Source: Heterodontus francisci
Taxonomy: Eukaryota
Direction of reading: 5' to 3'
DNA length: 64,000 nucleotides
Assembly (NCBI RefSeq): GCF_036365525.1
Contig: NC_090386.1
Span: 40,161,360 to 40,225,359 of the forward strand
Shown piece after piece: positions 1 to 64,000 of the stretch; the first letter of the stretch is position 1; every line of letters begins with the position of its first letter. The translations under genes and the position numbers were made by a program. The notes under the pieces were generated by a model. That model saw nothing but the letters and a program-made list of their open reading frames with translations. It was not told the origin of the DNA and made no database searches.

Positions 1-2069
1 TTGATAGTGTCTGTGTTTTTTTATTTCAGCACTTTGCTTGTATGTTTACACAACTGTTCAATAGGCACTTCAAGATTTTATCCCTTTGCTTTTTTTTGGT
101 AGAATTTATTTATCTCCTTCACACTTGACTGGTTTAATGATATTTTCCAGCTTTGACTGCATGAATGGAGACTTTGCTGTGTTCGGGGTTTTTGTACTTT
201 TTTTCTCAGATGCCTCCTGTAATGGCGCCTGAGTGGGAAATTGGGTCTTCCCCGTTTTTCTCTCTCTCCCACAGAGCCTTTAAAAAAAACAATTTTTTAA
301 GCACTTCAAAGCTTTTTTTAAGCCAGGATTCCTCAACCGTCAGCAAAATGATTCACCCAATCACAGGAATTTATTTGCAGCCTGTTGTTCAGTGCTCTGT
401 CTCCCACAGCTGGAAGTAAGTTTTTTCTTCTTTTCACTGTTTGGGCCAGTATTTCTTTTAAACTTTCCCTGCTTTGGCTGTAGAAAAGGTTGCTTTCACA
501 GCTGTTTTCCCCGTGGTCCTCAAGCTTATATCTTGTCTTTTCACCACTGCTGCCACCATATGATGAGTCTCTTTGTGTTATCTTAAGCAATACAATGAGG
601 TACGTGGATTCCAGTTCCTTGAAGATCTCTCGGTGTCATTAACAGCTGAACTAGCATATACAATACAGAGCAAACTATATTCGGAACATTTGTTTAGGGT
701 GTTCCAGTGCAGAGTGACTATGGCTTCTAGTCACATGACTACATCCTGGTACTTAGCACATTAGCATACTGAGTTCTTAAAGTAACATCACTCTTAAAGC
801 GATCATAAAACAGAATGTGCTTAATATTCAAGGAACAGCAGTGTAGTGTTACGAGAATTGCATTGTACATATTGTATACTTGAGGCTACCATGCACACAT
901 GAGCCAGCAGAGGGAACTGCAAAAAAAAGTGATATTAAAACAGAATAAATAAGACTCCATTAAGTTCAACAGCAGGCTGTCTCTGTCTCAGTCTTTGCCT
1001 CATATTTCTTACTAAATTGGCTAAACTCATTCCAGTCCCGAGAACATCGCAAGCAGTAATCTATGTACTCAATGGTGAGGAATCTGAGACTTAATGGAGC
1101 CTGACAGATGCTCATACAGGTGCCTCATTGTTGGTGTTTCTCAAGTGGTACAAATTGATTGTGAGATGAAAGGATAGATTTTGACTTTTTACTATAGTGT
1201 AAAATGGGTAATGGTGAATCGACAGCCTGTTTTACATCTCTCCTGATTTTTATTTCCAATGAAGTCAATGGAATATTGGTAAAGTTCATGCAAGTCAAAA
1301 GCTAGCCCCGTGTGTCCATCTTAAAATAACTTGCCAATGGAGTTCAAAATAACTGATCCAAAACAGCTGAAGCATCTAAAGCAGCTGACTCAGTTAATCA
1401 CTAACAGTTTGTGGTTAATTCTTTCTAATATCATGTGTGTTGCTAGTTCTATATTGAGGAGGTGTCACTAACCCATTTGAAGCTTCTAAATAGAGCAATA
1501 GGATCTGGGTTGTTAATGGTAAAATAGGTTGTATTCTTTGGAAAATGCAGCAGACACACAGCAGATCCATGAGCGCATGGAAACAGAAAGGACAGGTTCA
1601 CATTTTGCATGTCGACCCTTTAGCAGAACTGGAAACTGAATGAGAAGCGAGCCCCTTGGTAGGGCAAGCCACTCCCCCACTCCTTCCCCATATCCCTACA
1701 ATATTTTCTCCTTCAAGTATTTATCCAATTCTCTTTTCAAAGCGACTATTGAATCAATATCCACCACTCCATCAAACAGTGCATTCCAAATCCTAACCAC
1801 TCATTGTTACAAATGTTGTTACATTTTTGTACTAAAATCTTAGACTTCAGTGTGTTCTTAAAAAAACTGAAAAAAGGATATTCTCTTGACGTGGATACCT
1901 GTAAATAGCTGGATTTTTTGGGGGGAGATTGACTTTGTATGCAAAAATAGGAGAAGCAAGCAGTTTCAAGGAAACAGCAAAAATGCCTGCTGCTTGTCCA
2001 ACTCACTGTTTTTTAAAATACCAAAGTGAAAAAAACCTTCCTGAACATGATCACACGTCCAGACACAGT

Positions 2070-2335
2070 AGGCTGAATTTTACCAGCCCCTCGACGTTGG
2101 GGGTCATGGCAGAGGGGCCTGTAAAATACTTGCAGAAGTGGCCCGCCACGGTCCCCAACACCACGAAGGCCCCACCGCTTAATACCAGCAGCGGCGAGGC
2201 CTCAGTGAGGCCCCCCTTGCCGCTAAGTGGTGGGGCCTTCATTTCCCTACTAAGATTCATGCAAATAGGTGTTAATGAAGTTACCCGGACCAGGCGGCCG
2301 TCCCACGACGATATTACAGGCACCAGCCACAACTC
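2070..2335. mobile_element. Truncated PIF/Harbinger-type MITE (left part only)
   Basis: Begins AGGCTGAATTTT and is colinear with the first ~260 bp of the copy at 6375; no right TIR seen. Confidence 0.65.
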
Positions 2336-2355
2336 ATGCAGTCAAATTAATATCT

Positions 2356-3700
2356 TTATTGCAACAGTACTTCTTTAAATACAGGATTTCTAATTATTAT
2401 TTCATCAAAAACATTAACATAATTAACATTTCTCATTTTGGAAAAAGCTACATAAAGCTGTCTGTGTAAAAACAGGCCGAGGAATATAAATACAAATTTT
2501 GTCATACATCTGACCTTCTGACTTGTTAATAGTCATAGAAAATGAAAGTCTAATTGGGAACTGAGTTGAAAAGGCAGGTTTACACCTGATAGGCTCAATA
2601 TTATTCAAGGAATAAACACTCTAATTTCCTTGAAAGTTGCCTGTTATGATTTCAATATCTATCATCAAAGAAAACAGGTTCCTAAACCAATCTTGTTCCA
2701 TGGCAAAGTCCTTGTTTAGGATTCAAGTTTCATAACAATATTATAACTGTTCCTTCCTTGAATCTAAGTTTGTGTGATGGCATGCTCACTGGAGTTAGAC
2801 TGTGTAGAAACTCTAAAGGGTGTAGGCTGCTACTATCTTCGTCTATAGAATCAATGCTGATGTATTGGCCTAGATTTTGTGCAGGAGGCATGGCTCCTCG
2901 CACCAGGCCGAAAAGGTAGGGGATAGCCCGCCTCAACCTTTTCGTGTCCGCCCCAGCACGATCCTCTGTTGTTCCGGAGGCAAAGTCTCTGCCACTGGGA
3001 TCCCCCATCCCTTTAAAGATGGGGATCCCACCTCCGAGAGCTGCTGGCCAATCACAGAGCCGACAGCTCAGCTGAATCAGCAGCGTCATTGGAAGCGGTG
3101 GCCGCTATCAGTACTGCAGAGGCCTTGGACCCAGGCCCAGCGCTGGAACCCGGGACCTCAGGTAAATGAGGAAGGCCCTGACGAGGTGGGGTGGGGGTGT
3201 TCACAAAGTCCAGGGGGAGTGGGGTCCTCGAGGTGCATTGTTTCTTGGCCGGGGTCCTTTGTGGGTCATCTTTGGCCCATGGAGGAGAGACCACCCCCCC
3301 TCCTGCCAAGCCCGTAGGGAGGGCACCTCGTTTATGGTGGAAGCCCCCACGCCAACCACTGGAGAAATCCCAGCGGCAGATGAAAGAGGCCATTAGTGGC
3401 CGTTGATAGGCCACTTAAGGTCCTCAATTGGCCTCTGGGCAGGAAGGCCGTCAGCGGCCTACCCTGACCCCAGGAATATCGCTTGGCGACAGGGAGGCAA
3501 CGGGCTCCCCGCTCTCCCCACTTCCGCCACTTGTCACGATTCTGTGGGCCCCCTTGCCTCCGAACCTGCCTTGGGGCGGGGGGGCCCATAAAATCCAGCT
3601 GATTCTTTTAATGGTCCTAACAGCTTTTCGGAAACTTTCTCATTCAAACCTAGCGAATCTTCATTTTTAGCACGAAGAATTGCTTTCAAATAATAATTTG
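2356..3700 (-). pseudogene. Decayed Helitron Rep/Hel PIF1-type helicase C-terminus, interrupted by a MITE
   Basis: Minus-strand pieces KAILRAKNEDSLGLNEKV..LLGPLKE|YISIDS..PLEFLHSLTPVSMPSHKLRFKEGTVIILL*NLNPKQGLCHGTRL..QFPIRLSFSMTINKSEGQ..IYIPRPVF..RNPVFKEVLLQ*; hallmark Helitron helicase motifs with stops and frameshifts. Confidence 0.88.
2867..3601. mobile_element. PIF/Harbinger-type MITE
   Basis: Ends GGCCTAGATTTT / AAAATCCAGCTG, 3-bp TSD ATT (2864-2866, 3602-3604); removing it restores the helicase reading frame. Confidence 0.85.
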
Positions 3701-4559
3701 TATCAAATAATTGCCCCTGCCAATTCCATCATCTCATCCACCCCTCCCATGCCACCCTCCCTTGCCATACCCTCCCTCCCATACCTTCCCTATCCTATGC
3801 CATTCCATCCTTCCCATGCCATCCCCATCCTGGTCTTGTCATCCCCATTCCTCCCATCAATCCCATCCCATCCCTCAAACATTGGCAGCCGTACATGTAT
3901 TACATGCTCGCATTCTCCATGTGCTCCATTTGCCTCCACATGCGCCAGGCACTGCCCATCAAATAAACCTACCAACGGATGTGGCCCTTAAACTGACCAA
4001 ACAAAATAGTCTGGACAGACAAAAAACAGATGATTTTGTCTCTAATTTTTTTGGAAATTGTTTCTATCAGTGAGTGTTGATGGGAACAATCATTGAGACA
4101 GTACAAGATGGCTGAATTAACAACAGCGCATTTTCTCAATCACCTGGTGTCTGCTGTCATCCTAGAAACTGCACCTTTTAATTCTAATTGTGTGTTAACT
4201 CACACCATAGGGCCTAGTTGTCCCCTCTAGTTCATGTGATGAAGTCATCAATTTGAAATATAAATCAGCTTAAATCACCCAAATACTGAGCACAATGTGG
4301 AATCGAATCTCTTTGACCTTATAATTGCTATGAAGTACTCCATTTATGAAGCACATTTGATTTATGAAATTATTTACATGGAGTTGAAATGAATCTTAAA
4401 TGTTTCATTGTTTTTGGTAGGCTTAATTTAAAAGTGACATATGTGGTGACCTCAAGCAAAACTATGTGAAACTGGTGAAAAATGATTTACAAATTCATCC
4501 TAACCCCCGATTTTTCTTCATCATGACCAATAGGCAATCATAACCAAGAAGCACTAAAG

Positions 4560-5040
4560 ATGATTAAAAAGATTTACAAGAGTGATACCAAAACTGCAAG
4601 GTTATAACTATCAGGATAGACTGAACAGACTGAGAATTATTTCTGTAGAAAAAAGAAGGCTGAGGGGTGACCTAAAAGAGGTGTTTAAAATTATGAAGGA
4701 GTTTGATAGGGTAGTTGTGGAGATGTTTCCACTTGTGGGGGAGACCAAAACTAGGAACCATAAATATAATATTGTCACTAATAAATCTAATAAAGAATTC
4801 AGGAGAAACTTCTTTAACCCAGCAAATGGTTAGAATGTGGAACTTGCATCACATGTAGTAGTTGAGACAATAGCATAGATACATTTAAGGGAAGCACTTG
4901 AGGGAGAAAGGAATAGAAAGGACACACATGGTAGATTAGATGAAATAGGGTGGGAAAAGGCTGCTGTGGAACATAAGCACAAACATAGGCCAGTAGGACT
5001 GAAAAGTCTATTTCTGTGCTGTAAATTCTATGTAATAGCA
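4560..5040 (+). mobile_element. CR1 LINE 3' fragment
   Basis: RRLRGDLKEVFKIMKEFDRV..RRNFF, typical CR1 ORF2 C-terminus, followed by 3'UTR ending ATTCTATG. Confidence 0.85.
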
Positions 5041-6269
5041 TAAATAAGGCAGATAACTAACAGCTTGAAAATAAATTGTTCTAGTTGTGGTTCAGCAGAG
5101 AGATTAAACTGGCACATCTCAGCCAGTGGTGTAAACAGAACAGATTACATAAACAGAAAACACTCAGTAGATTCTTAGTGGGAGTCCTGCAGTGAAATGT
5201 CCTCATTAACTAAATATATGGTTTCCATCTTCCAGTTTGTTGTTTGCTGCCTTGCTAACAAGCCCATTACATTTAAATAAATGTTGCTAATGCTTTCTTG
5301 TACCAATTCCTATTGAAACACTTGAGCATCCATTCAGCTGTGGAACTTTCAGCTTCAGCATAAAACAGATAATATATCAGATGGAAGTCAAAAAGAAAGT
5401 TTGATAAGGTATATAACAGACAACTGATCTAAGATTTCCACATCAAAATTAGACCCAGTGATTCAAATGCCCATCATCTTAAATGGGTTAACCCCTCCAT
5501 TAAAATAGCAGACAGCACACTGTTGTACTAAAAGTGTTACTCATTCATACACTAATAGTGCAAACAATATTTTGGTTCTTGTGCTTTTTAGCACATGGAT
5601 TAGGCAGTCGTCAAACTGCAAGACACACCTTGAAATCTACTCTTGTGTTGTACTGGTATCACTGCTCATGATATCTGGTTTTTCACCATCAGCGACAACA
5701 CCAAAGGTAACTTCGTCAGTGTCGCGAATCTCGACCCCCAGGAAGGCTGGTATCTTTAATGGTGCCACTGGTTGTGTAATATTTGATTGATCTTGGTTTT
5801 ATTGTATTAGTCTGCTCATTGATCAGTGTTCACTGTATTTAATTGCTTAAGCCTATGGGTGGAGCTTAAGAGTTTGAAACTGAAACTAAAAAAAAGACAG
5901 ACTAGAATGTTCTACAGATAACACAGACTGTTCTGAAGAAGACATTGTTAATGCTGAGATATTGTAAGTTCTGTAAAGAAAGCAGTTGTTGTTTTAATAC
6001 AAGTGTGATCTCTGCATTGCTCTGAGATAAATCAGACATATCCAATATATCCAGCAACCCGGCGTAAACATAGCAGGTTGCTTCTCAGGAACTGACAGCA
6101 TGACCACAGATGACCAAAGATAACTACCTTTCTGCCTTCCAATTTATCAACCATTCACTGATTCTAATCCAGAGAGAAAACCATGCCTGAGAGGCAAACA
6201 TTGGTGAGGCACACCAATCTGACAGTGATTCGGGCAATGGTTTGTCAACGATCTACTCTTGATAATTTA

Positions 6270-7205
6270 ATAAAACCAAAATACTATGGATGCTGGAAAT
6301 CTGAAATAAAACAGAAAGTGCTGGAAATACTCAGCAGGTCTGGCATCATCTGTGGAGGGAGAAACAGAGTTAATAGGCTGAATTTTAGCAGCCCCTCAAC
6401 GCCGTGGGTCGTGGCATAGGGGCCGGTATAATTCTGCGGGAAGAGGCCATCTTGTCCCGCGACATCGAGAAGGGCCCGCCGCATATTACTGGAGGCGGGG
6501 GGACCTCGGTGCGGCCACCCCCCGCTGCCTGGCGGCGGGCCCGTCATCTCCATATGTAAATTAGCATTAATGATATTCACAATTTACTTACCTGCAAGTG
6601 GCAGCCGTCCCACGCCGATTTTATGGCCTCTGCATGGCCTTTGTGCGCCTTCGGAACTCCGCATGGAGTTCCAAGGTGAGACTCTGGTGGGGAGGGGGGG
6701 AGGAATAAAATTTTCAGGGCAGGAGGGGTGGAGGAGCAGGGAAAACAATTTTGATTGGACGTGGGGATGATGGGAAGGGGTTGAAGGGAAAAGATAAGGT
6801 TGCGGGGGAAAGTTCGGGTAATGAGAAATCAATTGTTGGTCATTTCAGGCAATTAAATGACCATTGAGGGGAGGTTGGGGAAGGCCCTCCATCACTTAAT
6901 TTTGTATTTAATAAATGTCCTTTTAAAAATTAATTGTAAGGGCTTAAAGCCCTTTAAAGATGGCACTGGCGCCTGCGCGGTGGCACCGGATGCTGTTGCC
7001 AGGGACGCGGTGGCTGCCCCTACATGTCATTGAGTGTGGCTGCTCCGCCCCACTATTTAAATGAGCTCCCGCGCAAAATATCACGGGCTCCTCGGCGGCT
7101 CTTCCCTGTCGGAAGGTTGCCAAGTTGAAAGCCCGCCACCGAGGAATGCGGCACGCAATTAAAATTCAGCCCAATGTTTCAAGTCTGTGACTTTTCATCA
7201 GAACA
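6270..7205 (-). mobile_element. Penelope-like terminal repeat (pLTR) with hammerhead motif, split by a MITE
   Basis: Same repeat as the 3' end of the GIY-YIG element at 26063-27190; minus strand reads GTT-CTGATGA-A-AAGTC-ACA-GACTT-GAAA-CATT up to the MITE junction. Confidence 0.8.
6375..7172. mobile_element. PIF/Harbinger-type MITE
   Basis: TIRs AGGCTGAATTTT / AAAATTCAGCCC; TSD AAT at 6372-6374 and 7173-7175. Confidence 0.88.
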
Positions 7206-7811
7206 TTGATAATTTTATGCTGTTTTGTGTGCTGAAAAATATGAATTATCCAATAATTTGAATTGGGCAACTTAAGTAACACAGCAAAGTGGGAAGTTAC
7301 TGTTTAAGATAATTATTTATTGGACAATTTATATTAAGTAATTTTCAATTCAGAAGCTTGGGTTGTCATGAAATGCAAGGGTGGTTTAACTTAGTCTTAC
7401 TTTCACACCGGACTGTGAAAAGCTAAATGTAACTCAGAGTTTGAGAGCCCAACTGTCTAATTTACAAAATGGACATGCTATTCAGACATATTGGTACACA
7501 GAAGTAAACCACAAATTCAGCAACTGTTCAATTGTTCAGCAGTGAAATTAGGAAACACCTTTTAAAAAAAAACAGTAGTGGAAATTTGGAACTCCCTCCT
7601 TCAAATGGCTGAGGATGCTGGGTCAGTTGAAATCTTAAGACTGAGATTGACAAATTTCTTTTAGGTAAGGGTATGAATGGACCTGAGGCAAAGACATGTA
7701 AAGGGAGCTGAGGTACAGAGCAGATGTGATCTAATTGACTGGCAGAGCAGGCTCGAGAGGTTGAATAGCCAATGTTCCTATGTGTTTATGTCCTGAGAAC
7801 AGTTCTTCAAT

Positions 7812-8922
7812 TTCGGAAATAAAAACAGAAAATGCTGGAAATACTCAACAGGTCTGCCAGCATCAGGTGGGAGCGGAACAGAGTTGACGTTTCAGGTCGA
7901 TGCCCTTTTATCAGAACTGCTTAAGAAAGATCTGAAGGAGCGTTGCCATGAGTTTTTGAAGCTTGCGATCCTTCACACCTAAAAGGAAGAATAAAAGTTT
8001 CTGTTAAAGTGGTGGATGAGACAAAGGATGAAATGAAATTGCAGACCAGGACAACTTTGAGGTAGAGTGAGTCAGTGCTGCTGAAGAGAGAGGTGGAAAG
8101 TATGCATGTGGTGGAGCATGGTGTTGAGTGTGGATCTCAGGATGTGGCAAGAACAGCCATTCAAGGAATGCTGAATGTCTAGGCGATATCTGTAATCATG
8201 GGTGGATCCGAAACACGAAGAGTTAAATTTCAGTTGGAATCCATGTGGAATAAGTTGGAGCCAGAGTCAGTAGCTGAGGAAGGAGACGTTGCTGTGAAAG
8301 TGAGTTTTGGTAGAAACCTGATCTAACACAAGAAGGAAAATAGAAAGCAATGAAGGTGAGCGAGGTGAAAGAGACACTGAGAGCTCCAGTTGGAGAGGAG
8401 AGCAGAACTTCTTCAAGGTGGGTATTCCTGGAAGAGAAGTGGCAGTGAATTAAACACTAATACAAAAGCAAAATACTACAGATGCTGGAAATCTGAAATA
8501 AAAACAGAAAATGCTGGAAATACTCATTAGGTCAGGCAGCATCTGTGGAGAGAGAAATTGAGTTTGCATTTCAGGTTGATGATGGCATATGCTGCCACAT
8601 GCACACTCTCAACCTCTGTCTTCAGCAGCACCGACTCACTTTGTCTTAAACCTGTCCTGGTCCACAGTTTGATCCTTCATCTCATCCGAAGCTTTAACAA
8701 AAAACTTTTTTCTTCCTTCAAGTGTGAAGGATTGCAAGCTTCAAAAACTCATGGTCAGCAAAGACTCTCCAGATCTTTCTTGGCAATTCTGATGAAAGTT
8801 CATCGACCTGAAATGTTAACCCTGTTTCTCTCTCCACAGATGCTGGCAGAGCTACTGAGTATTTCCAGCATTTTCTGCTTTTATTTCAGATTCCCAGCAT
8901 CCTCAGTATTTTGCTTTCATTT
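7812..8922. mobile_element. Internally deleted Penelope-like derivative with direct and inverted pLTRs
   Basis: Minus-strand pLTRs at ~7812-7918 and ~8460-8575 flank a decayed ORF-like segment; ~8585-8900 is an inverted copy of ~7812-8120 with a + strand CTGATGA..GAAA motif at 8789-8813. Confidence 0.75.
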
Positions 8923-9517
8923 CAGCCTGGTGGGGGTGGAAATGCCTCCATTTAGTTTCGCTGATCGCATGGAACCCAAGTGAAATGATTTTTGAAACAG
9001 TTTATATCCAGTCCCATGGTCTATAACTGCCAATAACTAGGGATATATTGATACAAGAATCTCCAAGAAGATTTATCGAGATTTTAAGGATGGCTACTGT
9101 TGAAATAGCAAACTTCAGACTGATACGTGATTGGATGGGGATTTTCTGAGGTTGATGTTAATCTATACTGTTGAAGCAAAAAAAAGAGCTTTAGTCTGCA
9201 TACATATTCACTTCACTTATCCCCTGGTCTTTTTAAATCCTTACCAGTCTCCACGATTGTCTCACCACACTGCTGCTTCATGGCTGTTTATTTTGATTAT
9301 TCACTTCTATTTGCAATTTTGCCAAGTCTGTCCATGTTACTCTTTCTTCAATGTTTCCCTTTTTCTGAGTCTACGTGTCTATATTTGTCCTTGACATCAC
9401 CAAATTGGCCCAAGTCCCACTGAAAACATTGACCTTCATTGTCTACATATAGTGTTTGAAATCTGCTGCACCAGAATAACTAATATATCAAGGGGATACT
9501 TAACCACTAGATTAAAC

Positions 9518-10250
9518 ACACCAGAATGTGGAGAATCCACACCAGAACATGGAGAACTTACACCAGAACATGGAGAACTTACACCAGAACATGGAGAACT
9601 TACACCAGAACATGGAGAACCAAACCAGAACACGGAGAACTTACACCAGAACATGGAGAACCCACACCAGAATATGGAGAACCAAACCAGAACATGGAGA
9701 ACTTACACCAGAACATGGAGAACTTACACCAGAACATGGAGAACCAAACCAGAACACGGAGAACTTACACCAGAATATGGAAAACTTACACCAGAACATG
9801 GAGAACCCACACCAGAATATGGAGAACCAAACCAGAACATGGAGAACTTACACCAGAACATGGAGAACTTACACCAGAACATGGAGAACCCACACCAGAA
9901 CATGGAGAACCCAACCAGAACACGGAGAACCCACACCAGAACATGGAGAACCCACACCAGAATATGGAGAACCAAACCAGAACATGGAGAACGTACACCA
10001 GACCATGGAGAACTTACACCAGAACATGGAGAACCCACACCAGAATATGGAGAACCAAACCAGAACATGGAAAACTTACACCAGAACATGGAGAACTTAC
10101 ACCAGAACATGGAGAACCCACACCAGAATATGGAAACCACACCAGAACACGGAGAACTTACACCAGCACATGGAGAACTTACACCAGCACATGGAGAACC
10201 CACACCAGAACATGGAGAACCCACACCAGAATATGGGGAATGTGCACCAG
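9518..10250. repeat. Minisatellite, ~35 units of 21/20 bp (ACACCAGAACATGGAGAACTT and variants)
   Basis: Directly visible tandem array; the long ORFs here arise because the unit has no stop codon in any + frame. Confidence 0.97.
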
Positions 10251-12009
10251 CAAGGACATTGCACAAATGAACTCTACTGAGTCTCAAAAGAAATGGCTTC
10301 TTTTGAAAGGAACATAAAAAAGGGCAAAGAAAGTATTTCGGGATTGATTTTTTTCAGTAACTACTCTGTTCAACTTGTGAGCCAGTGGTGGAATTAAAAT
10401 AAACTGCAAGCATCCTGCTCTGTTAAACAGTTTGCCCTTATCACACTACTGGTTAATTTGTCATTCAGTTGATGAAGATCTTATATTAATTTGATATGAT
10501 AAAAGAGGTCAAGACAATAACAGCAACAAAAAAATCGGAAATTGAGTTTATTTTTTTGAAAAGATACTTAGGTGGTTATTGGGCTGTAAACATCAGCTGG
10601 AGGCTGTCTGCATCCCAGGATGGTAGGTGGCTCTGGGACCAGAATCCTGTCATTCATACTTAGGATGAGCTTGTTTGAAGCTTGGTACAGATAGCTTGCT
10701 TCATCCTCTTCATTGATATGTTCAAGATGACAGCCTGACGACTGGAAACTTTCTCAACATGCTATAGGGATTAGGCTAAAATATGTCTGTGTTCAGTTCA
10801 GAATCTGTTAATTTGAAAAAGCCAGGGAGGATAAGGAACAAAAAAAATTCATTAATAAAACAACGTATCTGGTCTGTGAAAAATGTCTCTAAATGTCGCA
10901 AATACAACAAATTGCTTTGTACTGCGGGGACTGTTACTGGTCAAAAACAGCAGACATTTTGCCCACAGAAAATCCTACAGACAGCAATAGCACAAATGAC
11001 CAGTACATCTACTATTGCTGATATTGATAGGCTGTATATTTTACCAGGCCACTGGGAAAACTACCTGTTTTAATTTGAATAGTGCAATGTGATCTTTAAA
11101 ATTGTCCTGAATCACTAGAACAGATGGATGCTTCTAGAGTTGATGCCTCATTTGAAGGATGACAAAACAGTGGCATGTCAACCTAAAGCAACCCTAACGT
11201 GCTCAATTCCTGGACTGTTAATGTTTAAAAGACAAAGCCCTGAGTCATATTCAATGTCTGGTCTATCTGAATCCACTTCGGAAAACGGTTGGATTTGTAA
11301 TATGACACAATTTTGGACAGTGTGTCTTTAATGATGTAGAAGCTGGCCTAAACATCCATTTGGCTGAGTTCCTTCAGAAAATTTGTTAGCATATTTTGAA
11401 GGTCCTTGGTGGCTTCATCCTGGAGGTTTGCCATTGAGCAGAGGATAAATAACTCAGCTTGTAAGATCATGCCTTTCCCTTTGTGGTTTCAGTGATTAAG
11501 TTGGCCTTGTAAACACATTAGTCAATCCTAATGGCTGGAGCCACAACCTCAGTTTTTGGTGGGGCAAAGCCTGGTCACTGAGTTGAACAAAGCACTAACT
11601 ATGCCCTTGATACTGTTGTCAATGCAGTCTCAGAGCTGCCTGGGGACAGAGGCAAAACACATATTTTGTTTACTTAACTTCTAAAAGACATTATGCTTTG
11701 AAACATTTTATTGAAATGTCTGAAATATATATTACTAAGCAAAAGCAACAGTTGATATATTGTGAAGCACCTTGGCATGTTTTGCTACGTTAAAGGCAAA
11801 GCTGTTGTATTACAGACTCTGCCATGAATTACAAGCGTGTTGATAGTTTGCATCATTTAAATCCCAAGACCTTTCACTGCCTTGGAACATTCCCAAAGTG
11901 TGTTGTTTTGTATAGAATCCAGAAATATAGCAATTTATTTTCTTTAAATTGAATGTACTATTGTTCACTTTTGGTCAGTTTTGTGTCTTAGCTGATGATG
12001 TTATCAGAG

Positions 12010-12205
12010 TAGGTGCTTGGCTCATGATTTTCTGCCTTGTGATCTTCTACATCCACCTAAGAGGGCAAAAGAAGCCTCTGTTCTAAATCTGAGAGATGAC
12101 ACCTTTGAAAGTGCAGTAGGTTATATGCTCAAGCTTCTGGCATGGGGTCTGAAGCCATGACCTTCTGACTGCAACATGGGAGTGCCACCACTGAGCCAAA
12201 GACAA
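12010..12205 (-). mobile_element. Old tRNA-derived SINE, Deu-domain-like
   Basis: Degenerate GATCTTCTACATCCACCTAAGAGGGCA..GACACCTTTGA segment followed by a reverse-oriented tRNA-like head; recognised from memory. Confidence 0.5.
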
Positions 12206-12929
12206 CATGTTTAATTAGTACCTGACTGGGCCAATCATCCTCATGTGGTGAGATAGAAGGGAAGGGGAAATCAATTGATTGGTGCTACATTTGAAATAAT
12301 CATACAGGATGACTTCAACACTAGTCCCTGGTCCAGTGAATCTTTCTACCTTCTTTGATAAGTGAGATCGCAAGATGGTCAGTGGCTGCTGCCAGTAGAA
12401 ATAAAACATGAGAAAGTTAACAGAAATTTGGGGTGACACAAGATATGACATTTGAAAGTTACTCGAGCACGGCCAAGTTGCTGGAAGAAATGTCGAGTAG
12501 AAGAGAGGTGTTTTCTCACATGGAGGGAAAGGAGTTGGTAAGTAAATTATGTTGTGACAATTCACCAGCATGCACCTCTTAATAGTTGCTGAAGAGCAGA
12601 AGCCTGACAGCTAATGACCTGCCTGCTCTCTGGGGACTGATTGACACATAGTGAGAGAATCTAAAGGTCAAGCAATAAAATAAATATGATGTTGGAAAGG
12701 AAAAAAAGGTGAGATTTATAAGAAATTGTGGGACAATCCTAATTTATTTATAAGGCAACAGTTAATTGTATTTAAAACTGGCAATTATTAAATGGTGAAA
12801 GAATTTGGTCACATTTAACCCTGTACTACGACCCTTTTAAATAGTTACATGATAAGTTCTCTGTAATACCATTTGTGCGAACAGTCTAATTCATTTTCTA
12901 AACTAAAAATGCTGTCTTTTTTCTTTCAG

Positions 12930-13172
12930 GTTTGGCACCTTCAGAAAAATCTGGAACTAAAGTTCAGTTTCCGCTGTCAAATTCACTGGATGAAAGTCAA
13001 TGGAATGCTGCCCTTGTAAGCAGTGTTAGGAACGAGCTCTCCCTGTCAATATGCTCACCTGCCAATGCCAAGATCGGGCATCACACTTTAAAACTGCTGT
13101 ACACAACACAAGGCCAACCTACATTGTTTGACCTTGGAAAATTCATCTTGCTCTTCAATCCATGGTGCTCAG
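12930..13172 (+). CDS. TGM2: Transglutaminase 2-like, exon equivalent to human TGM2 exon 3 (beta-sandwich domain)
   Basis: Acceptor ttctttcag|G, donor TCAG|gtacaa; 243 nt; encodes (G)LAPSEKSGTKVQFPL...PANAKIG...LGKFILLFNPWCS, gap-free against remembered human TG2 residues 64-144. Orthologue versus paralogue not resolved. Confidence 0.93.
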
Positions 13173-14282
13173 GTACAATACTTCTTAAATGGTTTCTATT
13201 GTGAAATAAGGGCTGTGTGTTGGTATAACTGTCCAGGAGATACATGCAATAAACGTGGCCTTCCCTACATCCTGGGAACAAATAAGAAAAGACTGTTAAT
13301 TCATATGTGCCAAATTACACTGAGAGTGAGCTTCACGGTTGAACAGTTTTGTTTAAACGGTTTTGAACAATTATATTAATAAACTTTAGTCCTTTATATT
13401 TGATTCCTCATATTTAAGAGTTTATTTTTAATGTCGTTGAGGTAAATAATGGCAACATGGGAAATAGAACATTTTTCTTCCAGCTTTAAGCATCCTGTGA
13501 TGGTATGAATTACATCCAAGATCAACAGTATCGTGCCCAGATGTAGTGTTAAATTCTGTCTACTCTGCCACAGTACCATACCCCAAATGCAAACTCAGAA
13601 GAGGGTTCCCTACCATATATGTCTGAAGCTTTTCTTTTCCCAACACCAGGCATCCTTCAAATCTCTATAATTTGAGATTTTCAATTTGAACAGAATTATG
13701 AACAGTTTTGAGTTAAGTATGGTGCTTGCAGGGAGTTAGGTTAAGTTTGCTTCAGATTATTTCACTTAGTACCCTTGCGACCAACAGCAAAAGGAGATTT
13801 ACATCCCACTAGTCTCTACTGGCTTCAAATCAAGGCCATTGGAAGAAAAGGCAGTGCACCAACCAAGTAAAACCCTTATCTAAGAAGTATCCCCTGGGCC
13901 TAACAGTGTGAGGGTGTTTGAATAACATCAATAGACACTGTTATTAAGTCAAGCTATTTCTGTAATGTTGGCAGTTGTTGATATAATGTTGTTAGCTGTT
14001 GTAACATTGTCAGCTGCTTGGCACTATTGTGCACAGTAAATCCTCTAAATCAGTTTCCTCAAGACATCCCACACAGGATTGATTCACATATACTATTTAT
14101 ATTGGACATTTGAGACATGTTGAATTGGCTTGAGTGTTATATAGTATTATTATCTATACACAGCTCAGGAAGGTGACTGATCCTTGTGTCTGCCTCACAT
14201 TTGTGGTCTACAGGCACAAATTACAGTAATTGTGCAGATGTTTGAAGGATGGCTAACCTTCTTGAGACTTTCTTAATTTCAG

Positions 14283-14401
14283 CTGATGCTGTCTTCCTCG
14301 ATGATGAGAATCAACGCAGGGAATATGTACTGAATGATCAGGGCTTGATCTATCGGGGTACGAAGAAATTCATTTCACAAATTGCTTGGAATTTTGGGCA
14401 G
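14283..14401 (+). CDS. TGM2: Transglutaminase 2-like, exon 4 equivalent
   Basis: Acceptor taatttcag|CT, donor GGGCAG|gtactg; 119 nt; (A)[39 protein letters not shown]; phase continues from the previous exon. Confidence 0.94.
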
Positions 14402-14584
14402 GTACTGAAGAACTTAAACATATTTTTGTCAGCTTCAGTGAAAAAAATTGGGAGGCACAAGGTGTGGATGCACATATACAAACACACATGCAGACAAAAT
14501 GCAATAACTTATCAATTGTGCTTTTGTTATGGACTCCATTATACCTTTATTACCCTTGTTATACATTCAGAGCAAAGTACTATT

Positions 14585-14945
14585 GAGAAGGTTAAGAGGA
14601 GATTTGATAGAGGTGTTTAAAATGATGAAGGGCTTTGATAGAGTAAATAAGGAGAAACGGTTGCTAGTGACAGAAGGATCAGTAAGCAGAGGACTCAGAT
14701 TTAATGTAATTGGCAAGAGAGCCAGAAGTCAGATGAGGAGAACTTTTTTTACACAGCAAGTTGTTATGATCTGGAATGCACTCCCCAAAAGAATGGTGGA
14801 AGCAGATTCAATAACTTGCAAAAGAGAATTGGATAAATACTTGAAGGGGAGAAAATTCAGGTGTGGGGAAAAAGCAGAAAAGTGCAACTAATTGGATAGT
14901 TGAAAGGCCCCCTTCTGCTCTGTAAGATTCTATGATTTTATGATA
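14585..14945 (+). mobile_element. CR1 LINE 3' fragment
   Basis: [34 protein letters not shown]; tail GATTCTATGATTTTATGAT. Confidence 0.88.
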
Positions 14946-15917
14946 CTTTGCTTATTCTGTGTTATATGTGAATGGTGGTACGTCATGAACCATATGCACC
15001 TGACCATTACTTTACTTAGGCTATTCCGCTACTCTTTTAAATCTTGATGGAGTCCTGCATTGCCAGCTTTAACTGTAGGGTAAAAAGTTGCTAAGAACAG
15101 AGATTTTTATTGGGTAAGGGTATTAAAAGATACAGAGCAAAGGCAGGTAAATGGAATTGAAGCATAAAACAGCCAGCATCTAGTTGAATGTTAGAACAGT
15201 TTCAAGAGGCTAAATGGCCTACTCCTGATTCTATATTCTTAAGAAATGTTGTGTTTGGATAGCAATTTGCATAAACTAAACAAAAAAGGTCAAGGGGCTG
15301 ATTTTCATCTGCAGATGCAAATTGGTTCTCATTTGCTTTGCACTGCTTTAAGATCTGCCAGAGTCTCAAGTGCAAATTGCACTTGATTTTCCCAGTCTAA
15401 GCTCGTTTGTATAATTATTCATAATTACAGGAAAAAATTCAAATGGCTCTGGGGATGATATCATTGTCAGAGAAGAAAATGTTGTGCAAGTGAAATTTAA
15501 ATGGCTGGGTAATAAATAAAGAGGAGCATAAAGAGGGGAACGCAAATTCAGAAATCTTCTAGGAGGTCACTGAAAGGCATCCAAACCTCAATTAACTGTT
15601 GTTGCAGGCTGCAGGCAAGTGATAGAGCCCAGTGTCTGACTTCCCTCTCTCATGGTTGCTGAAGTGAATGAAGTGCAGCATGCAATGCTTGTGAAGAGGG
15701 TTGTCCTCAGTGCCACTCTACAGCAACATTCCCATAGATCAGTGCTGCAGCATACTAGAAAAGGGCACAACCAAGATTCAGACCACAGCTGACTGTTGCC
15801 ATCCCTGGGTACGTGCAAACTCTGTGCAAGTATCCTTGCAGCAGCTGGCACTGTTTGGCCTCTGCCTATCTGCCGCAAGGACCCTGAGAAGGAAGGTTCC
15901 TCTGGTTATTTCGACGT

Positions 15918-16382
15918 AGTTTTTTTTTTATTCTTTCATAGGATGTGGGCACCACTGTCAAGGCCAGCATTTTCTGCTCATCCCTAATTTCCCTTGAGAT
16001 GGTTGTGGTGAGCCACTTTCTTGAATTGCTGAAGTCCATTGACTTCTCTGTGGCAGTTTAATACAACTGAGTAGCTTGCTAGGCGATTTCAGAGAACAGT
16101 TAAGAGTCAGCCACATTGCTGTGGGTCTGGAGTCACATGTAGGCCAGACCAGGGAAGGGCGGCAGATTTCCTTCCCGAAAGGACATTAGTGAACCAGATG
16201 CGTTTTTACGACAATCGATGATAATTTCCTGGCACCATTACTGAGACTAGCTTTCAATTCTATATTTTTATTAATTCGTTGAATTTAAATTCCACCATCT
16301 GCCATGGTGGCATTTGAACCCATGTCCCTGGGGCATTAACTTGGGCCTCTGGATTGCTAGTCCGGTGACATTACCACTACAT
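15918..16382 (-). mobile_element. tRNA-headed SINE sharing body and tail with the LINE at 17624-20885
   Basis: Minus strand has A-box-like GTAGTGGT and B-box-like GGGTTCAAATGCC; 16060-16190 aligns to 20780-20885 and 15918-16040 aligns to 17624-17745. Confidence 0.82.
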
Positions 16383-17080
16383 TATAGGGTCTGCAGAGGT
16401 AGTTCAGTGGTATCTTGCAAATAAACAGACTTCGTTGGTTCCTGATCACCCTGCCAAGTCTTTTTTCTTGCAGTATCATGTAAAATATAGCAAAAGAAGG
16501 AAATTTATATAGCATTGCTCACAACCTCAGGATGGACAGAAGCACTTCACAACCAATGAAGTGTAGTCACTGTTGCAATGCAGGGAACATGCTGTGATTA
16601 AGTTGCTTCTGGTTAATCAAACATTCAGATCTCAACGGTCTCCCGTGAGAAGAGAAGACCAGCACAATGTTTACCAAAACGAGGTGCGTTACCTCTCCCT
16701 TGCAACTACATGGTTGTGCGTGCAGGCAGGAGGACATGCAGCACCTCTTGGGCAATCTGACTCACGTGGCATCCCTCTGTAGATCCTACTGTTCCTCCAA
16801 AAATGTCATCTTCAAATGTCCCCATTGGCAAATCCTCTGGCGCCAATAAAGAAGCTTGAGACAACAGCAAAAATAAAGATAACTGGAACAAAGGCTCAAG
16901 AAAGAAAAACCCGAAAAACAGGTGCTTTCTGCTCATCGAATTGCTAGACTGAGATTATGTGCATTGGAATCTAAGTTCAAACTGTGTGTGTCTGTCAGTT
17001 ACTGATTATGGAAAATAAGCAAACTTCACAGTTTAAAATAGGTGGATGCTATACATTTTATTATTGCTTCTTGCTTTCAG

Positions 17081-17209
17081 TTTGAAGATGGGATTTTGGA
17101 CATTTGCCTGAAACTGTTAGATAACAGCTTGAACTTCTTGCAAAATCAGGATGAGGACTGTTCTCAAAGGCATGATCCTGTTTATATCAGCAGGGTTGTG
17201 ACAGCTATG
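17081..17209 (+). CDS. TGM2: Transglutaminase 2-like, exon 5 equivalent
   Basis: Acceptor ttgctttcag|TTT, donor GCTATG|gtaagc; 129 nt; FEDGILDICLKLLDNSLNFLQNQDEDCSQRHDPVYISRVVTAM. Confidence 0.95.
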
Positions 17210-17623
17210 GTAAGCACTGATCATAATGCCTTCTGCTCCTCTTAGTAATTTAATTATTGTTGAAGGAAGGAAACTAACAGTTCTATATATATGTCCGCAG
17301 TTATCATAGCAACAAATGACCATTGGATGGGCTTGACTGTTGTCCCAGTTATCCTAACTTGGTAAAATATTCAGAAGTTCATTATTATAATGGCATTTAT
17401 GTAAAAGACAATTGTGAAGTGATAGGATTCAGGGTGAGCCTATTATTTCAAAGGGAATAAGATTCCAGATTAATTTGGAATAGAGACCAACATTTGCCAA
17501 AGTTGGTTATGACATGCAGTGGGATGATTCGTGGATCTGCTCAGAATGTTTCACCTATAAGAAGGAGTCAGCTGCACATAATTTATATGCAAGGGCTGAT
17601 GGTATAAGTGGCTTAGTAAACGT

Positions 17624-20600
17624 ATTTTTTTTTACTCATTTATGTGATGTGGGCGTCGCTGGCCAGGCCAGCATTTATTGCCCATCCCTAATTGCCCTTG
17701 AGAAGGTGGTGGTGAGCTGCCTTCTTGAACTGCTGCAGTCCATGTGAGGTAGGTACACCCACAGCGTTGTAAGGAAGGGAGTTCCAGGATTTTGACCCAG
17801 CGACAGTGAAGGAACGGCGATATAGTTCCAAGTCAGGATGGTGTGTGACTTGGAGGGGAACTTGCAGGTGGTGGTGTTCCTCTGCATTTGCTGCCCTTGT
17901 CCTTTCAGTTGGTAGAGGAAGTGGGTTTGGAAGGTGCTGTCTAAGGAGCCATGGTGCATTGCTGCAGTGCATCCTGTAGACGGTACACACTGCTGCCACT
18001 GGGCGTTGGTGATGGAGGGAGTGAATGTTTGTGGATGGGGTGTCAATCAAGGGGGCTGCTTTGTCCTGGGTGGTGTCGAGCTTCTTGAGTGTTGTTGGAG
18101 CTGCACCCATCCAGGCAAGTGGAGAGTATTCCATCACACTCCTGACTTGTGCCTTGTAGATGGTGGACAGGCTTTGGGGTGTCAGGAGATGAGTTACTCG
18201 CCTCAGGATTCCTAGCCTCTGAACTGCTCTTGTAGCCATGGTATTTTTGGCTACTCCAGTTCAGTTTCTGGTCAATGGTAACCCCTAGGATGTTGATAGC
18301 GGGGGATTCAGCAATGGTAATGCCATTGAATGTCAAGGGGAGATGGTTAGATTCTCTCTTGTTGGAGATGGTCATTGCCTGGCACTTGTGTGGAACGCAT
18401 GTTACTTGCCACTTATCAGTCCAAGCCTGGATATTGTCCAGGTCTTGCTGCATTTCTACACGGACTGCTTCAGTATCTGAGGAGTTGCAAATGGTGCTGA
18501 ATATGGTGCAATCATCAGCAAACATCCCCACTTCTGACCTTAAGATTGAAGGAAGGTCATTGATGAAGCAGCTGAAGATGGTTGGGCCTAGGACACTACC
18601 CTGAGGAACTCCTGCAGTGATGTCCTGGAGCTCAGATGATTGACCTCCAATAACCAAAGACTTGCGGGTTGATAGGTAAATTGGCCATTGTAAAAATTGC
18701 CCCTAGTGTAGGTGGGTGGTAGGAGAATTGAGGGAAGGTGGGGATGTGAGAGGGAAAATGGGATTAATGTAGGATTAGTATAAATGGGTGATTGATGGTC
18801 GGCATGGATTCGGTGGGCCGAATGGCCTGTTTCGGTGCTGTATCACTCTATGACTTTTTGAACCACAACCATCTTCTTTTGCATTTATGACTCCAACCAG
18901 CGGAGGATTTTCCCCCTTATTCCCATTGACTTCAGTTTTGCTAGGGCTCCTTGATGCCATACTCGGTCAAATGCTGCCTTGATGTCAAGGGCAGTCACTC
19001 TCACCTCACCTCTTGAGGTCAGCTCTTCTGTCTATGTTTGAACCAAGGCTATAATGAGGTCAGGAGCTAAGTGGCCCTGGCGGAACCCAAACTGAGCGTC
19101 ACTGAGCAGGTTATTGCTAAGCAAGTACTGCTTGATGGCACTGTCGATGACACCTTCCATCACTTTACTGATGATTGAGAGTAGACGGATGGGGCGGTAA
19201 TTGGTCGGGTTGGACTTGTCCTGCTTTTTGTGTACAGGACATACCTGGGCAATTTTCCACATTGCAGATAGATGCCAGTGTTGTTGCTGTGGGGCGCGGC
19301 AAAATCTGGAGCACAGGTCTTCAGTACTATTGCCAGAATATTGTCAGGGCCCAGAGCCTTTGCAGTATCCAGTGCCTTCAGTCGTTTCTTGATATCACGT
19401 GGAGTGAATCAAAGTGGCAGAAGTCTGGTATCTGTGATGCTGGGGACTTCAGGAGGAGGCCGAGATGGATCATCAACTCGGCACTTCTGGCTGAAGATTG
19501 TTGCAAATGCTTCTGCCTTATCGTTCGCACTGATGTGCCAGGCTCCTCCATCATTGAGGATGGGGATGCTTGTGAAGCCACCTCCTCCAGTTAGTTGTTT
19601 AATTGTCCACCACCATTCACTGTTGGATGTGGCAGGACTGCAGAGCTTAGATCTGATCTGTTGGTTATGAGATTGCTTAGCTCTGTCTATCGCATGCTGC
19701 TTACGCAGTTTTGCATGCAAGTAGTCCTGTCTTGTAGCTTCACCAGGTTGACACCTCATTTTGAGGTATGCCTGGTGCTGCTCCTGGCATGCCCTCCTGC
19801 ACTCTTCATTAAACCAAGGTTGGTCTCCTGGCTTGATGGTAATGGTAGAGTGGGGGATATGCCGGGCCATGAAGTCATAGATTGTTGTTGAGTACAATTC
19901 TGCTGCTGCTGATGGCCCACAGCGCCTCATGGATTCCCAGTTTTGTATTGCTGGATCTGTTCGAAATCTATCCCATTTAGCACAGTGATAATGCCACACA
20001 ACACAATGGATGGTAACCTCAATGTGGAGGTGGGACGCCGTCTCCACAAGGATTGTGCGGTGGTCACTCCTACCAATGTTGTCATGGACAGTTGCATTTG
20101 CGGCAGGCAGATTGGTGAGGACGAGGTCAAGTATGTTTTTCCCTCTTGTTGGTTCCCTCACCACCTTCCGCAGACCCAGTCTAGCAGCTATGACCTTCAG
20201 GACTCGGCCAGCTCGGTCAGTAGTGGAGCTACCGAGCCACTCTTGCTGATGGACATTGAGGTCCCCCACCCAGAGTACATTCTGCGCCCTTGCCACCCTC
20301 AGTGCTTTCTCCAAGCAGTGTTTAACATGGAGGAGTACTGACTCATCAGCTCAGTCAGGGCGGTAGGTGGTAATCAGCAGGAGGGTTCCTTGCCCATGTT
20401 TGACCTGATGCCATGAGACTTTATGGGGTCCTGAGTTGATGTTGAGGACTCACAGGGCCACTCCCTCCTGACTGTATGCCACTGTGCTGCCATCTCTGGT
20501 GGGTCTGTCCTGCCGGTGGGACAGGACATACCCAGGGATAGTGATGGCAGTGTCTGGGACATTGTCTGTAAGGTATGATTCCGTGGGTATGACTGTGTCA

Positions 20601-20885
20601 GGCTGTTGCTTGACTAGTCTGTGGGACAGCTCTCCCAACTTTGGCACAAGCCCCAGATGTTAATAATGAGGACTTTGCAGGGTTGACAGGGCTGGGTTTC
20701 TGTAGTTGTTTCCGGTGCCTAGATCGATGCTGGGTGATCCCTCTGGTTTCATTACTTTTTATTGACTTTGTAGAGGTTAGATACAACTGAGTGGCTTGCT
20801 AGGCCATTTCAGAGGGCATGTAAGAGTCAACCACACTGTTATGACCAGGTAAGGACAGCAGATTTCCTTCCCTCAAGGACATTAT
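17624..20885 (-). mobile_element. Near full-length degenerate CR1/L2-group LINE (APE endonuclease + RT), no ORF1 seen
   Basis: Endonuclease motifs (TESYL, RQDR, WVGDLN, LDLVLTN, SDH), RT motifs (NYRPI, QFGFR, GVPQGSVLGP, FADD), C-terminus SKSWNSLP, 3'UTR and A-rich tail; many frameshifts. Confidence 0.93.
18654..18856 (+). mobile_element. 5'-truncated HE1-like SINE nested in the LINE
   Basis: Matches the 3' half of the SINE at 39372-39705; interrupts the RT region. Confidence 0.82.
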
Positions 20886-21815
20886 TATTATTATATTAAT
20901 TATTGAAACCCAAATAGAGCCTATAGATGAGACTGCCTCTAATGCTTTATAATAATCGAATGGTCTGCTGGGTGTACTAATGCCATTCTTTCAAATGGGC
21001 AGACTTGGGTTCATGTGCCCGATTGCCTATAGGCTGAATTCACAAACTGTTTGATGGGCAAGTGCACATCCCTATGCGAATAGATGGAGAGAATGCCAGC
21101 TCAGACCACTCTTGAGCTTCTCTTCATGCCAGACTTGCACAGAATATCTGGGGCCTGGAAATAGCTTACCTGCCGACTGATTTGGAGAAGCTGGTAACTG
21201 AAAATGCTAAAATGATTGAAGAAAGTCGAGAAACAATTGAGTCTGTTGGTTATCTTAATGATAACGATAATAAATAAAACCAATATACAGAGTGCAGAGC
21301 TTGTCTGCACGTGAAGGGTTGGTAGATACATATGGTCAAATATGAAATAACTCTTTGCATGTGGTTGCACATTAACTTTAATGTCAAACTCGCGATCCAG
21401 TATCCCTTAAAAATATCAAAAATAAATTGATGGATTACTAATTCTTCTCTTATCCCTCTTGTGGTTGTGCCTGTCACTTATTATCAAAAGCCTGCTTGTC
21501 TATTTTATTTTCTGATAAGGCAAAACAAAATGCGTAGCCAGTTGAAGGATTGTCAGTAACAACTGCCAAGATTATGCATGTAATTAGTGTTTTAACTGCA
21601 GCAGCACTTGCTACCGAATTCTGCTTTGTCTCCTACCTATACAATCCATGTATAGCCAAACGATTATGTAATACTGTGCAATATTATGTTGTATTTAACT
21701 TCTGTTCTTTATTGCCCAATTTTGTATATATTGTGTTTCTTGCTCAAACATCAGTTTGAAGGTTAATCCGCTATGTTGTTATGGGGAGGGAAGGGGGTTG
21801 TGTTACAAGACTGTA

Positions 21816-21978
21816 GCCCTGATTTTAACTTAACCCGTCCAGCATGAATGGAGTGGGTTCGGGTTCAACTTGAGTTTTATTCCCTACCCAATTTTACTCT
21901 CCATTGACAAGGTTAAAAAAATGGTGACTGATCTGGACCCATCCCAACCCACCAGGCAGGTTAGGTTAAAATCAGGGG
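21816..21978. mobile_element. Short foldback MITE
   Basis: CCCTGATTTTAACTTAACC ... GGTTAGGTTAAAATCAGGG near-perfect terminal inverted repeat. Confidence 0.7.
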
Positions 21979-22477
21979 TTGTCTGTAGATTCTTGGTCCA
22001 ATGGATAATATAGATATACAGATTTTAGTCAAGCTGCATTGGATGCAGGAGAAAACTTTTTAGTGTGCATTGGAACACACAAATATTGCTCACATTGAGA
22101 GATTCCAGCATAGTTAGGTTTTTTAGGGTCCTTACTGCTTTGGGCTTCAAGGGGCTAAAACTGTTACCCTAGATCACCATCACTTATGATATTGAAAACA
22201 AATGTAAACACTAATAGAGGTTAGAAATTCCTTCTGTGCTGTTCAATAAAACTAAGTTTGTTTTGTTTCATGAGACTTGTGGCTGGAAAGGGACTGACCA
22301 TTGTAAACTTCCTTTGCCATTAGATAATTTCCCAATATTAAGTGAGAATTTGCTAAGGTTCTAAATGCATAGCAGAAATTAATTATAATTGGATAATTCA
22401 TATTGCCTGATAAAATAAATAGCCTATTTAAAGTCCCTATACTATGTGTTCTGCATGATCTATGTAAACACTATTTT

Positions 22478-23543
22478 TTTAGAGATACAGCTCTGAAAGA
22501 GGCCCTTCGGCCCACCGAGTCTGTGCCGACCATCAACCACCCATTTATACTTTTCTTCTTTTTTTTTTTTCTTTTGGGCCTCCTTATCTCGAGAGACAAT
22601 GGATACGCGCCTGGAGGTGGTCAGTGGTTTGTGAAGCAGCGCCTGGAGTGGCTATAAAGGCCAATTCTGGAGTGACAGGCTCTTCCACAGGTGCTGCAGA
22701 GAAATTTGTTTGTTGGGGCTGTTGCACAGTTGGCTCTCCCCTTGCGCCTCTGTCTTTTTTCCTGCCAACTACTAAGTCTCTTCGACTCGCCACAATTTAG
22801 CCCTGTCTTTATGGCTGCCCGCCAGCTCTGGCGAATGCTGGCAACTGACTCCCACGACTTGTGATCAATGTCACACGATTTCATGTCGCGTTTGCAGACG
22901 TCTTTATAACGGAGACATGGACGGCCGGTGGGTCTGATACCAGTGGCGAGCTCGCTGTACAATGTGTCTTTGGGGATCCTGCCATCTTCCATGCGGCTCA
23001 CATGGCCAAGCCATCTCAAGCGCCGCTGACTCAGTAGTGTGTATAAGCTGGGGATGTTGGCCGCTTCAAGGACTTCTGTGTTGGAGATATAGTCCTGCCA
23101 CCTGATGCCAAGTATTCTCCGAAGGCAGCGAAGATGGAATGAATTGAGACGTCGCTCTTGGCTGGCATACGTTGTCCAGGCCTCGCTGCCGTAGAGCAAG
23201 GTACTGAGGACACAGGCCTGATACACTCGGACTTTTGTGTTCCGTGTCAGTGCGCCATTTTCCCATCAACCACCCATTTATACTAATCCTATATTAATCC
23301 CATATTCCCTACCACATCCCCACAATTCTCCTAGTACCTACCTACACTAGGGGCAATTTACAATGGCCAATTTACCTATCAATCTGCAAGTCTTTGGCTG
23401 TGGGAGGAAACCAGAGCACCCAGCAGAAACCCACGCGGTCACAGGGAGAACTTGAAAACTCCACACAGGCAGTACCCAGAACCAAACCCGGGTCGCTGGG
23501 GCTGTGAGGCTGTGGTGCTAACCACTGCACCACTGTGCCGCCC
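22478..23543 (-). mobile_element. HE1-like tRNA SINE, interrupted by an RTE fragment
   Basis: Minus-strand head GGGCGGCACAGTGGTGCAGTGGTTAGCAC at the 23543 end, CR1-like tail at the 22478 end; homologous to 39372-39705. Confidence 0.88.
22552..23262 (-). mobile_element. 5'-truncated RTE-clade LINE with uninterrupted ORF C-terminus
   Basis: ORF 22621-23226: LLYGSEAW..RCLRRILGIRWQD..RRLRWLGHVSRM..GRP..CSTCGRACHSRIGLYSHSRRC; A-rich tail; 22-bp TSD CCATCAACCACCCATTTATACT at 22530-22551 and 23263-23284. Confidence 0.93.
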
Positions 23544-25349
23544 AATTTGGTTGATTTGGTAGTAAAATTTGGCAACAATGGCATCAATGCGTATAACTGC
23601 ATGCCAAATTTGGTTCTCTCAACCCACACAGGTAGTTTCATAACTGAGGTCTTGAATATCTCTGCTAGGTTCAGGGCAGCTTGATGCAAGCCACCATTTT
23701 GTGCAGTACAGTGAAGTCCCTTACAGTTGGCAGTTATCCTTACTGAACTGATTATTCTCCATTGTTGGTGGCAAGCTTGTATCTACAATTTTCAACAGCT
23801 GTATTCTTTGGTCCAGGTTATAAAATGAATGAATACTGCTCCTGAAAAATGTAAATATGAAGAAATATAAACTAAAATAATCCATTCCACCCACTTCTTT
23901 GAATACCTGGTATGATATATAGAAGAAAGAGGAAAGGAATAAAGGAAAATAAGATAAAAGGCTTGGGAGTACATTTACATCTTTACTGCTTGGCATTAAG
24001 CATTGCTTGGATGTAACACAGAGTAAAATCTGGCAGGGAGCATCACATGCCCCCTTATAGAACACACCAAATTTTCCTTTCATTAAATTACATGCTGGCA
24101 CTCAATGGGCTATGAGAGCAAATCTCCACAACACCACAAAAACAAACTCCATAAAGTTTATAACTAATGATATTTCATAGAGATTGCTGTCTAAAATCAT
24201 TTGCTTCCAAATGCCTTGAGGAATAAAAAAAATATTATATTAGAATGGAGCCATCAATTTTTCTGTGACAATATCTGTAAACAAAGTTTGAAAGGAATTT
24301 AGAAACATTTATTTCCTTAAAGAGTAGTGTGTGCAATTTTAAATTCAATCAGATTCCCAAGCAAGGCAGCTCCAAGAGTTTTATTTATTATATCCATAGA
24401 AAAATAATTACAACAAGCATAATTGGTTCAGGGGAGAGCTCGAGGGACCGAAGAACTTAATAGTAAATAGTTGTCATATCTTGTCAAAAGACATAGCTCC
24501 AGAAATGCTAGATCAGAATCATGTTAAACTAGTCTTCTTAAGCAATATCTACTAATCATTGTGTTTGGTGAAAGAACTAGTTCTGTGTTATACATGCTGC
24601 AGTGCAAGAATTTACTGATTCATTTGTTTTAATATGAATTGGACATGACATTTCCTGCAAAATAAATTACAGATTGCTCATTAATTTGTGTGAACATTAG
24701 CAGACCCTAAATAACATGGGAAAGACAGGTTCTGGGGCAGGTGGGATCTGTACAAGATGGATGGGCTACATCTTAACAGGACCGGGACTAATATCCACAC
24801 AGGGAGATTTGCTGCTGCTGTTGGGGAGGGTTTAAATTAGCTTGACAGGAAGATGGGAACTTGAGGGGTAACTCAAATTGGAAGGAAGTAAAGCTGGTAA
24901 CAGGAAGTAGAAAAGTAGCAAGCAAAATTAGAAGGTAGCCAATATAAAGGTGAGTATCAACTAGGCTTAGATTGTAGAATAATGTCAAAAAGACAAAGTT
25001 AAGGGCACTCTACCTGAATACCCACAGCATTCGCAATAAGGCAGATGATTTAAAGGCACAAATAGAGGTAAATGGGTATGACATAATTGCCATTACAGAA
25101 ATGTGGCTATAGGGTGACCAAGACTGGGAACTGAATATTCAAGGATATTCGACATTTAGGAAAGACAGGCAAAAAGGAAAAGGAGGTGGTGTTGCACTGA
25201 TAATAAGAGATGAGATCAATACAGTAGTAAGAGAGGATCCCAGATTGGAAGAACAAAATATGGAATATGTTTGTGTGGAGTTAAGAAACAGCAAGGGGCA
25301 GCAAACATTGATGTTTATAGGCCACCAAACAGTAGTAGTAGTGTGGATA

Positions 25350-26040
25350 TTACGAAAGTACTTCCATTTTTTGTTAAATTTTGAGGACTTGTGTTTTGTT
25401 TGGGAAAACTGAAAAGGATTCCATGGATTTTTTTTTCACTGGGGTTATTGAAAGGACTGAGAGGTCTTGTTTGTGAACAACATGTACTGGAAGTCACCTA
25501 TCTTCAGAAAAATAAAAGCTGGGGTGTTTTGCCTTGGAGGAGATGTTTACAGAGAAGTGACAGGTCAAGATTTATAGGGGTCAGGAGGCTTGACTCTTGA
25601 GACATTGTTTTAGTTTCATTTTTGGGGTATGAACAATGTTTTGAGTGGGAGTTTTAAAAAAAAAGCCCAACTCAGCCTGTTCTATCTCTTTGAAAAGCCT
25701 GCCAGTTTTTCCATTTCTTTGAGAAGCTCTTAGAAGCAACTGTAAGAAATAGAGAAATTGGTGCTACATTCTTCCTGAAAGGCCTGCTTGAAACCCCTGT
25801 TGCCGCATTTCTCCTGAGACACTGGAAAAACCTGCCGTCTGAATAAATTGCTCCAGAGAAAGATCCCAGTGGCAGCTGTCTACGTGTATTTAGGACACGA
25901 AACCAAAAAAGGGACAACTGACATCTTTCCATATCTTTTTTTTTGCAAGAATTAGCAAGTATTTGACCAAAGTATTTATTTTTTTGTCTTTTTTTATAAC
26001 AGAGCTCTAAAAGCAAATCTCTTTTTTTCTGATTGACCGG
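25350..26040. mobile_element. LTR-like insertion inside CR1
   Basis: Non-coding block interrupting the CR1 endonuclease, starts TATTACGA (TG..-like terminus decayed), loosely similar in layout to 46140-46951; no TSD confirmed. Confidence 0.4.
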
Positions 26041-26062
26041 TGTGTGTGTGTGTGTGTGTGTG

Positions 26063-27190
26063 ACCGTGTCCAGCCCATTTCCCGCACCTCTACCCTCACC
26101 CCTTCCCCTCCCTCCCAGAACCGTGACAGGGTTCCCCTTGTCCTCACTTTCCACCCCATCAGCCTCCATATCCAAAGGATCATCCTCCGCCATTTCTGCC
26201 ACCTCCAGTGTGATGCCACTACCAAACACATCTTCCCCTCCCTTTCCCTGTCAGCATTCCGAAGGGATCATTCCCTCTGCGACACCCTGGTCCACTCCTC
26301 CATTACCCCCACCACCTCGTCCTCTTCCCACGGCACCTTCCCCTGCAATCGCAGGAGGTGTAAGACCTGCCCATTTACCTCCTCTCTCCTCGCTATCCCA
26401 GGCCCCAAACACTCCTTTCAGGTGAAGCAGCGATTTACTTGTACTTCTTTCAATGTAGTATACTGTATTCGCTGCTCGCAATGTGGTCTCCTCTACATTG
26501 GAGAGAGCAAACGCAGACTGGGTAACCAGAACACCTCCGCTCAGTCCGCAAGCAGGACCCTGAGCTTCCAGTTGCTTGCCATTTCAACATTCCCCCCTGC
26601 TCTCATCTCTGTCCTGGGATTGCTGCAATGTTCCAGTGAACATCAACGCAAGCTCGAGGAACAGCATCTCATTTACCGATTAGGCACATTACAGCCTGCC
26701 GGACTGAACATTGAGTTCAGTCATTTCAGAGCATGACAGGCCCCCCATTTTACTTTTATTTTTTTATTTAGTTATTTTTTTATTTTTTTATTTTTTACAT
26801 TTTTTACAACTTTTTTTTCATGTTTATTTCATTTCATCTTAGTTTGTTCAGTTTGCTTACCCACTGTTTTTTCATGTTTGGACTTGCTGCTGTTCAACCT
26901 TCAGTCCGTTAATACCCTATTTGTACTAATGCTTTGTCTTTCAATGCACCATTAACATATTGTTTGCCTCTGCTCCATGACCTTTTGGTCAGCTATGTGG
27001 CCTTGTCCAATCTACACCTTCTCCTTTGTTATCTCTTGCCCCACCTCTGCCTCACTTGCTTATAACCTTTGGCATTTCTAATATTTGCTAGTTCCGAAGA
27101 AGGGTCACTGACCCGAAACGTTAACTCTGCTTCTCTTTCCACAGATGCTGCCAGACCTGCTGAGTGGTTCCAGCATTTCTTGTTTTTATT
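26063..27190 (+). mobile_element. 5'-truncated Penelope-like element: Cys-rich linker, GIY-YIG endonuclease and 3' terminal repeat
   Basis: FPCNRRRCKTC..FTCTSFNVVYCIRCSQCGLLYIGESKRRL..RKLEEQHLIYRLGTLQPAGLN, stop at 26736; Cys-rich linker suggests the Neptune group; 5' end abuts a (TG)n tract. Confidence 0.92.
27090..27126 (+). ncRNA. Minimal type I hammerhead ribozyme motif in the Penelope terminal repeat
   Basis: AGTT-CCGAAGA-A-GGGTC-ACT-GACCC-GAAA-C-GTT-AACT: stem I AGTT/AACT, core variant of CUGANGA, 5-bp stem II, GAAA, loopless ACGT helix III, GUU triplet. Activity not shown. Confidence 0.72.
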
Positions 27191-29705
27191 ACAATAGAGA
27201 AGCATGTCGCATGGGTAATACAGTAATCATAGATGATTTCAATCTGCACATAGACTGGATAAACCTAATGAGCACTAATGCTGTGGAGGATGAGTGTCTG
27301 GAGTGTGTTAGGGGTGGTTTTCTGGAGCAGTATGTTGTGAAACCGACAAGAGAACAAGCTATTTTAGATCTAGTATTAGGTAATGAGAAAGGGTTAATTA
27401 ATAATCTTGTTGTAACAGAACCTTTAGGGATGAGTGACCATAATTTGATAGAATTTTACATTATGTTTGAAAGTGATATAGTTCAATCTGAAGCCAGGGT
27501 TTTAAATTTCGACAAAAGAAATTATAAAGGTATGAGGGGCAAATTGACTGAGGTGAATTGGGAAAATACATTAAAAGGTATGAGAATACATTCACAATGA
27601 ATAGTCTTAAAAGAATTATTACATAGTTTACAGCAACTATACATTCCTTCAAGGCACAAAAACCCAAAGAGAAAAGTCAGCCAACTGTGGCTAACAAAAG
27701 AAGTTAAGGATTGTATAAGATTAAAAGAAAAGGCCAAAAAGTTGCCAGAAATAGTAGTTAACCTAGGATTGGGAGGATCTTAGAATACAGCAAAGGAGGA
27801 CCAAGAAACTGAGAAAGAAAGGGAGAATAGAATATGAATGCAAAGTAGCAAAAAAAAAGGGACTGTAAAATCTTCTATAGGTCCATAAAAAGGAAATGTT
27901 TGGCTAAAACAAATGTGGGTTCATTACAAGAGTCAGGAGAATTTATAATGGGGAATAGAGAAATGGCAGAGAAGCTAAATGATTACTTTGTGTCTGTCTT
28001 TACTGAGGAAGATGCAAGAAATCTCCCAGAATTAGAGATCCAAGAAACTAGGAAGAATGAGGCATTGAAGGAACTTAGTATGAGTAAGATGGTTGTATTG
28101 AAGACATTAATGGGGCTGAAGGTTGATAAATTCCCAGGACCTGATATTCTACACCCAAAGTGTTGAAAGAGGTAGCTATGGGGATAGTGGATGCATTGGT
28201 GATCATCTTCCAAAATTCTATAGATTCCAGAATGGTTTCTGCAGATTGGAAGGTAGCAAATGCCACCCCACTATTTAAGAAGGGAGGGAGAGAGAAAACA
28301 GGGAACTACAGACCTGTTAGCCTTACATCAGTAGCAGGGAAAATGTTAGAATCTATTCTGAAGGATGTGATAAATGGACACTTGGATAATATAATGATGT
28401 GATTAGGCATGGACAACATGGATTAGTGAATGGGATGGATTATACTGGCATGGATTAAGGATTGGTTAACAGGCAGAAACAGTAGGAATAAACGGGTCAT
28501 TCTCACATTGGCAGGCTGTAACTAGTGGGGTACCGCAAGGGTCAGTACATGGGCTGTACTATAGTATATAGTATATCAGTATTATAATATGGAAAAATGT
28601 GAGGTTATCCACTTTGGTAGGAAGAATAAATGTGCAGAGTATTTCTGAAATGGTAAGAGATTAGAAAGTGTAGATGTACAAAGGGACCTGGGTGTCCTCG
28701 TCAATAAGTCACTGAAAGCTAACAGGCAGGTGAAGCAAGCAATTAGGAAGACTAATGGTATGTTGGTCTTTATCACAAGAGGATTTAAGTACGGGAGTAG
28801 CAAAGTCTTGCTTCAATTGTGTAGAACTTTGGTTAGACTGCACTTGGAGTACTGTGTGCAGTTTTGGTCTCCTTACCTTAGGAAGAATATTATTGCCATA
28901 GAGGGAGAGGAACGAAGGTTCACCAGACGTGTTCCTGGGATGCCGGGACTGTCCTGTGAAGAGAGATTGTGGAAAATGGGCCTGTATTCTCCAGAGTTTC
29001 GAAGAATGAGAGGTGATCTCATTGAAACCAACAAAATACTTAAAGGAACAGACAGGGTAGATGCAGGTCAGATGTTTCCCCTATTTGGGGAGTCTAGGAC
29101 CAGAGGACACAATTTCAAAATAAGGGGGAAGCCACTTAGGACTGAGATGATGAGAAATTTCTTTACTCAGAGGGTTGTGAATCTTTGGATTTCTCTACCG
29201 TTGAGGCTGTGGAAGCTCAGTCATTGAGTATGTTTAAAGCAGAGATTGACAGATTTCTAAAAATCAATAACATAAATGGATATGGGGATAATGTGGGAAT
29301 ACGCCATTCAAGTGGATGATCAGACATGATTGTATGGAATGGTGGAACAGGCTTGATGGGCTGAATGGCCTACTCCTCCTCCTATATTCCTAAGGGACAA
29401 ACAGTTGACACGTGCAGAGATGGGAGCGGTATTTTACTGATTTATTTTTTTATGGAGTGTTGGGACCATATCCTGCTTGGCAACCTGACCCTGAGAGAAG
29501 CGGGTCTTCCGACTGACCTTTCAGGGGGCCAGCCAATTAAGAGGGTGCCTCCAGGATTGGTGTTTGATTAGGTGCAGTGGGAAGGAGGAACAGTCAGAAA
29601 CCTGAATGAGGGCTGAATATTTAAAGGGCAACCAGCAGCATGCACAATGACAGAATTGTACGTTGTAGACTGGAAATTTGTAGAAGCGAAAGGAGAAAAA
29701 AAAAG

Positions 29706-29850
29706 ATGGATGCTAGAAAAGCAAGGACAGCCACATGATTCATGGATGTGCTACTTGAGGACATGGTAGAAGCTGTGTGGAGACAGACGTAGATGCTCTT
29801 TCCAGAAGCTGACAGGAGTAGACCAGCCAGCCGCAGAGTACTTGGGATCC
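29706..29850 (+). pseudogene. Relic of a Harbinger-type Myb/SANT-like ORF
   Basis: MDARKARTAT*FMDVLLEDMVEAVWRQT*MLFPEADRSRP resembles the N-terminus of the ORF at 57820-58044. Confidence 0.55.
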
Positions 29851-30214
29851 ATGTCCCCCTGAAAGGACACAGCCTTAATGGTCAATATAGACATTTATCT
29901 CTTCAATTGGCCTGAATGGAATGACACCAAGTTGCTCTTGTTGCAAACTATCCAAAGTACTTTCTTCAAGAGTTGCTCCCATCAGCAGTAGCCTGACACA
30001 TTGAATGGTGCTTTCCCCTTTTATAGTGTTGCAATGATGGCGGTTTGAGCTATGCATTTGCCTTCCTTACCTTGCTGTGTTGCCGACATGGCGTGCAACC
30101 TGTGGGGAAAGAGTCAATTATTGTAAAATGGCTCTTTATTTGCTTCTTAATTGGCTGCCGGTTTCATCCACATTTCAGCTGCCCCTGAGAAATCCAGAGG
30201 GAAGCAGAAACATA

Positions 30215-31015
30215 GGGCAGAATTTGTTCTGCCGTTAGAGGTGGGCATGGAGGTGGGGGGTGGCAAACAAAATGGCAGGGGGAGCCATTCCTGAGGTTGC
30301 CCGAGCCCCCTGCCATTTTGTCCGGTATGGAAGAGGCTGAGGATGGCCTTCCTGCCCCAGGTCAATTGAGGACCTTAAGTGGCTAATTAATGGCCACAAG
30401 GGCCTCTTCTCGACTCCACCTCAATTTAACGGAAGGCAGAGGGGGCCTGCTGCTGTATAGAGATGCTGCCAGGGAAAGCCCAGAAACCTCCTAGTGGGGT
30501 TGAGGGTGCCTCTCTCCTTTGGGAGAAATCCAGGGGCCCCAGTGGGCTTCCCGGCAGTGATTGCTGCCCCACTGTGATGACAGCCCCCCCCCCACCTTCA
30601 CCAACACTCCCGTCCCACCCTGTTGCCCAGACCTGCCTAAATGGCCCCACCGACCCAGACCTCACTGACCTCTCCGGGGTCTAGCCACTCTTCAGTACTA
30701 CAGGGTCTACTGCAGTACCGGCAGTGGCGACTGTGCCTGATGGTACTGCCGGCCTTCCGAGTGGATGGCAGCGCTGCAGGTGGAGCTTGCCCCTTAAAGG
30801 GACGGCTGGCAGTTAATTGGCTGCCCACCGTTAAATAGCTTCGGGGGTCCAATGGAGGGCCGAGATGGGGTCTTCGCCCATCGCCAGAATAAAATGAAGC
30901 TCATAATTTTTACCCATTTCCAGCCCCCACCACCATTCCCCCACCACCCCCCCCCACCACCCCCAACTCCACCTCCAGACCTGTCTCCAATGGCCTTGGA
31001 AAATATTCCCCCAGC
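30215..31015. mobile_element. PIF/Harbinger-type MITE
   Basis: Starts GGGCAGAATTT after GAAACATA; carries the family motif CAATTGAGGACCTTAAGTGGC; right end imprecise. Confidence 0.7.
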
Positions 31016-32451
31016 ATTACTGTTGGTAAAATGGACCCTAGTCTGAATAAGCCACCCCATCCCCCCCCACCTGTCACTCACACACACACACACAATTGAA
31101 ACGTAATTACTCAAGTAGGAGGAATGGTTTCAAAGTTAGCATTTAAGCTACAGGTGCAAAGCAAAATACCAAACCTGAAATTCTAAAGGAGTTCTCCTAT
31201 CTCCAGGTGTAATTCTGGTTGGAGACTGGTGGAATTCCCAGTAAACAACCCATTTACGCAATTTCCCTGGATGTTCCCCTGATTTCCAATACTTTTGGAA
31301 AACACCTGCAGAATTTCAAAAGCAATCAGTGGCAGGACAAGGGATAGGATCATGGCTTGAGTTTGTTTGTATTTTTCACGGGTTGTGAGTAGAGCTGGTA
31401 AGGCTGAATTTGTCATTCATTCCTAGCTGTTCTGAGAAGATAGTGTGGGCCTTCTTGAAATGACACTGGGTGGCTAGCTGGGCAATGAGTCAACTATGTA
31501 GTGTGGAACTGGGTAGTGACCCCTGAAGGTCTTTGGTGAACCAGATGGGCTTTTACAGCTGCTTTCATGATGTCTGCCCACTGATGACCAGATGTATAGA
31601 ACTCAGTTTCACAACTTGAATTATGGGCCTTGATATTCCTCTCCGCACTGCAGTGGAATGTTAGTCAGATGCAGAATATCAGAGATGTGCTGTGTTTAGA
31701 TTTATGGGTTTGGATCATTAGCAAGGCTCAAGCAAGTGCAAGGAAATGGTAATGGCTTCTTCAGGCACTCCCCCAAATGGATGTCCAACCAGCGTTCGAA
31801 AAGGAAATTGATGCAGGAGGATCCTCATGTTTCCACAGCTTTGTCTCCTCTGCTTTGATCCTTTCTCAGCCATACAGAAGAGGAATTCTGGGGCTCTGAT
31901 GGTTGCTTTGCTGGGGTGAATTTATTGAACACTTTTAAAATAGGAGGGACCACATTACAAAACATAAGAGTGAGAGTGAAACATAGATTTGGTTTCAGAA
32001 AATTTTATTTTTTAGAAGGGTCTGAGTATTCTACTTGGGCTGACTGGCTGTAAAGTAGGCAGGTGGAAATCCAAGATTCATATGACCTTTAGAAACCTTG
32101 TTCTTGTGATTTCTGATATCAGTTAGCCTCACGGTCACTCCCAGTTATCCATTATTTCCTATTTATTTTCCGTGTAAACCAGAATCGTTATTCTCAAAGA
32201 AACTTTTACTAAGGAAATATGACCATCGCAACCAGGAAAAAAAGAGTTATTCAATTCAGCTTAACTCTATTGTAATTTGTCAGAGCTACACGACATCTTG
32301 CAATACCATTCATGCCAAGCTGTTTGGCTACTTTACACAGCTACCTCTTACATATTGTTTAATCACTAAAGCTGCATCTTGCACATGTAACTCATTGTTT
32401 AGTATCTGTGTTTTTGTGTCTCTGTGATACTTTACTATTTCTTCTTTACAG

Positions 32452-32629
32452 GTGAATTGCAATGATGACAATGGGATATTGCAGGGTAACTGGGGCCCCG
32501 ATTATTCATATGGAGTACCTCCAACGATGTGGAATGGAAGCATTACAATCCTTCGTCGCTGGAGCAAATTGGGCTGTCAGCCTGTCCGTTTTGGCCAGTG
32601 TTGGGTGTTTGCAGCGGTGGCCTGCACAG
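32452..32629 (+). CDS. TGM2: Transglutaminase 2-like, exon 6 equivalent, with catalytic Cys
   Basis: Acceptor ctttacag|GTG, donor ACAG|gtatga; 178 nt; VNCNDDNGILQGNW...VRFGQCWVFAAVACT; catalytic Cys codon TGT at 32599-32601. Confidence 0.96.
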
Positions 32630-33696
32630 GTATGAAACAAATTGGGCAATGGGTTTGATAAAGATGTGGTATAAGATGCCAAAACTAGCTTCTGACTGGC
32701 ATGGAACTGTGTGGCTATAGTTCAAGAAACAAACTACTGAGAACTGGATTTATATGCACAGACCCCATTATAACCAATTACAATATTCCATGTTTCACCT
32801 TAACAGGAGCTTTTTTATAATTCGATCTGAAGCTCCGAAATCTTTTGTGAAAGAAGCTCAAACTCCAGTTACATGAATTCCTTATGAGTTATTCAATCAG
32901 CATCTACCAGTTTGTAGGAATGAGATCTCACTGGAGTAATCAGTGCAATCAGAACCAATACACTCTCAACAACTGGACTTAAGTAAATGGTTGAGTATTG
33001 AATGAGACTTACCTTGACCAGTTAAAATGTGAATCAATTCCAGTTTTATGAAGTGATGCTCATGAAGTGCAGGAATGCAAAGGCAGAATTCCTGATTTTT
33101 TAATATAATTATATTGCTTTTAGTGAGAACACATGTAGGGATGAAAATATTAGATAACAAATAGTACACTCTTGAAAATAACATTCTGATTAAAAAATTG
33201 ATGGGGATGATGAAGGAAAGAGTCATAAAATCAGAAAGTGAGATGGAGCTGACAAATTTTCGCAGTTGCAACAGTTTAGTCTGTACAGTTAAATGTTGAG
33301 CCAATTGGGTCATATTGATGTGATTTATAATTTAATGTCCTATTGATGTAGTCTGATCAATGAGTTTAAATTATAGCCTGAAGCTCATTGGTATTTTGGA
33401 GTAATGGTGAAGGAATTGACAGTTTAACAGAGTATAAATATTTCATTAACTGACTACTTTGACTGTTTATTATGCAAATACGTTTTCATGATGCACTGGC
33501 AGTTTAGAGAGAAATTATATTATGTGAAATATTCGCATGATAACAAGAAAGGTTTGCCAATTTTCTTTGCCAATTAAAGGGAGACAGTGGCCCTTTAAAA
33601 GTTCAGTAAATTGTATAAATTATGTTTGAGCTTCTACCATTATCATTAGAATCTACTCTAGACAATAGAAAGTCGCTTCTTGCAGTAAAAAATGGA

Positions 33697-34285
33697 ATAA
33701 GAACAAAGAACAGTACAGCACAGGAACAGGCCATTCAGCCCTCCAAGCCTGCGCCGATCTTGATGCCTGCCGAAACTAACACCTTCTGCACTTCCGGGGC
33801 CCATATCCCTCTATTCCCTTCCTATTCATATATTTGTCAAGATGTCTCTTAAACGTCGCTATCGTATCTGCTTCCACCACCTCCCTTGGCAGCAAGTTCC
33901 AGGCACTCACCACCCTCTGTGTAAAAAACTTGCCTCGCACATCCCCTCTAAACTTTGCCCCTCGCACCTTAAACCTATGTCCCCTAGTAACTGACTCTTC
34001 CACCCTGGGAAAAAACTTCTGACTATCCACTCTGTCCATGCCGCTAATAACTTTGTAAACCCTCTATCATATCGCCCCTCCACCTCCGTCGTTCCAGTGA
34101 AAACAATCCGAGTTTTTCCAACCTCGCCTCTTAGCTAATGCCCTCCAGACCAGGTAACGTCCTGGTAAACCTCTTCTGTACTCTCTCCAAAACCTCCACG
34201 TCCTTCTGGTACTGTGGCGACCAGAATTGCACGCAATATTCTAAGTGTGGCCTAACTAAAGTTCTGTACAGCTGCAGCATGACTT
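33697..34285 (-). mobile_element. CR1 LINE 3' fragment
   Basis: RGHRFKVRGAKFRGDVRGKFFTQRVVSAWNLLP; relatively CpG-rich. Confidence 0.9.
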
Positions 34286-35210
34286 TCATCAATGAACTCA
34301 GTCATAAGGTCAGAAGTGGGGATGTTTGCTGATGATTGCACAATGTTCAGCACCATTCAGATACTGAAGCAGTCCATGTAGAAATGCAGCAAGACCTGGA
34401 CAATATCCAGGCTTGGGCCGATAAGTGGCAAGTAACATGCGCGCCACACAAGTGCCAGGCAATGACCATCTCCAACAAGAGAGAATCTAACCATCTCCCC
34501 TTGACATTCAATGGCATTACTATCGCTGAATCCCCCGCTATCAACATCCTAGGGGCTACCATTGACCAGAAACTGAACTGGAGTAGCCAAAAATACCATG
34601 GCTACAAGAGCAGGTCAGAGGCTAGGAATCCTGAGGCGACTAACTCATCTCCTGACACCCCAAAGCCTTTCCACCATCTACAAGGCACAAGTCAGGAGTC
34701 TGATGGAATACTCTCCACTTGCCTGGATGTGTGCAGCTCCAACAACATTCAAGAAGCTTGACACCATCCAGGACAAAGCAGCCCGCTTTGGCACCGTATC
34801 TACAAACATTCACTCCCTCCACCATCGATGCACAGTGGCAGCAGTGTGTACCATTTACAAGATGCACTGCAGTAATGCACCAAGGCTCCTTAGACAGCAC
34901 CTTCCAAACCCGCAACCTCTACCAACTTGAGGAACAAGGGCAGCAAATACATGGGAACACCACCACCTGCAAGTTCCCCTCCAAGTCACACACCATCCTG
35001 ACTTGGAATTATATCGCCGTTCCTTCACTGTCGCTGGGTCAAAATCCTGGAACTCCCTTCCTAACAGCACTGTGGGTATACCTACCCCAAATGGACTGCA
35101 GTAGTTCAAGAAAGCAGCTCACCACCACCTTCTCAAGGGCAATTAGGGATGGGCAATAAATGCTGGCCTGGCCAGTGACGCCTACATCCCATGAATGAAT
35201 AAAAAAAAAT
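34285..35210 (+). mobile_element. 3' fragment of the 17624-20885 LINE family
   Basis: MQQDLDNIQAWADKWQV..; same 3'UTR and A tail. Confidence 0.92.
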
Positions 35211-36371
35211 GCAGACTATGTAGTGCTCATTTGAGGCTTGGCCTCATTTCCTGGCTGCAAGAAGGATGATGACGGAGGCTGAGAGATCACTATTCCGTCT
35301 ATCACTCTGAGTGATCTGGAGAAGAAAATAGGATAAACTTGGTTAAAACAAATATTAATGGTTCTGAAAAATGAAGAGTAATATTTCTTTAAATAAATTA
35401 CCCACGAGAGGACACATTTTCACCATTAAAAGCATATGATATGATACTTTTTTTTTAAATGTAGCATATGCTTCTTTAATAAGAATGTGAAATTGGTCCA
35501 TTTGCTTTCCCTAGGTATTTGCAACTGTACAACTACAAAATAAAAGAAAAATCGTTAAATGTTCCCAAGAGTTATTAACTGTGGATATTTGTCATGCTTT
35601 GGCCAACTCGATCAAATTCAAATCCCCATGGCTGTCTCAGTTGCTTCAGTCGCTGTTTGACTTTGCAACTTCAGTCAGGCTGCTACAAACGTTTCACCTT
35701 AGAGTTCAAGAGATTCCATTTTGCAGAGCCTGAGGGGAAATGGTTGTGTCTGTCCCCCAGCTGCTGCTGGTCACTCGTGCTGTGCAGTTCAACATTGACC
35801 TTCTGCTGCTGCTTCCCACCAGCATGCTGCCTCTTTTCGGGAGGGGCGGGGGAGGAGTGCATGGGGAAGGTCATTGCAGACAAGATTTTCATGGGAATGC
35901 GAAACGCTGCTGGTTGAGCAACCACAAGATGTTGAGCTGAAGGACTCCTGCTAACTTCTGCTTTGCTGCAGGTAACTAAAAAAATGACAGATGTACGAGC
36001 AATTTGTGAGTAGGTAGTCATGGTTCTGCTGCTGCTGGACAGGCCTAAATGGTGGTACTTGTTACCCAATCTACTTGGCATAGATGAAAGCAAACTACTA
36101 AGATGGTATAGCAAATTCATGTGCCCTATCAGCTTTAACAATTATATGCATTGCACTCCTGCCCATTTTCATACCTGTGACAGGTCAGATTCAATGCCTG
36201 TGTGAATCCAAACAAAATAGCTTATGACATATAGTGGGGGAGGGTGGGAGGTGGGAGTTTTAACCCCTCCTCCCCACCACCTGTCAGACACCAGGCAGGC
36301 AAGTAGTTCAAATACCACGGATGACCCACCCCTCTGATTCCACTATCTTCCCGTGGGTCCTGATATTAACC

Positions 36372-37245
36372 TAAAATAAAAGCAAAATACTACAGATGCT
36401 GGAAATCTGAAATAAAAACAAGTTCTGGAAATACTCAGCAGGTCAGGCAGCACCTGTGGAGAGAGTAGTTGAGTGAATGGGCTGGATTTTAAGGAGCCCC
36501 CAACGTTGTGATCCGTGGCAGGGGGGCCTGAGGATGGCCCCAGATGAGGCCCACCACGGATCTCGACACCAACAGGGCCTGGCCTGCTATTATTGGCGGC
36601 AGCGAGGCCTCCGGCACTCAGTGACAGGACCATAATTTAAATATTTCAATAAATTAAAATACCTGAATTACTTACTCTCCTGTTGCCTCCTGATGTCCCA
36701 CCACGATCTTCACCCTGGCAGTCGTCCCTGTTGCCCTTCGGATCCCCGTCCAGGGAAACGAGGCACAACACTGGTGGAGAGGGGGGAGGAGGTAAGTTTT
36801 TTAGTGCAGGGGGTGGGGAATGGGGTCCAATTCATGCCATGGATGTAGGGGATGGTGGGAAGGGTTAGAGTTTAAAGTTGAGAGGGGGCAGGTCAGATGG
36901 TAAAGGTAAGTGTTTTTGGGGGGATGGCAAATTTAATTAATTTAATTGTTATGGGGGGGGGGGGGTGAGAGAGGGGCAAAAGAGATCAGTTTATTTAATT
37001 TAAATCAATCTTTCTTTAAATATTTAAATTTGCCAGTAGGGCTAACAGTCCTTTAAAAATGGTTTCAGCCACGTGATTGGAGGGGGTTGGGGCGGTGGCC
37101 TGCCCTGACTATTTAAATAAGCCGCTGTGATTGGAATTGTGGTGTCTGCTTGGCATGCGGCCCGCATGGGCGGGCTGCCATCTTTTTCACCAGCTTATAA
37201 AATTCAGCCCAACGTTTCAGCTCAGTGACCTTTCATCAGAACTGA
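36372..37245 (-). mobile_element. Penelope-like terminal repeat with hammerhead motif, split by a MITE
   Basis: Minus strand AGTT-CTGATGA-A-AGGTC-ACT-GAGCT-GAAA-CGTT ends at the MITE junction; the remainder continues at 36478-36372. Confidence 0.8.
36479..37210. mobile_element. PIF/Harbinger-type MITE
   Basis: TIRs GGGCTGGATTTT / AAAATTCAGCCC; flanks AAT (36476-36478) and AAC (37211-37213). Confidence 0.87.
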
Positions 37246-39371
37246 TATTAACCTACACTTTTGAGAAGGCACAAGGGCACCTCAGGCTGTGGGGTTCTCC
37301 CTTAAATGTGCCGATCATATTGCGATCACGTCATTGGGGCCTAACTGAAATTTTGACCTGAGGGCTACGTGGGGAATCTTTCCTGGCTTTGTCACTGCCT
37401 TAACCTGTCAAGAAGAGAAGCCAGAAAGGCAAGTTAAATTTTGATATGTATCTTTTAAATTTCCTTATAGGCCAGGAGGAGCAAGACACTGACTCCCTCT
37501 GACATCCTTCTGACATTCCTCTGACTCCCACAAAGACACTTGGGGCTGTTCTTATTTCAGATTTCCAGCATCTGCAGTATTTTGCTTCTGCAAACCTTGG
37601 ACTTCCCCTGTCCTATGCTTCCCTCCTCCCCTCTGACCACCTGACAACCACTTACCTTAGTGTCAGGAACTACTCTTTCAGGATGCTGTCAGAAGCTTCC
37701 TGCTGCTGGAAGTTATGCTTGCTCACTCCCACCCACCAGCCAGCTCATGCTTCCTGCTAGATTTGCACAGGAGACCGATGGTAAGCCTGCAGTTGGGGCC
37801 CGGGAGTTAAATATCCCTCAAGTCTCGCACTGCAAGTGCTGACTGGATTTCCATCTCCCTGAACCCACATCAATCCTGCTCGCCATTAAAATTGCCCCTA
37901 TATTTCTAGAATTGGCACCTCTGATCCAAGAGACTGGCGAAAGAGCTCCCAAAATGTGCTAAACAAGGCAGGTGAATTCAAATGCAATTCTGGGCTAGAA
38001 CAGGGACAAAGAATCCTCTCAGTTAACCATAGCCCTGGGTGGATCTCTGAAGTGAAATCTATCACGAAAGAGTAATGAGATTTAAGTATGTACCAGTAGG
38101 GCTGTTTCCTCTGGTTGTTATGTTTAGCAACGGTACAAACAAAGACAGGAAGATTTCATTGGGTTGGTATGAACTGTTCTTTTTGAACCAGAAATAAGGC
38201 CAAAGAATATATTCTTGCCTTTGTCCACAATGTCACCACACACAATGATGAGAATAAACATTCCCAATGCCAAGATACTCAGTACACAAGGAGTATTGTA
38301 ACATTGGCTTCACTATGTTAAAGAATGAGAACTGACTATTAACTAATTATTTTCTCCCTTATGATGACCTGATAAAGCCAAGGTGAAGCATGTGAAGGCT
38401 TTAATTTTGGATCATAATGTTGCCAGATCCAACAGTGCTGTGGCTGTGTTATGTTGCAAGGCTAGAGTTCAAGGTAATCAGTACGACTTTTTCATTAATA
38501 CTTTGCCCTCTCCTTCTGATGGTGGAGGCGTTTTACGTGGTTTAATTCTCCGGGTGACTAGCCCACCTGGTAGCTCATGCAAGTGGCCAATCTTCATGTG
38601 TGATCCTGAATAGCAGGTTATTTGGCATTTGGAGGCATCACAACCAAGTCTGGTGCAGTCCTTACCCTACTACACCAATGTTTCGGCAGGAGTTATTGGC
38701 TAACAATCAGGAGCAGGATTGATGTAGAGAATTTGGGAACTGGCTAGTGAGTTTGTTGAATAAGCAGAATTGTCATGCATCATAAAGTACTATAATTGCC
38801 ACTGGAGAAGAGCTTATTAAAAATGTTATCTTTAGCACCTTGGCACAGTGCAGAGAGAAAAATTGGCCGAAGAGAATAGCACATTCGTAATGAAGCACAC
38901 CTAATTTTCCTTCCCTCCCAACTTTCCTCTTTGCACAGCACCCAAGTGAAGCTGTATATTCAGGCACTGAAGATGAAAATCTATTGCATAAACTCTCACC
39001 TAGTTAATGGTGCAAGCATTTCTCGTTATTCAAAAATTTCACTGAGCCTGTTCCCCAAATCGATGATGCAGTCGCATCAGAAACAGGCTGAAATTCCACC
39101 CTTGTATTGTAGAAGTACTTATAGTCTTCTCAGGCGGTCACTCGGGAATGAGGATGACTTTCTTCCACTCCAGGGTTGTGGGTCCTTAGGTGACTGAACA
39201 GACCAATCCTAATATTCCAGGTCTGGAAGTTCATTTTGAGGGGTTGGAAGATGCCCGTGCGTGGGTTCTTTTAACATGGGGTGACCTTTGCACACTGACT
39301 ACCACATGGTCCAAGCGAAGCAAGGTCTTTGTCCGATGGCAGAGATGGCCAAGACGATTGGAGACCAGGTT

Positions 39372-39705
39372 CCGCACAGTGGCGCAGTGGTTAGCACTGC
39401 AGCCTCACAGCTCCAGGGACCCGGGTTCGATTCTGGGCACTGCCTGTGTGGAGTTTGCAAGTTCTCCCTGTGTCTGCGTGGGTTTTCTCCGGGTGCTCCG
39501 GTTTCCTCCCACAAGCCAAAAGACTTGCAGGTTGGTAGGTAAATTGGCCATTATAAATTGTCACTAGTGTAGGTAGGTGGTAGGGAAATATAGGGACAGA
39601 TGGGGATGTTTGGTAGGAATGTAGGATTAGTATAAATGGGTGGTTGATGTTCGGCACAGACTCGGTGGGCCGAAGGGCCTGTTTCAGTGCTGTATCTCTA
39701 ATCTA
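39372..39705 (+). mobile_element. Full-length HE1-like tRNA SINE
   Basis: A box TGGCGCAGTGG, B box GGTTCGATTC, CR1-like tail GGGCCGAAGGGCCTGTTTCAGTGCTGTATCTCTA; lies within an older, possibly RTE-related fragment (~39115-39840). Confidence 0.9.
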
Positions 39706-39973
39706 CAGAGACAGGGAGTAATACACACACATGGCCAGCATGTCCAGCTAGTGAGCCCTGATGCAGATCGTATGGATCTGCGTCAGGGTGTTCTTGAAGG
39801 GGTAGCTGAAAGCCTGCTCCAAGGGCTCCTGTGCCAAGGGCCATTATAATAGTATACTATAGTATATAATATAGTAAACCTCTTCTATCACTGGAAACCA
39901 AATTTGCAATGTGCCATATGAAGGGGGGTCCTGTATCAGATATGATCAAATATCAGACAGTCTTAAAAACAGA

Positions 39974-40730
39974 GGCTGGAATTTTACACCACCCAGCGAG
40001 CGGGATAGTGCCGGGGGTGGGGGTTATGGGGAGTTGCGTAAAATGGAGCGGGAGGCACCGGGAGACCTTCTCGGCTTGCTCCTGCCTCCATCGCCAATTT
40101 ATGTAGGGCAGCGACGACAACAAAACGGCCCACACACTCCAGGCCAATCAAGGCCCTTAGGTGACCACTTAACGGCCACTTAAGGGCCTTTTCCTGACTC
40201 CACGCAGATTTTACGCGTGGCAAGCGGGCGTCCTGGAACCTGGAGAAGCCGCTTAATGAAAGCAGACGGCTTCCGAGCGTCCTGGGATGCCTCTCATGAT
40301 CGGACGCCCTGTGCCCGATGGAGGGCACGCCCCCGCTATCCCACTCGCAAGATTCAACACTCTCCCTTTCCCCCCCAATCGAGCACCCTTGCCTCGCCGG
40401 GGCCCAAGCAATTACTCCCGGCGAGGCAACCAAAACTTACCTTCCTTCCCAGCTCCCAGGCACCTTGGCTTCATGCTGAGCTGCAGTCCCAGCAGTGGCC
40501 ACCACTTAAGGTGGCGTTGCTGGGACTAAGAGCTGCTGGTCCGCTGATTGGCCGGCAGCTCTATTAGGTGGGGCTTCCTGCCTCAAGTGGGTGGAAGCCC
40601 CGCCTCACTCCAATTGAAGCCCGGGAACCCGCAAAATATGGGTCGGAACCCCAAGTGAGGCGGATGCGGGTTTGCCACCGACTTTTCAGTCAGTGGCCAA
40701 CTCCCGTCTGCCTAAGGTAAAATGCCGGCC
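39974..40730. mobile_element. PIF/Harbinger-type MITE
   Basis: GGCTGGAATTTT / AAAATGCCGGCC; flanks AGA/AAA; family motif GGCCACTTAAGGGCC. Confidence 0.78.
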
Positions 40731-41154
40731 AAAGTCTTCTATGTAGTTGATGGCAGCTTTGTAGTTACAGTGTAGGTGTGCAACACAGTGACTCTTTTAT
40801 CATCAGGTTTTAGAACTGGACAATATAAGCTCGGAAAGTCCAGGTTTGATCTGATTACATAGAAAATATCTGAACATACGTTGCGACATTATATCAATAT
40901 TAAGTAACATAAGTTTTTGCTGATACAACTGATCTTTGCTGGGGAAATGGTGAGGTACTACAATTGGTTAGAGAAAGACAAAAGCAGCCACGGTTTCCAT
41001 TGCTGGTCACTATGAGTGACCCTTGCCGGATGGCATGCGAGTCTGTTGAGCAAGGACAGGATTAGACTTTGACCCTGATGCCCCCATTACAGTTGAATAA
41101 ATCAAGATCTGAATTGTCATTTGGTTGTGGCTTCAAAAGGTACCTATAGACAGT

Positions 41155-41810
41155 AGGGGTGGTATTTAATGGGCCTGCGGGAGATGGGCGGGGAGATGGG
41201 TGTGGCCCACAGAACTGCGATGGAAAGCAGGAGGGCGGAGGGTTCATCGCCTTCCTGTCACACTGCAATTAATTCAGGGGAGGGAAAGACCAAAGATTGC
41301 CTCCCACCCATAGGTCAATTGAGGCCCTTAAGTGGCCAATCGCTAGCCACGTAAGGGGCTTTTCTCGCCGCCACTGGAATTAAACCAGCGACAGGAAGTG
41401 GGTGTCCTCCACCACTTGGGGAGTTCGCCCAGTAAAACAAGGTGGACTTCCTGCGGATGGTGGGGGGCCTCCTCTGTGGGCAATCGGTGGCCCACGGAGG
41501 GCCCCCGGTGGCAAAGGCCACCCCTCCATGTACATCCACCCTCCACCCTCAACGCGTACCCTAATGACCCCCTTGGTGGGTCCTTCTAGACTGGCTCTGG
41601 CAACCCCACCTCACTTCCCTGGGGTCTGGGGCTCCAGTGCTGGGCCAGGTCCAGGCCTCCTATGGTACCAGCAGTGGCCACCACTCCCGGTGGTACAGCC
41701 GATACTACTGAGCTGTTGGTCTTCTGATTGGCGAGAGGGGCCATGGCAAGGTTCCCCTCACCTTTTCAGCCGGTGCTGGGACTCCTGCTGACTTGACTAA
41801 ATTCAGTCCT
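41155..41810. mobile_element. PIF/Harbinger-type MITE (degenerate ends)
   Basis: Contains CAATTGAGGCCCTTAAGTGGCCAAT and CAGCAGTGGCCACC family motifs; ends AAATTCAGTCC. Confidence 0.65.
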
Positions 41811-42574
41811 GGAAGTGCCCGTGTTATCTGACAGAATGGGTGAAAACTGGAAAGCGGATGGGGAACATAATTTTGTAGATGGTCCTATTCATTACAAAAA
41901 TAATTCTTTTCTTTGCCCAGATTTTGGCTGCTTTCTCGTGATCAGAATGCAAAATTGTTACCTCTGCTTCACAGTGGTAAAGATAGTAGGGGAGCCTTTG
42001 GTACGGATTGCACCCTCTTTGCAAGCATAATTGTCAAATTTAACAGTGGGATGGCCCATGCCCAATCTGTGCATATGTTGAGGCCACTATTAAATTTGTT
42101 GGGTCCTTTTCAGGCATTATAGGGAGCTGCCTATAAGGCATTGCCCCCTTGTGTGCCTTACTTCTAAAGACCCCTATTGGGAAATTGGTTCCCAATGAAA
42201 TGAGTAGGAACCAGGCCTGCTCCATCCAGGATTCTTCAGTGGTTGATGTGACCGCCACCATGGGAACGTTTAAAGTATTATTTATTTATTTAGTTTAAAA
42301 TGCATTTAAAATGCTTCTCCAACTTTACCGCCCTCATGAGTGCCTCCACTCACTGTTGCCTGTCCAACTTCTGCAGTATTCATTTTTGTTAAATGTTCAT
42401 TTTGCTAGCACCTATCCCAAATCTGTAATGTTAATGAGGGTTGAGGAACACTTTTGGGCCAGGGTCAGAACTGTTGGTTAGGGCTTTCGTTGTTAGCAAG
42501 CCACTGGTTATGGACCAGGAATGAGGCATAACCAATTACCAGTCCAATGGCTGCAGATTAGCTGACTTTCCACT

Positions 42575-43052
42575 TTCCTGGATGATGCAGCTCCAACACT
42601 GAAGAAACTCAACACCATCTAGGACAAAGCAGCCCACTTGATTAGCACCCCATCCACCACCTTAAACATTGAGTCACTACACCACCAGTGCACAGTGGCA
42701 GCAGTGTGTACCAGATACAAGATGCACTGCAGCAATTTGCCAAACCACTTTCTACAACGCCTTCCAAACCCGTGGCCTCTACCACCTCGAAGGACAAGGG
42801 CAACAGGCGCTTGGGAAACCATCACCTGCAAGTTCCCCTCCAAATCACACGCCATCCTGACTTGGAACTGTATCACCATTCCTTCACTGTCACTGGGTCA
42901 AAAACCTGGAACTCCTTCCCTCACAGCACTGTGAGTGTACCTACACCACATGGAATGCAATGGTCAAGAAAGTGGCTCACCACTACCTTCTGAAGGGCAG
43001 TTAGGGATGGGCAATAAATGCTGACCTGGCCAGTGATGCTCACATCCCACGA
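42575..43052 (+). mobile_element. 3' fragment of the 17624-20885 LINE family
   Basis: TVAAVCTRYKMHCSN..SKTWNSFP and shared 3'UTR. Confidence 0.88.
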
Positions 43053-43381
43053 TAGCCTAAAAATAGACCAGGAGCTCCCTCAGCTATGAGAATTAGAATT
43101 CAACTTATCTGGCCTCACAGTTCATTCCTGCAAGGATTGAAAATGATCCTTTGTTATTTTAAAGAGTTTAATAATGTTGTTGTTGAAGTGCCTCCAAGGA
43201 ATGTAATGTAGCCAGTTCGAAGCCTCCATAGAGAGCTGCGCTTTCTACTAATAACAACCATCTGTGGGAAGTAGTTTAACATTTATTTAAGGCTTTTGAA
43301 TTATTGCAAACATGAAATATTCTTTAATTCTTCCTCCCAACCCATTCCAATTATGACTAAGCCACATTTTGAATGTCAAAG

Positions 43382-46300
43382 TGTCATGGATCTGTAATTA
43401 TTTTTCTCCTCAGATTAAAATGTCCCAGACACTGCCATCACCATCCCCGGTTATGTCCTGTCCACTGGCAGGACAGACACAGCAGAGGTGGTGGCACGGT
43501 GATATACAGTCGAGAGGGAGTCACCCTGGGAGACCTCAACATTGACACCGCACCCTATGAAGTCTCATGGCATCAGGTCAAACATGGGCAAGGAAACCTC
43601 CTGCTGATTACCACCTACTGCCCTCCCTCAGCTGATGAATCGGTACGCCTCCATGTTGAACACGCACTTGGAGGAAGCACTGAGGATGGCAAGGGCACAG
43701 AATGTACTCTGGGTGGGGGACTTCAATGTCCATCATTAACAGTGGCTCGGTAGCACCACTACTGAATGAGCTGGCTGAGTCCCAAAGGACATAGCTGCTA
43801 GACTGGGTGTACGGCAGGTGGTGAGGGAAACCAACAAGAGGGAAAAACATATTTGACCTCGTCCTCACCAATCTGCCTGTTGCAGATGCATCTGTCCATG
43901 ATAGTATTGGTAGGAGTGACCACCGCACAGTCCTTGTAGAGATGAAATCCTACCTTCACATTGAGGCTACCCTCCATTGTGTTGTGTGGAACTACCACCA
44001 TGCTAAATGGGATAGATTTCGAACAGATCTGGCAATGCAAAACTGGGCATCCATGAGGTGCTGTGGGCCATCAGCAGCAGCAGAATTGTACTCAACCACA
44101 ATCTGAAACCTCGTGGCCCGGCATATTCCCCACTCTACCGTTACCATCAAGCCAGGAGATCAACCCTGGTTCAATGAAGACTGCAGGAGGGCATGCCAGG
44201 AGTAGCACCAGACATACCTCAACATGAGGTATCCACCTGGTGAAGCTGCATGCCAAATTGCGTAAGCAGCATGCGATAGACAGAGCTAAGCGATCCCATA
44301 ACCAACGGATCAGATCTAAGCTCTGCAGTCCTGCCACATCCAGTCGGGAATGGTGGTGGACAATTAAACAACTAACTGGAGGAGGTGGCTCCACAAATAA
44401 CCCCATCCTCAATGATGGGGGAGCCCAGTACATCATTCAGAAAGATGAGGCTGAAGCATTTGCAACAATCTTCAGCCAGAAGTACCAAGTTGATGATCCA
44501 TCTCGGCCTCCTCCTGAAGTACCAAGCATCACAGATGCCAGACTTCAACCAATTCGATTCACTCCAAGTGATATCAAGAAATGACTGAAGGCACTGGATA
44601 CTGCAAAGTCTGTGGGTCCTAATAATATTCCGGCAATAATACTCAAGACCTGTGCTCCAGAACTTGCTGCACCCCTAGCCAAGCTCATACAGGACAGCTA
44701 CAACAACGACGTCTATCTGGCAATGTGGAAAATTGCCCAGGTATGTCCTGTACACAAAAAGCAGGACAAATCCAGCCCAGCCAATTATCGCCCCATCAGT
44801 CTGCTCTCAATCATCAGTAAAGTGACAGAAAGTGTCATCAACAGTGCTATCAAGTGGCTCTTGCTTAGCAATAATCTGCTCAGTGATGCTCAGTTTGGGT
44901 TATGCCAGGGCCACTCAGCTCCTAACCTTATTGCAGCCTTAGTTCAAACATGGACAAAAGAGCTGCACTCAAGCAGTGAGGTGAGAGTGACTGCCCTTGA
45001 CATTAAAGCTGCATTTGACCGAGTATGGCATCAAGGGGCTCTAGCAAAACTGAAGTCAGTGGGAGTCAGGGGGAAAACTCTGCTGGTTGGAATCATACCT
45101 TACTCAAAAGAAGATGGTTGTGGTAGTTGGAGGTCAATCATCTCAGCTCCAGGGTATCACTGCAGGAGTTCCTCAGGGTAGTGCCGAGGCCCAACCATCT
45201 TCAACTGCTTCATCAATGATCTTCTATCAATCATAATGTCAGAAGTGGGGATGTTCGCTAATGATTGCAGAATGTTCATCACATTTGTGACTCCTCACAT
45301 ACTGAAGCAGTCCTTGTAGAAATGCAGCAAGACCTATACAATATCCAGGCTTGGGCTAATAAGTGGCAAGTAACATTTGCGCCACACAAGTGCCAGGCAA
45401 TGACCACCTCCAACAAGAGAGAATCTAACCATCTCCCCTTGACATTCAATGGCATTCCGATCGCTGAATCCCCTACTATCAACATCTTAGGGGTTAACAT
45501 TGACCAGAAACTGAACTGAAGTAGCTATATAAATAGCATGGCTGCAAGAGCATGTCAGAGGCTAGGAATCCTGCAGCAAGTAATTCACTTCCTGACTCCC
45601 CAAAGCCTGTCCACCATCTACAAGGTACAAGTCAGGAGTGTGATGGAATGCGCTCCACTTGCCTGGATGGGTGCAGCTCCAACAACACTCAAGAAGCTCA
45701 ACACCATCCAGGCCAAAGCAGCCCGCTTGATTAGCCCCCATTCACAAACATTCAACTCCCTCTACCACCTACGCACAGTGGCAGCAGTGTGTACCATTTA
45801 CAAGATCCACTGCAACAATGCACCAAGGCTCCTTAGACAGCACCTTCCAAACCCGCGACCTCTACCAAACAGAAGGACAAGGGCAGCAAATGCATGGGCA
45901 CACCACCACTTGCAAGTTCCCCTCCCCATCCTGAATTAGAACTATATTGCCGTTCCTTCACCGCCGCTGGGTCAAAATCCTGGAACTCCCTTCCTGACAG
46001 CACTGTGGGTGTACTTACCACACATGGACTGCAGGGGTTCAAGAAGGCAACTCACCACCACCTTCTCAAGGACAATTAGGGATGGACAATAAATGCTGGC
46101 CTAGCCAGTGACGCCTACATCCCATGAATTAATAAAAAGTGTGTGTGTCTTTAAGACTCTGTTAAAAAAAAAGTGCACCTTTAAGGGAGAGAATGTTCTG
46201 GAGTGACAGTGTGCCACAGCTGCATTTTTGTTAGCCTGGGCAACAGCAGGAGAGAGAGGTCGCATGGTGCAATGTGTCCACTTGACTGTATGTTGAACTG

Positions 46301-46951
46301 GCAGAAACAGGCTGAAATCAGTTAGTTCTGAGAGACCTTCTAGTGAGATAAACTGAAGAGAAAAGGAGCTATTTATTTTCTCTCAGCAGAAAATTCTACA
46401 AGGAGCTATAAGCCAATTTAATTCCCTGAGTAAAGAAGAAAAGCATTCTTTTTCAAGACACCATTCGAATTGCTGTGCTCATCATTCAAAGAGCTGTTTA
46501 ATTGCTTGTTGCAGCTGAAGAGTTGAATGCCTATATACTGAAGGACTATTTTCATCATATCCACATTAGAAGACCCTCACCCATCAGGAATGTAACCTAC
46601 AAAGACTTTCTTATTTTACTTATTCTTAAGAGACAGCTAATTTTTAATAACTCCACTTTTAAAACCGGACTGCTATTATTTTTGAATGTATGTGCGTGAA
46701 TGTGGGAGTTAGATTAAATTAAGAAGTTATAAGGTCTTTGGACATATGTTTATATGAATTGTGTTTAAGATTTAGTTTATTTTTCATAAATAGTTAATTT
46801 GTTTTTGTCTAATGATACCTGGTTTAGTCTGTTTCATTCTGCGGTTACTAGAGTGTTTAATTTGGCTGTTTTCTGATTGAGTATGAAGGCTTAATAATAT
46901 ACTGTGACGGGACTGAATTAACAGTGTGTTGCTCCCACCGCGGTCATAACA
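43382..46951. mobile_element. Solo-LTR-like element (TGTCATG...CATAACA) with nested LINE
   Basis: TG..CA termini with a short imperfect inverted repeat; ~40 bp left and ~810 bp right of the nested LINE. Confidence 0.5.
43420..46139 (+). mobile_element. Long degenerate copy of the 17624-20885 LINE family
   Basis: Colinear endonuclease and RT regions (LKTCAPELAAPL, NYRPISLLS, LDIKAAFDRVWH) through the 3'UTR. Confidence 0.93.
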
Positions 46952-47176
46952 CTAATAACAACCACCTGTGGGAAGTTGTTTAAAATTTATTTTAAGGCTT
47001 TTGAATTATTGCAGACATGAAACATTCTTTAATTTTTCCTCCCAATCATTCCAATTATGACTAAGCCACATTTTGAATGTTCCCTGGAGCGTGACTGAGC
47101 ATTAAAATCATGACCATCCCAACCTCAGGTACTACCAGCTTTACCTGTGAGTGAGAGTTGGTGTGTGGATTGATAC

Positions 47177-49315
47177 GGAAATGGAAGAGAGGGAGGAATT
47201 CAAGAAAATTACAATCACCACAGAAGGGGTATTGAACAAATTGTTTCTACAGAAATTTAAAAAAGAGAAGAGTTAACAAAGTGAGTGTTAGTCCTATAGA
47301 AAGTGCATCTGGGGAATTACTAATGGTAAATAAGGAGATAGCAGAAGAATTGAACAGGTACTTTGCATCGGTTTTCACATTAGAGGATACAAGTAACATC
47401 CCAGAAATAGCTGTAAATCAGGAAATGGAAGGGAGGGAGGAACTCAAGAAAATTACAATCACCAAGGAAGTGGTATTGAGTAAATTGTTGGAGCTGCCGG
47501 CTGACAAGTCCACGGGTCCTGATGGACTTCATCCTAGGGTCTTAAAAGAAGTGGCTAGTGAGATAGTTGATGCGTTAGTTTTATTTTCCAAAATTCCCTA
47601 GATTCGGGGAAAGTTCCGCTAGCCTGGAAAATAGCGAATGTAACTCCTTTATTCAAAAAGGGAGGGAGACAGAAAGCAGGAAACTACAGGCCAGTTAGCT
47701 TAACATCTATCTTAGGAAAAATGTTAGAAGCTATTATTAAAGATGTTCTAACAGGGCACTTAGAAAAATTCAAGGTAATCAGGCTGAGTCAACATGGTTC
47801 TGTGAAAGGGAAATCATGTTTAACCAATTTATTGGAGTTCTTTTGAGGGAGCTACATGTGCTGTAGATAAAGGAGAAGCGATGGATGTATTGTACTTAGA
47901 TTTCTAGAAGGCATTTTATAAGGTGCCACATCAAAGGTTATTGCAAAAAATAAAAGCTCATGGTGTAGGGAGTAACATTCTGGCATGGATAGAAGATTGG
48001 CTAGCTAACAGGAAATGGAGAGTAGGCATAAATGGGTCATTTTCTGGTTGGCAAGATGTAATGAATGGTGTGCCACAAGGATCTGTGCTGGGGCCTCAAC
48101 TTTTTACAATTTATATAAATGACTTAGATGAAGGGACTAAAATGTTGCTAAACTTGCTGATGACACAAAGATAGGTAGGAAAGTAAGTTGTGAAGAGGAC
48201 ATAAGGAAGCTACAAATGGATACAGATAGGTTAAGTAAGTGGGCAAAAATTTGGCAGATGGAGTATAATGTGAGAAAATGTGAAGTTGTCCATTTTGGCA
48301 GGAAGAATAACAAAGAAGCATGTTATCTAAATGGTGAGAGATTGCAGAGCTCTGAGATGCAGAAGGATCTGGGTGTCCTAGTGCATGAATCACAAAAAGG
48401 TAGTATGCAGGTACAGCATGTAATTAGGAAAACTAATAGAATGTTATTGTTTATCATGAGGGGAATTGAATACAAAAGTAGGGAGGTTATGCTTCAGCTA
48501 TACAGGACATTGGTGAGACCACATCTGGACTACTGTGTATAGTATTGGCACCTTGTTTAAGGAAGGATGTAAATATGTTGGAAGCAGTTCATAGAGTCAT
48601 AGAGCCATAGAGTTATACAGCACAGAAACAGGCCCTTCGGACCAACGCATTGCGCTGACTGTCAAGCACCCATCCAATCTAATCCCATTTTCCCGCACTT
48701 GGCCTATAGCCTTGTATGCTTTGGCATTTTAAGTGCTCATCTAAATACTTCTTAAATGTTGTGAGGGTTCCTGCCTCTACCACCCCTTCAGGCAGTGTGT
48801 TCCAAATTCCAACCACCCTCAGGGTAAATTTTTTTTCCCTCAACTCCCCTCTAAACCTCCTGCTCCTTACCTTAAATAAGGTTTCAGAGAAGGTTTACTA
48901 GACTGATACCTGGAATGGGTGGGATAATATAAGGAAAGATTGGGCAGGCTAGGCTTGTATTCACTGGAATTTAGGAGAGTACGAGGCGACTTGATAGAAA
49001 CATATAAGATCCTGAGGGGTCCTGACAGGGTGGATGTGGAAAGGATGTTTCCCCTTGTGGGAGAATCTAGAACGAGGGGGCACAGTTTATAAATAAAGGG
49101 TCGCCCATTTAAGACAGAGCCGAGGAGAATGTTTTTCTTGCAAAGGGTCATGAGTCTTTGGAATTCTCTTCCTCAAAAGACGATGGAAGCAGAGTTTTTG
49201 AATATGTTTAAGGCAGAGGTAGATAGATTCTTGATAAGCAAGGGGACGAAAGGTTATCGGGAGGGTTGGTGGTGAACTGAGTAGGTCTGCTCTTGATCCT
49301 AATTCGTATGTTCAT
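47177..49315 (+). mobile_element. CR1 LINE RT region and 3' end, with an opposite-strand CR1 3' fragment nested at ~48590-48878
   Basis: GPDGLHPRVLKE, GVPQGSVLGPQLFTIYINDL, LVRPHLDYCV; CR1 text is interrupted at GCAGTTCA and resumes at GTTTCAGAGAAGGTTTAC. Confidence 0.92.
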
Positions 49316-49486
49316 CTATATTCTGAAAATAATGAAATACTTTTTCAAGTTTTGCCATGGTCACTGGATGGAAAGCAAACCTAGATTCTGTTTATTTGCA
49401 GCAGTGTAGCTATTTCACAACACATCAGTTTTACAGCAATCATGAGGAGAGAAAAGCATTCAGCAGAGACGTGTGGTAAGAGGGGT

Positions 49487-49717
49487 AATAAAAACAAGAA
49501 ATGATGGAAATACTCAGCAGGTCTGGCAGCATCTGTGGAGAGAGAAGCAGAGTTAATGTTTCAGGTCAGTGACCCTTGTTCAGTTCTGAAGAAGAGTCAC
49601 TGACCTGAAGTGTTAATTCTGCTTCTCTCTCTACGGATACTTCCAGACCTGCTGAGTATTTCCAGCATTTCTTGTTTTTATTTCAGATTTCCAGCATCTG
49701 CAGTATTTTGCTTTTAT
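49487..49717. mobile_element. Palindromic Penelope-pLTR mini-element with 15-bp TSD
   Basis: Two inverted pLTR ends joined at their hammerhead motifs; TGTGGTAAGAGGGGT at 49472-49486 and 49718-49732. Confidence 0.88.
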
Positions 49718-50044
49718 TGTGGTAAGAGGGGTTTGGATATACATGAAAGTAGCAGAATGTGCTTTGCACGAATGCAAATACAACACCAGCATTAATATAA
49801 TGCAGGTTTGATAAATGCTGGACCTTGAGAAAAGCAAGTCACGTTAACCTGTCACAGGTGTTATTTATTCAGAGGGTTGCATTGTTTTATTTAGCCTCCA
49901 GAATTAATTAAACTGTCAAATAAGTAAAAGGATCAATAGTCTTTTGCACTTAACAATTGGCAGAGATCATTTAGAATAACATAATTCAGGGATATTTCCT
50001 GGCAAATAAGGCCTCCTCCTCCATACTAACCATTCATTATTTTG

Positions 50045-51003
50045 TTATTCATTCGTGGGAGGTGAGCATTGCTGGTTAGACCATCATTTATTTCTCATCC
50101 CTAATTGCCCTTGAGAAGGTGGTGGTGAGCTGCCTTCTTGAACTGCTGCAGTTCTTAGTGTGTATGTACACCAACAGTACTGTTGGGAAGGAGTTCCAAG
50201 ATTTTAACCCCGTGAGAGTGAAGGAACAGTGATAAAGTTCCAAGCCAGGTTGGTATGTGGCTTGGAGGGGAACTTGGAGGTGGTGTTCCTATGCGCCTGC
50301 TGCCCTTGTCCTTCTCAATGGTGGAGGTCACGGGTTTGGAAGGTGCTGCGGAAGGGGATTTGGTGAGTTGCTGCAGTGCATCTTGTGTATGGTACTCAGT
50401 GCTCCACTGTGTGTTGGTGGTGAAGTGAGTGAATGTTGAGGGTGCTGGGTGGGGTGACAATCAGGTCGCTGCTTTGTCCTGGATGGTGCTTTCTGGGTGT
50501 TGTTGGAGCTGCATCATCCAGGCAAGTGGAAAGTATTCCATCACACTCCTGACTTGTGCCTTGTAGATGATGGACTGGCATTGGGGAGTCAGGAGGTGAG
50601 TCACGCGCTGCAGAATTCCCAGCCTCTGACCTGCTCTTGGAGCCAGAGCATTTTCGTGGCTGGTTCAGTTCAGTTTCTGGTCAATGGTAACCCCCAGGAT
50701 GTTGATAATTGGGGATTCGGCAATGGTAATGCCATTGAACATCAAGGGTAGATGGCTAGATTCTCTCTTGTTTGAGTTGGTCTTTGTCTGGCACTTGTGT
50801 GGCGTGAATGTTACTTGCCACTTATCAGCCCAAATCTGGGTGTTGTTCAGGTCTTGCTGCAGATAGCCATGGGCTGCTTCAGCAGCTGAGGAGTCTGAAA
50901 TAGTGCTGAACATTGTGCACTCATTAGCGAACCTCCCCACTTCTGACCTTATGATTGAACAAAGGTCATTGATGAAACATTTGAAGATGGTTGGGCTTGG
51001 GAC
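50045..51003 (-). mobile_element. Older 3' fragment of the 17624-20885 LINE family
   Basis: PTIFKCFINDL..QQDLNNTQIWADKWQVTFTPHKC..ILGVTIDQKLN. Confidence 0.9.
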
Positions 51004-51716
51004 ACTTATTTTAGCTATGCTGCTTATTCTGATTCCATCAAAAAGAAATAAGACATGAATGTTCCCAGAATTGGAAGCATAGGGGTCAAGACAGCCGGCA
51101 GCAGTGACAAATGAACTTTCAGAACGTGTTCGCGTCATTAGGACCACTGGGAATCCTTTGTAATAAATTTGTTGCATTTGAGTTTTTCCAGTGATGAAAG
51201 AGTAGCTACTTTAGTACCAAGTTTAGGCAGGCATTATGTTTTCTGGTTATTCCAATCTATAATTGGAAAGACTTTCATAGAACCATGCAGTTCGCCATGA
51301 TGGCACAAAAGGAACACGTTTTGCACTGTTTTGTTTCCCAGAAGGGAAAACATTGAGACTAAGACCCTCAAAAAGTGATTCAAATTAAACATCAATATCT
51401 CATTCTGAATGATAAAGTATTGAGGTTGGAAACAGAATCACAGCAAATTTAACTGCTGGACTCTTCAACCATCTATGCACAATTCGACATAAACAGTGAT
51501 GACTTTTATGACAGCTTAAAACTGAAAGTACCTTTACGTATGATTAGCAAAAGGGCTGTCTTGGATTTTGAACATAGAATAACATTCTGCCAGCAGTATA
51601 TGCTCCGTTGAAAGCCTTGTGATTCTACACACAACCAAATCAACTATTTTTCCTCATGTCTTGGTGCTGCAGACAGATTTGAGAGAGAACTGAAACCCCA
51701 GTTCCCTTCCCATTAC

Positions 51717-52770
51717 TGTCCGTAATCAGTACGTTCTTGACAAGGAAGGTGTTTGTTTCTTAAACCCTTAGTGGATGGCCAATTTGAATAACCAGCAGCA
51801 TGCTTTTCCTGGTTTTAAATAAAAACGATTATGTTTATTCACACGTTTACCCTGAAAGTCTAACACTACATCACTCACTCATCACTCACTCACACACACA
51901 CACACACTCGAGAAATAAAGAGGATAGTGCACTTTTACAAATTGCGAACAGTTAGTAAGTCACATGATTTGGCTCATCTTGGAGAAAAAGCATATGTTGC
52001 TGGCCTAGTGAAGAAGGCATTTTCAGTCCTGAAGGGTAGTTAGGTGAGTTCGATAGCCAGAGTCATATATCAAAGCCGTTGCAGGGTTCTCTCGAAGAGG
52101 TGGTTTTTCAGCAGGTCACAAAGTTAGGTGCTTGTAGTCTTTTACCAGGAGGTCAGTTTTCTATACTGATGGACTTGTAAAGGAACAGGCTTGGAGACCT
52201 TAAGATTTTATAGCCTTCGGTTTTTTTAAGGCATAATGGTGCTGCCTTGTCTGTTTTCTCTGCAGCTGTTGTTTGCTGACTGACCAATTTCTCCTGGGTG
52301 CTTGGCCTAATCAGATCCATTATATGTGTTTAGTTTCAGTTGTGACCACCTTCTTTTGGTCCAACAAGAACAATTTGAAGTTTGAAGCTATTGCTACGCA
52401 ATGGGGGATGGATGGTGGCCATTCACACCTACTTATGATTTAACTGGTTTCTTACAGCTCTCTTTAAGTTTCAAGCTCGGAAACACTGAGTCTAGGAGTC
52501 CATAGATAGTGAGTTTTGGGTCAGACCACAAACGGTAGGAAGTGTGAATTCCATAAATGGTTTCATCTTGGTATGCCCATTCAAGGTAGGCACTCCACCC
52601 ATAGTCATTCAATTGCAAAAATCATCTGGCTGTCGGCAGCCATCTTATGCAGCCCTTTTAATGTCCATTGTTGTGCATTTATAAAAAAGCAAATGCAATT
52701 CCAGAAGAGTTTATGTTGAATATGGCCCATGTTTAAAGTGATGATTGGGCCTTTACTGTCCAAGCTGACA
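51717..52770. mobile_element. Possible solo-LTR-like element
   Basis: TGT...ACA bounded non-coding block with an internal (CA)n tract; no TSD confirmed. Confidence 0.3.
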
Positions 52771-52977
52771 AGGTAGAAATGACTCAAAGCCATTATTGTA
52801 TGCTCCTGATGCGCTGACACAACACTGCTTACTTTGTTGTAATGATACAGGTGTTATCCCTTTTAAAATAATTTACACTCTCACCTGTTTTCGTCCTATT
52901 TTTCTTTTAGGCTTTCTTTTTATCTCTATTTATAGTAATCTAGTCACTGAAAGACATTGCTATTTTAGTGAAACAGA

Positions 52978-53709
52978 GGCTGCAATTTTCCCGGCCCATT
53001 GATGACAGCCTGGGAGACGGGAGGGCTGTCAAAATGGTGGGGGAAGACGTTGGAGGGGAGCCCGACATCTTCCTGCCACCATGCTATATTTCCAGCAGCG
53101 AGAGAGTTGATGACTCTGCCACCTGCTGAGTGACCAATTGAGTCACTTAAACAGCCAATTAAGGGCCACCTCCTGCCTCTGCGGGCATTTTATCTGCATA
53201 TGGAGGGTTACCTGTCGCCGCGTGGGGAACTGCCCAACGACACATGACAGCCTCCCGACGGGCTCCAGGGGAGGGAGGGCCTTCCTTCATGTGCATGCCC
53301 ATGGCCTATGAAGGGGGCAATGGTGACAATGGCCACCCTCATAACAACAGCACCACGGGTGCTTCACGACCCCCACACTCCCAGGCCAGGCTTCTCCCAA
53401 CCTACCTGAATTCTCTTCGAGGGTGCCTCGCCATTGAGTCACCCTCTCTGGAGCTGCAGCCTCAGCAATGGCCACCACTAGCAGTGGTGCTGCTGAGCCG
53501 CTAGCCCTCTGATTGGGTCAGCAGCTCTTCGGGGCAGCAGGTCTTGGGGGCAGGCTATTGTCCTTAATTGGATGATGGCCCCAGCGGTGACCTGTTAATT
53601 GTCCGACTGCAAAATGCCATCCTGAGTCCCGACGCCCGCTCAAGCAGGGTCGTTTCCTTCTTTTGGCCCCGACGGCAGCACTTACTGGTAATCGGTAAAA
53701 ATTCATCCC
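52978..53709. mobile_element. PIF/Harbinger-type MITE
   Basis: GGCTGCAATTTT / AAAATTCATCCC; TSD AGA at 52975-52977 and 53710-53712. Confidence 0.82.
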
Positions 53710-55023
53710 AGAATTTCTGCCAGTCTTCCAGGATTGGAAGAACCCTTGTGGAATTTCCAGGCTTAACACTTCCATTTTAACTTCTATTTTTAACTATGTT
53801 GCTCTGAAGCTCTGGGCGATCCTGAAATAAAGAGGCACTTACTGAACTCTCCAGTTATTTCTTGTTTTCATATTTGATGTTTTAAACTGTTAGGCTGAAG
53901 CAGCAGATGTTTTACTATGGGAGGTTCATCACAGGTGTCGGCAATGTGTCTGTGGTAAAACATTTTGAGGTCCGTGGCTGGTCATTTCAGGGATGAGAAA
54001 CTCCTGTCAAATGGCGGATTTCCGACCTTGGGATTTCAGAAATCTGCCATTGGCTTCTTCTTTCTGACCAGACTGGCTTTAAGAAAAAATCACAACTATC
54101 AGTTTCACAGCTGACAGGTGCTGAGAGTAGGAACAGTGCTTCTGAACTTTGGAGAGCTTCATGGTTTTCTGGCGGATTCCAATTTTTTTTTAAAAGCCTT
54201 GCGGAAAACCACGAAGCTGTCCTGCAATGAGGCCGTCAGGTATTACTGGGTGACCTCCACAGCTGATGAAGTGCCCGGCTGCCGGTGGTAACATACGAGC
54301 AGCATCAGGAGCTGCGAATTGGCCACTTAAGGGTCTCAATTGGCCTGGGGCGGGCAGGCCATTTGTCACCTACCCCACCTTTCATAAAATTGCAGCCTGG
54401 GTGAGAAGCCGATGGAATCATCACCCCACTGCCTCCCACTCAGTTTTACACCTCTAGCCTCCAGCCTGCTCCTGCAGTGGGTGTAAAATTCAGGCCATGG
54501 TGTAGCTAGCTCTATTCTGTCAATGAAAGTAATTCACATTTGCATTGCATACTATTTTGCTTGCTAGCTAGCTAATACAGTTGTGCTGCTCTCCATTGAT
54601 GTTTGTATGCTTAGCTACTTTATAGAAAGAAATGTGCTTTAAATCGAATTGTATTTTGGTGGCATTAGGTTGAATATACACTTTATATGCAGATTAATTA
54701 CCCCCATGTCCGTGGCTGAGTCGAAAATTTTGTCAAATCTCCGTGGTGCAACATCAGTGCCTATCCCTGGTTCGTCATGATATTATGAACAGGGATAATG
54801 GGCCATGGGTGATGTTTCCACAGTTGTGATGTAATATGGGCGCATTCCAACAAGCAGCCAATTCCTCGCTGTTGTGAACCAAATGTGCAGTTATCTTTCT
54901 TTCAATCATTTAACAACAAGAGCCAAATCAGATGACTTTCATTGAATAGAACCTGACTGAATTAACCCAGTCTCAAATGCCATCTGTATGAGACCCATAC
55001 TAACATTTGTCACTTTGTTCTAG

Positions 55024-55159
55024 TTTTGAGGTGCTATGGAATTCCCACTCGGCCCATTACAAATTTCAATTCTGCTCATGACACGGAGCAAAATCTGAGA
55101 ATTGACAGTTTCATCGATGCGAATGGAAAATCTTTAAAAGAATCAAAAGATAGTGTCTG
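55024..55159 (+). CDS. TGM2: Transglutaminase 2-like, exon 7 equivalent (not in the ORF track)
   Basis: Acceptor tttgttctag|TT, donor GTCTG|gtaagt; 136 nt; (V)[44 protein letters not shown](W), matching the TGase LRCxGIP..TNxNSAHD motif and the expected phases. Confidence 0.94.
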
Positions 55160-55748
55160 GTAAGTTTCACCACTGCATATACTGCATAAATTCATTTGCA
55201 AAGTGCAATAAAGATTGATGAACTTGGCACGATCTTTTCAGAGGAACAGTTAATGGTTCTGAATTCTTAAGAATGAGGTTAGGGATTGTTAATCTACTTC
55301 TTCACTCCATGGCCTGATAGTGGCCTTTATTATTACCGCAAACATTAAAATAAAGATCCACTTCATGCAAGAACAGAGGAAGTTCTGCTATTTAAAGAAT
55401 GTCGCAGAGACAGGAAGACCATAATGTTACCACTCAAGAATTTGCCATACTTCAAAAAGATACATTATATTTTCTGGGTGTTTTTGTTTGTGGTTATCAA
55501 GTTTTGCGATGTCAGTGTTGGAAAACAGAACATGTCCAATTTTTCAACTAACTAGGTAGCTCCGTGGAGAGTCAGCATAGACTCGATGGGCCAGATGGCC
55601 TCCTTCTGTGCCATAAATGACACTATGGCTCTGTGATTGGCAGCACTGTTCAGCCAGGTATAGCAAAGGTTAATGAGAAGTTAGGCTCTAGCTGCACTAT
55701 CCCAACATTGTACCTCATCCCCAGCACTGGATGTGTGTCTGAGACATA

Positions 55749-58352
55749 GACCTGGATTTGAGCCCAAGATAAGTTCCTTGCTGTGGGGCTGTTGGGAGGT
55801 CAGGATGTGCGGAAAAATGATTTTCCTGAATATGCGGCAGTTTTTATATGCAGAGCTATTTTAAATTTTTTGTTGTTGTGTACTGGCAACCTGATTGACA
55901 GATTAGACTGCTGTCAGGCAGGAAGCCTGCTTCACAAGGCTCAGCTTATGAGAGCTGGTAGGTACAGTGGAGAAGTGGGAGAGAACCTGCTTTCTACGAG
56001 AGGAATGGTCACTCGCTCCTCATCCCTCCTCCATATGAACTGGAATTTCCGGGGGGTGGGGTGGGGGCTGGGCGAGCGGAGGGAGATGGTTGAGGTGAGT
56101 TTGTTTTTTGTTCCAGAGTTTTTGCATTTTAACCTCTGACATGACCCCAATGCACCCATTTTGGGGAATTAAGATTCAGTCCATAGTTCTACCGCCCATA
56201 TCAGCCACCTTTGTAGTTCCCCTGACTGAGACTGTCAACTTATCAAGCGGGGCCAAATTGTGAGCAATTGTGTGCTGCAGGAGTTTTTTTTCTGGAGCTT
56301 TTTGTGGTGAGTTCCTGGATTTGCTGGAGACTGTAATTGACCTGTGTGCACAAAGGTAGTAACAGTTATGGGGCGGTAGCAATGCCAGTGCCTGTGGGTC
56401 TGCAGCATGACAGGAAGATGGAGTAGAGGCCGCGGCAAGCTCTACGCCATGCCCTCTGCCAATGGAGCTCGACTCCTCCATGCTCCTTGTCAGTTACAGG
56501 AGGCTATTTGACAGACCAGCCGATGTAGCCAGCATCCGCGTATGCATGCCCATTCACTGCTGTCTTTATCCTGAGTCCTCTGTAGCAGAACTCATCAGCC
56601 ACCTCACCTCTCATTGAGCTGGCAACCAAACCATCCTTTCCCCCAGCCTGGCTGTGGCCCACTTGTGCCTGGATGACTCACTGCGTGCTGGTCCCAACTC
56701 TATACTAGCCTCCAAGGTACATGCAGTGCCAGTATCTGAGCTGGTGGCTACGAGTGTCAGATCATTTGATGGGGCCTCTTCATTAGTGCTGTACTGTTGC
56801 TTTCTCTCTTCCTCCTGGGGCTGGGCAAGCAGCAGTTCTTGGGTGCCTAAGAGCAGGAACTCAGAAGGAGAAGGTTGGTGTGAGGGAAGGAGGGGTGGGG
56901 TGGGAAGCAGGAGATCCATGAATACACCATCTGCAACTTGCTCATCTGTCAGATAGCAGGCTGAGGGTGAGTTGGGAGCTGAGATGGGGCATAGGGCAGG
57001 AACATTCAATCATCATCAATGTTCTCAGTGAGCCTGGAGGCCATGGGCTATATTGCTGCTGGTCCCATGTTGCGGAGAACCATCTCCTCCATAGGGCTCA
57101 GGAGATGCAGGCATCTTGTCCCCCATCAGTTCTGCTCTGTTCCTTTCTATTGTGTGCCACCTTGTCCTGTAAGAGAGAGGGCAGAATATCAGTCATTGTT
57201 TGAGTGATGCGCTGGCCACAACTGAATAGCTGGAAGTATGTGGAGGAAGCGTGAGAAGGGTGTGAGGCTGGCAGAATTGTAAGCTGTGTGAAAGTAAGGT
57301 GGAGCATCTGGATAATAGATGTGAGTCCTGAGTGCCAGGGAGTGCTGCTGGGTGAGTGATGGGGGTAAGGTGCATTGAGCAGCGTGAGAGGCTGATGGTG
57401 TGGAAGGTAGGAGATATCCTTTGAAGATCAATAGCAAAATACTACGAATGCTGGAAATCTGAAACATAAACAGAAAATGCTAGAAATACTTAGCAGGTCT
57501 GGCAGCATCTGCCATTCAAACCTGCTGCAGGCACATCTTTTGTTTTTTTTACTTGTCCCATTCCCTTTGACCTTGAACCATGAAATATTTTGTTATTTAA
57601 TCTCTCCTGCCCGCCGCCCTATCACAGACTTTTGTTCTTCTTCCTCCTCCCCTCTTTCACTTGCTCAAAGCCTATCACATTTCTAACTTTTGCCAGTTTT
57701 GATGAAAGGTCACAGACCTGAAACATTAACTCTGTTTCTCCCTCCACCGATGCCACCAGACTTGTTGAGTATTTCTAGCATTTTCTGTTTTTGGTTCATG
57801 TGAAGATGAATTTACTGATGTTGCCCACCCACGTGAGGTCATTAGACTTGTTGTGGCACTGCTGCCAGGAATTGACCTTTCTGGCCACTTGCTTCCACTC
57901 CCTTCAGTGGGTGGTCCTTGAGGGCCTCTTGGCAGCCTGTGGAACCATGGTATCTCTCCTCCTAACCACCTCCACCACTAATTATTCCAGAAGCACATCC
58001 ATCACCCTGGAACTCTCTCTCTGCCATGGTGTTTGCTTTGCCATCATTTAAATTGCTGCAATATTCTTCAGTGCAGCTTCCTTTTAAGAGACACAGCCTG
58101 CCTTTAAGAAGAGCAGACTGGTTGCACCACCTGGTTTTTGGACAACGCTACTGGGCTCCCCTGCTGAGTGCAGAGGCAGCTGGCAGCATTGAGAAGACAG
58201 CAGCGGGGGACCCACTTGGCCACATACTACAATCATGCAGATGAGGTGGGTGCACCAAATTTGCATGCTGCCTACCTCGATCTGAACAAGAGGGGGCAGG
58301 TAATGAATCACGACCCCCTTGCTCAAAAATAGGGTAAGCCAATTTTTAACCC
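55749..58352 (-). mobile_element. Decayed Harbinger-type element with a spliced Myb/SANT-like ORF
   Basis: 58044-~57820: MAKQTPWQRESSRVMDVLLE*LVVEVVRRRDTMVPQAAKRPSRTTH*REWKQVARKVNSWQQCHNKSNDL; after acceptor ctcttacag at 57167: DKVAHNRKEQSRTDGG..LSPMEEMVL; further acceptor at 56847; degenerate TIR-like ends. Confidence 0.72.
57430..57792. mobile_element. Penelope pLTR derivative (inverted arrangement) nested in the Myb-ORF intron
   Basis: Minus partial repeat 57430-57510 then + copy with AGTT-TTGATGA-A-AGGTC-ACA-GACCT-GAAA-CATT-AACT at ~57695-57731. Confidence 0.78.
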
Positions 58353-58379
58353 ATTATATCTGTGCGTTCTTCAGGTGGA

Positions 58380-59035
58380 ATCATAAGTCCTTTAAAATAG
58401 TCCCGACCCTGCACTATCCGTCAGGGTGCCTGCCTGGGAGATCTTTCCAGAGGTGGCCAATTAAAAGGTCACTTCCGGATCCTCCATCCAATTAAGGATA
58501 GGTGGCGGATTCTGAGGCTGCAGGCCCAATCAGAGGGCCTGGAGGCTTGCAAGGATGGCAACCCCACTATCAGAGGTGGGCGCTGCTGCTGCAGGATGGG
58601 GACTGCGATGGTGCCTCCTTCATGAAATGGCCTCTGAAGAAGTTTGTGAGTTTTCAAGTTTACCTGTGGCCACAGCTTCCAGACCACCCCTGTGGAGGGG
58701 AAACCCCTCCACAGGATGACTGGCGACTGCAGCTGTGGCCCACTGATCCATGCTGCTCCGGCGGGGAGGTATTACAGGAGGCCTTGCAGGCCCCCTGCAC
58801 CCCCCACCCACTCCGACCTCCGGTCAGCCACCAGAAAACTGCCTTCAGGCACCTTCCAGGCTTTGGCCTCAATGGAGGGCCTGCCCGCTGCTGGGAAGTC
58901 ATGGCGGTGTCCTCAATCAGCCCACAAATGGGGCAGTTAATTGTTCAATTTCACTACTCACAGCTGCCAGATGGGTAAATATTCTTCTGGTCCCACCTTC
59001 AAGCCTGCCCCCATGAAACTTTGAAGATTCCACCC
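58380..59035. mobile_element. PIF/Harbinger-type MITE (degenerate)
   Basis: GC-rich body with family-like motifs; ends AAGATTCCACCC. Confidence 0.55.
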
Positions 59036-59348
59036 TTCCTGTGTGTGCCACTTAGCTTTCTGTTGCCATAATTTTGTCACATTTTTATGTTAACTTTTCT
59101 CTCTTCATTATATCTATACTTAATATGGATAGATTCTTAGAATCATAGAAACATGCAGCATGGAAGAAGGACACTTGGCACATCATGCCTTTGCTGACTC
59201 TTTGAAAGAGCAGTCATGCTTAGCCCCATATCCCCTTTTTTTTGTCTGTAACCCTGTAAGTTCTTCATCATCAAGTGCCTGTCTCACTGCCTCTTAAAAT
59301 TATTTATGGAATCAGCTTCCACTACCTTTTCAGGTAGAGCTTACCATA

Positions 59349-59587
59349 TAATAAAAGCAAAATACTGCGGATGCTGGAAATCTGAAATAAAAACAAGAAA
59401 TGCTGGAACCACTCAGCAGGTCTGGCATCATCTGTGGAAAGAGAAGCAGAGTTAACGTTTCGGGTCAGTGACCCTTCTTCGGAACTTGCAAATATTAGAA
59501 ATGTCAATGGTTATAAGCAAGTGAGGTGGGGGTGGGGCAAGAGATAACAAAGGAGAAGGTGTAGATTGGACAAGGCCACATAGCTGA
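59349..59587 (-). mobile_element. Penelope 3' terminal fragment with hammerhead motif
   Basis: Close reverse complement of ~26990-27190, with the same AGTTCCGAAGAAGGGTCACTGACCCGAAACGTTAACT motif. Confidence 0.88.
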
Positions 59588-60635
59588 GTCACACTTTATC
59601 AAACACCAGGTGCCAGATATTCACACAGATATATACCAATTCTAAATATCACACTAAAATAATGCTGTAGTTGTCAATTAGATTGTGGTGCATCACTTGC
59701 TGTATAAACTCAGTACTTACATGGATAACACGCCATTAAAACGTTCTCTAATCTTGCTGCTCTACTCGTGTAGCTATCCCCTTGCGCATCCCCTCCCCCA
59801 CCCCATATTATTGGGTATCATCCTGGCTTGTCTCTTTCTTCTGATTTTCCATGCATTCTATCGAAGCTCTGTAATCTCTTATCAGTGTCTCATTCCTTGG
59901 AACAACTCAGATCAGGAATGGAACACAGTGGAAATTCAGTCCTTATTTGCAACTCCAAATTCCTCCTCATTTTTTTTCTCCTTGAACATGCTTCCAGAAA
60001 AAAAAACGAGTTCCATATGCATCTTTTTTTAAAAAAAGATTTAAAAACACTTGCCATACCATTGTTGGCCTTTTAAGTGTGAACTATATCTAAATTGTAT
60101 TTGTGAAGCTAGTTGATGAAATTAATCACAGAATCACAGAATTGTTACAATGCATGGGTTGTCTTTAGTTATCAGTGGCTGCCATTGGAAAAGCAGAAAC
60201 TAAAAACGCAAGTGTATAAGAAACCAAGTAAAAATTGTTCCAATAGCCTTAGAACCACTGCAAGATGAAGAAACTAAGACTGAATATCTTTAAGCTCTCC
60301 TTCACTGCTGTCTTAATCAGTTTGTCAGGCAAATGATAAGCTCCTGTTTAAAGGAGTTGAGTGCAGCAAGTTTCTAAATACATTCATATACAGTCAGTCA
60401 TCTTGCTATTTTTGGTTTTAGGCATAGGATCATGCAAACTGTTTGCCTCAAAAATATCCATGGTCACTTGCTTTGGCGCCAATGGATTCACATATTCCAG
60501 CCTACTTATCATGTGTTCTATTAATATATCAGCTTTATTCCTCTATTGAGTTCTCCACATACCCTGCACTTTAGTACACATATTATGATGTGATATCACA
60601 CTTATTTCACCATATATCCAGAAGAACAGTCATTG

Positions 60636-60784
60636 GGGCTAATTTTGGTTGATAGTGTAAAACTGTGATATGGGTCAATCGTTCGTTATACATCTTTCCC
60701 GATTTTCATTTCCATTAACATTAATAAAATGAAAAATTGGGAGAGATGTGCAATGAATGGCTGATTTCACAGTCAAATTGCCCT
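60636..60784. mobile_element. Short old foldback MITE
   Basis: GGGGCTAATTTT..AAATTGCCC with internal inverted ACATCTTTCCCGATTTT / AAAATTGGGAGAGATGT; related half copy at ~1175-1272. Confidence 0.55.
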
Positions 60785-61398
60785 CTTTACACCTTTCTTC
60801 ACTATTCCCAATACAACTGGCCACTGAACAGCTCATTTCCAACAGGCAGCTTTACTCAGTAATGTTTTAAATGTGTAGGGAAAAGGTTTCCTCTGCACTG
60901 TGTTTAGAAAAACCAGGTTCCAATTACATTACACACAGTGGAGAGGGGAAATCTTCCTCACATAGCATGATTCTAATTAGAAATGATGCTGGTACAAAAT
61001 GTTGGGCTGCTGGAAACTATTATATTTCTGGTGTAGTGGTTTCCTGAGATTAGTACCCATGAAATAGAAACACTAACTTAACTTTTAGAGAACTGCTGCT
61101 TTAGTAGTATTCAGGCAGCTGAACCAGAAAATAGGCCTCGACCCTGAATAGCTGACTCCCAGCCAGCACTGGGAGTTACTGCAGGACCTTGTAAAGGATA
61201 GAGTCTCATGTCACTTATTACAAAGTGAGTGCTGAAGATAGAGCAGATACTCCCTAAGGAGGGAATCCTCATGAACCAGGCCTTCCAGAGGACTGATAGA
61301 TCTTTGAAAACCTGTTAAATAGTGTGTGGAGACCACTTTTGGGATGCAGGCCAGGGACACAGCTTGGACTCCATAGGATTTATTACAGCTAAAAGAAT

Positions 61399-62032
61399 GG
61401 GCAGAATTTTACCCCCTTCCCCACCCCGGTGGTGGGTGGAAGGCAGTGAGCTACTGGTAGAGCAGTGAGGAGCCGCATTGGGACTGGTCCCTGAAGCAGT
61501 CCCGTTGCTGGGGAATTTTCCCAGCAGCAGGACCAGATGTGGTGTGGCTGTCCACTGCATATTAAAGGATTTATTAAAGACCATTTTACGAAGCTGTCAA
61601 CATTTTGCCGATGGCAGTGCGGACCCCTGTGGCAGCCTGGGTGGCAATCGGAGCCAGAGGCTCCATGGCCCAAAGCGGGGGCTGAGGTCAGGGAAGGCAG
61701 CCCCTGTAACCCCACTGATCTCCCGGGAGGGATTTCCTCTCCAACACTCAACCTCCTGAATTATTCTTTTCTTTTTACTTACCTGACGGTGTCTCCTGCC
61801 TGCCTCAGTAGTGATCATCATTCTCCGTGGTGCTGATGAGGCTTCAGAGCTGCCAGCTCTCTAATTGGGTCAGCAACATCAGGAGCCCACCCACTGTCCT
61901 TAATTAGGAGCTCAATTAGGAGACCATCTTCAAGAAAATCGCAAAGCCTGTCCCGCTGCCAACTAGTGTGGGCTCTGGACCCGCTTTTCACCCTGAAACT
62001 GGGATCCAGAAGCCCGCAGTAAAATTCAGGCC
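61399..62032. mobile_element. PIF/Harbinger-type MITE
   Basis: GGGCAGAATTTT / AAAATTCAGGCC; flanks AAT/TAT. Confidence 0.78.
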
Positions 62033-62789
62033 TATATTTCAGCTGGAGGGCAGTGAGCTGCCAATATTTGGCTTCATGGGGTGTGGGGGAGGGACATGAT
62101 GGGCATCGCCAAAACCAGACCACTATCCACCAAGATTCCCGCTCTCTTGGGGTAGGTGGGCTCCCGAGATGTTCCCTAAGTGAACCAGGGGCCTACCAGC
62201 CTCAAGTAATGAGGTGACCTGCGATTGACTCCACAAGCTCAAACATAGCCACTGGTGGATGCATCCTAACACTTATTCCAAGGATGTTGGCTCTTTCAAT
62301 TTATGACCCTACATGTTTTATGAATCATTGATTTAAAACAAAGCAACGAAATAGTTTCCTATAATTTGGCCTTCTTATTGACTATCAAAGGGTATTCAGT
62401 GCAGAATAGATATCCGAATCTGAGGAATCAACACCAACAGGTTGAAACGGTAAATTGGCACATTTTCAACACAAAATGTGTGTGCGATGTGGAAGACAGA
62501 AGGCCAGGACTGAGTACTGGGATGCATAAATATGCTAAAGTTTATTTGGTGACCTTTGCGAAACTTTCCTTCAGTAGAATAAATAGGTGGGATGGAGACC
62601 ATGATGACATGGATAGCATGTAGCCTGTAGAAGGAAGAGCTTGATGGCAGAATAGCTTGTTTTAATTTGATGTATTTTTAAGGACATAGTGGGTGGGGCA
62701 TAATCTTCTTTGAAAATATGGAAGCTCCTACATTCCAGTTCTTTAGATTTCACTGTTGAATCTTTTTACAGACTTATCCTTTGCATCCC

Positions 62790-64000
62790 AGGTTGCGAAA
62801 GGAAGTGGGAGTGGAGATCGAGAAGGGTTTGCCATAATCTTCCAATATCCCCTAGATACAAGGGAGGTGCCAGAGGATTTTAAAGTGGCAAATGTGACAC
62901 CTTTGTTCAATAAAGGGTGTAAGGACATTCCTAGTAACTACAGGACATTCAGTGGGTAAATTTTAGAAACAATAATCAGGGGGAAAATATTAACAGGCAC
63001 TTGGAAAGATTTGAGTTGATTAGGGAGAGCCAGTACAGATTTGTAAACGACAGATCGTGTTTGACTAATCTAATTGAATTTTTTGATGTAGTAACTGAGA
63101 AGATTGATGAAGGGAGTGTGGTGGATGTTGTCTATGTGGATTTTAAGAAAACTATTGATAAAGTACCACATGAAAGGCTGATACACAAAATTGATGCTCA
63201 TGGAATGGGAAGGTCAGTGTCAGCTTGGATCAAAAATTGGCTTTGGGACAGAAAACAGCAAGACGTGGTAAATGGTTGATTTTCACACTGGAGGATGGTA
63301 GATCGTGGTGTTCCCCAAGGGCCACCGATAGAACCATTGGTTTTTTTTACTATATATATGAATAACTTGGATATTGGAATACAGAATAAAATTTCAAAAT
63401 TTGCCGATGATACCAAAGTTAGAGGTGCGGCAAACAGTGAGGATGGTACCAATCAACTGCAACAGGACATAGGCAAGCTCGCAGAATGGACAGACAAGTG
63501 GCAGTTGGAATTTAATACAGAAAAGTGTCAGGTGATGCATTTTTGCAGAAGGGATAGGGAGAGGCAATATAGACTTAATGGCACAGTTCTGAAGAGTGCA
63601 CATGGACAGAAGTACCTGGGGGTTCATGTGCATAGATCTTTGAAGCGGCAAGACATATTAAGAGAGTAATTAGAAAAGCATATGTAATCTTGGGCTTCAT
63701 AAATAGAGGCATTGAGTTCAAAATCAGGAAAGTTATGCTGAACCTTTCTAAAGCTCTGGTTCAGCCACAGCTAGAATATTGCATTCAGTTCTGGTCACCA
63801 CATTTTAGGAAAGATGTGAAGCTTCTTGAGAGGGTGCGGTAGAGGTTAACCAGAATGGTTCCAGGGTTGGGGGAATTTAGTTGAAAGGTTAGGTTGGAGA
63901 AGCTGGGTTTGTTCTCCTTAGAGCAAAGCAGGTTGAGGGGAGATCTGTTAGAGGTGTTCAAGATTATGACAGTTTTAGATAAGTTGGACAAAAAAAAACT
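62790..64000 (+). mobile_element. CR1 LINE RT region, runs off the window end
   Basis: KVANVTPLF, SCLTNLIEFF, GVPQG, ISKFADDTK, KCQVMHF. Confidence 0.92.

Follow-up and report, generated by a model that had tools for sequence, protein, structure and literature searches.

All PIF/Harbinger members characterised so far are described, in the part of PMC2836001 used here, as having an insertion preference that reaches beyond the 3-bp TSD, with 9 bp given for plants. Extracts of two other sources give a palindromic target, AAACACCWGGTCTTT, for Harbinger3_DR (PMC3016246) and ANT TSDs with TIRs that start AG or GG for the Pangu group (PMC4482050). Dada DNA transposons target multicopy small RNA genes and are strictly target-specific, according to portions of PMC3706591 and PMC8869645. 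On the side of the RNA, the passages of PMC4209133 on which we drew describe a minimal hammerhead (minimal HHR) that lacks helix III, has a palindromic 15.2-16.2 and needs to dimerise for activity; in vitro, no self-cleavage could be detected for solo minimal motifs. Further context on the pLTR is found in parts of PMC11167929 and of bioRxiv 10.64898/2026.07.22.740005.

Here we describe two non-autonomous DNA elements that occupy the same base of a predicted minimal hammerhead in two copies of what we take to be a Penelope pLTR. Both lie in a 64-kb window, by which we mean the whole stretch of repeat-rich vertebrate DNA that was analysed. The traits of PIF/Harbinger found here are a 3-bp AT-rich TSD, short 12-bp TIRs starting G or A, and an extended palindromic preference. 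The inserts are like Harbinger3_DR, mPing/PIF and Pangu, as these are portrayed in the extracts of PMC3016246, PMC2836001 and PMC4482050, in their 3-bp TSD, their GG or AG TIR starts and a palindromic preference with outer A-runs; unlike in those systems, the preferred site is at the same time the core of a predicted ribozyme. Several TSDs are ANT, as in the Pangu extract (PMC4482050), but taken together they are mixed (AAT, ATT, AGT, ATA, AGA and AAC) and not strictly TWA (PIF/Harbinger), CWG (Nuwa, for which TNA also occurs) or ANT (Pangu). No autonomous partner, with a DDE transposase, a Myb-like ORF and the same TIRs, was seen by eye among the 50 window ORFs of at least 120 aa, and hence the superfamily of the inserts is assigned from TIR and TSD only.

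The portions of PMC3706591 and PMC8869645 on Dada offer a second comparison. What the two share is a DNA transposon at one invariant position within a structured-RNA sequence that is multicopy. Two differences from the strict Dada case are that the site here belongs to a fragment of a retroelement, and that 8 of the 10 same-TIR elements of the window are located away from it. We found no report of a DNA transposon splitting a hammerhead in open-access text, and the passages of PMC4209133 used here hold no mention of such splitting. The initial annotation had proposed either recurrent targeting of the ribozyme or amplification of an old composite, and knew of no description of either. The extended preference of the superfamily is in print, in the cited parts of PMC2836001 and PMC3016246; open-access text yielded nothing on its match to a hammerhead core.

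The host repeat and its two inserts

The host repeat, of ~140 bp, is present in the window in 11 copies. Ten of these span the insertion site, and two of the ten are split. Its identity comes from the 5'-truncated end of a Penelope-like ORF with a GIY-YIG-like motif (26011-26736, plus strand), downstream of which stands an intact pLTR with the minimal hammerhead (26989-27193, plus strand; 96% to the solo copy 59383-59587). The ORF carries the motif VVYCIRC...LYIGES and has 181 homologues. Among the 120 listed, at least 5 carry PF01541 and at least 20 carry PF26215, which we take to be GIY-YIG and a helix-turn-helix family, respectively; the named protein matches among them include at least four cartilaginous fish, on which ground we describe the window as shark-like. 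A direct Pfam scan of the ORF at 26011-26736 gave no matches. Because a copy of the repeat follows this truncated GIY-YIG-like ORF, we take the repeat to be a Penelope pLTR. Patterns of the host repeat had no matches in metagenome contigs or viral contigs.

On the ribozyme strand, the pLTR reads helix I, CUGAUGA, an extra A, helix II, GAAAC GUU and helix I again. The repeat thus holds the hammerhead core CUGANGA...GAAA-NUH with helices I and II and without helix III. The helices were paired in 88.6% of 70 cells in eight aligned rows, compared to 11-47% in slid controls. Two of nine pairs were changed on both sides, a covariation that is not significant (38 of 500 shuffles reach it). Free folding of the region was no better than that of shuffles (z of -0.3 to -1.8), and Rfam at gathering score gave no matches in the whole window. 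Our reading is based on the conserved core and helices, together with the description of minimal HHRs in the passages of PMC4209133 used here. Like the metazoan Penelope minimal HHRs of those passages, the host pLTR has a type-I core without helix III, an extra nucleotide after position 9 and a palindromic 15.2-16.2, occurs mostly as solo dispersed copies, and is located downstream of a GIY-YIG-like ORF. It differs from them at pair 10.1-11.1, which is A-U in five of eight rows and G-C in two, where the same passages call G-C highly conserved. The duplicated GUU would be the NUH triplet, and hence the predicted cleavage site.

Three long pLTR copies (27070-27095 and 57675-57700 on the plus strand, 59484-59505 on the minus strand) carry a branch-point-like CTAAY, a pyrimidine run and an AG directly 5' of helix I. 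Five short solo copies (7205, 37243, 7918, 8780 and 49582) start within a few bases of that AG, and mapped reads also break there (at 59486, with 2,346 reads in run X5 and 859 in run X6). The AG resembles the intron end of Drosophila virilis Penelope, which lies at the 5' end of helix I according to the passages of PMC4209133 used here. The short pLTR form may have arisen, SINE-like, by splicing or by truncation at the splice site. A young pLTR subfamily (59481 on the minus strand and 27093 on the plus strand; 99% over the core) has CCGAAGA instead of the CUGAUGA of the hammerhead core, and the basal pair of its helix II is G-C and not A-U.

Element 1 spans 6375-7172 (no strand assigned) and is 798 bp long with 12-bp TIRs. 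It has no long ORF, its longest stop-free stretch being 112 aa. Its TSD is AAT on the plus strand, at 6372-6374 on the left and 7173-7175 on the right; on the minus strand this reads AUU, the NUH triplet of the predicted hammerhead. The plus-strand junctions are GAGTT AAT followed by AGGCTGAATTTT (from 6375) and AAAATTCAGCCC (to 7172) followed by AAT GTTTC. The host copy, which is on the minus strand, is cut in two: 6269-6374, holding the 3' strand of helix I and the T-rich end, lies downstream of the predicted cleavage site, and 7173-7205 is the 5' part of the hammerhead, made up of the 5' strand of helix I, CUGAUGA, helix II and GAAAC-AUU. This host copy has a 10-bp TSD of its own, at 6259-6268 (plus strand) and 7206-7215.

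Element 2 (36479-37210, likewise without assigned strand) is 732 bp long, also with 12-bp TIRs, and is non-coding like element 1 (longest stop-free stretch, 71 aa). Its junctions are GAGTG AAT followed by GGGCTGGATTTT (from 36479) and AAAATTCAGCCC (to 37210) followed by AAC GTTTC. The two TSD copies differ, AAT at 36476-36478 (plus strand) on the left and AAC at 37211-37213 on the right; a later CpG decay, next to the G of the TIR, likely altered the left copy. The host copy, on the minus strand, is divided into the part downstream of the predicted cleavage site (36374-36478) and the hammerhead 5' part ending GAAAC-GUU (37211-37243), and is flanked by a 14-bp TSD at 36360-36373 (plus strand) and 37242-37255. 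Read on the minus, or ribozyme, strand, the two loci are GAAAC-ATT/element 1/ATT-AACT and GAAAC-GTT/element 2/ATT-CACT. In the eight intact host copies the empty site carries one triplet; in the intact solo copy at 59341-59587 (minus strand) it is the AAC at 59454-59456.

The global alignment of elements 1 and 2 scored 504 in the forward direction, 241.5 against the reverse complement and at most 276.5 in 30 shuffles. Hence, the two are in the same orientation. They are colinear, with 68% identity (472 of 690 aligned columns) and 42 gaps, and are therefore diverged members of one family, family A. The initial annotation had reported two MITEs at the same base of the same host repeat and in the same orientation, and its coordinates and junctions were borne out for both loci. 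The junctions likewise agree with its placement of the duplicated 3 bp directly after GAAAC, as the NUH triplet of the predicted minimal hammerhead. We conclude that the observation is real and non-random, and regard it as confirmed. Two details were adjusted. The left TIR of element 1 starts AGGC, not GGGC; and the two MITE bodies, noted as clearly diverged, are colinear homologues in one family and not unrelated.

Same-TIR elements and their target sites

Of ten same-TIR elements delimited in the window, eight lie outside the pLTR. Family A has three copies, at 2070, 6375 and 36479, the first of which is truncated (2070-2316, plus strand) and has its site outside the pLTR. A second family comprises six elements (2867, 30215, 39974, 41156, 52978 and 54496), and the element at 61399 is weakly linked to it. 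We built a target matrix from 14 ends of the eight non-pLTR elements. Thirteen of these ends come from families other than A, which share little with family A but the TIR. Element 41156-41809 was kept in the matrix in spite of its poor fit and lack of a TSD; ends 37898, 59942, 60635 and 1169 were left out as having another TIR type or no alignable relative. TIR-like matches at 18704, 23391 and 39523 were dropped as part of a SINE-like repeat (18660-18850, 23260-23540 and 39374-39700), the inner AGGGGCAATTT of which mimics the TIR and causes false ends in motif scans. The end at 37898 belongs to a GC-rich element (37290-37898) with a GGGGCAATTTT end, directly behind locus 2. This element holds a 45-bp piece of the pLTR 3' end (37546-37590), and its outer flank, GAAAT-ATA, equals the preferred motif described below; its left end was not found.

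The five bases before the TSD are, in the 14 non-pLTR ends, a purine in 12, A in 13, A in 9, A in 11 and a pyrimidine in 11. The eight elements thus give the palindromic preference RAAAY-NNN-RTTTY. RAAAY was matched at 56 of 70 positions, against a random mean of 25.7, and none of 20,000 draws was as high. This pattern was picked after the flanks had been seen, and the fair tests are the motif-free and the leave-one-out ones. The motif-free test gave 3.51 bits of information compared to 0.85 at random (0 of 5,000), with none further out than five bases. In the leave-one-out test, the top 0.4% of positions included four of the six complete sites; a fifth ranked at 3%, and the sixth, which has no TSD, at 75%. 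We rejected an extension of the motif to positions -8 to -6 (GC at -8 and -7 in 5 of 14 ends): it brought a loss and not a gain in the leave-one-out test, and was equalled by 727 of 5,000 random sets. Within the TSD, the 14 ends have A as the first letter in 8, and T in 8 or A in 6 as the last.

The very pentamer of the hammerhead core, GAAAC, stands directly before the TSD in non-pLTR DNA at 30215 and 52978, and GAAAT does so at 53709 and 62032. The elements concerned (no strand assigned) are 30215-30902, with TSD ATA on both sides and flanks GAAAC and ATTTT; 52978-53709, with AGA on both sides and flanks GAAAC and ATTTC; and 61399-62032, with AAT and TAT and flanks AAAAG and ATTTC. The earlier proposal that GAAAC matches the target preference of the transposon is supported by the fit of the non-pLTR ends to RAAAY. 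Its further wording, that the transposon "targets the ribozyme", is overstated, since most same-TIR elements, including the closest relative of element 1 (at 2070), lie outside the pLTR and mapped reads show no dominant break.

Explanations for the shared base

We consider it probable that two independent insertions took place, driven by an ordinary extended target preference, RAAAY-NNN-RTTTY, that the predicted hammerhead core happens to satisfy; the site is likely a motif-driven hot spot of PIF/Harbinger type in a high-copy repeat. Ribozyme selection would have fixed GAAAC in the master Penelope element, retrotransposition would have carried it into a very large number of dead pLTRs, and decay at CpG, from AACG to AATG, would have improved the target site further. 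A transposase, likely of the PIF/Harbinger (PHIS) kind, that prefers the palindrome would then find it supplied by the hammerhead core. In a minimal hammerhead the NUH triplet follows GAAAC directly, so a transposon with a 3-bp TSD that reads GAAAY would, by geometry, have to duplicate the cleavage triplet. The match to the cleavage site would be a geometric by-product. The inserts probably hit host copies that were already inactive: these are solo minimal motifs, and at locus 1 the palindrome had already been lost.

Could both loci instead descend from one old insertion, the resulting element-in-pLTR composite having been copied by the Penelope machinery or by duplication? Family, base and orientation are the same at both, and both hosts, each with its own TSD, are short-form copies; the split hosts also share two non-majority letters, one of them a CpG change that is present in three other copies too. 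However, the inserts are about twice as diverged as the hosts, which are 84% identical (116 of 138 columns) with 2 gaps as against the 42 in the inserts. This excess persists outside CpG, where the inserts are 70% identical (Fisher P = 0.0007), and in transversions (P = 0.016). Inserts more diverged than their hosts, which no insert can predate, must have come from different masters. Moreover, the split hosts form no supported clade among the ten hosts, and over its first ~250 bp element 1 shares 74% with the 2070 copy, which lies outside the pLTR, and only 67% with element 2. An amplified composite, one of the two alternatives first put forward, is therefore highly improbable. Segmental duplication of both loci, named at the same time as a possible refutation, fails as well: the host copies have separate TSDs of 10 bp and 14 bp, and no similarity was found between the flanks (2 kb on the left and 0.57 kb on the right of locus 1, against 2 kb on each side of locus 2).

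How well does the motif account for two independent insertions at one base? Uniform insertion would place at least 2 of 10 elements on the 10 host sites with P = 1e-6, and the expected number of element pairs at any shared homologous repeat position is 0.001. With the matrix, the insertion weight on the ten host sites is 1.0-1.7% compared to 0.017% under uniformity, an enrichment of ~60-100-fold. P for at least 2 of 10 is then 0.004 (5-base half-site) to 0.0125 (8-base) with the present-day sites, 0.017-0.025 if all ten are AAT and 0.0003-0.0005 if all are AAC; for any shared repeat position, the matrix predicts 0.010-0.013 events per window. The same orientation of both inserts has a chance of 1 in 2. 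Among window positions, the AAT form of the hammerhead site, which is that of the two hit sites, falls within the top 0.1-0.2% and the AAC form within the top 0.7-1.2%, and the site is the best one inside four of the eight intact host copies; of the left half-sites, GAGTT agrees with RAAAY at just 3 of 5 positions and GAGTG at just 2. Pure coincidence without any target preference would gain from the pair having been picked out of very many windows screened, so that rare coincidences surface. Nevertheless, it has to contend with both uniform values and with a flank motif that is demonstrably present, by which the absence of a preference is already refuted, and we find it the least credible of all the explanations.

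The matrix comes from 14 decayed ends and understates the sharpness of the preference. The residual P, the origin of 13 of these ends outside family A and the presence of two of the three family A copies at the pLTR base leave room for a sharper one; for family A alone, P is 0.0003-0.0009, calculated post hoc. Perhaps family A is specialised on the Penelope pLTR, with a longer recognition sequence that is near-unique in the hammerhead region and with dead copies as its main safe harbour? A residual P of 0.004-0.025 after the matrix would agree with this, as would the flank of the third copy, CCAGACAC, which has 6 of 8 letters in common with the host half-site, CCTGAAAC, and very long targets exist in the superfamily according to the part of PMC3016246 used here. 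However, that third copy, the nearest to element 1, lies outside the pLTR, and with two thirds of family A in hosts at window density ~20% of hosts would be split, while the loose ends listed for X5 and X6 are without the site (a weak bound). We therefore judge such specialisation unlikely. The same holds for the proposal that the family A lineage has converged on the Penelope hammerhead catalytic core, a sizeable genome-wide share of it splitting the ribozyme at the cleavage triplet, which we think doubtful to the same degree. A further possibility combines motif-driven insertion with selection that keeps the split copies, the insert silencing a harmful self-cleaving motif in host transcripts. 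The insert does remove the helix I 3' strand from the core, and the half-sites there pair by U-G wobbles or not at all. Yet solo minimal motifs are without detectable self-cleavage in vitro in the cited passages of PMC4209133, the palindrome at locus 1 is already lost on both TSD copies, and eight of the ten window hosts are unsplit and mostly decaying by point change. Such selection appears scarcely plausible.

As it stands, an ordinary preference has met an abundant repeat. Independent, motif-driven insertion would mean that the constancy which RNA catalysis imposes on the sequence of one mobile element offers a second element a DNA target that is already in place. Split pLTRs look like composites, a point of importance for annotating repeats in cartilaginous fish, and a target matrix is provided for an uncharacterised family with 3-bp TSDs. 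If family A did turn out to have this specialisation, a second kind of DNA transposon would be known to aim at a multicopy structured RNA, and the family would be a candidate for sequence-directed integration.

Mapped reads and genomic surroundings

Of eight runs listed, we mapped four, X1 and X3 (contigs from one sample) and X5 and X6 (capture and RAD libraries), on one intact pLTR copy, the solo copy at 59341-59587, at 80% likeness. The host repeat is very abundant: 61,447 of 11.99 million X5 reads and at least 74,753 X1 contigs map to this one copy. About half of the X5 reads carry letters of the older pLTR subfamily that includes the split copies; at 59481, likewise, about half carry each of the CCGAAGA-type and CUGAUGA-type forms. 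The insertion site, 59454-59457, is absent among the six loose ends listed for each run (1,288 entries lie beyond these listings), where the X1 and X3 counts are incomplete and uninformative on the site. In X5, the smaller "behind" entry listed has 2,346 reads at a depth of ~29,400 (8%); in X6, the smallest has 343 reads at a depth of ~3,600-4,600. Provided that the listing is ordered by count, breaks at a single coordinate affect fewer than ~8-10% of copies, and perhaps 16% over two coordinates, a weak bound because it applies per coordinate, to biased libraries and to the listed entries only. The reads exclude a dominant break. They are compatible with the 0.3-2.5% predicted by the matrix and, the bound being weak, do not speak firmly against the 20% of the window. 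Recurrence of the insertion beyond the two window copies is not shown by the mapped reads; depth falls smoothly across the site, and split copies can align on both sides of it, so that depth does not discriminate.

Elsewhere in the window, a tandem array of 20-21-bp units with higher-order spacing (9479-10245) gives rise to long open frames in several phases. A short exon-like frame with NPW-like context at 14246-14400 had no Pfam match above cut-off; it resembles a transglutaminase exon. Both insertion loci may lie in or near a gene.

At 59456, 43 X5 reads (35 starts) switch strand exactly at the AACGTT palindrome. This was not seen in the X1 and X3 contigs, and the reads could be either a fold-back artefact or real inverted junctions. 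Inverted pLTR pairs are present in the window at 49487-49726 and 8464-8921; at 49581/49582 the two copies abut head to head, joined at their hammerhead ends and enclosed by a short direct repeat.
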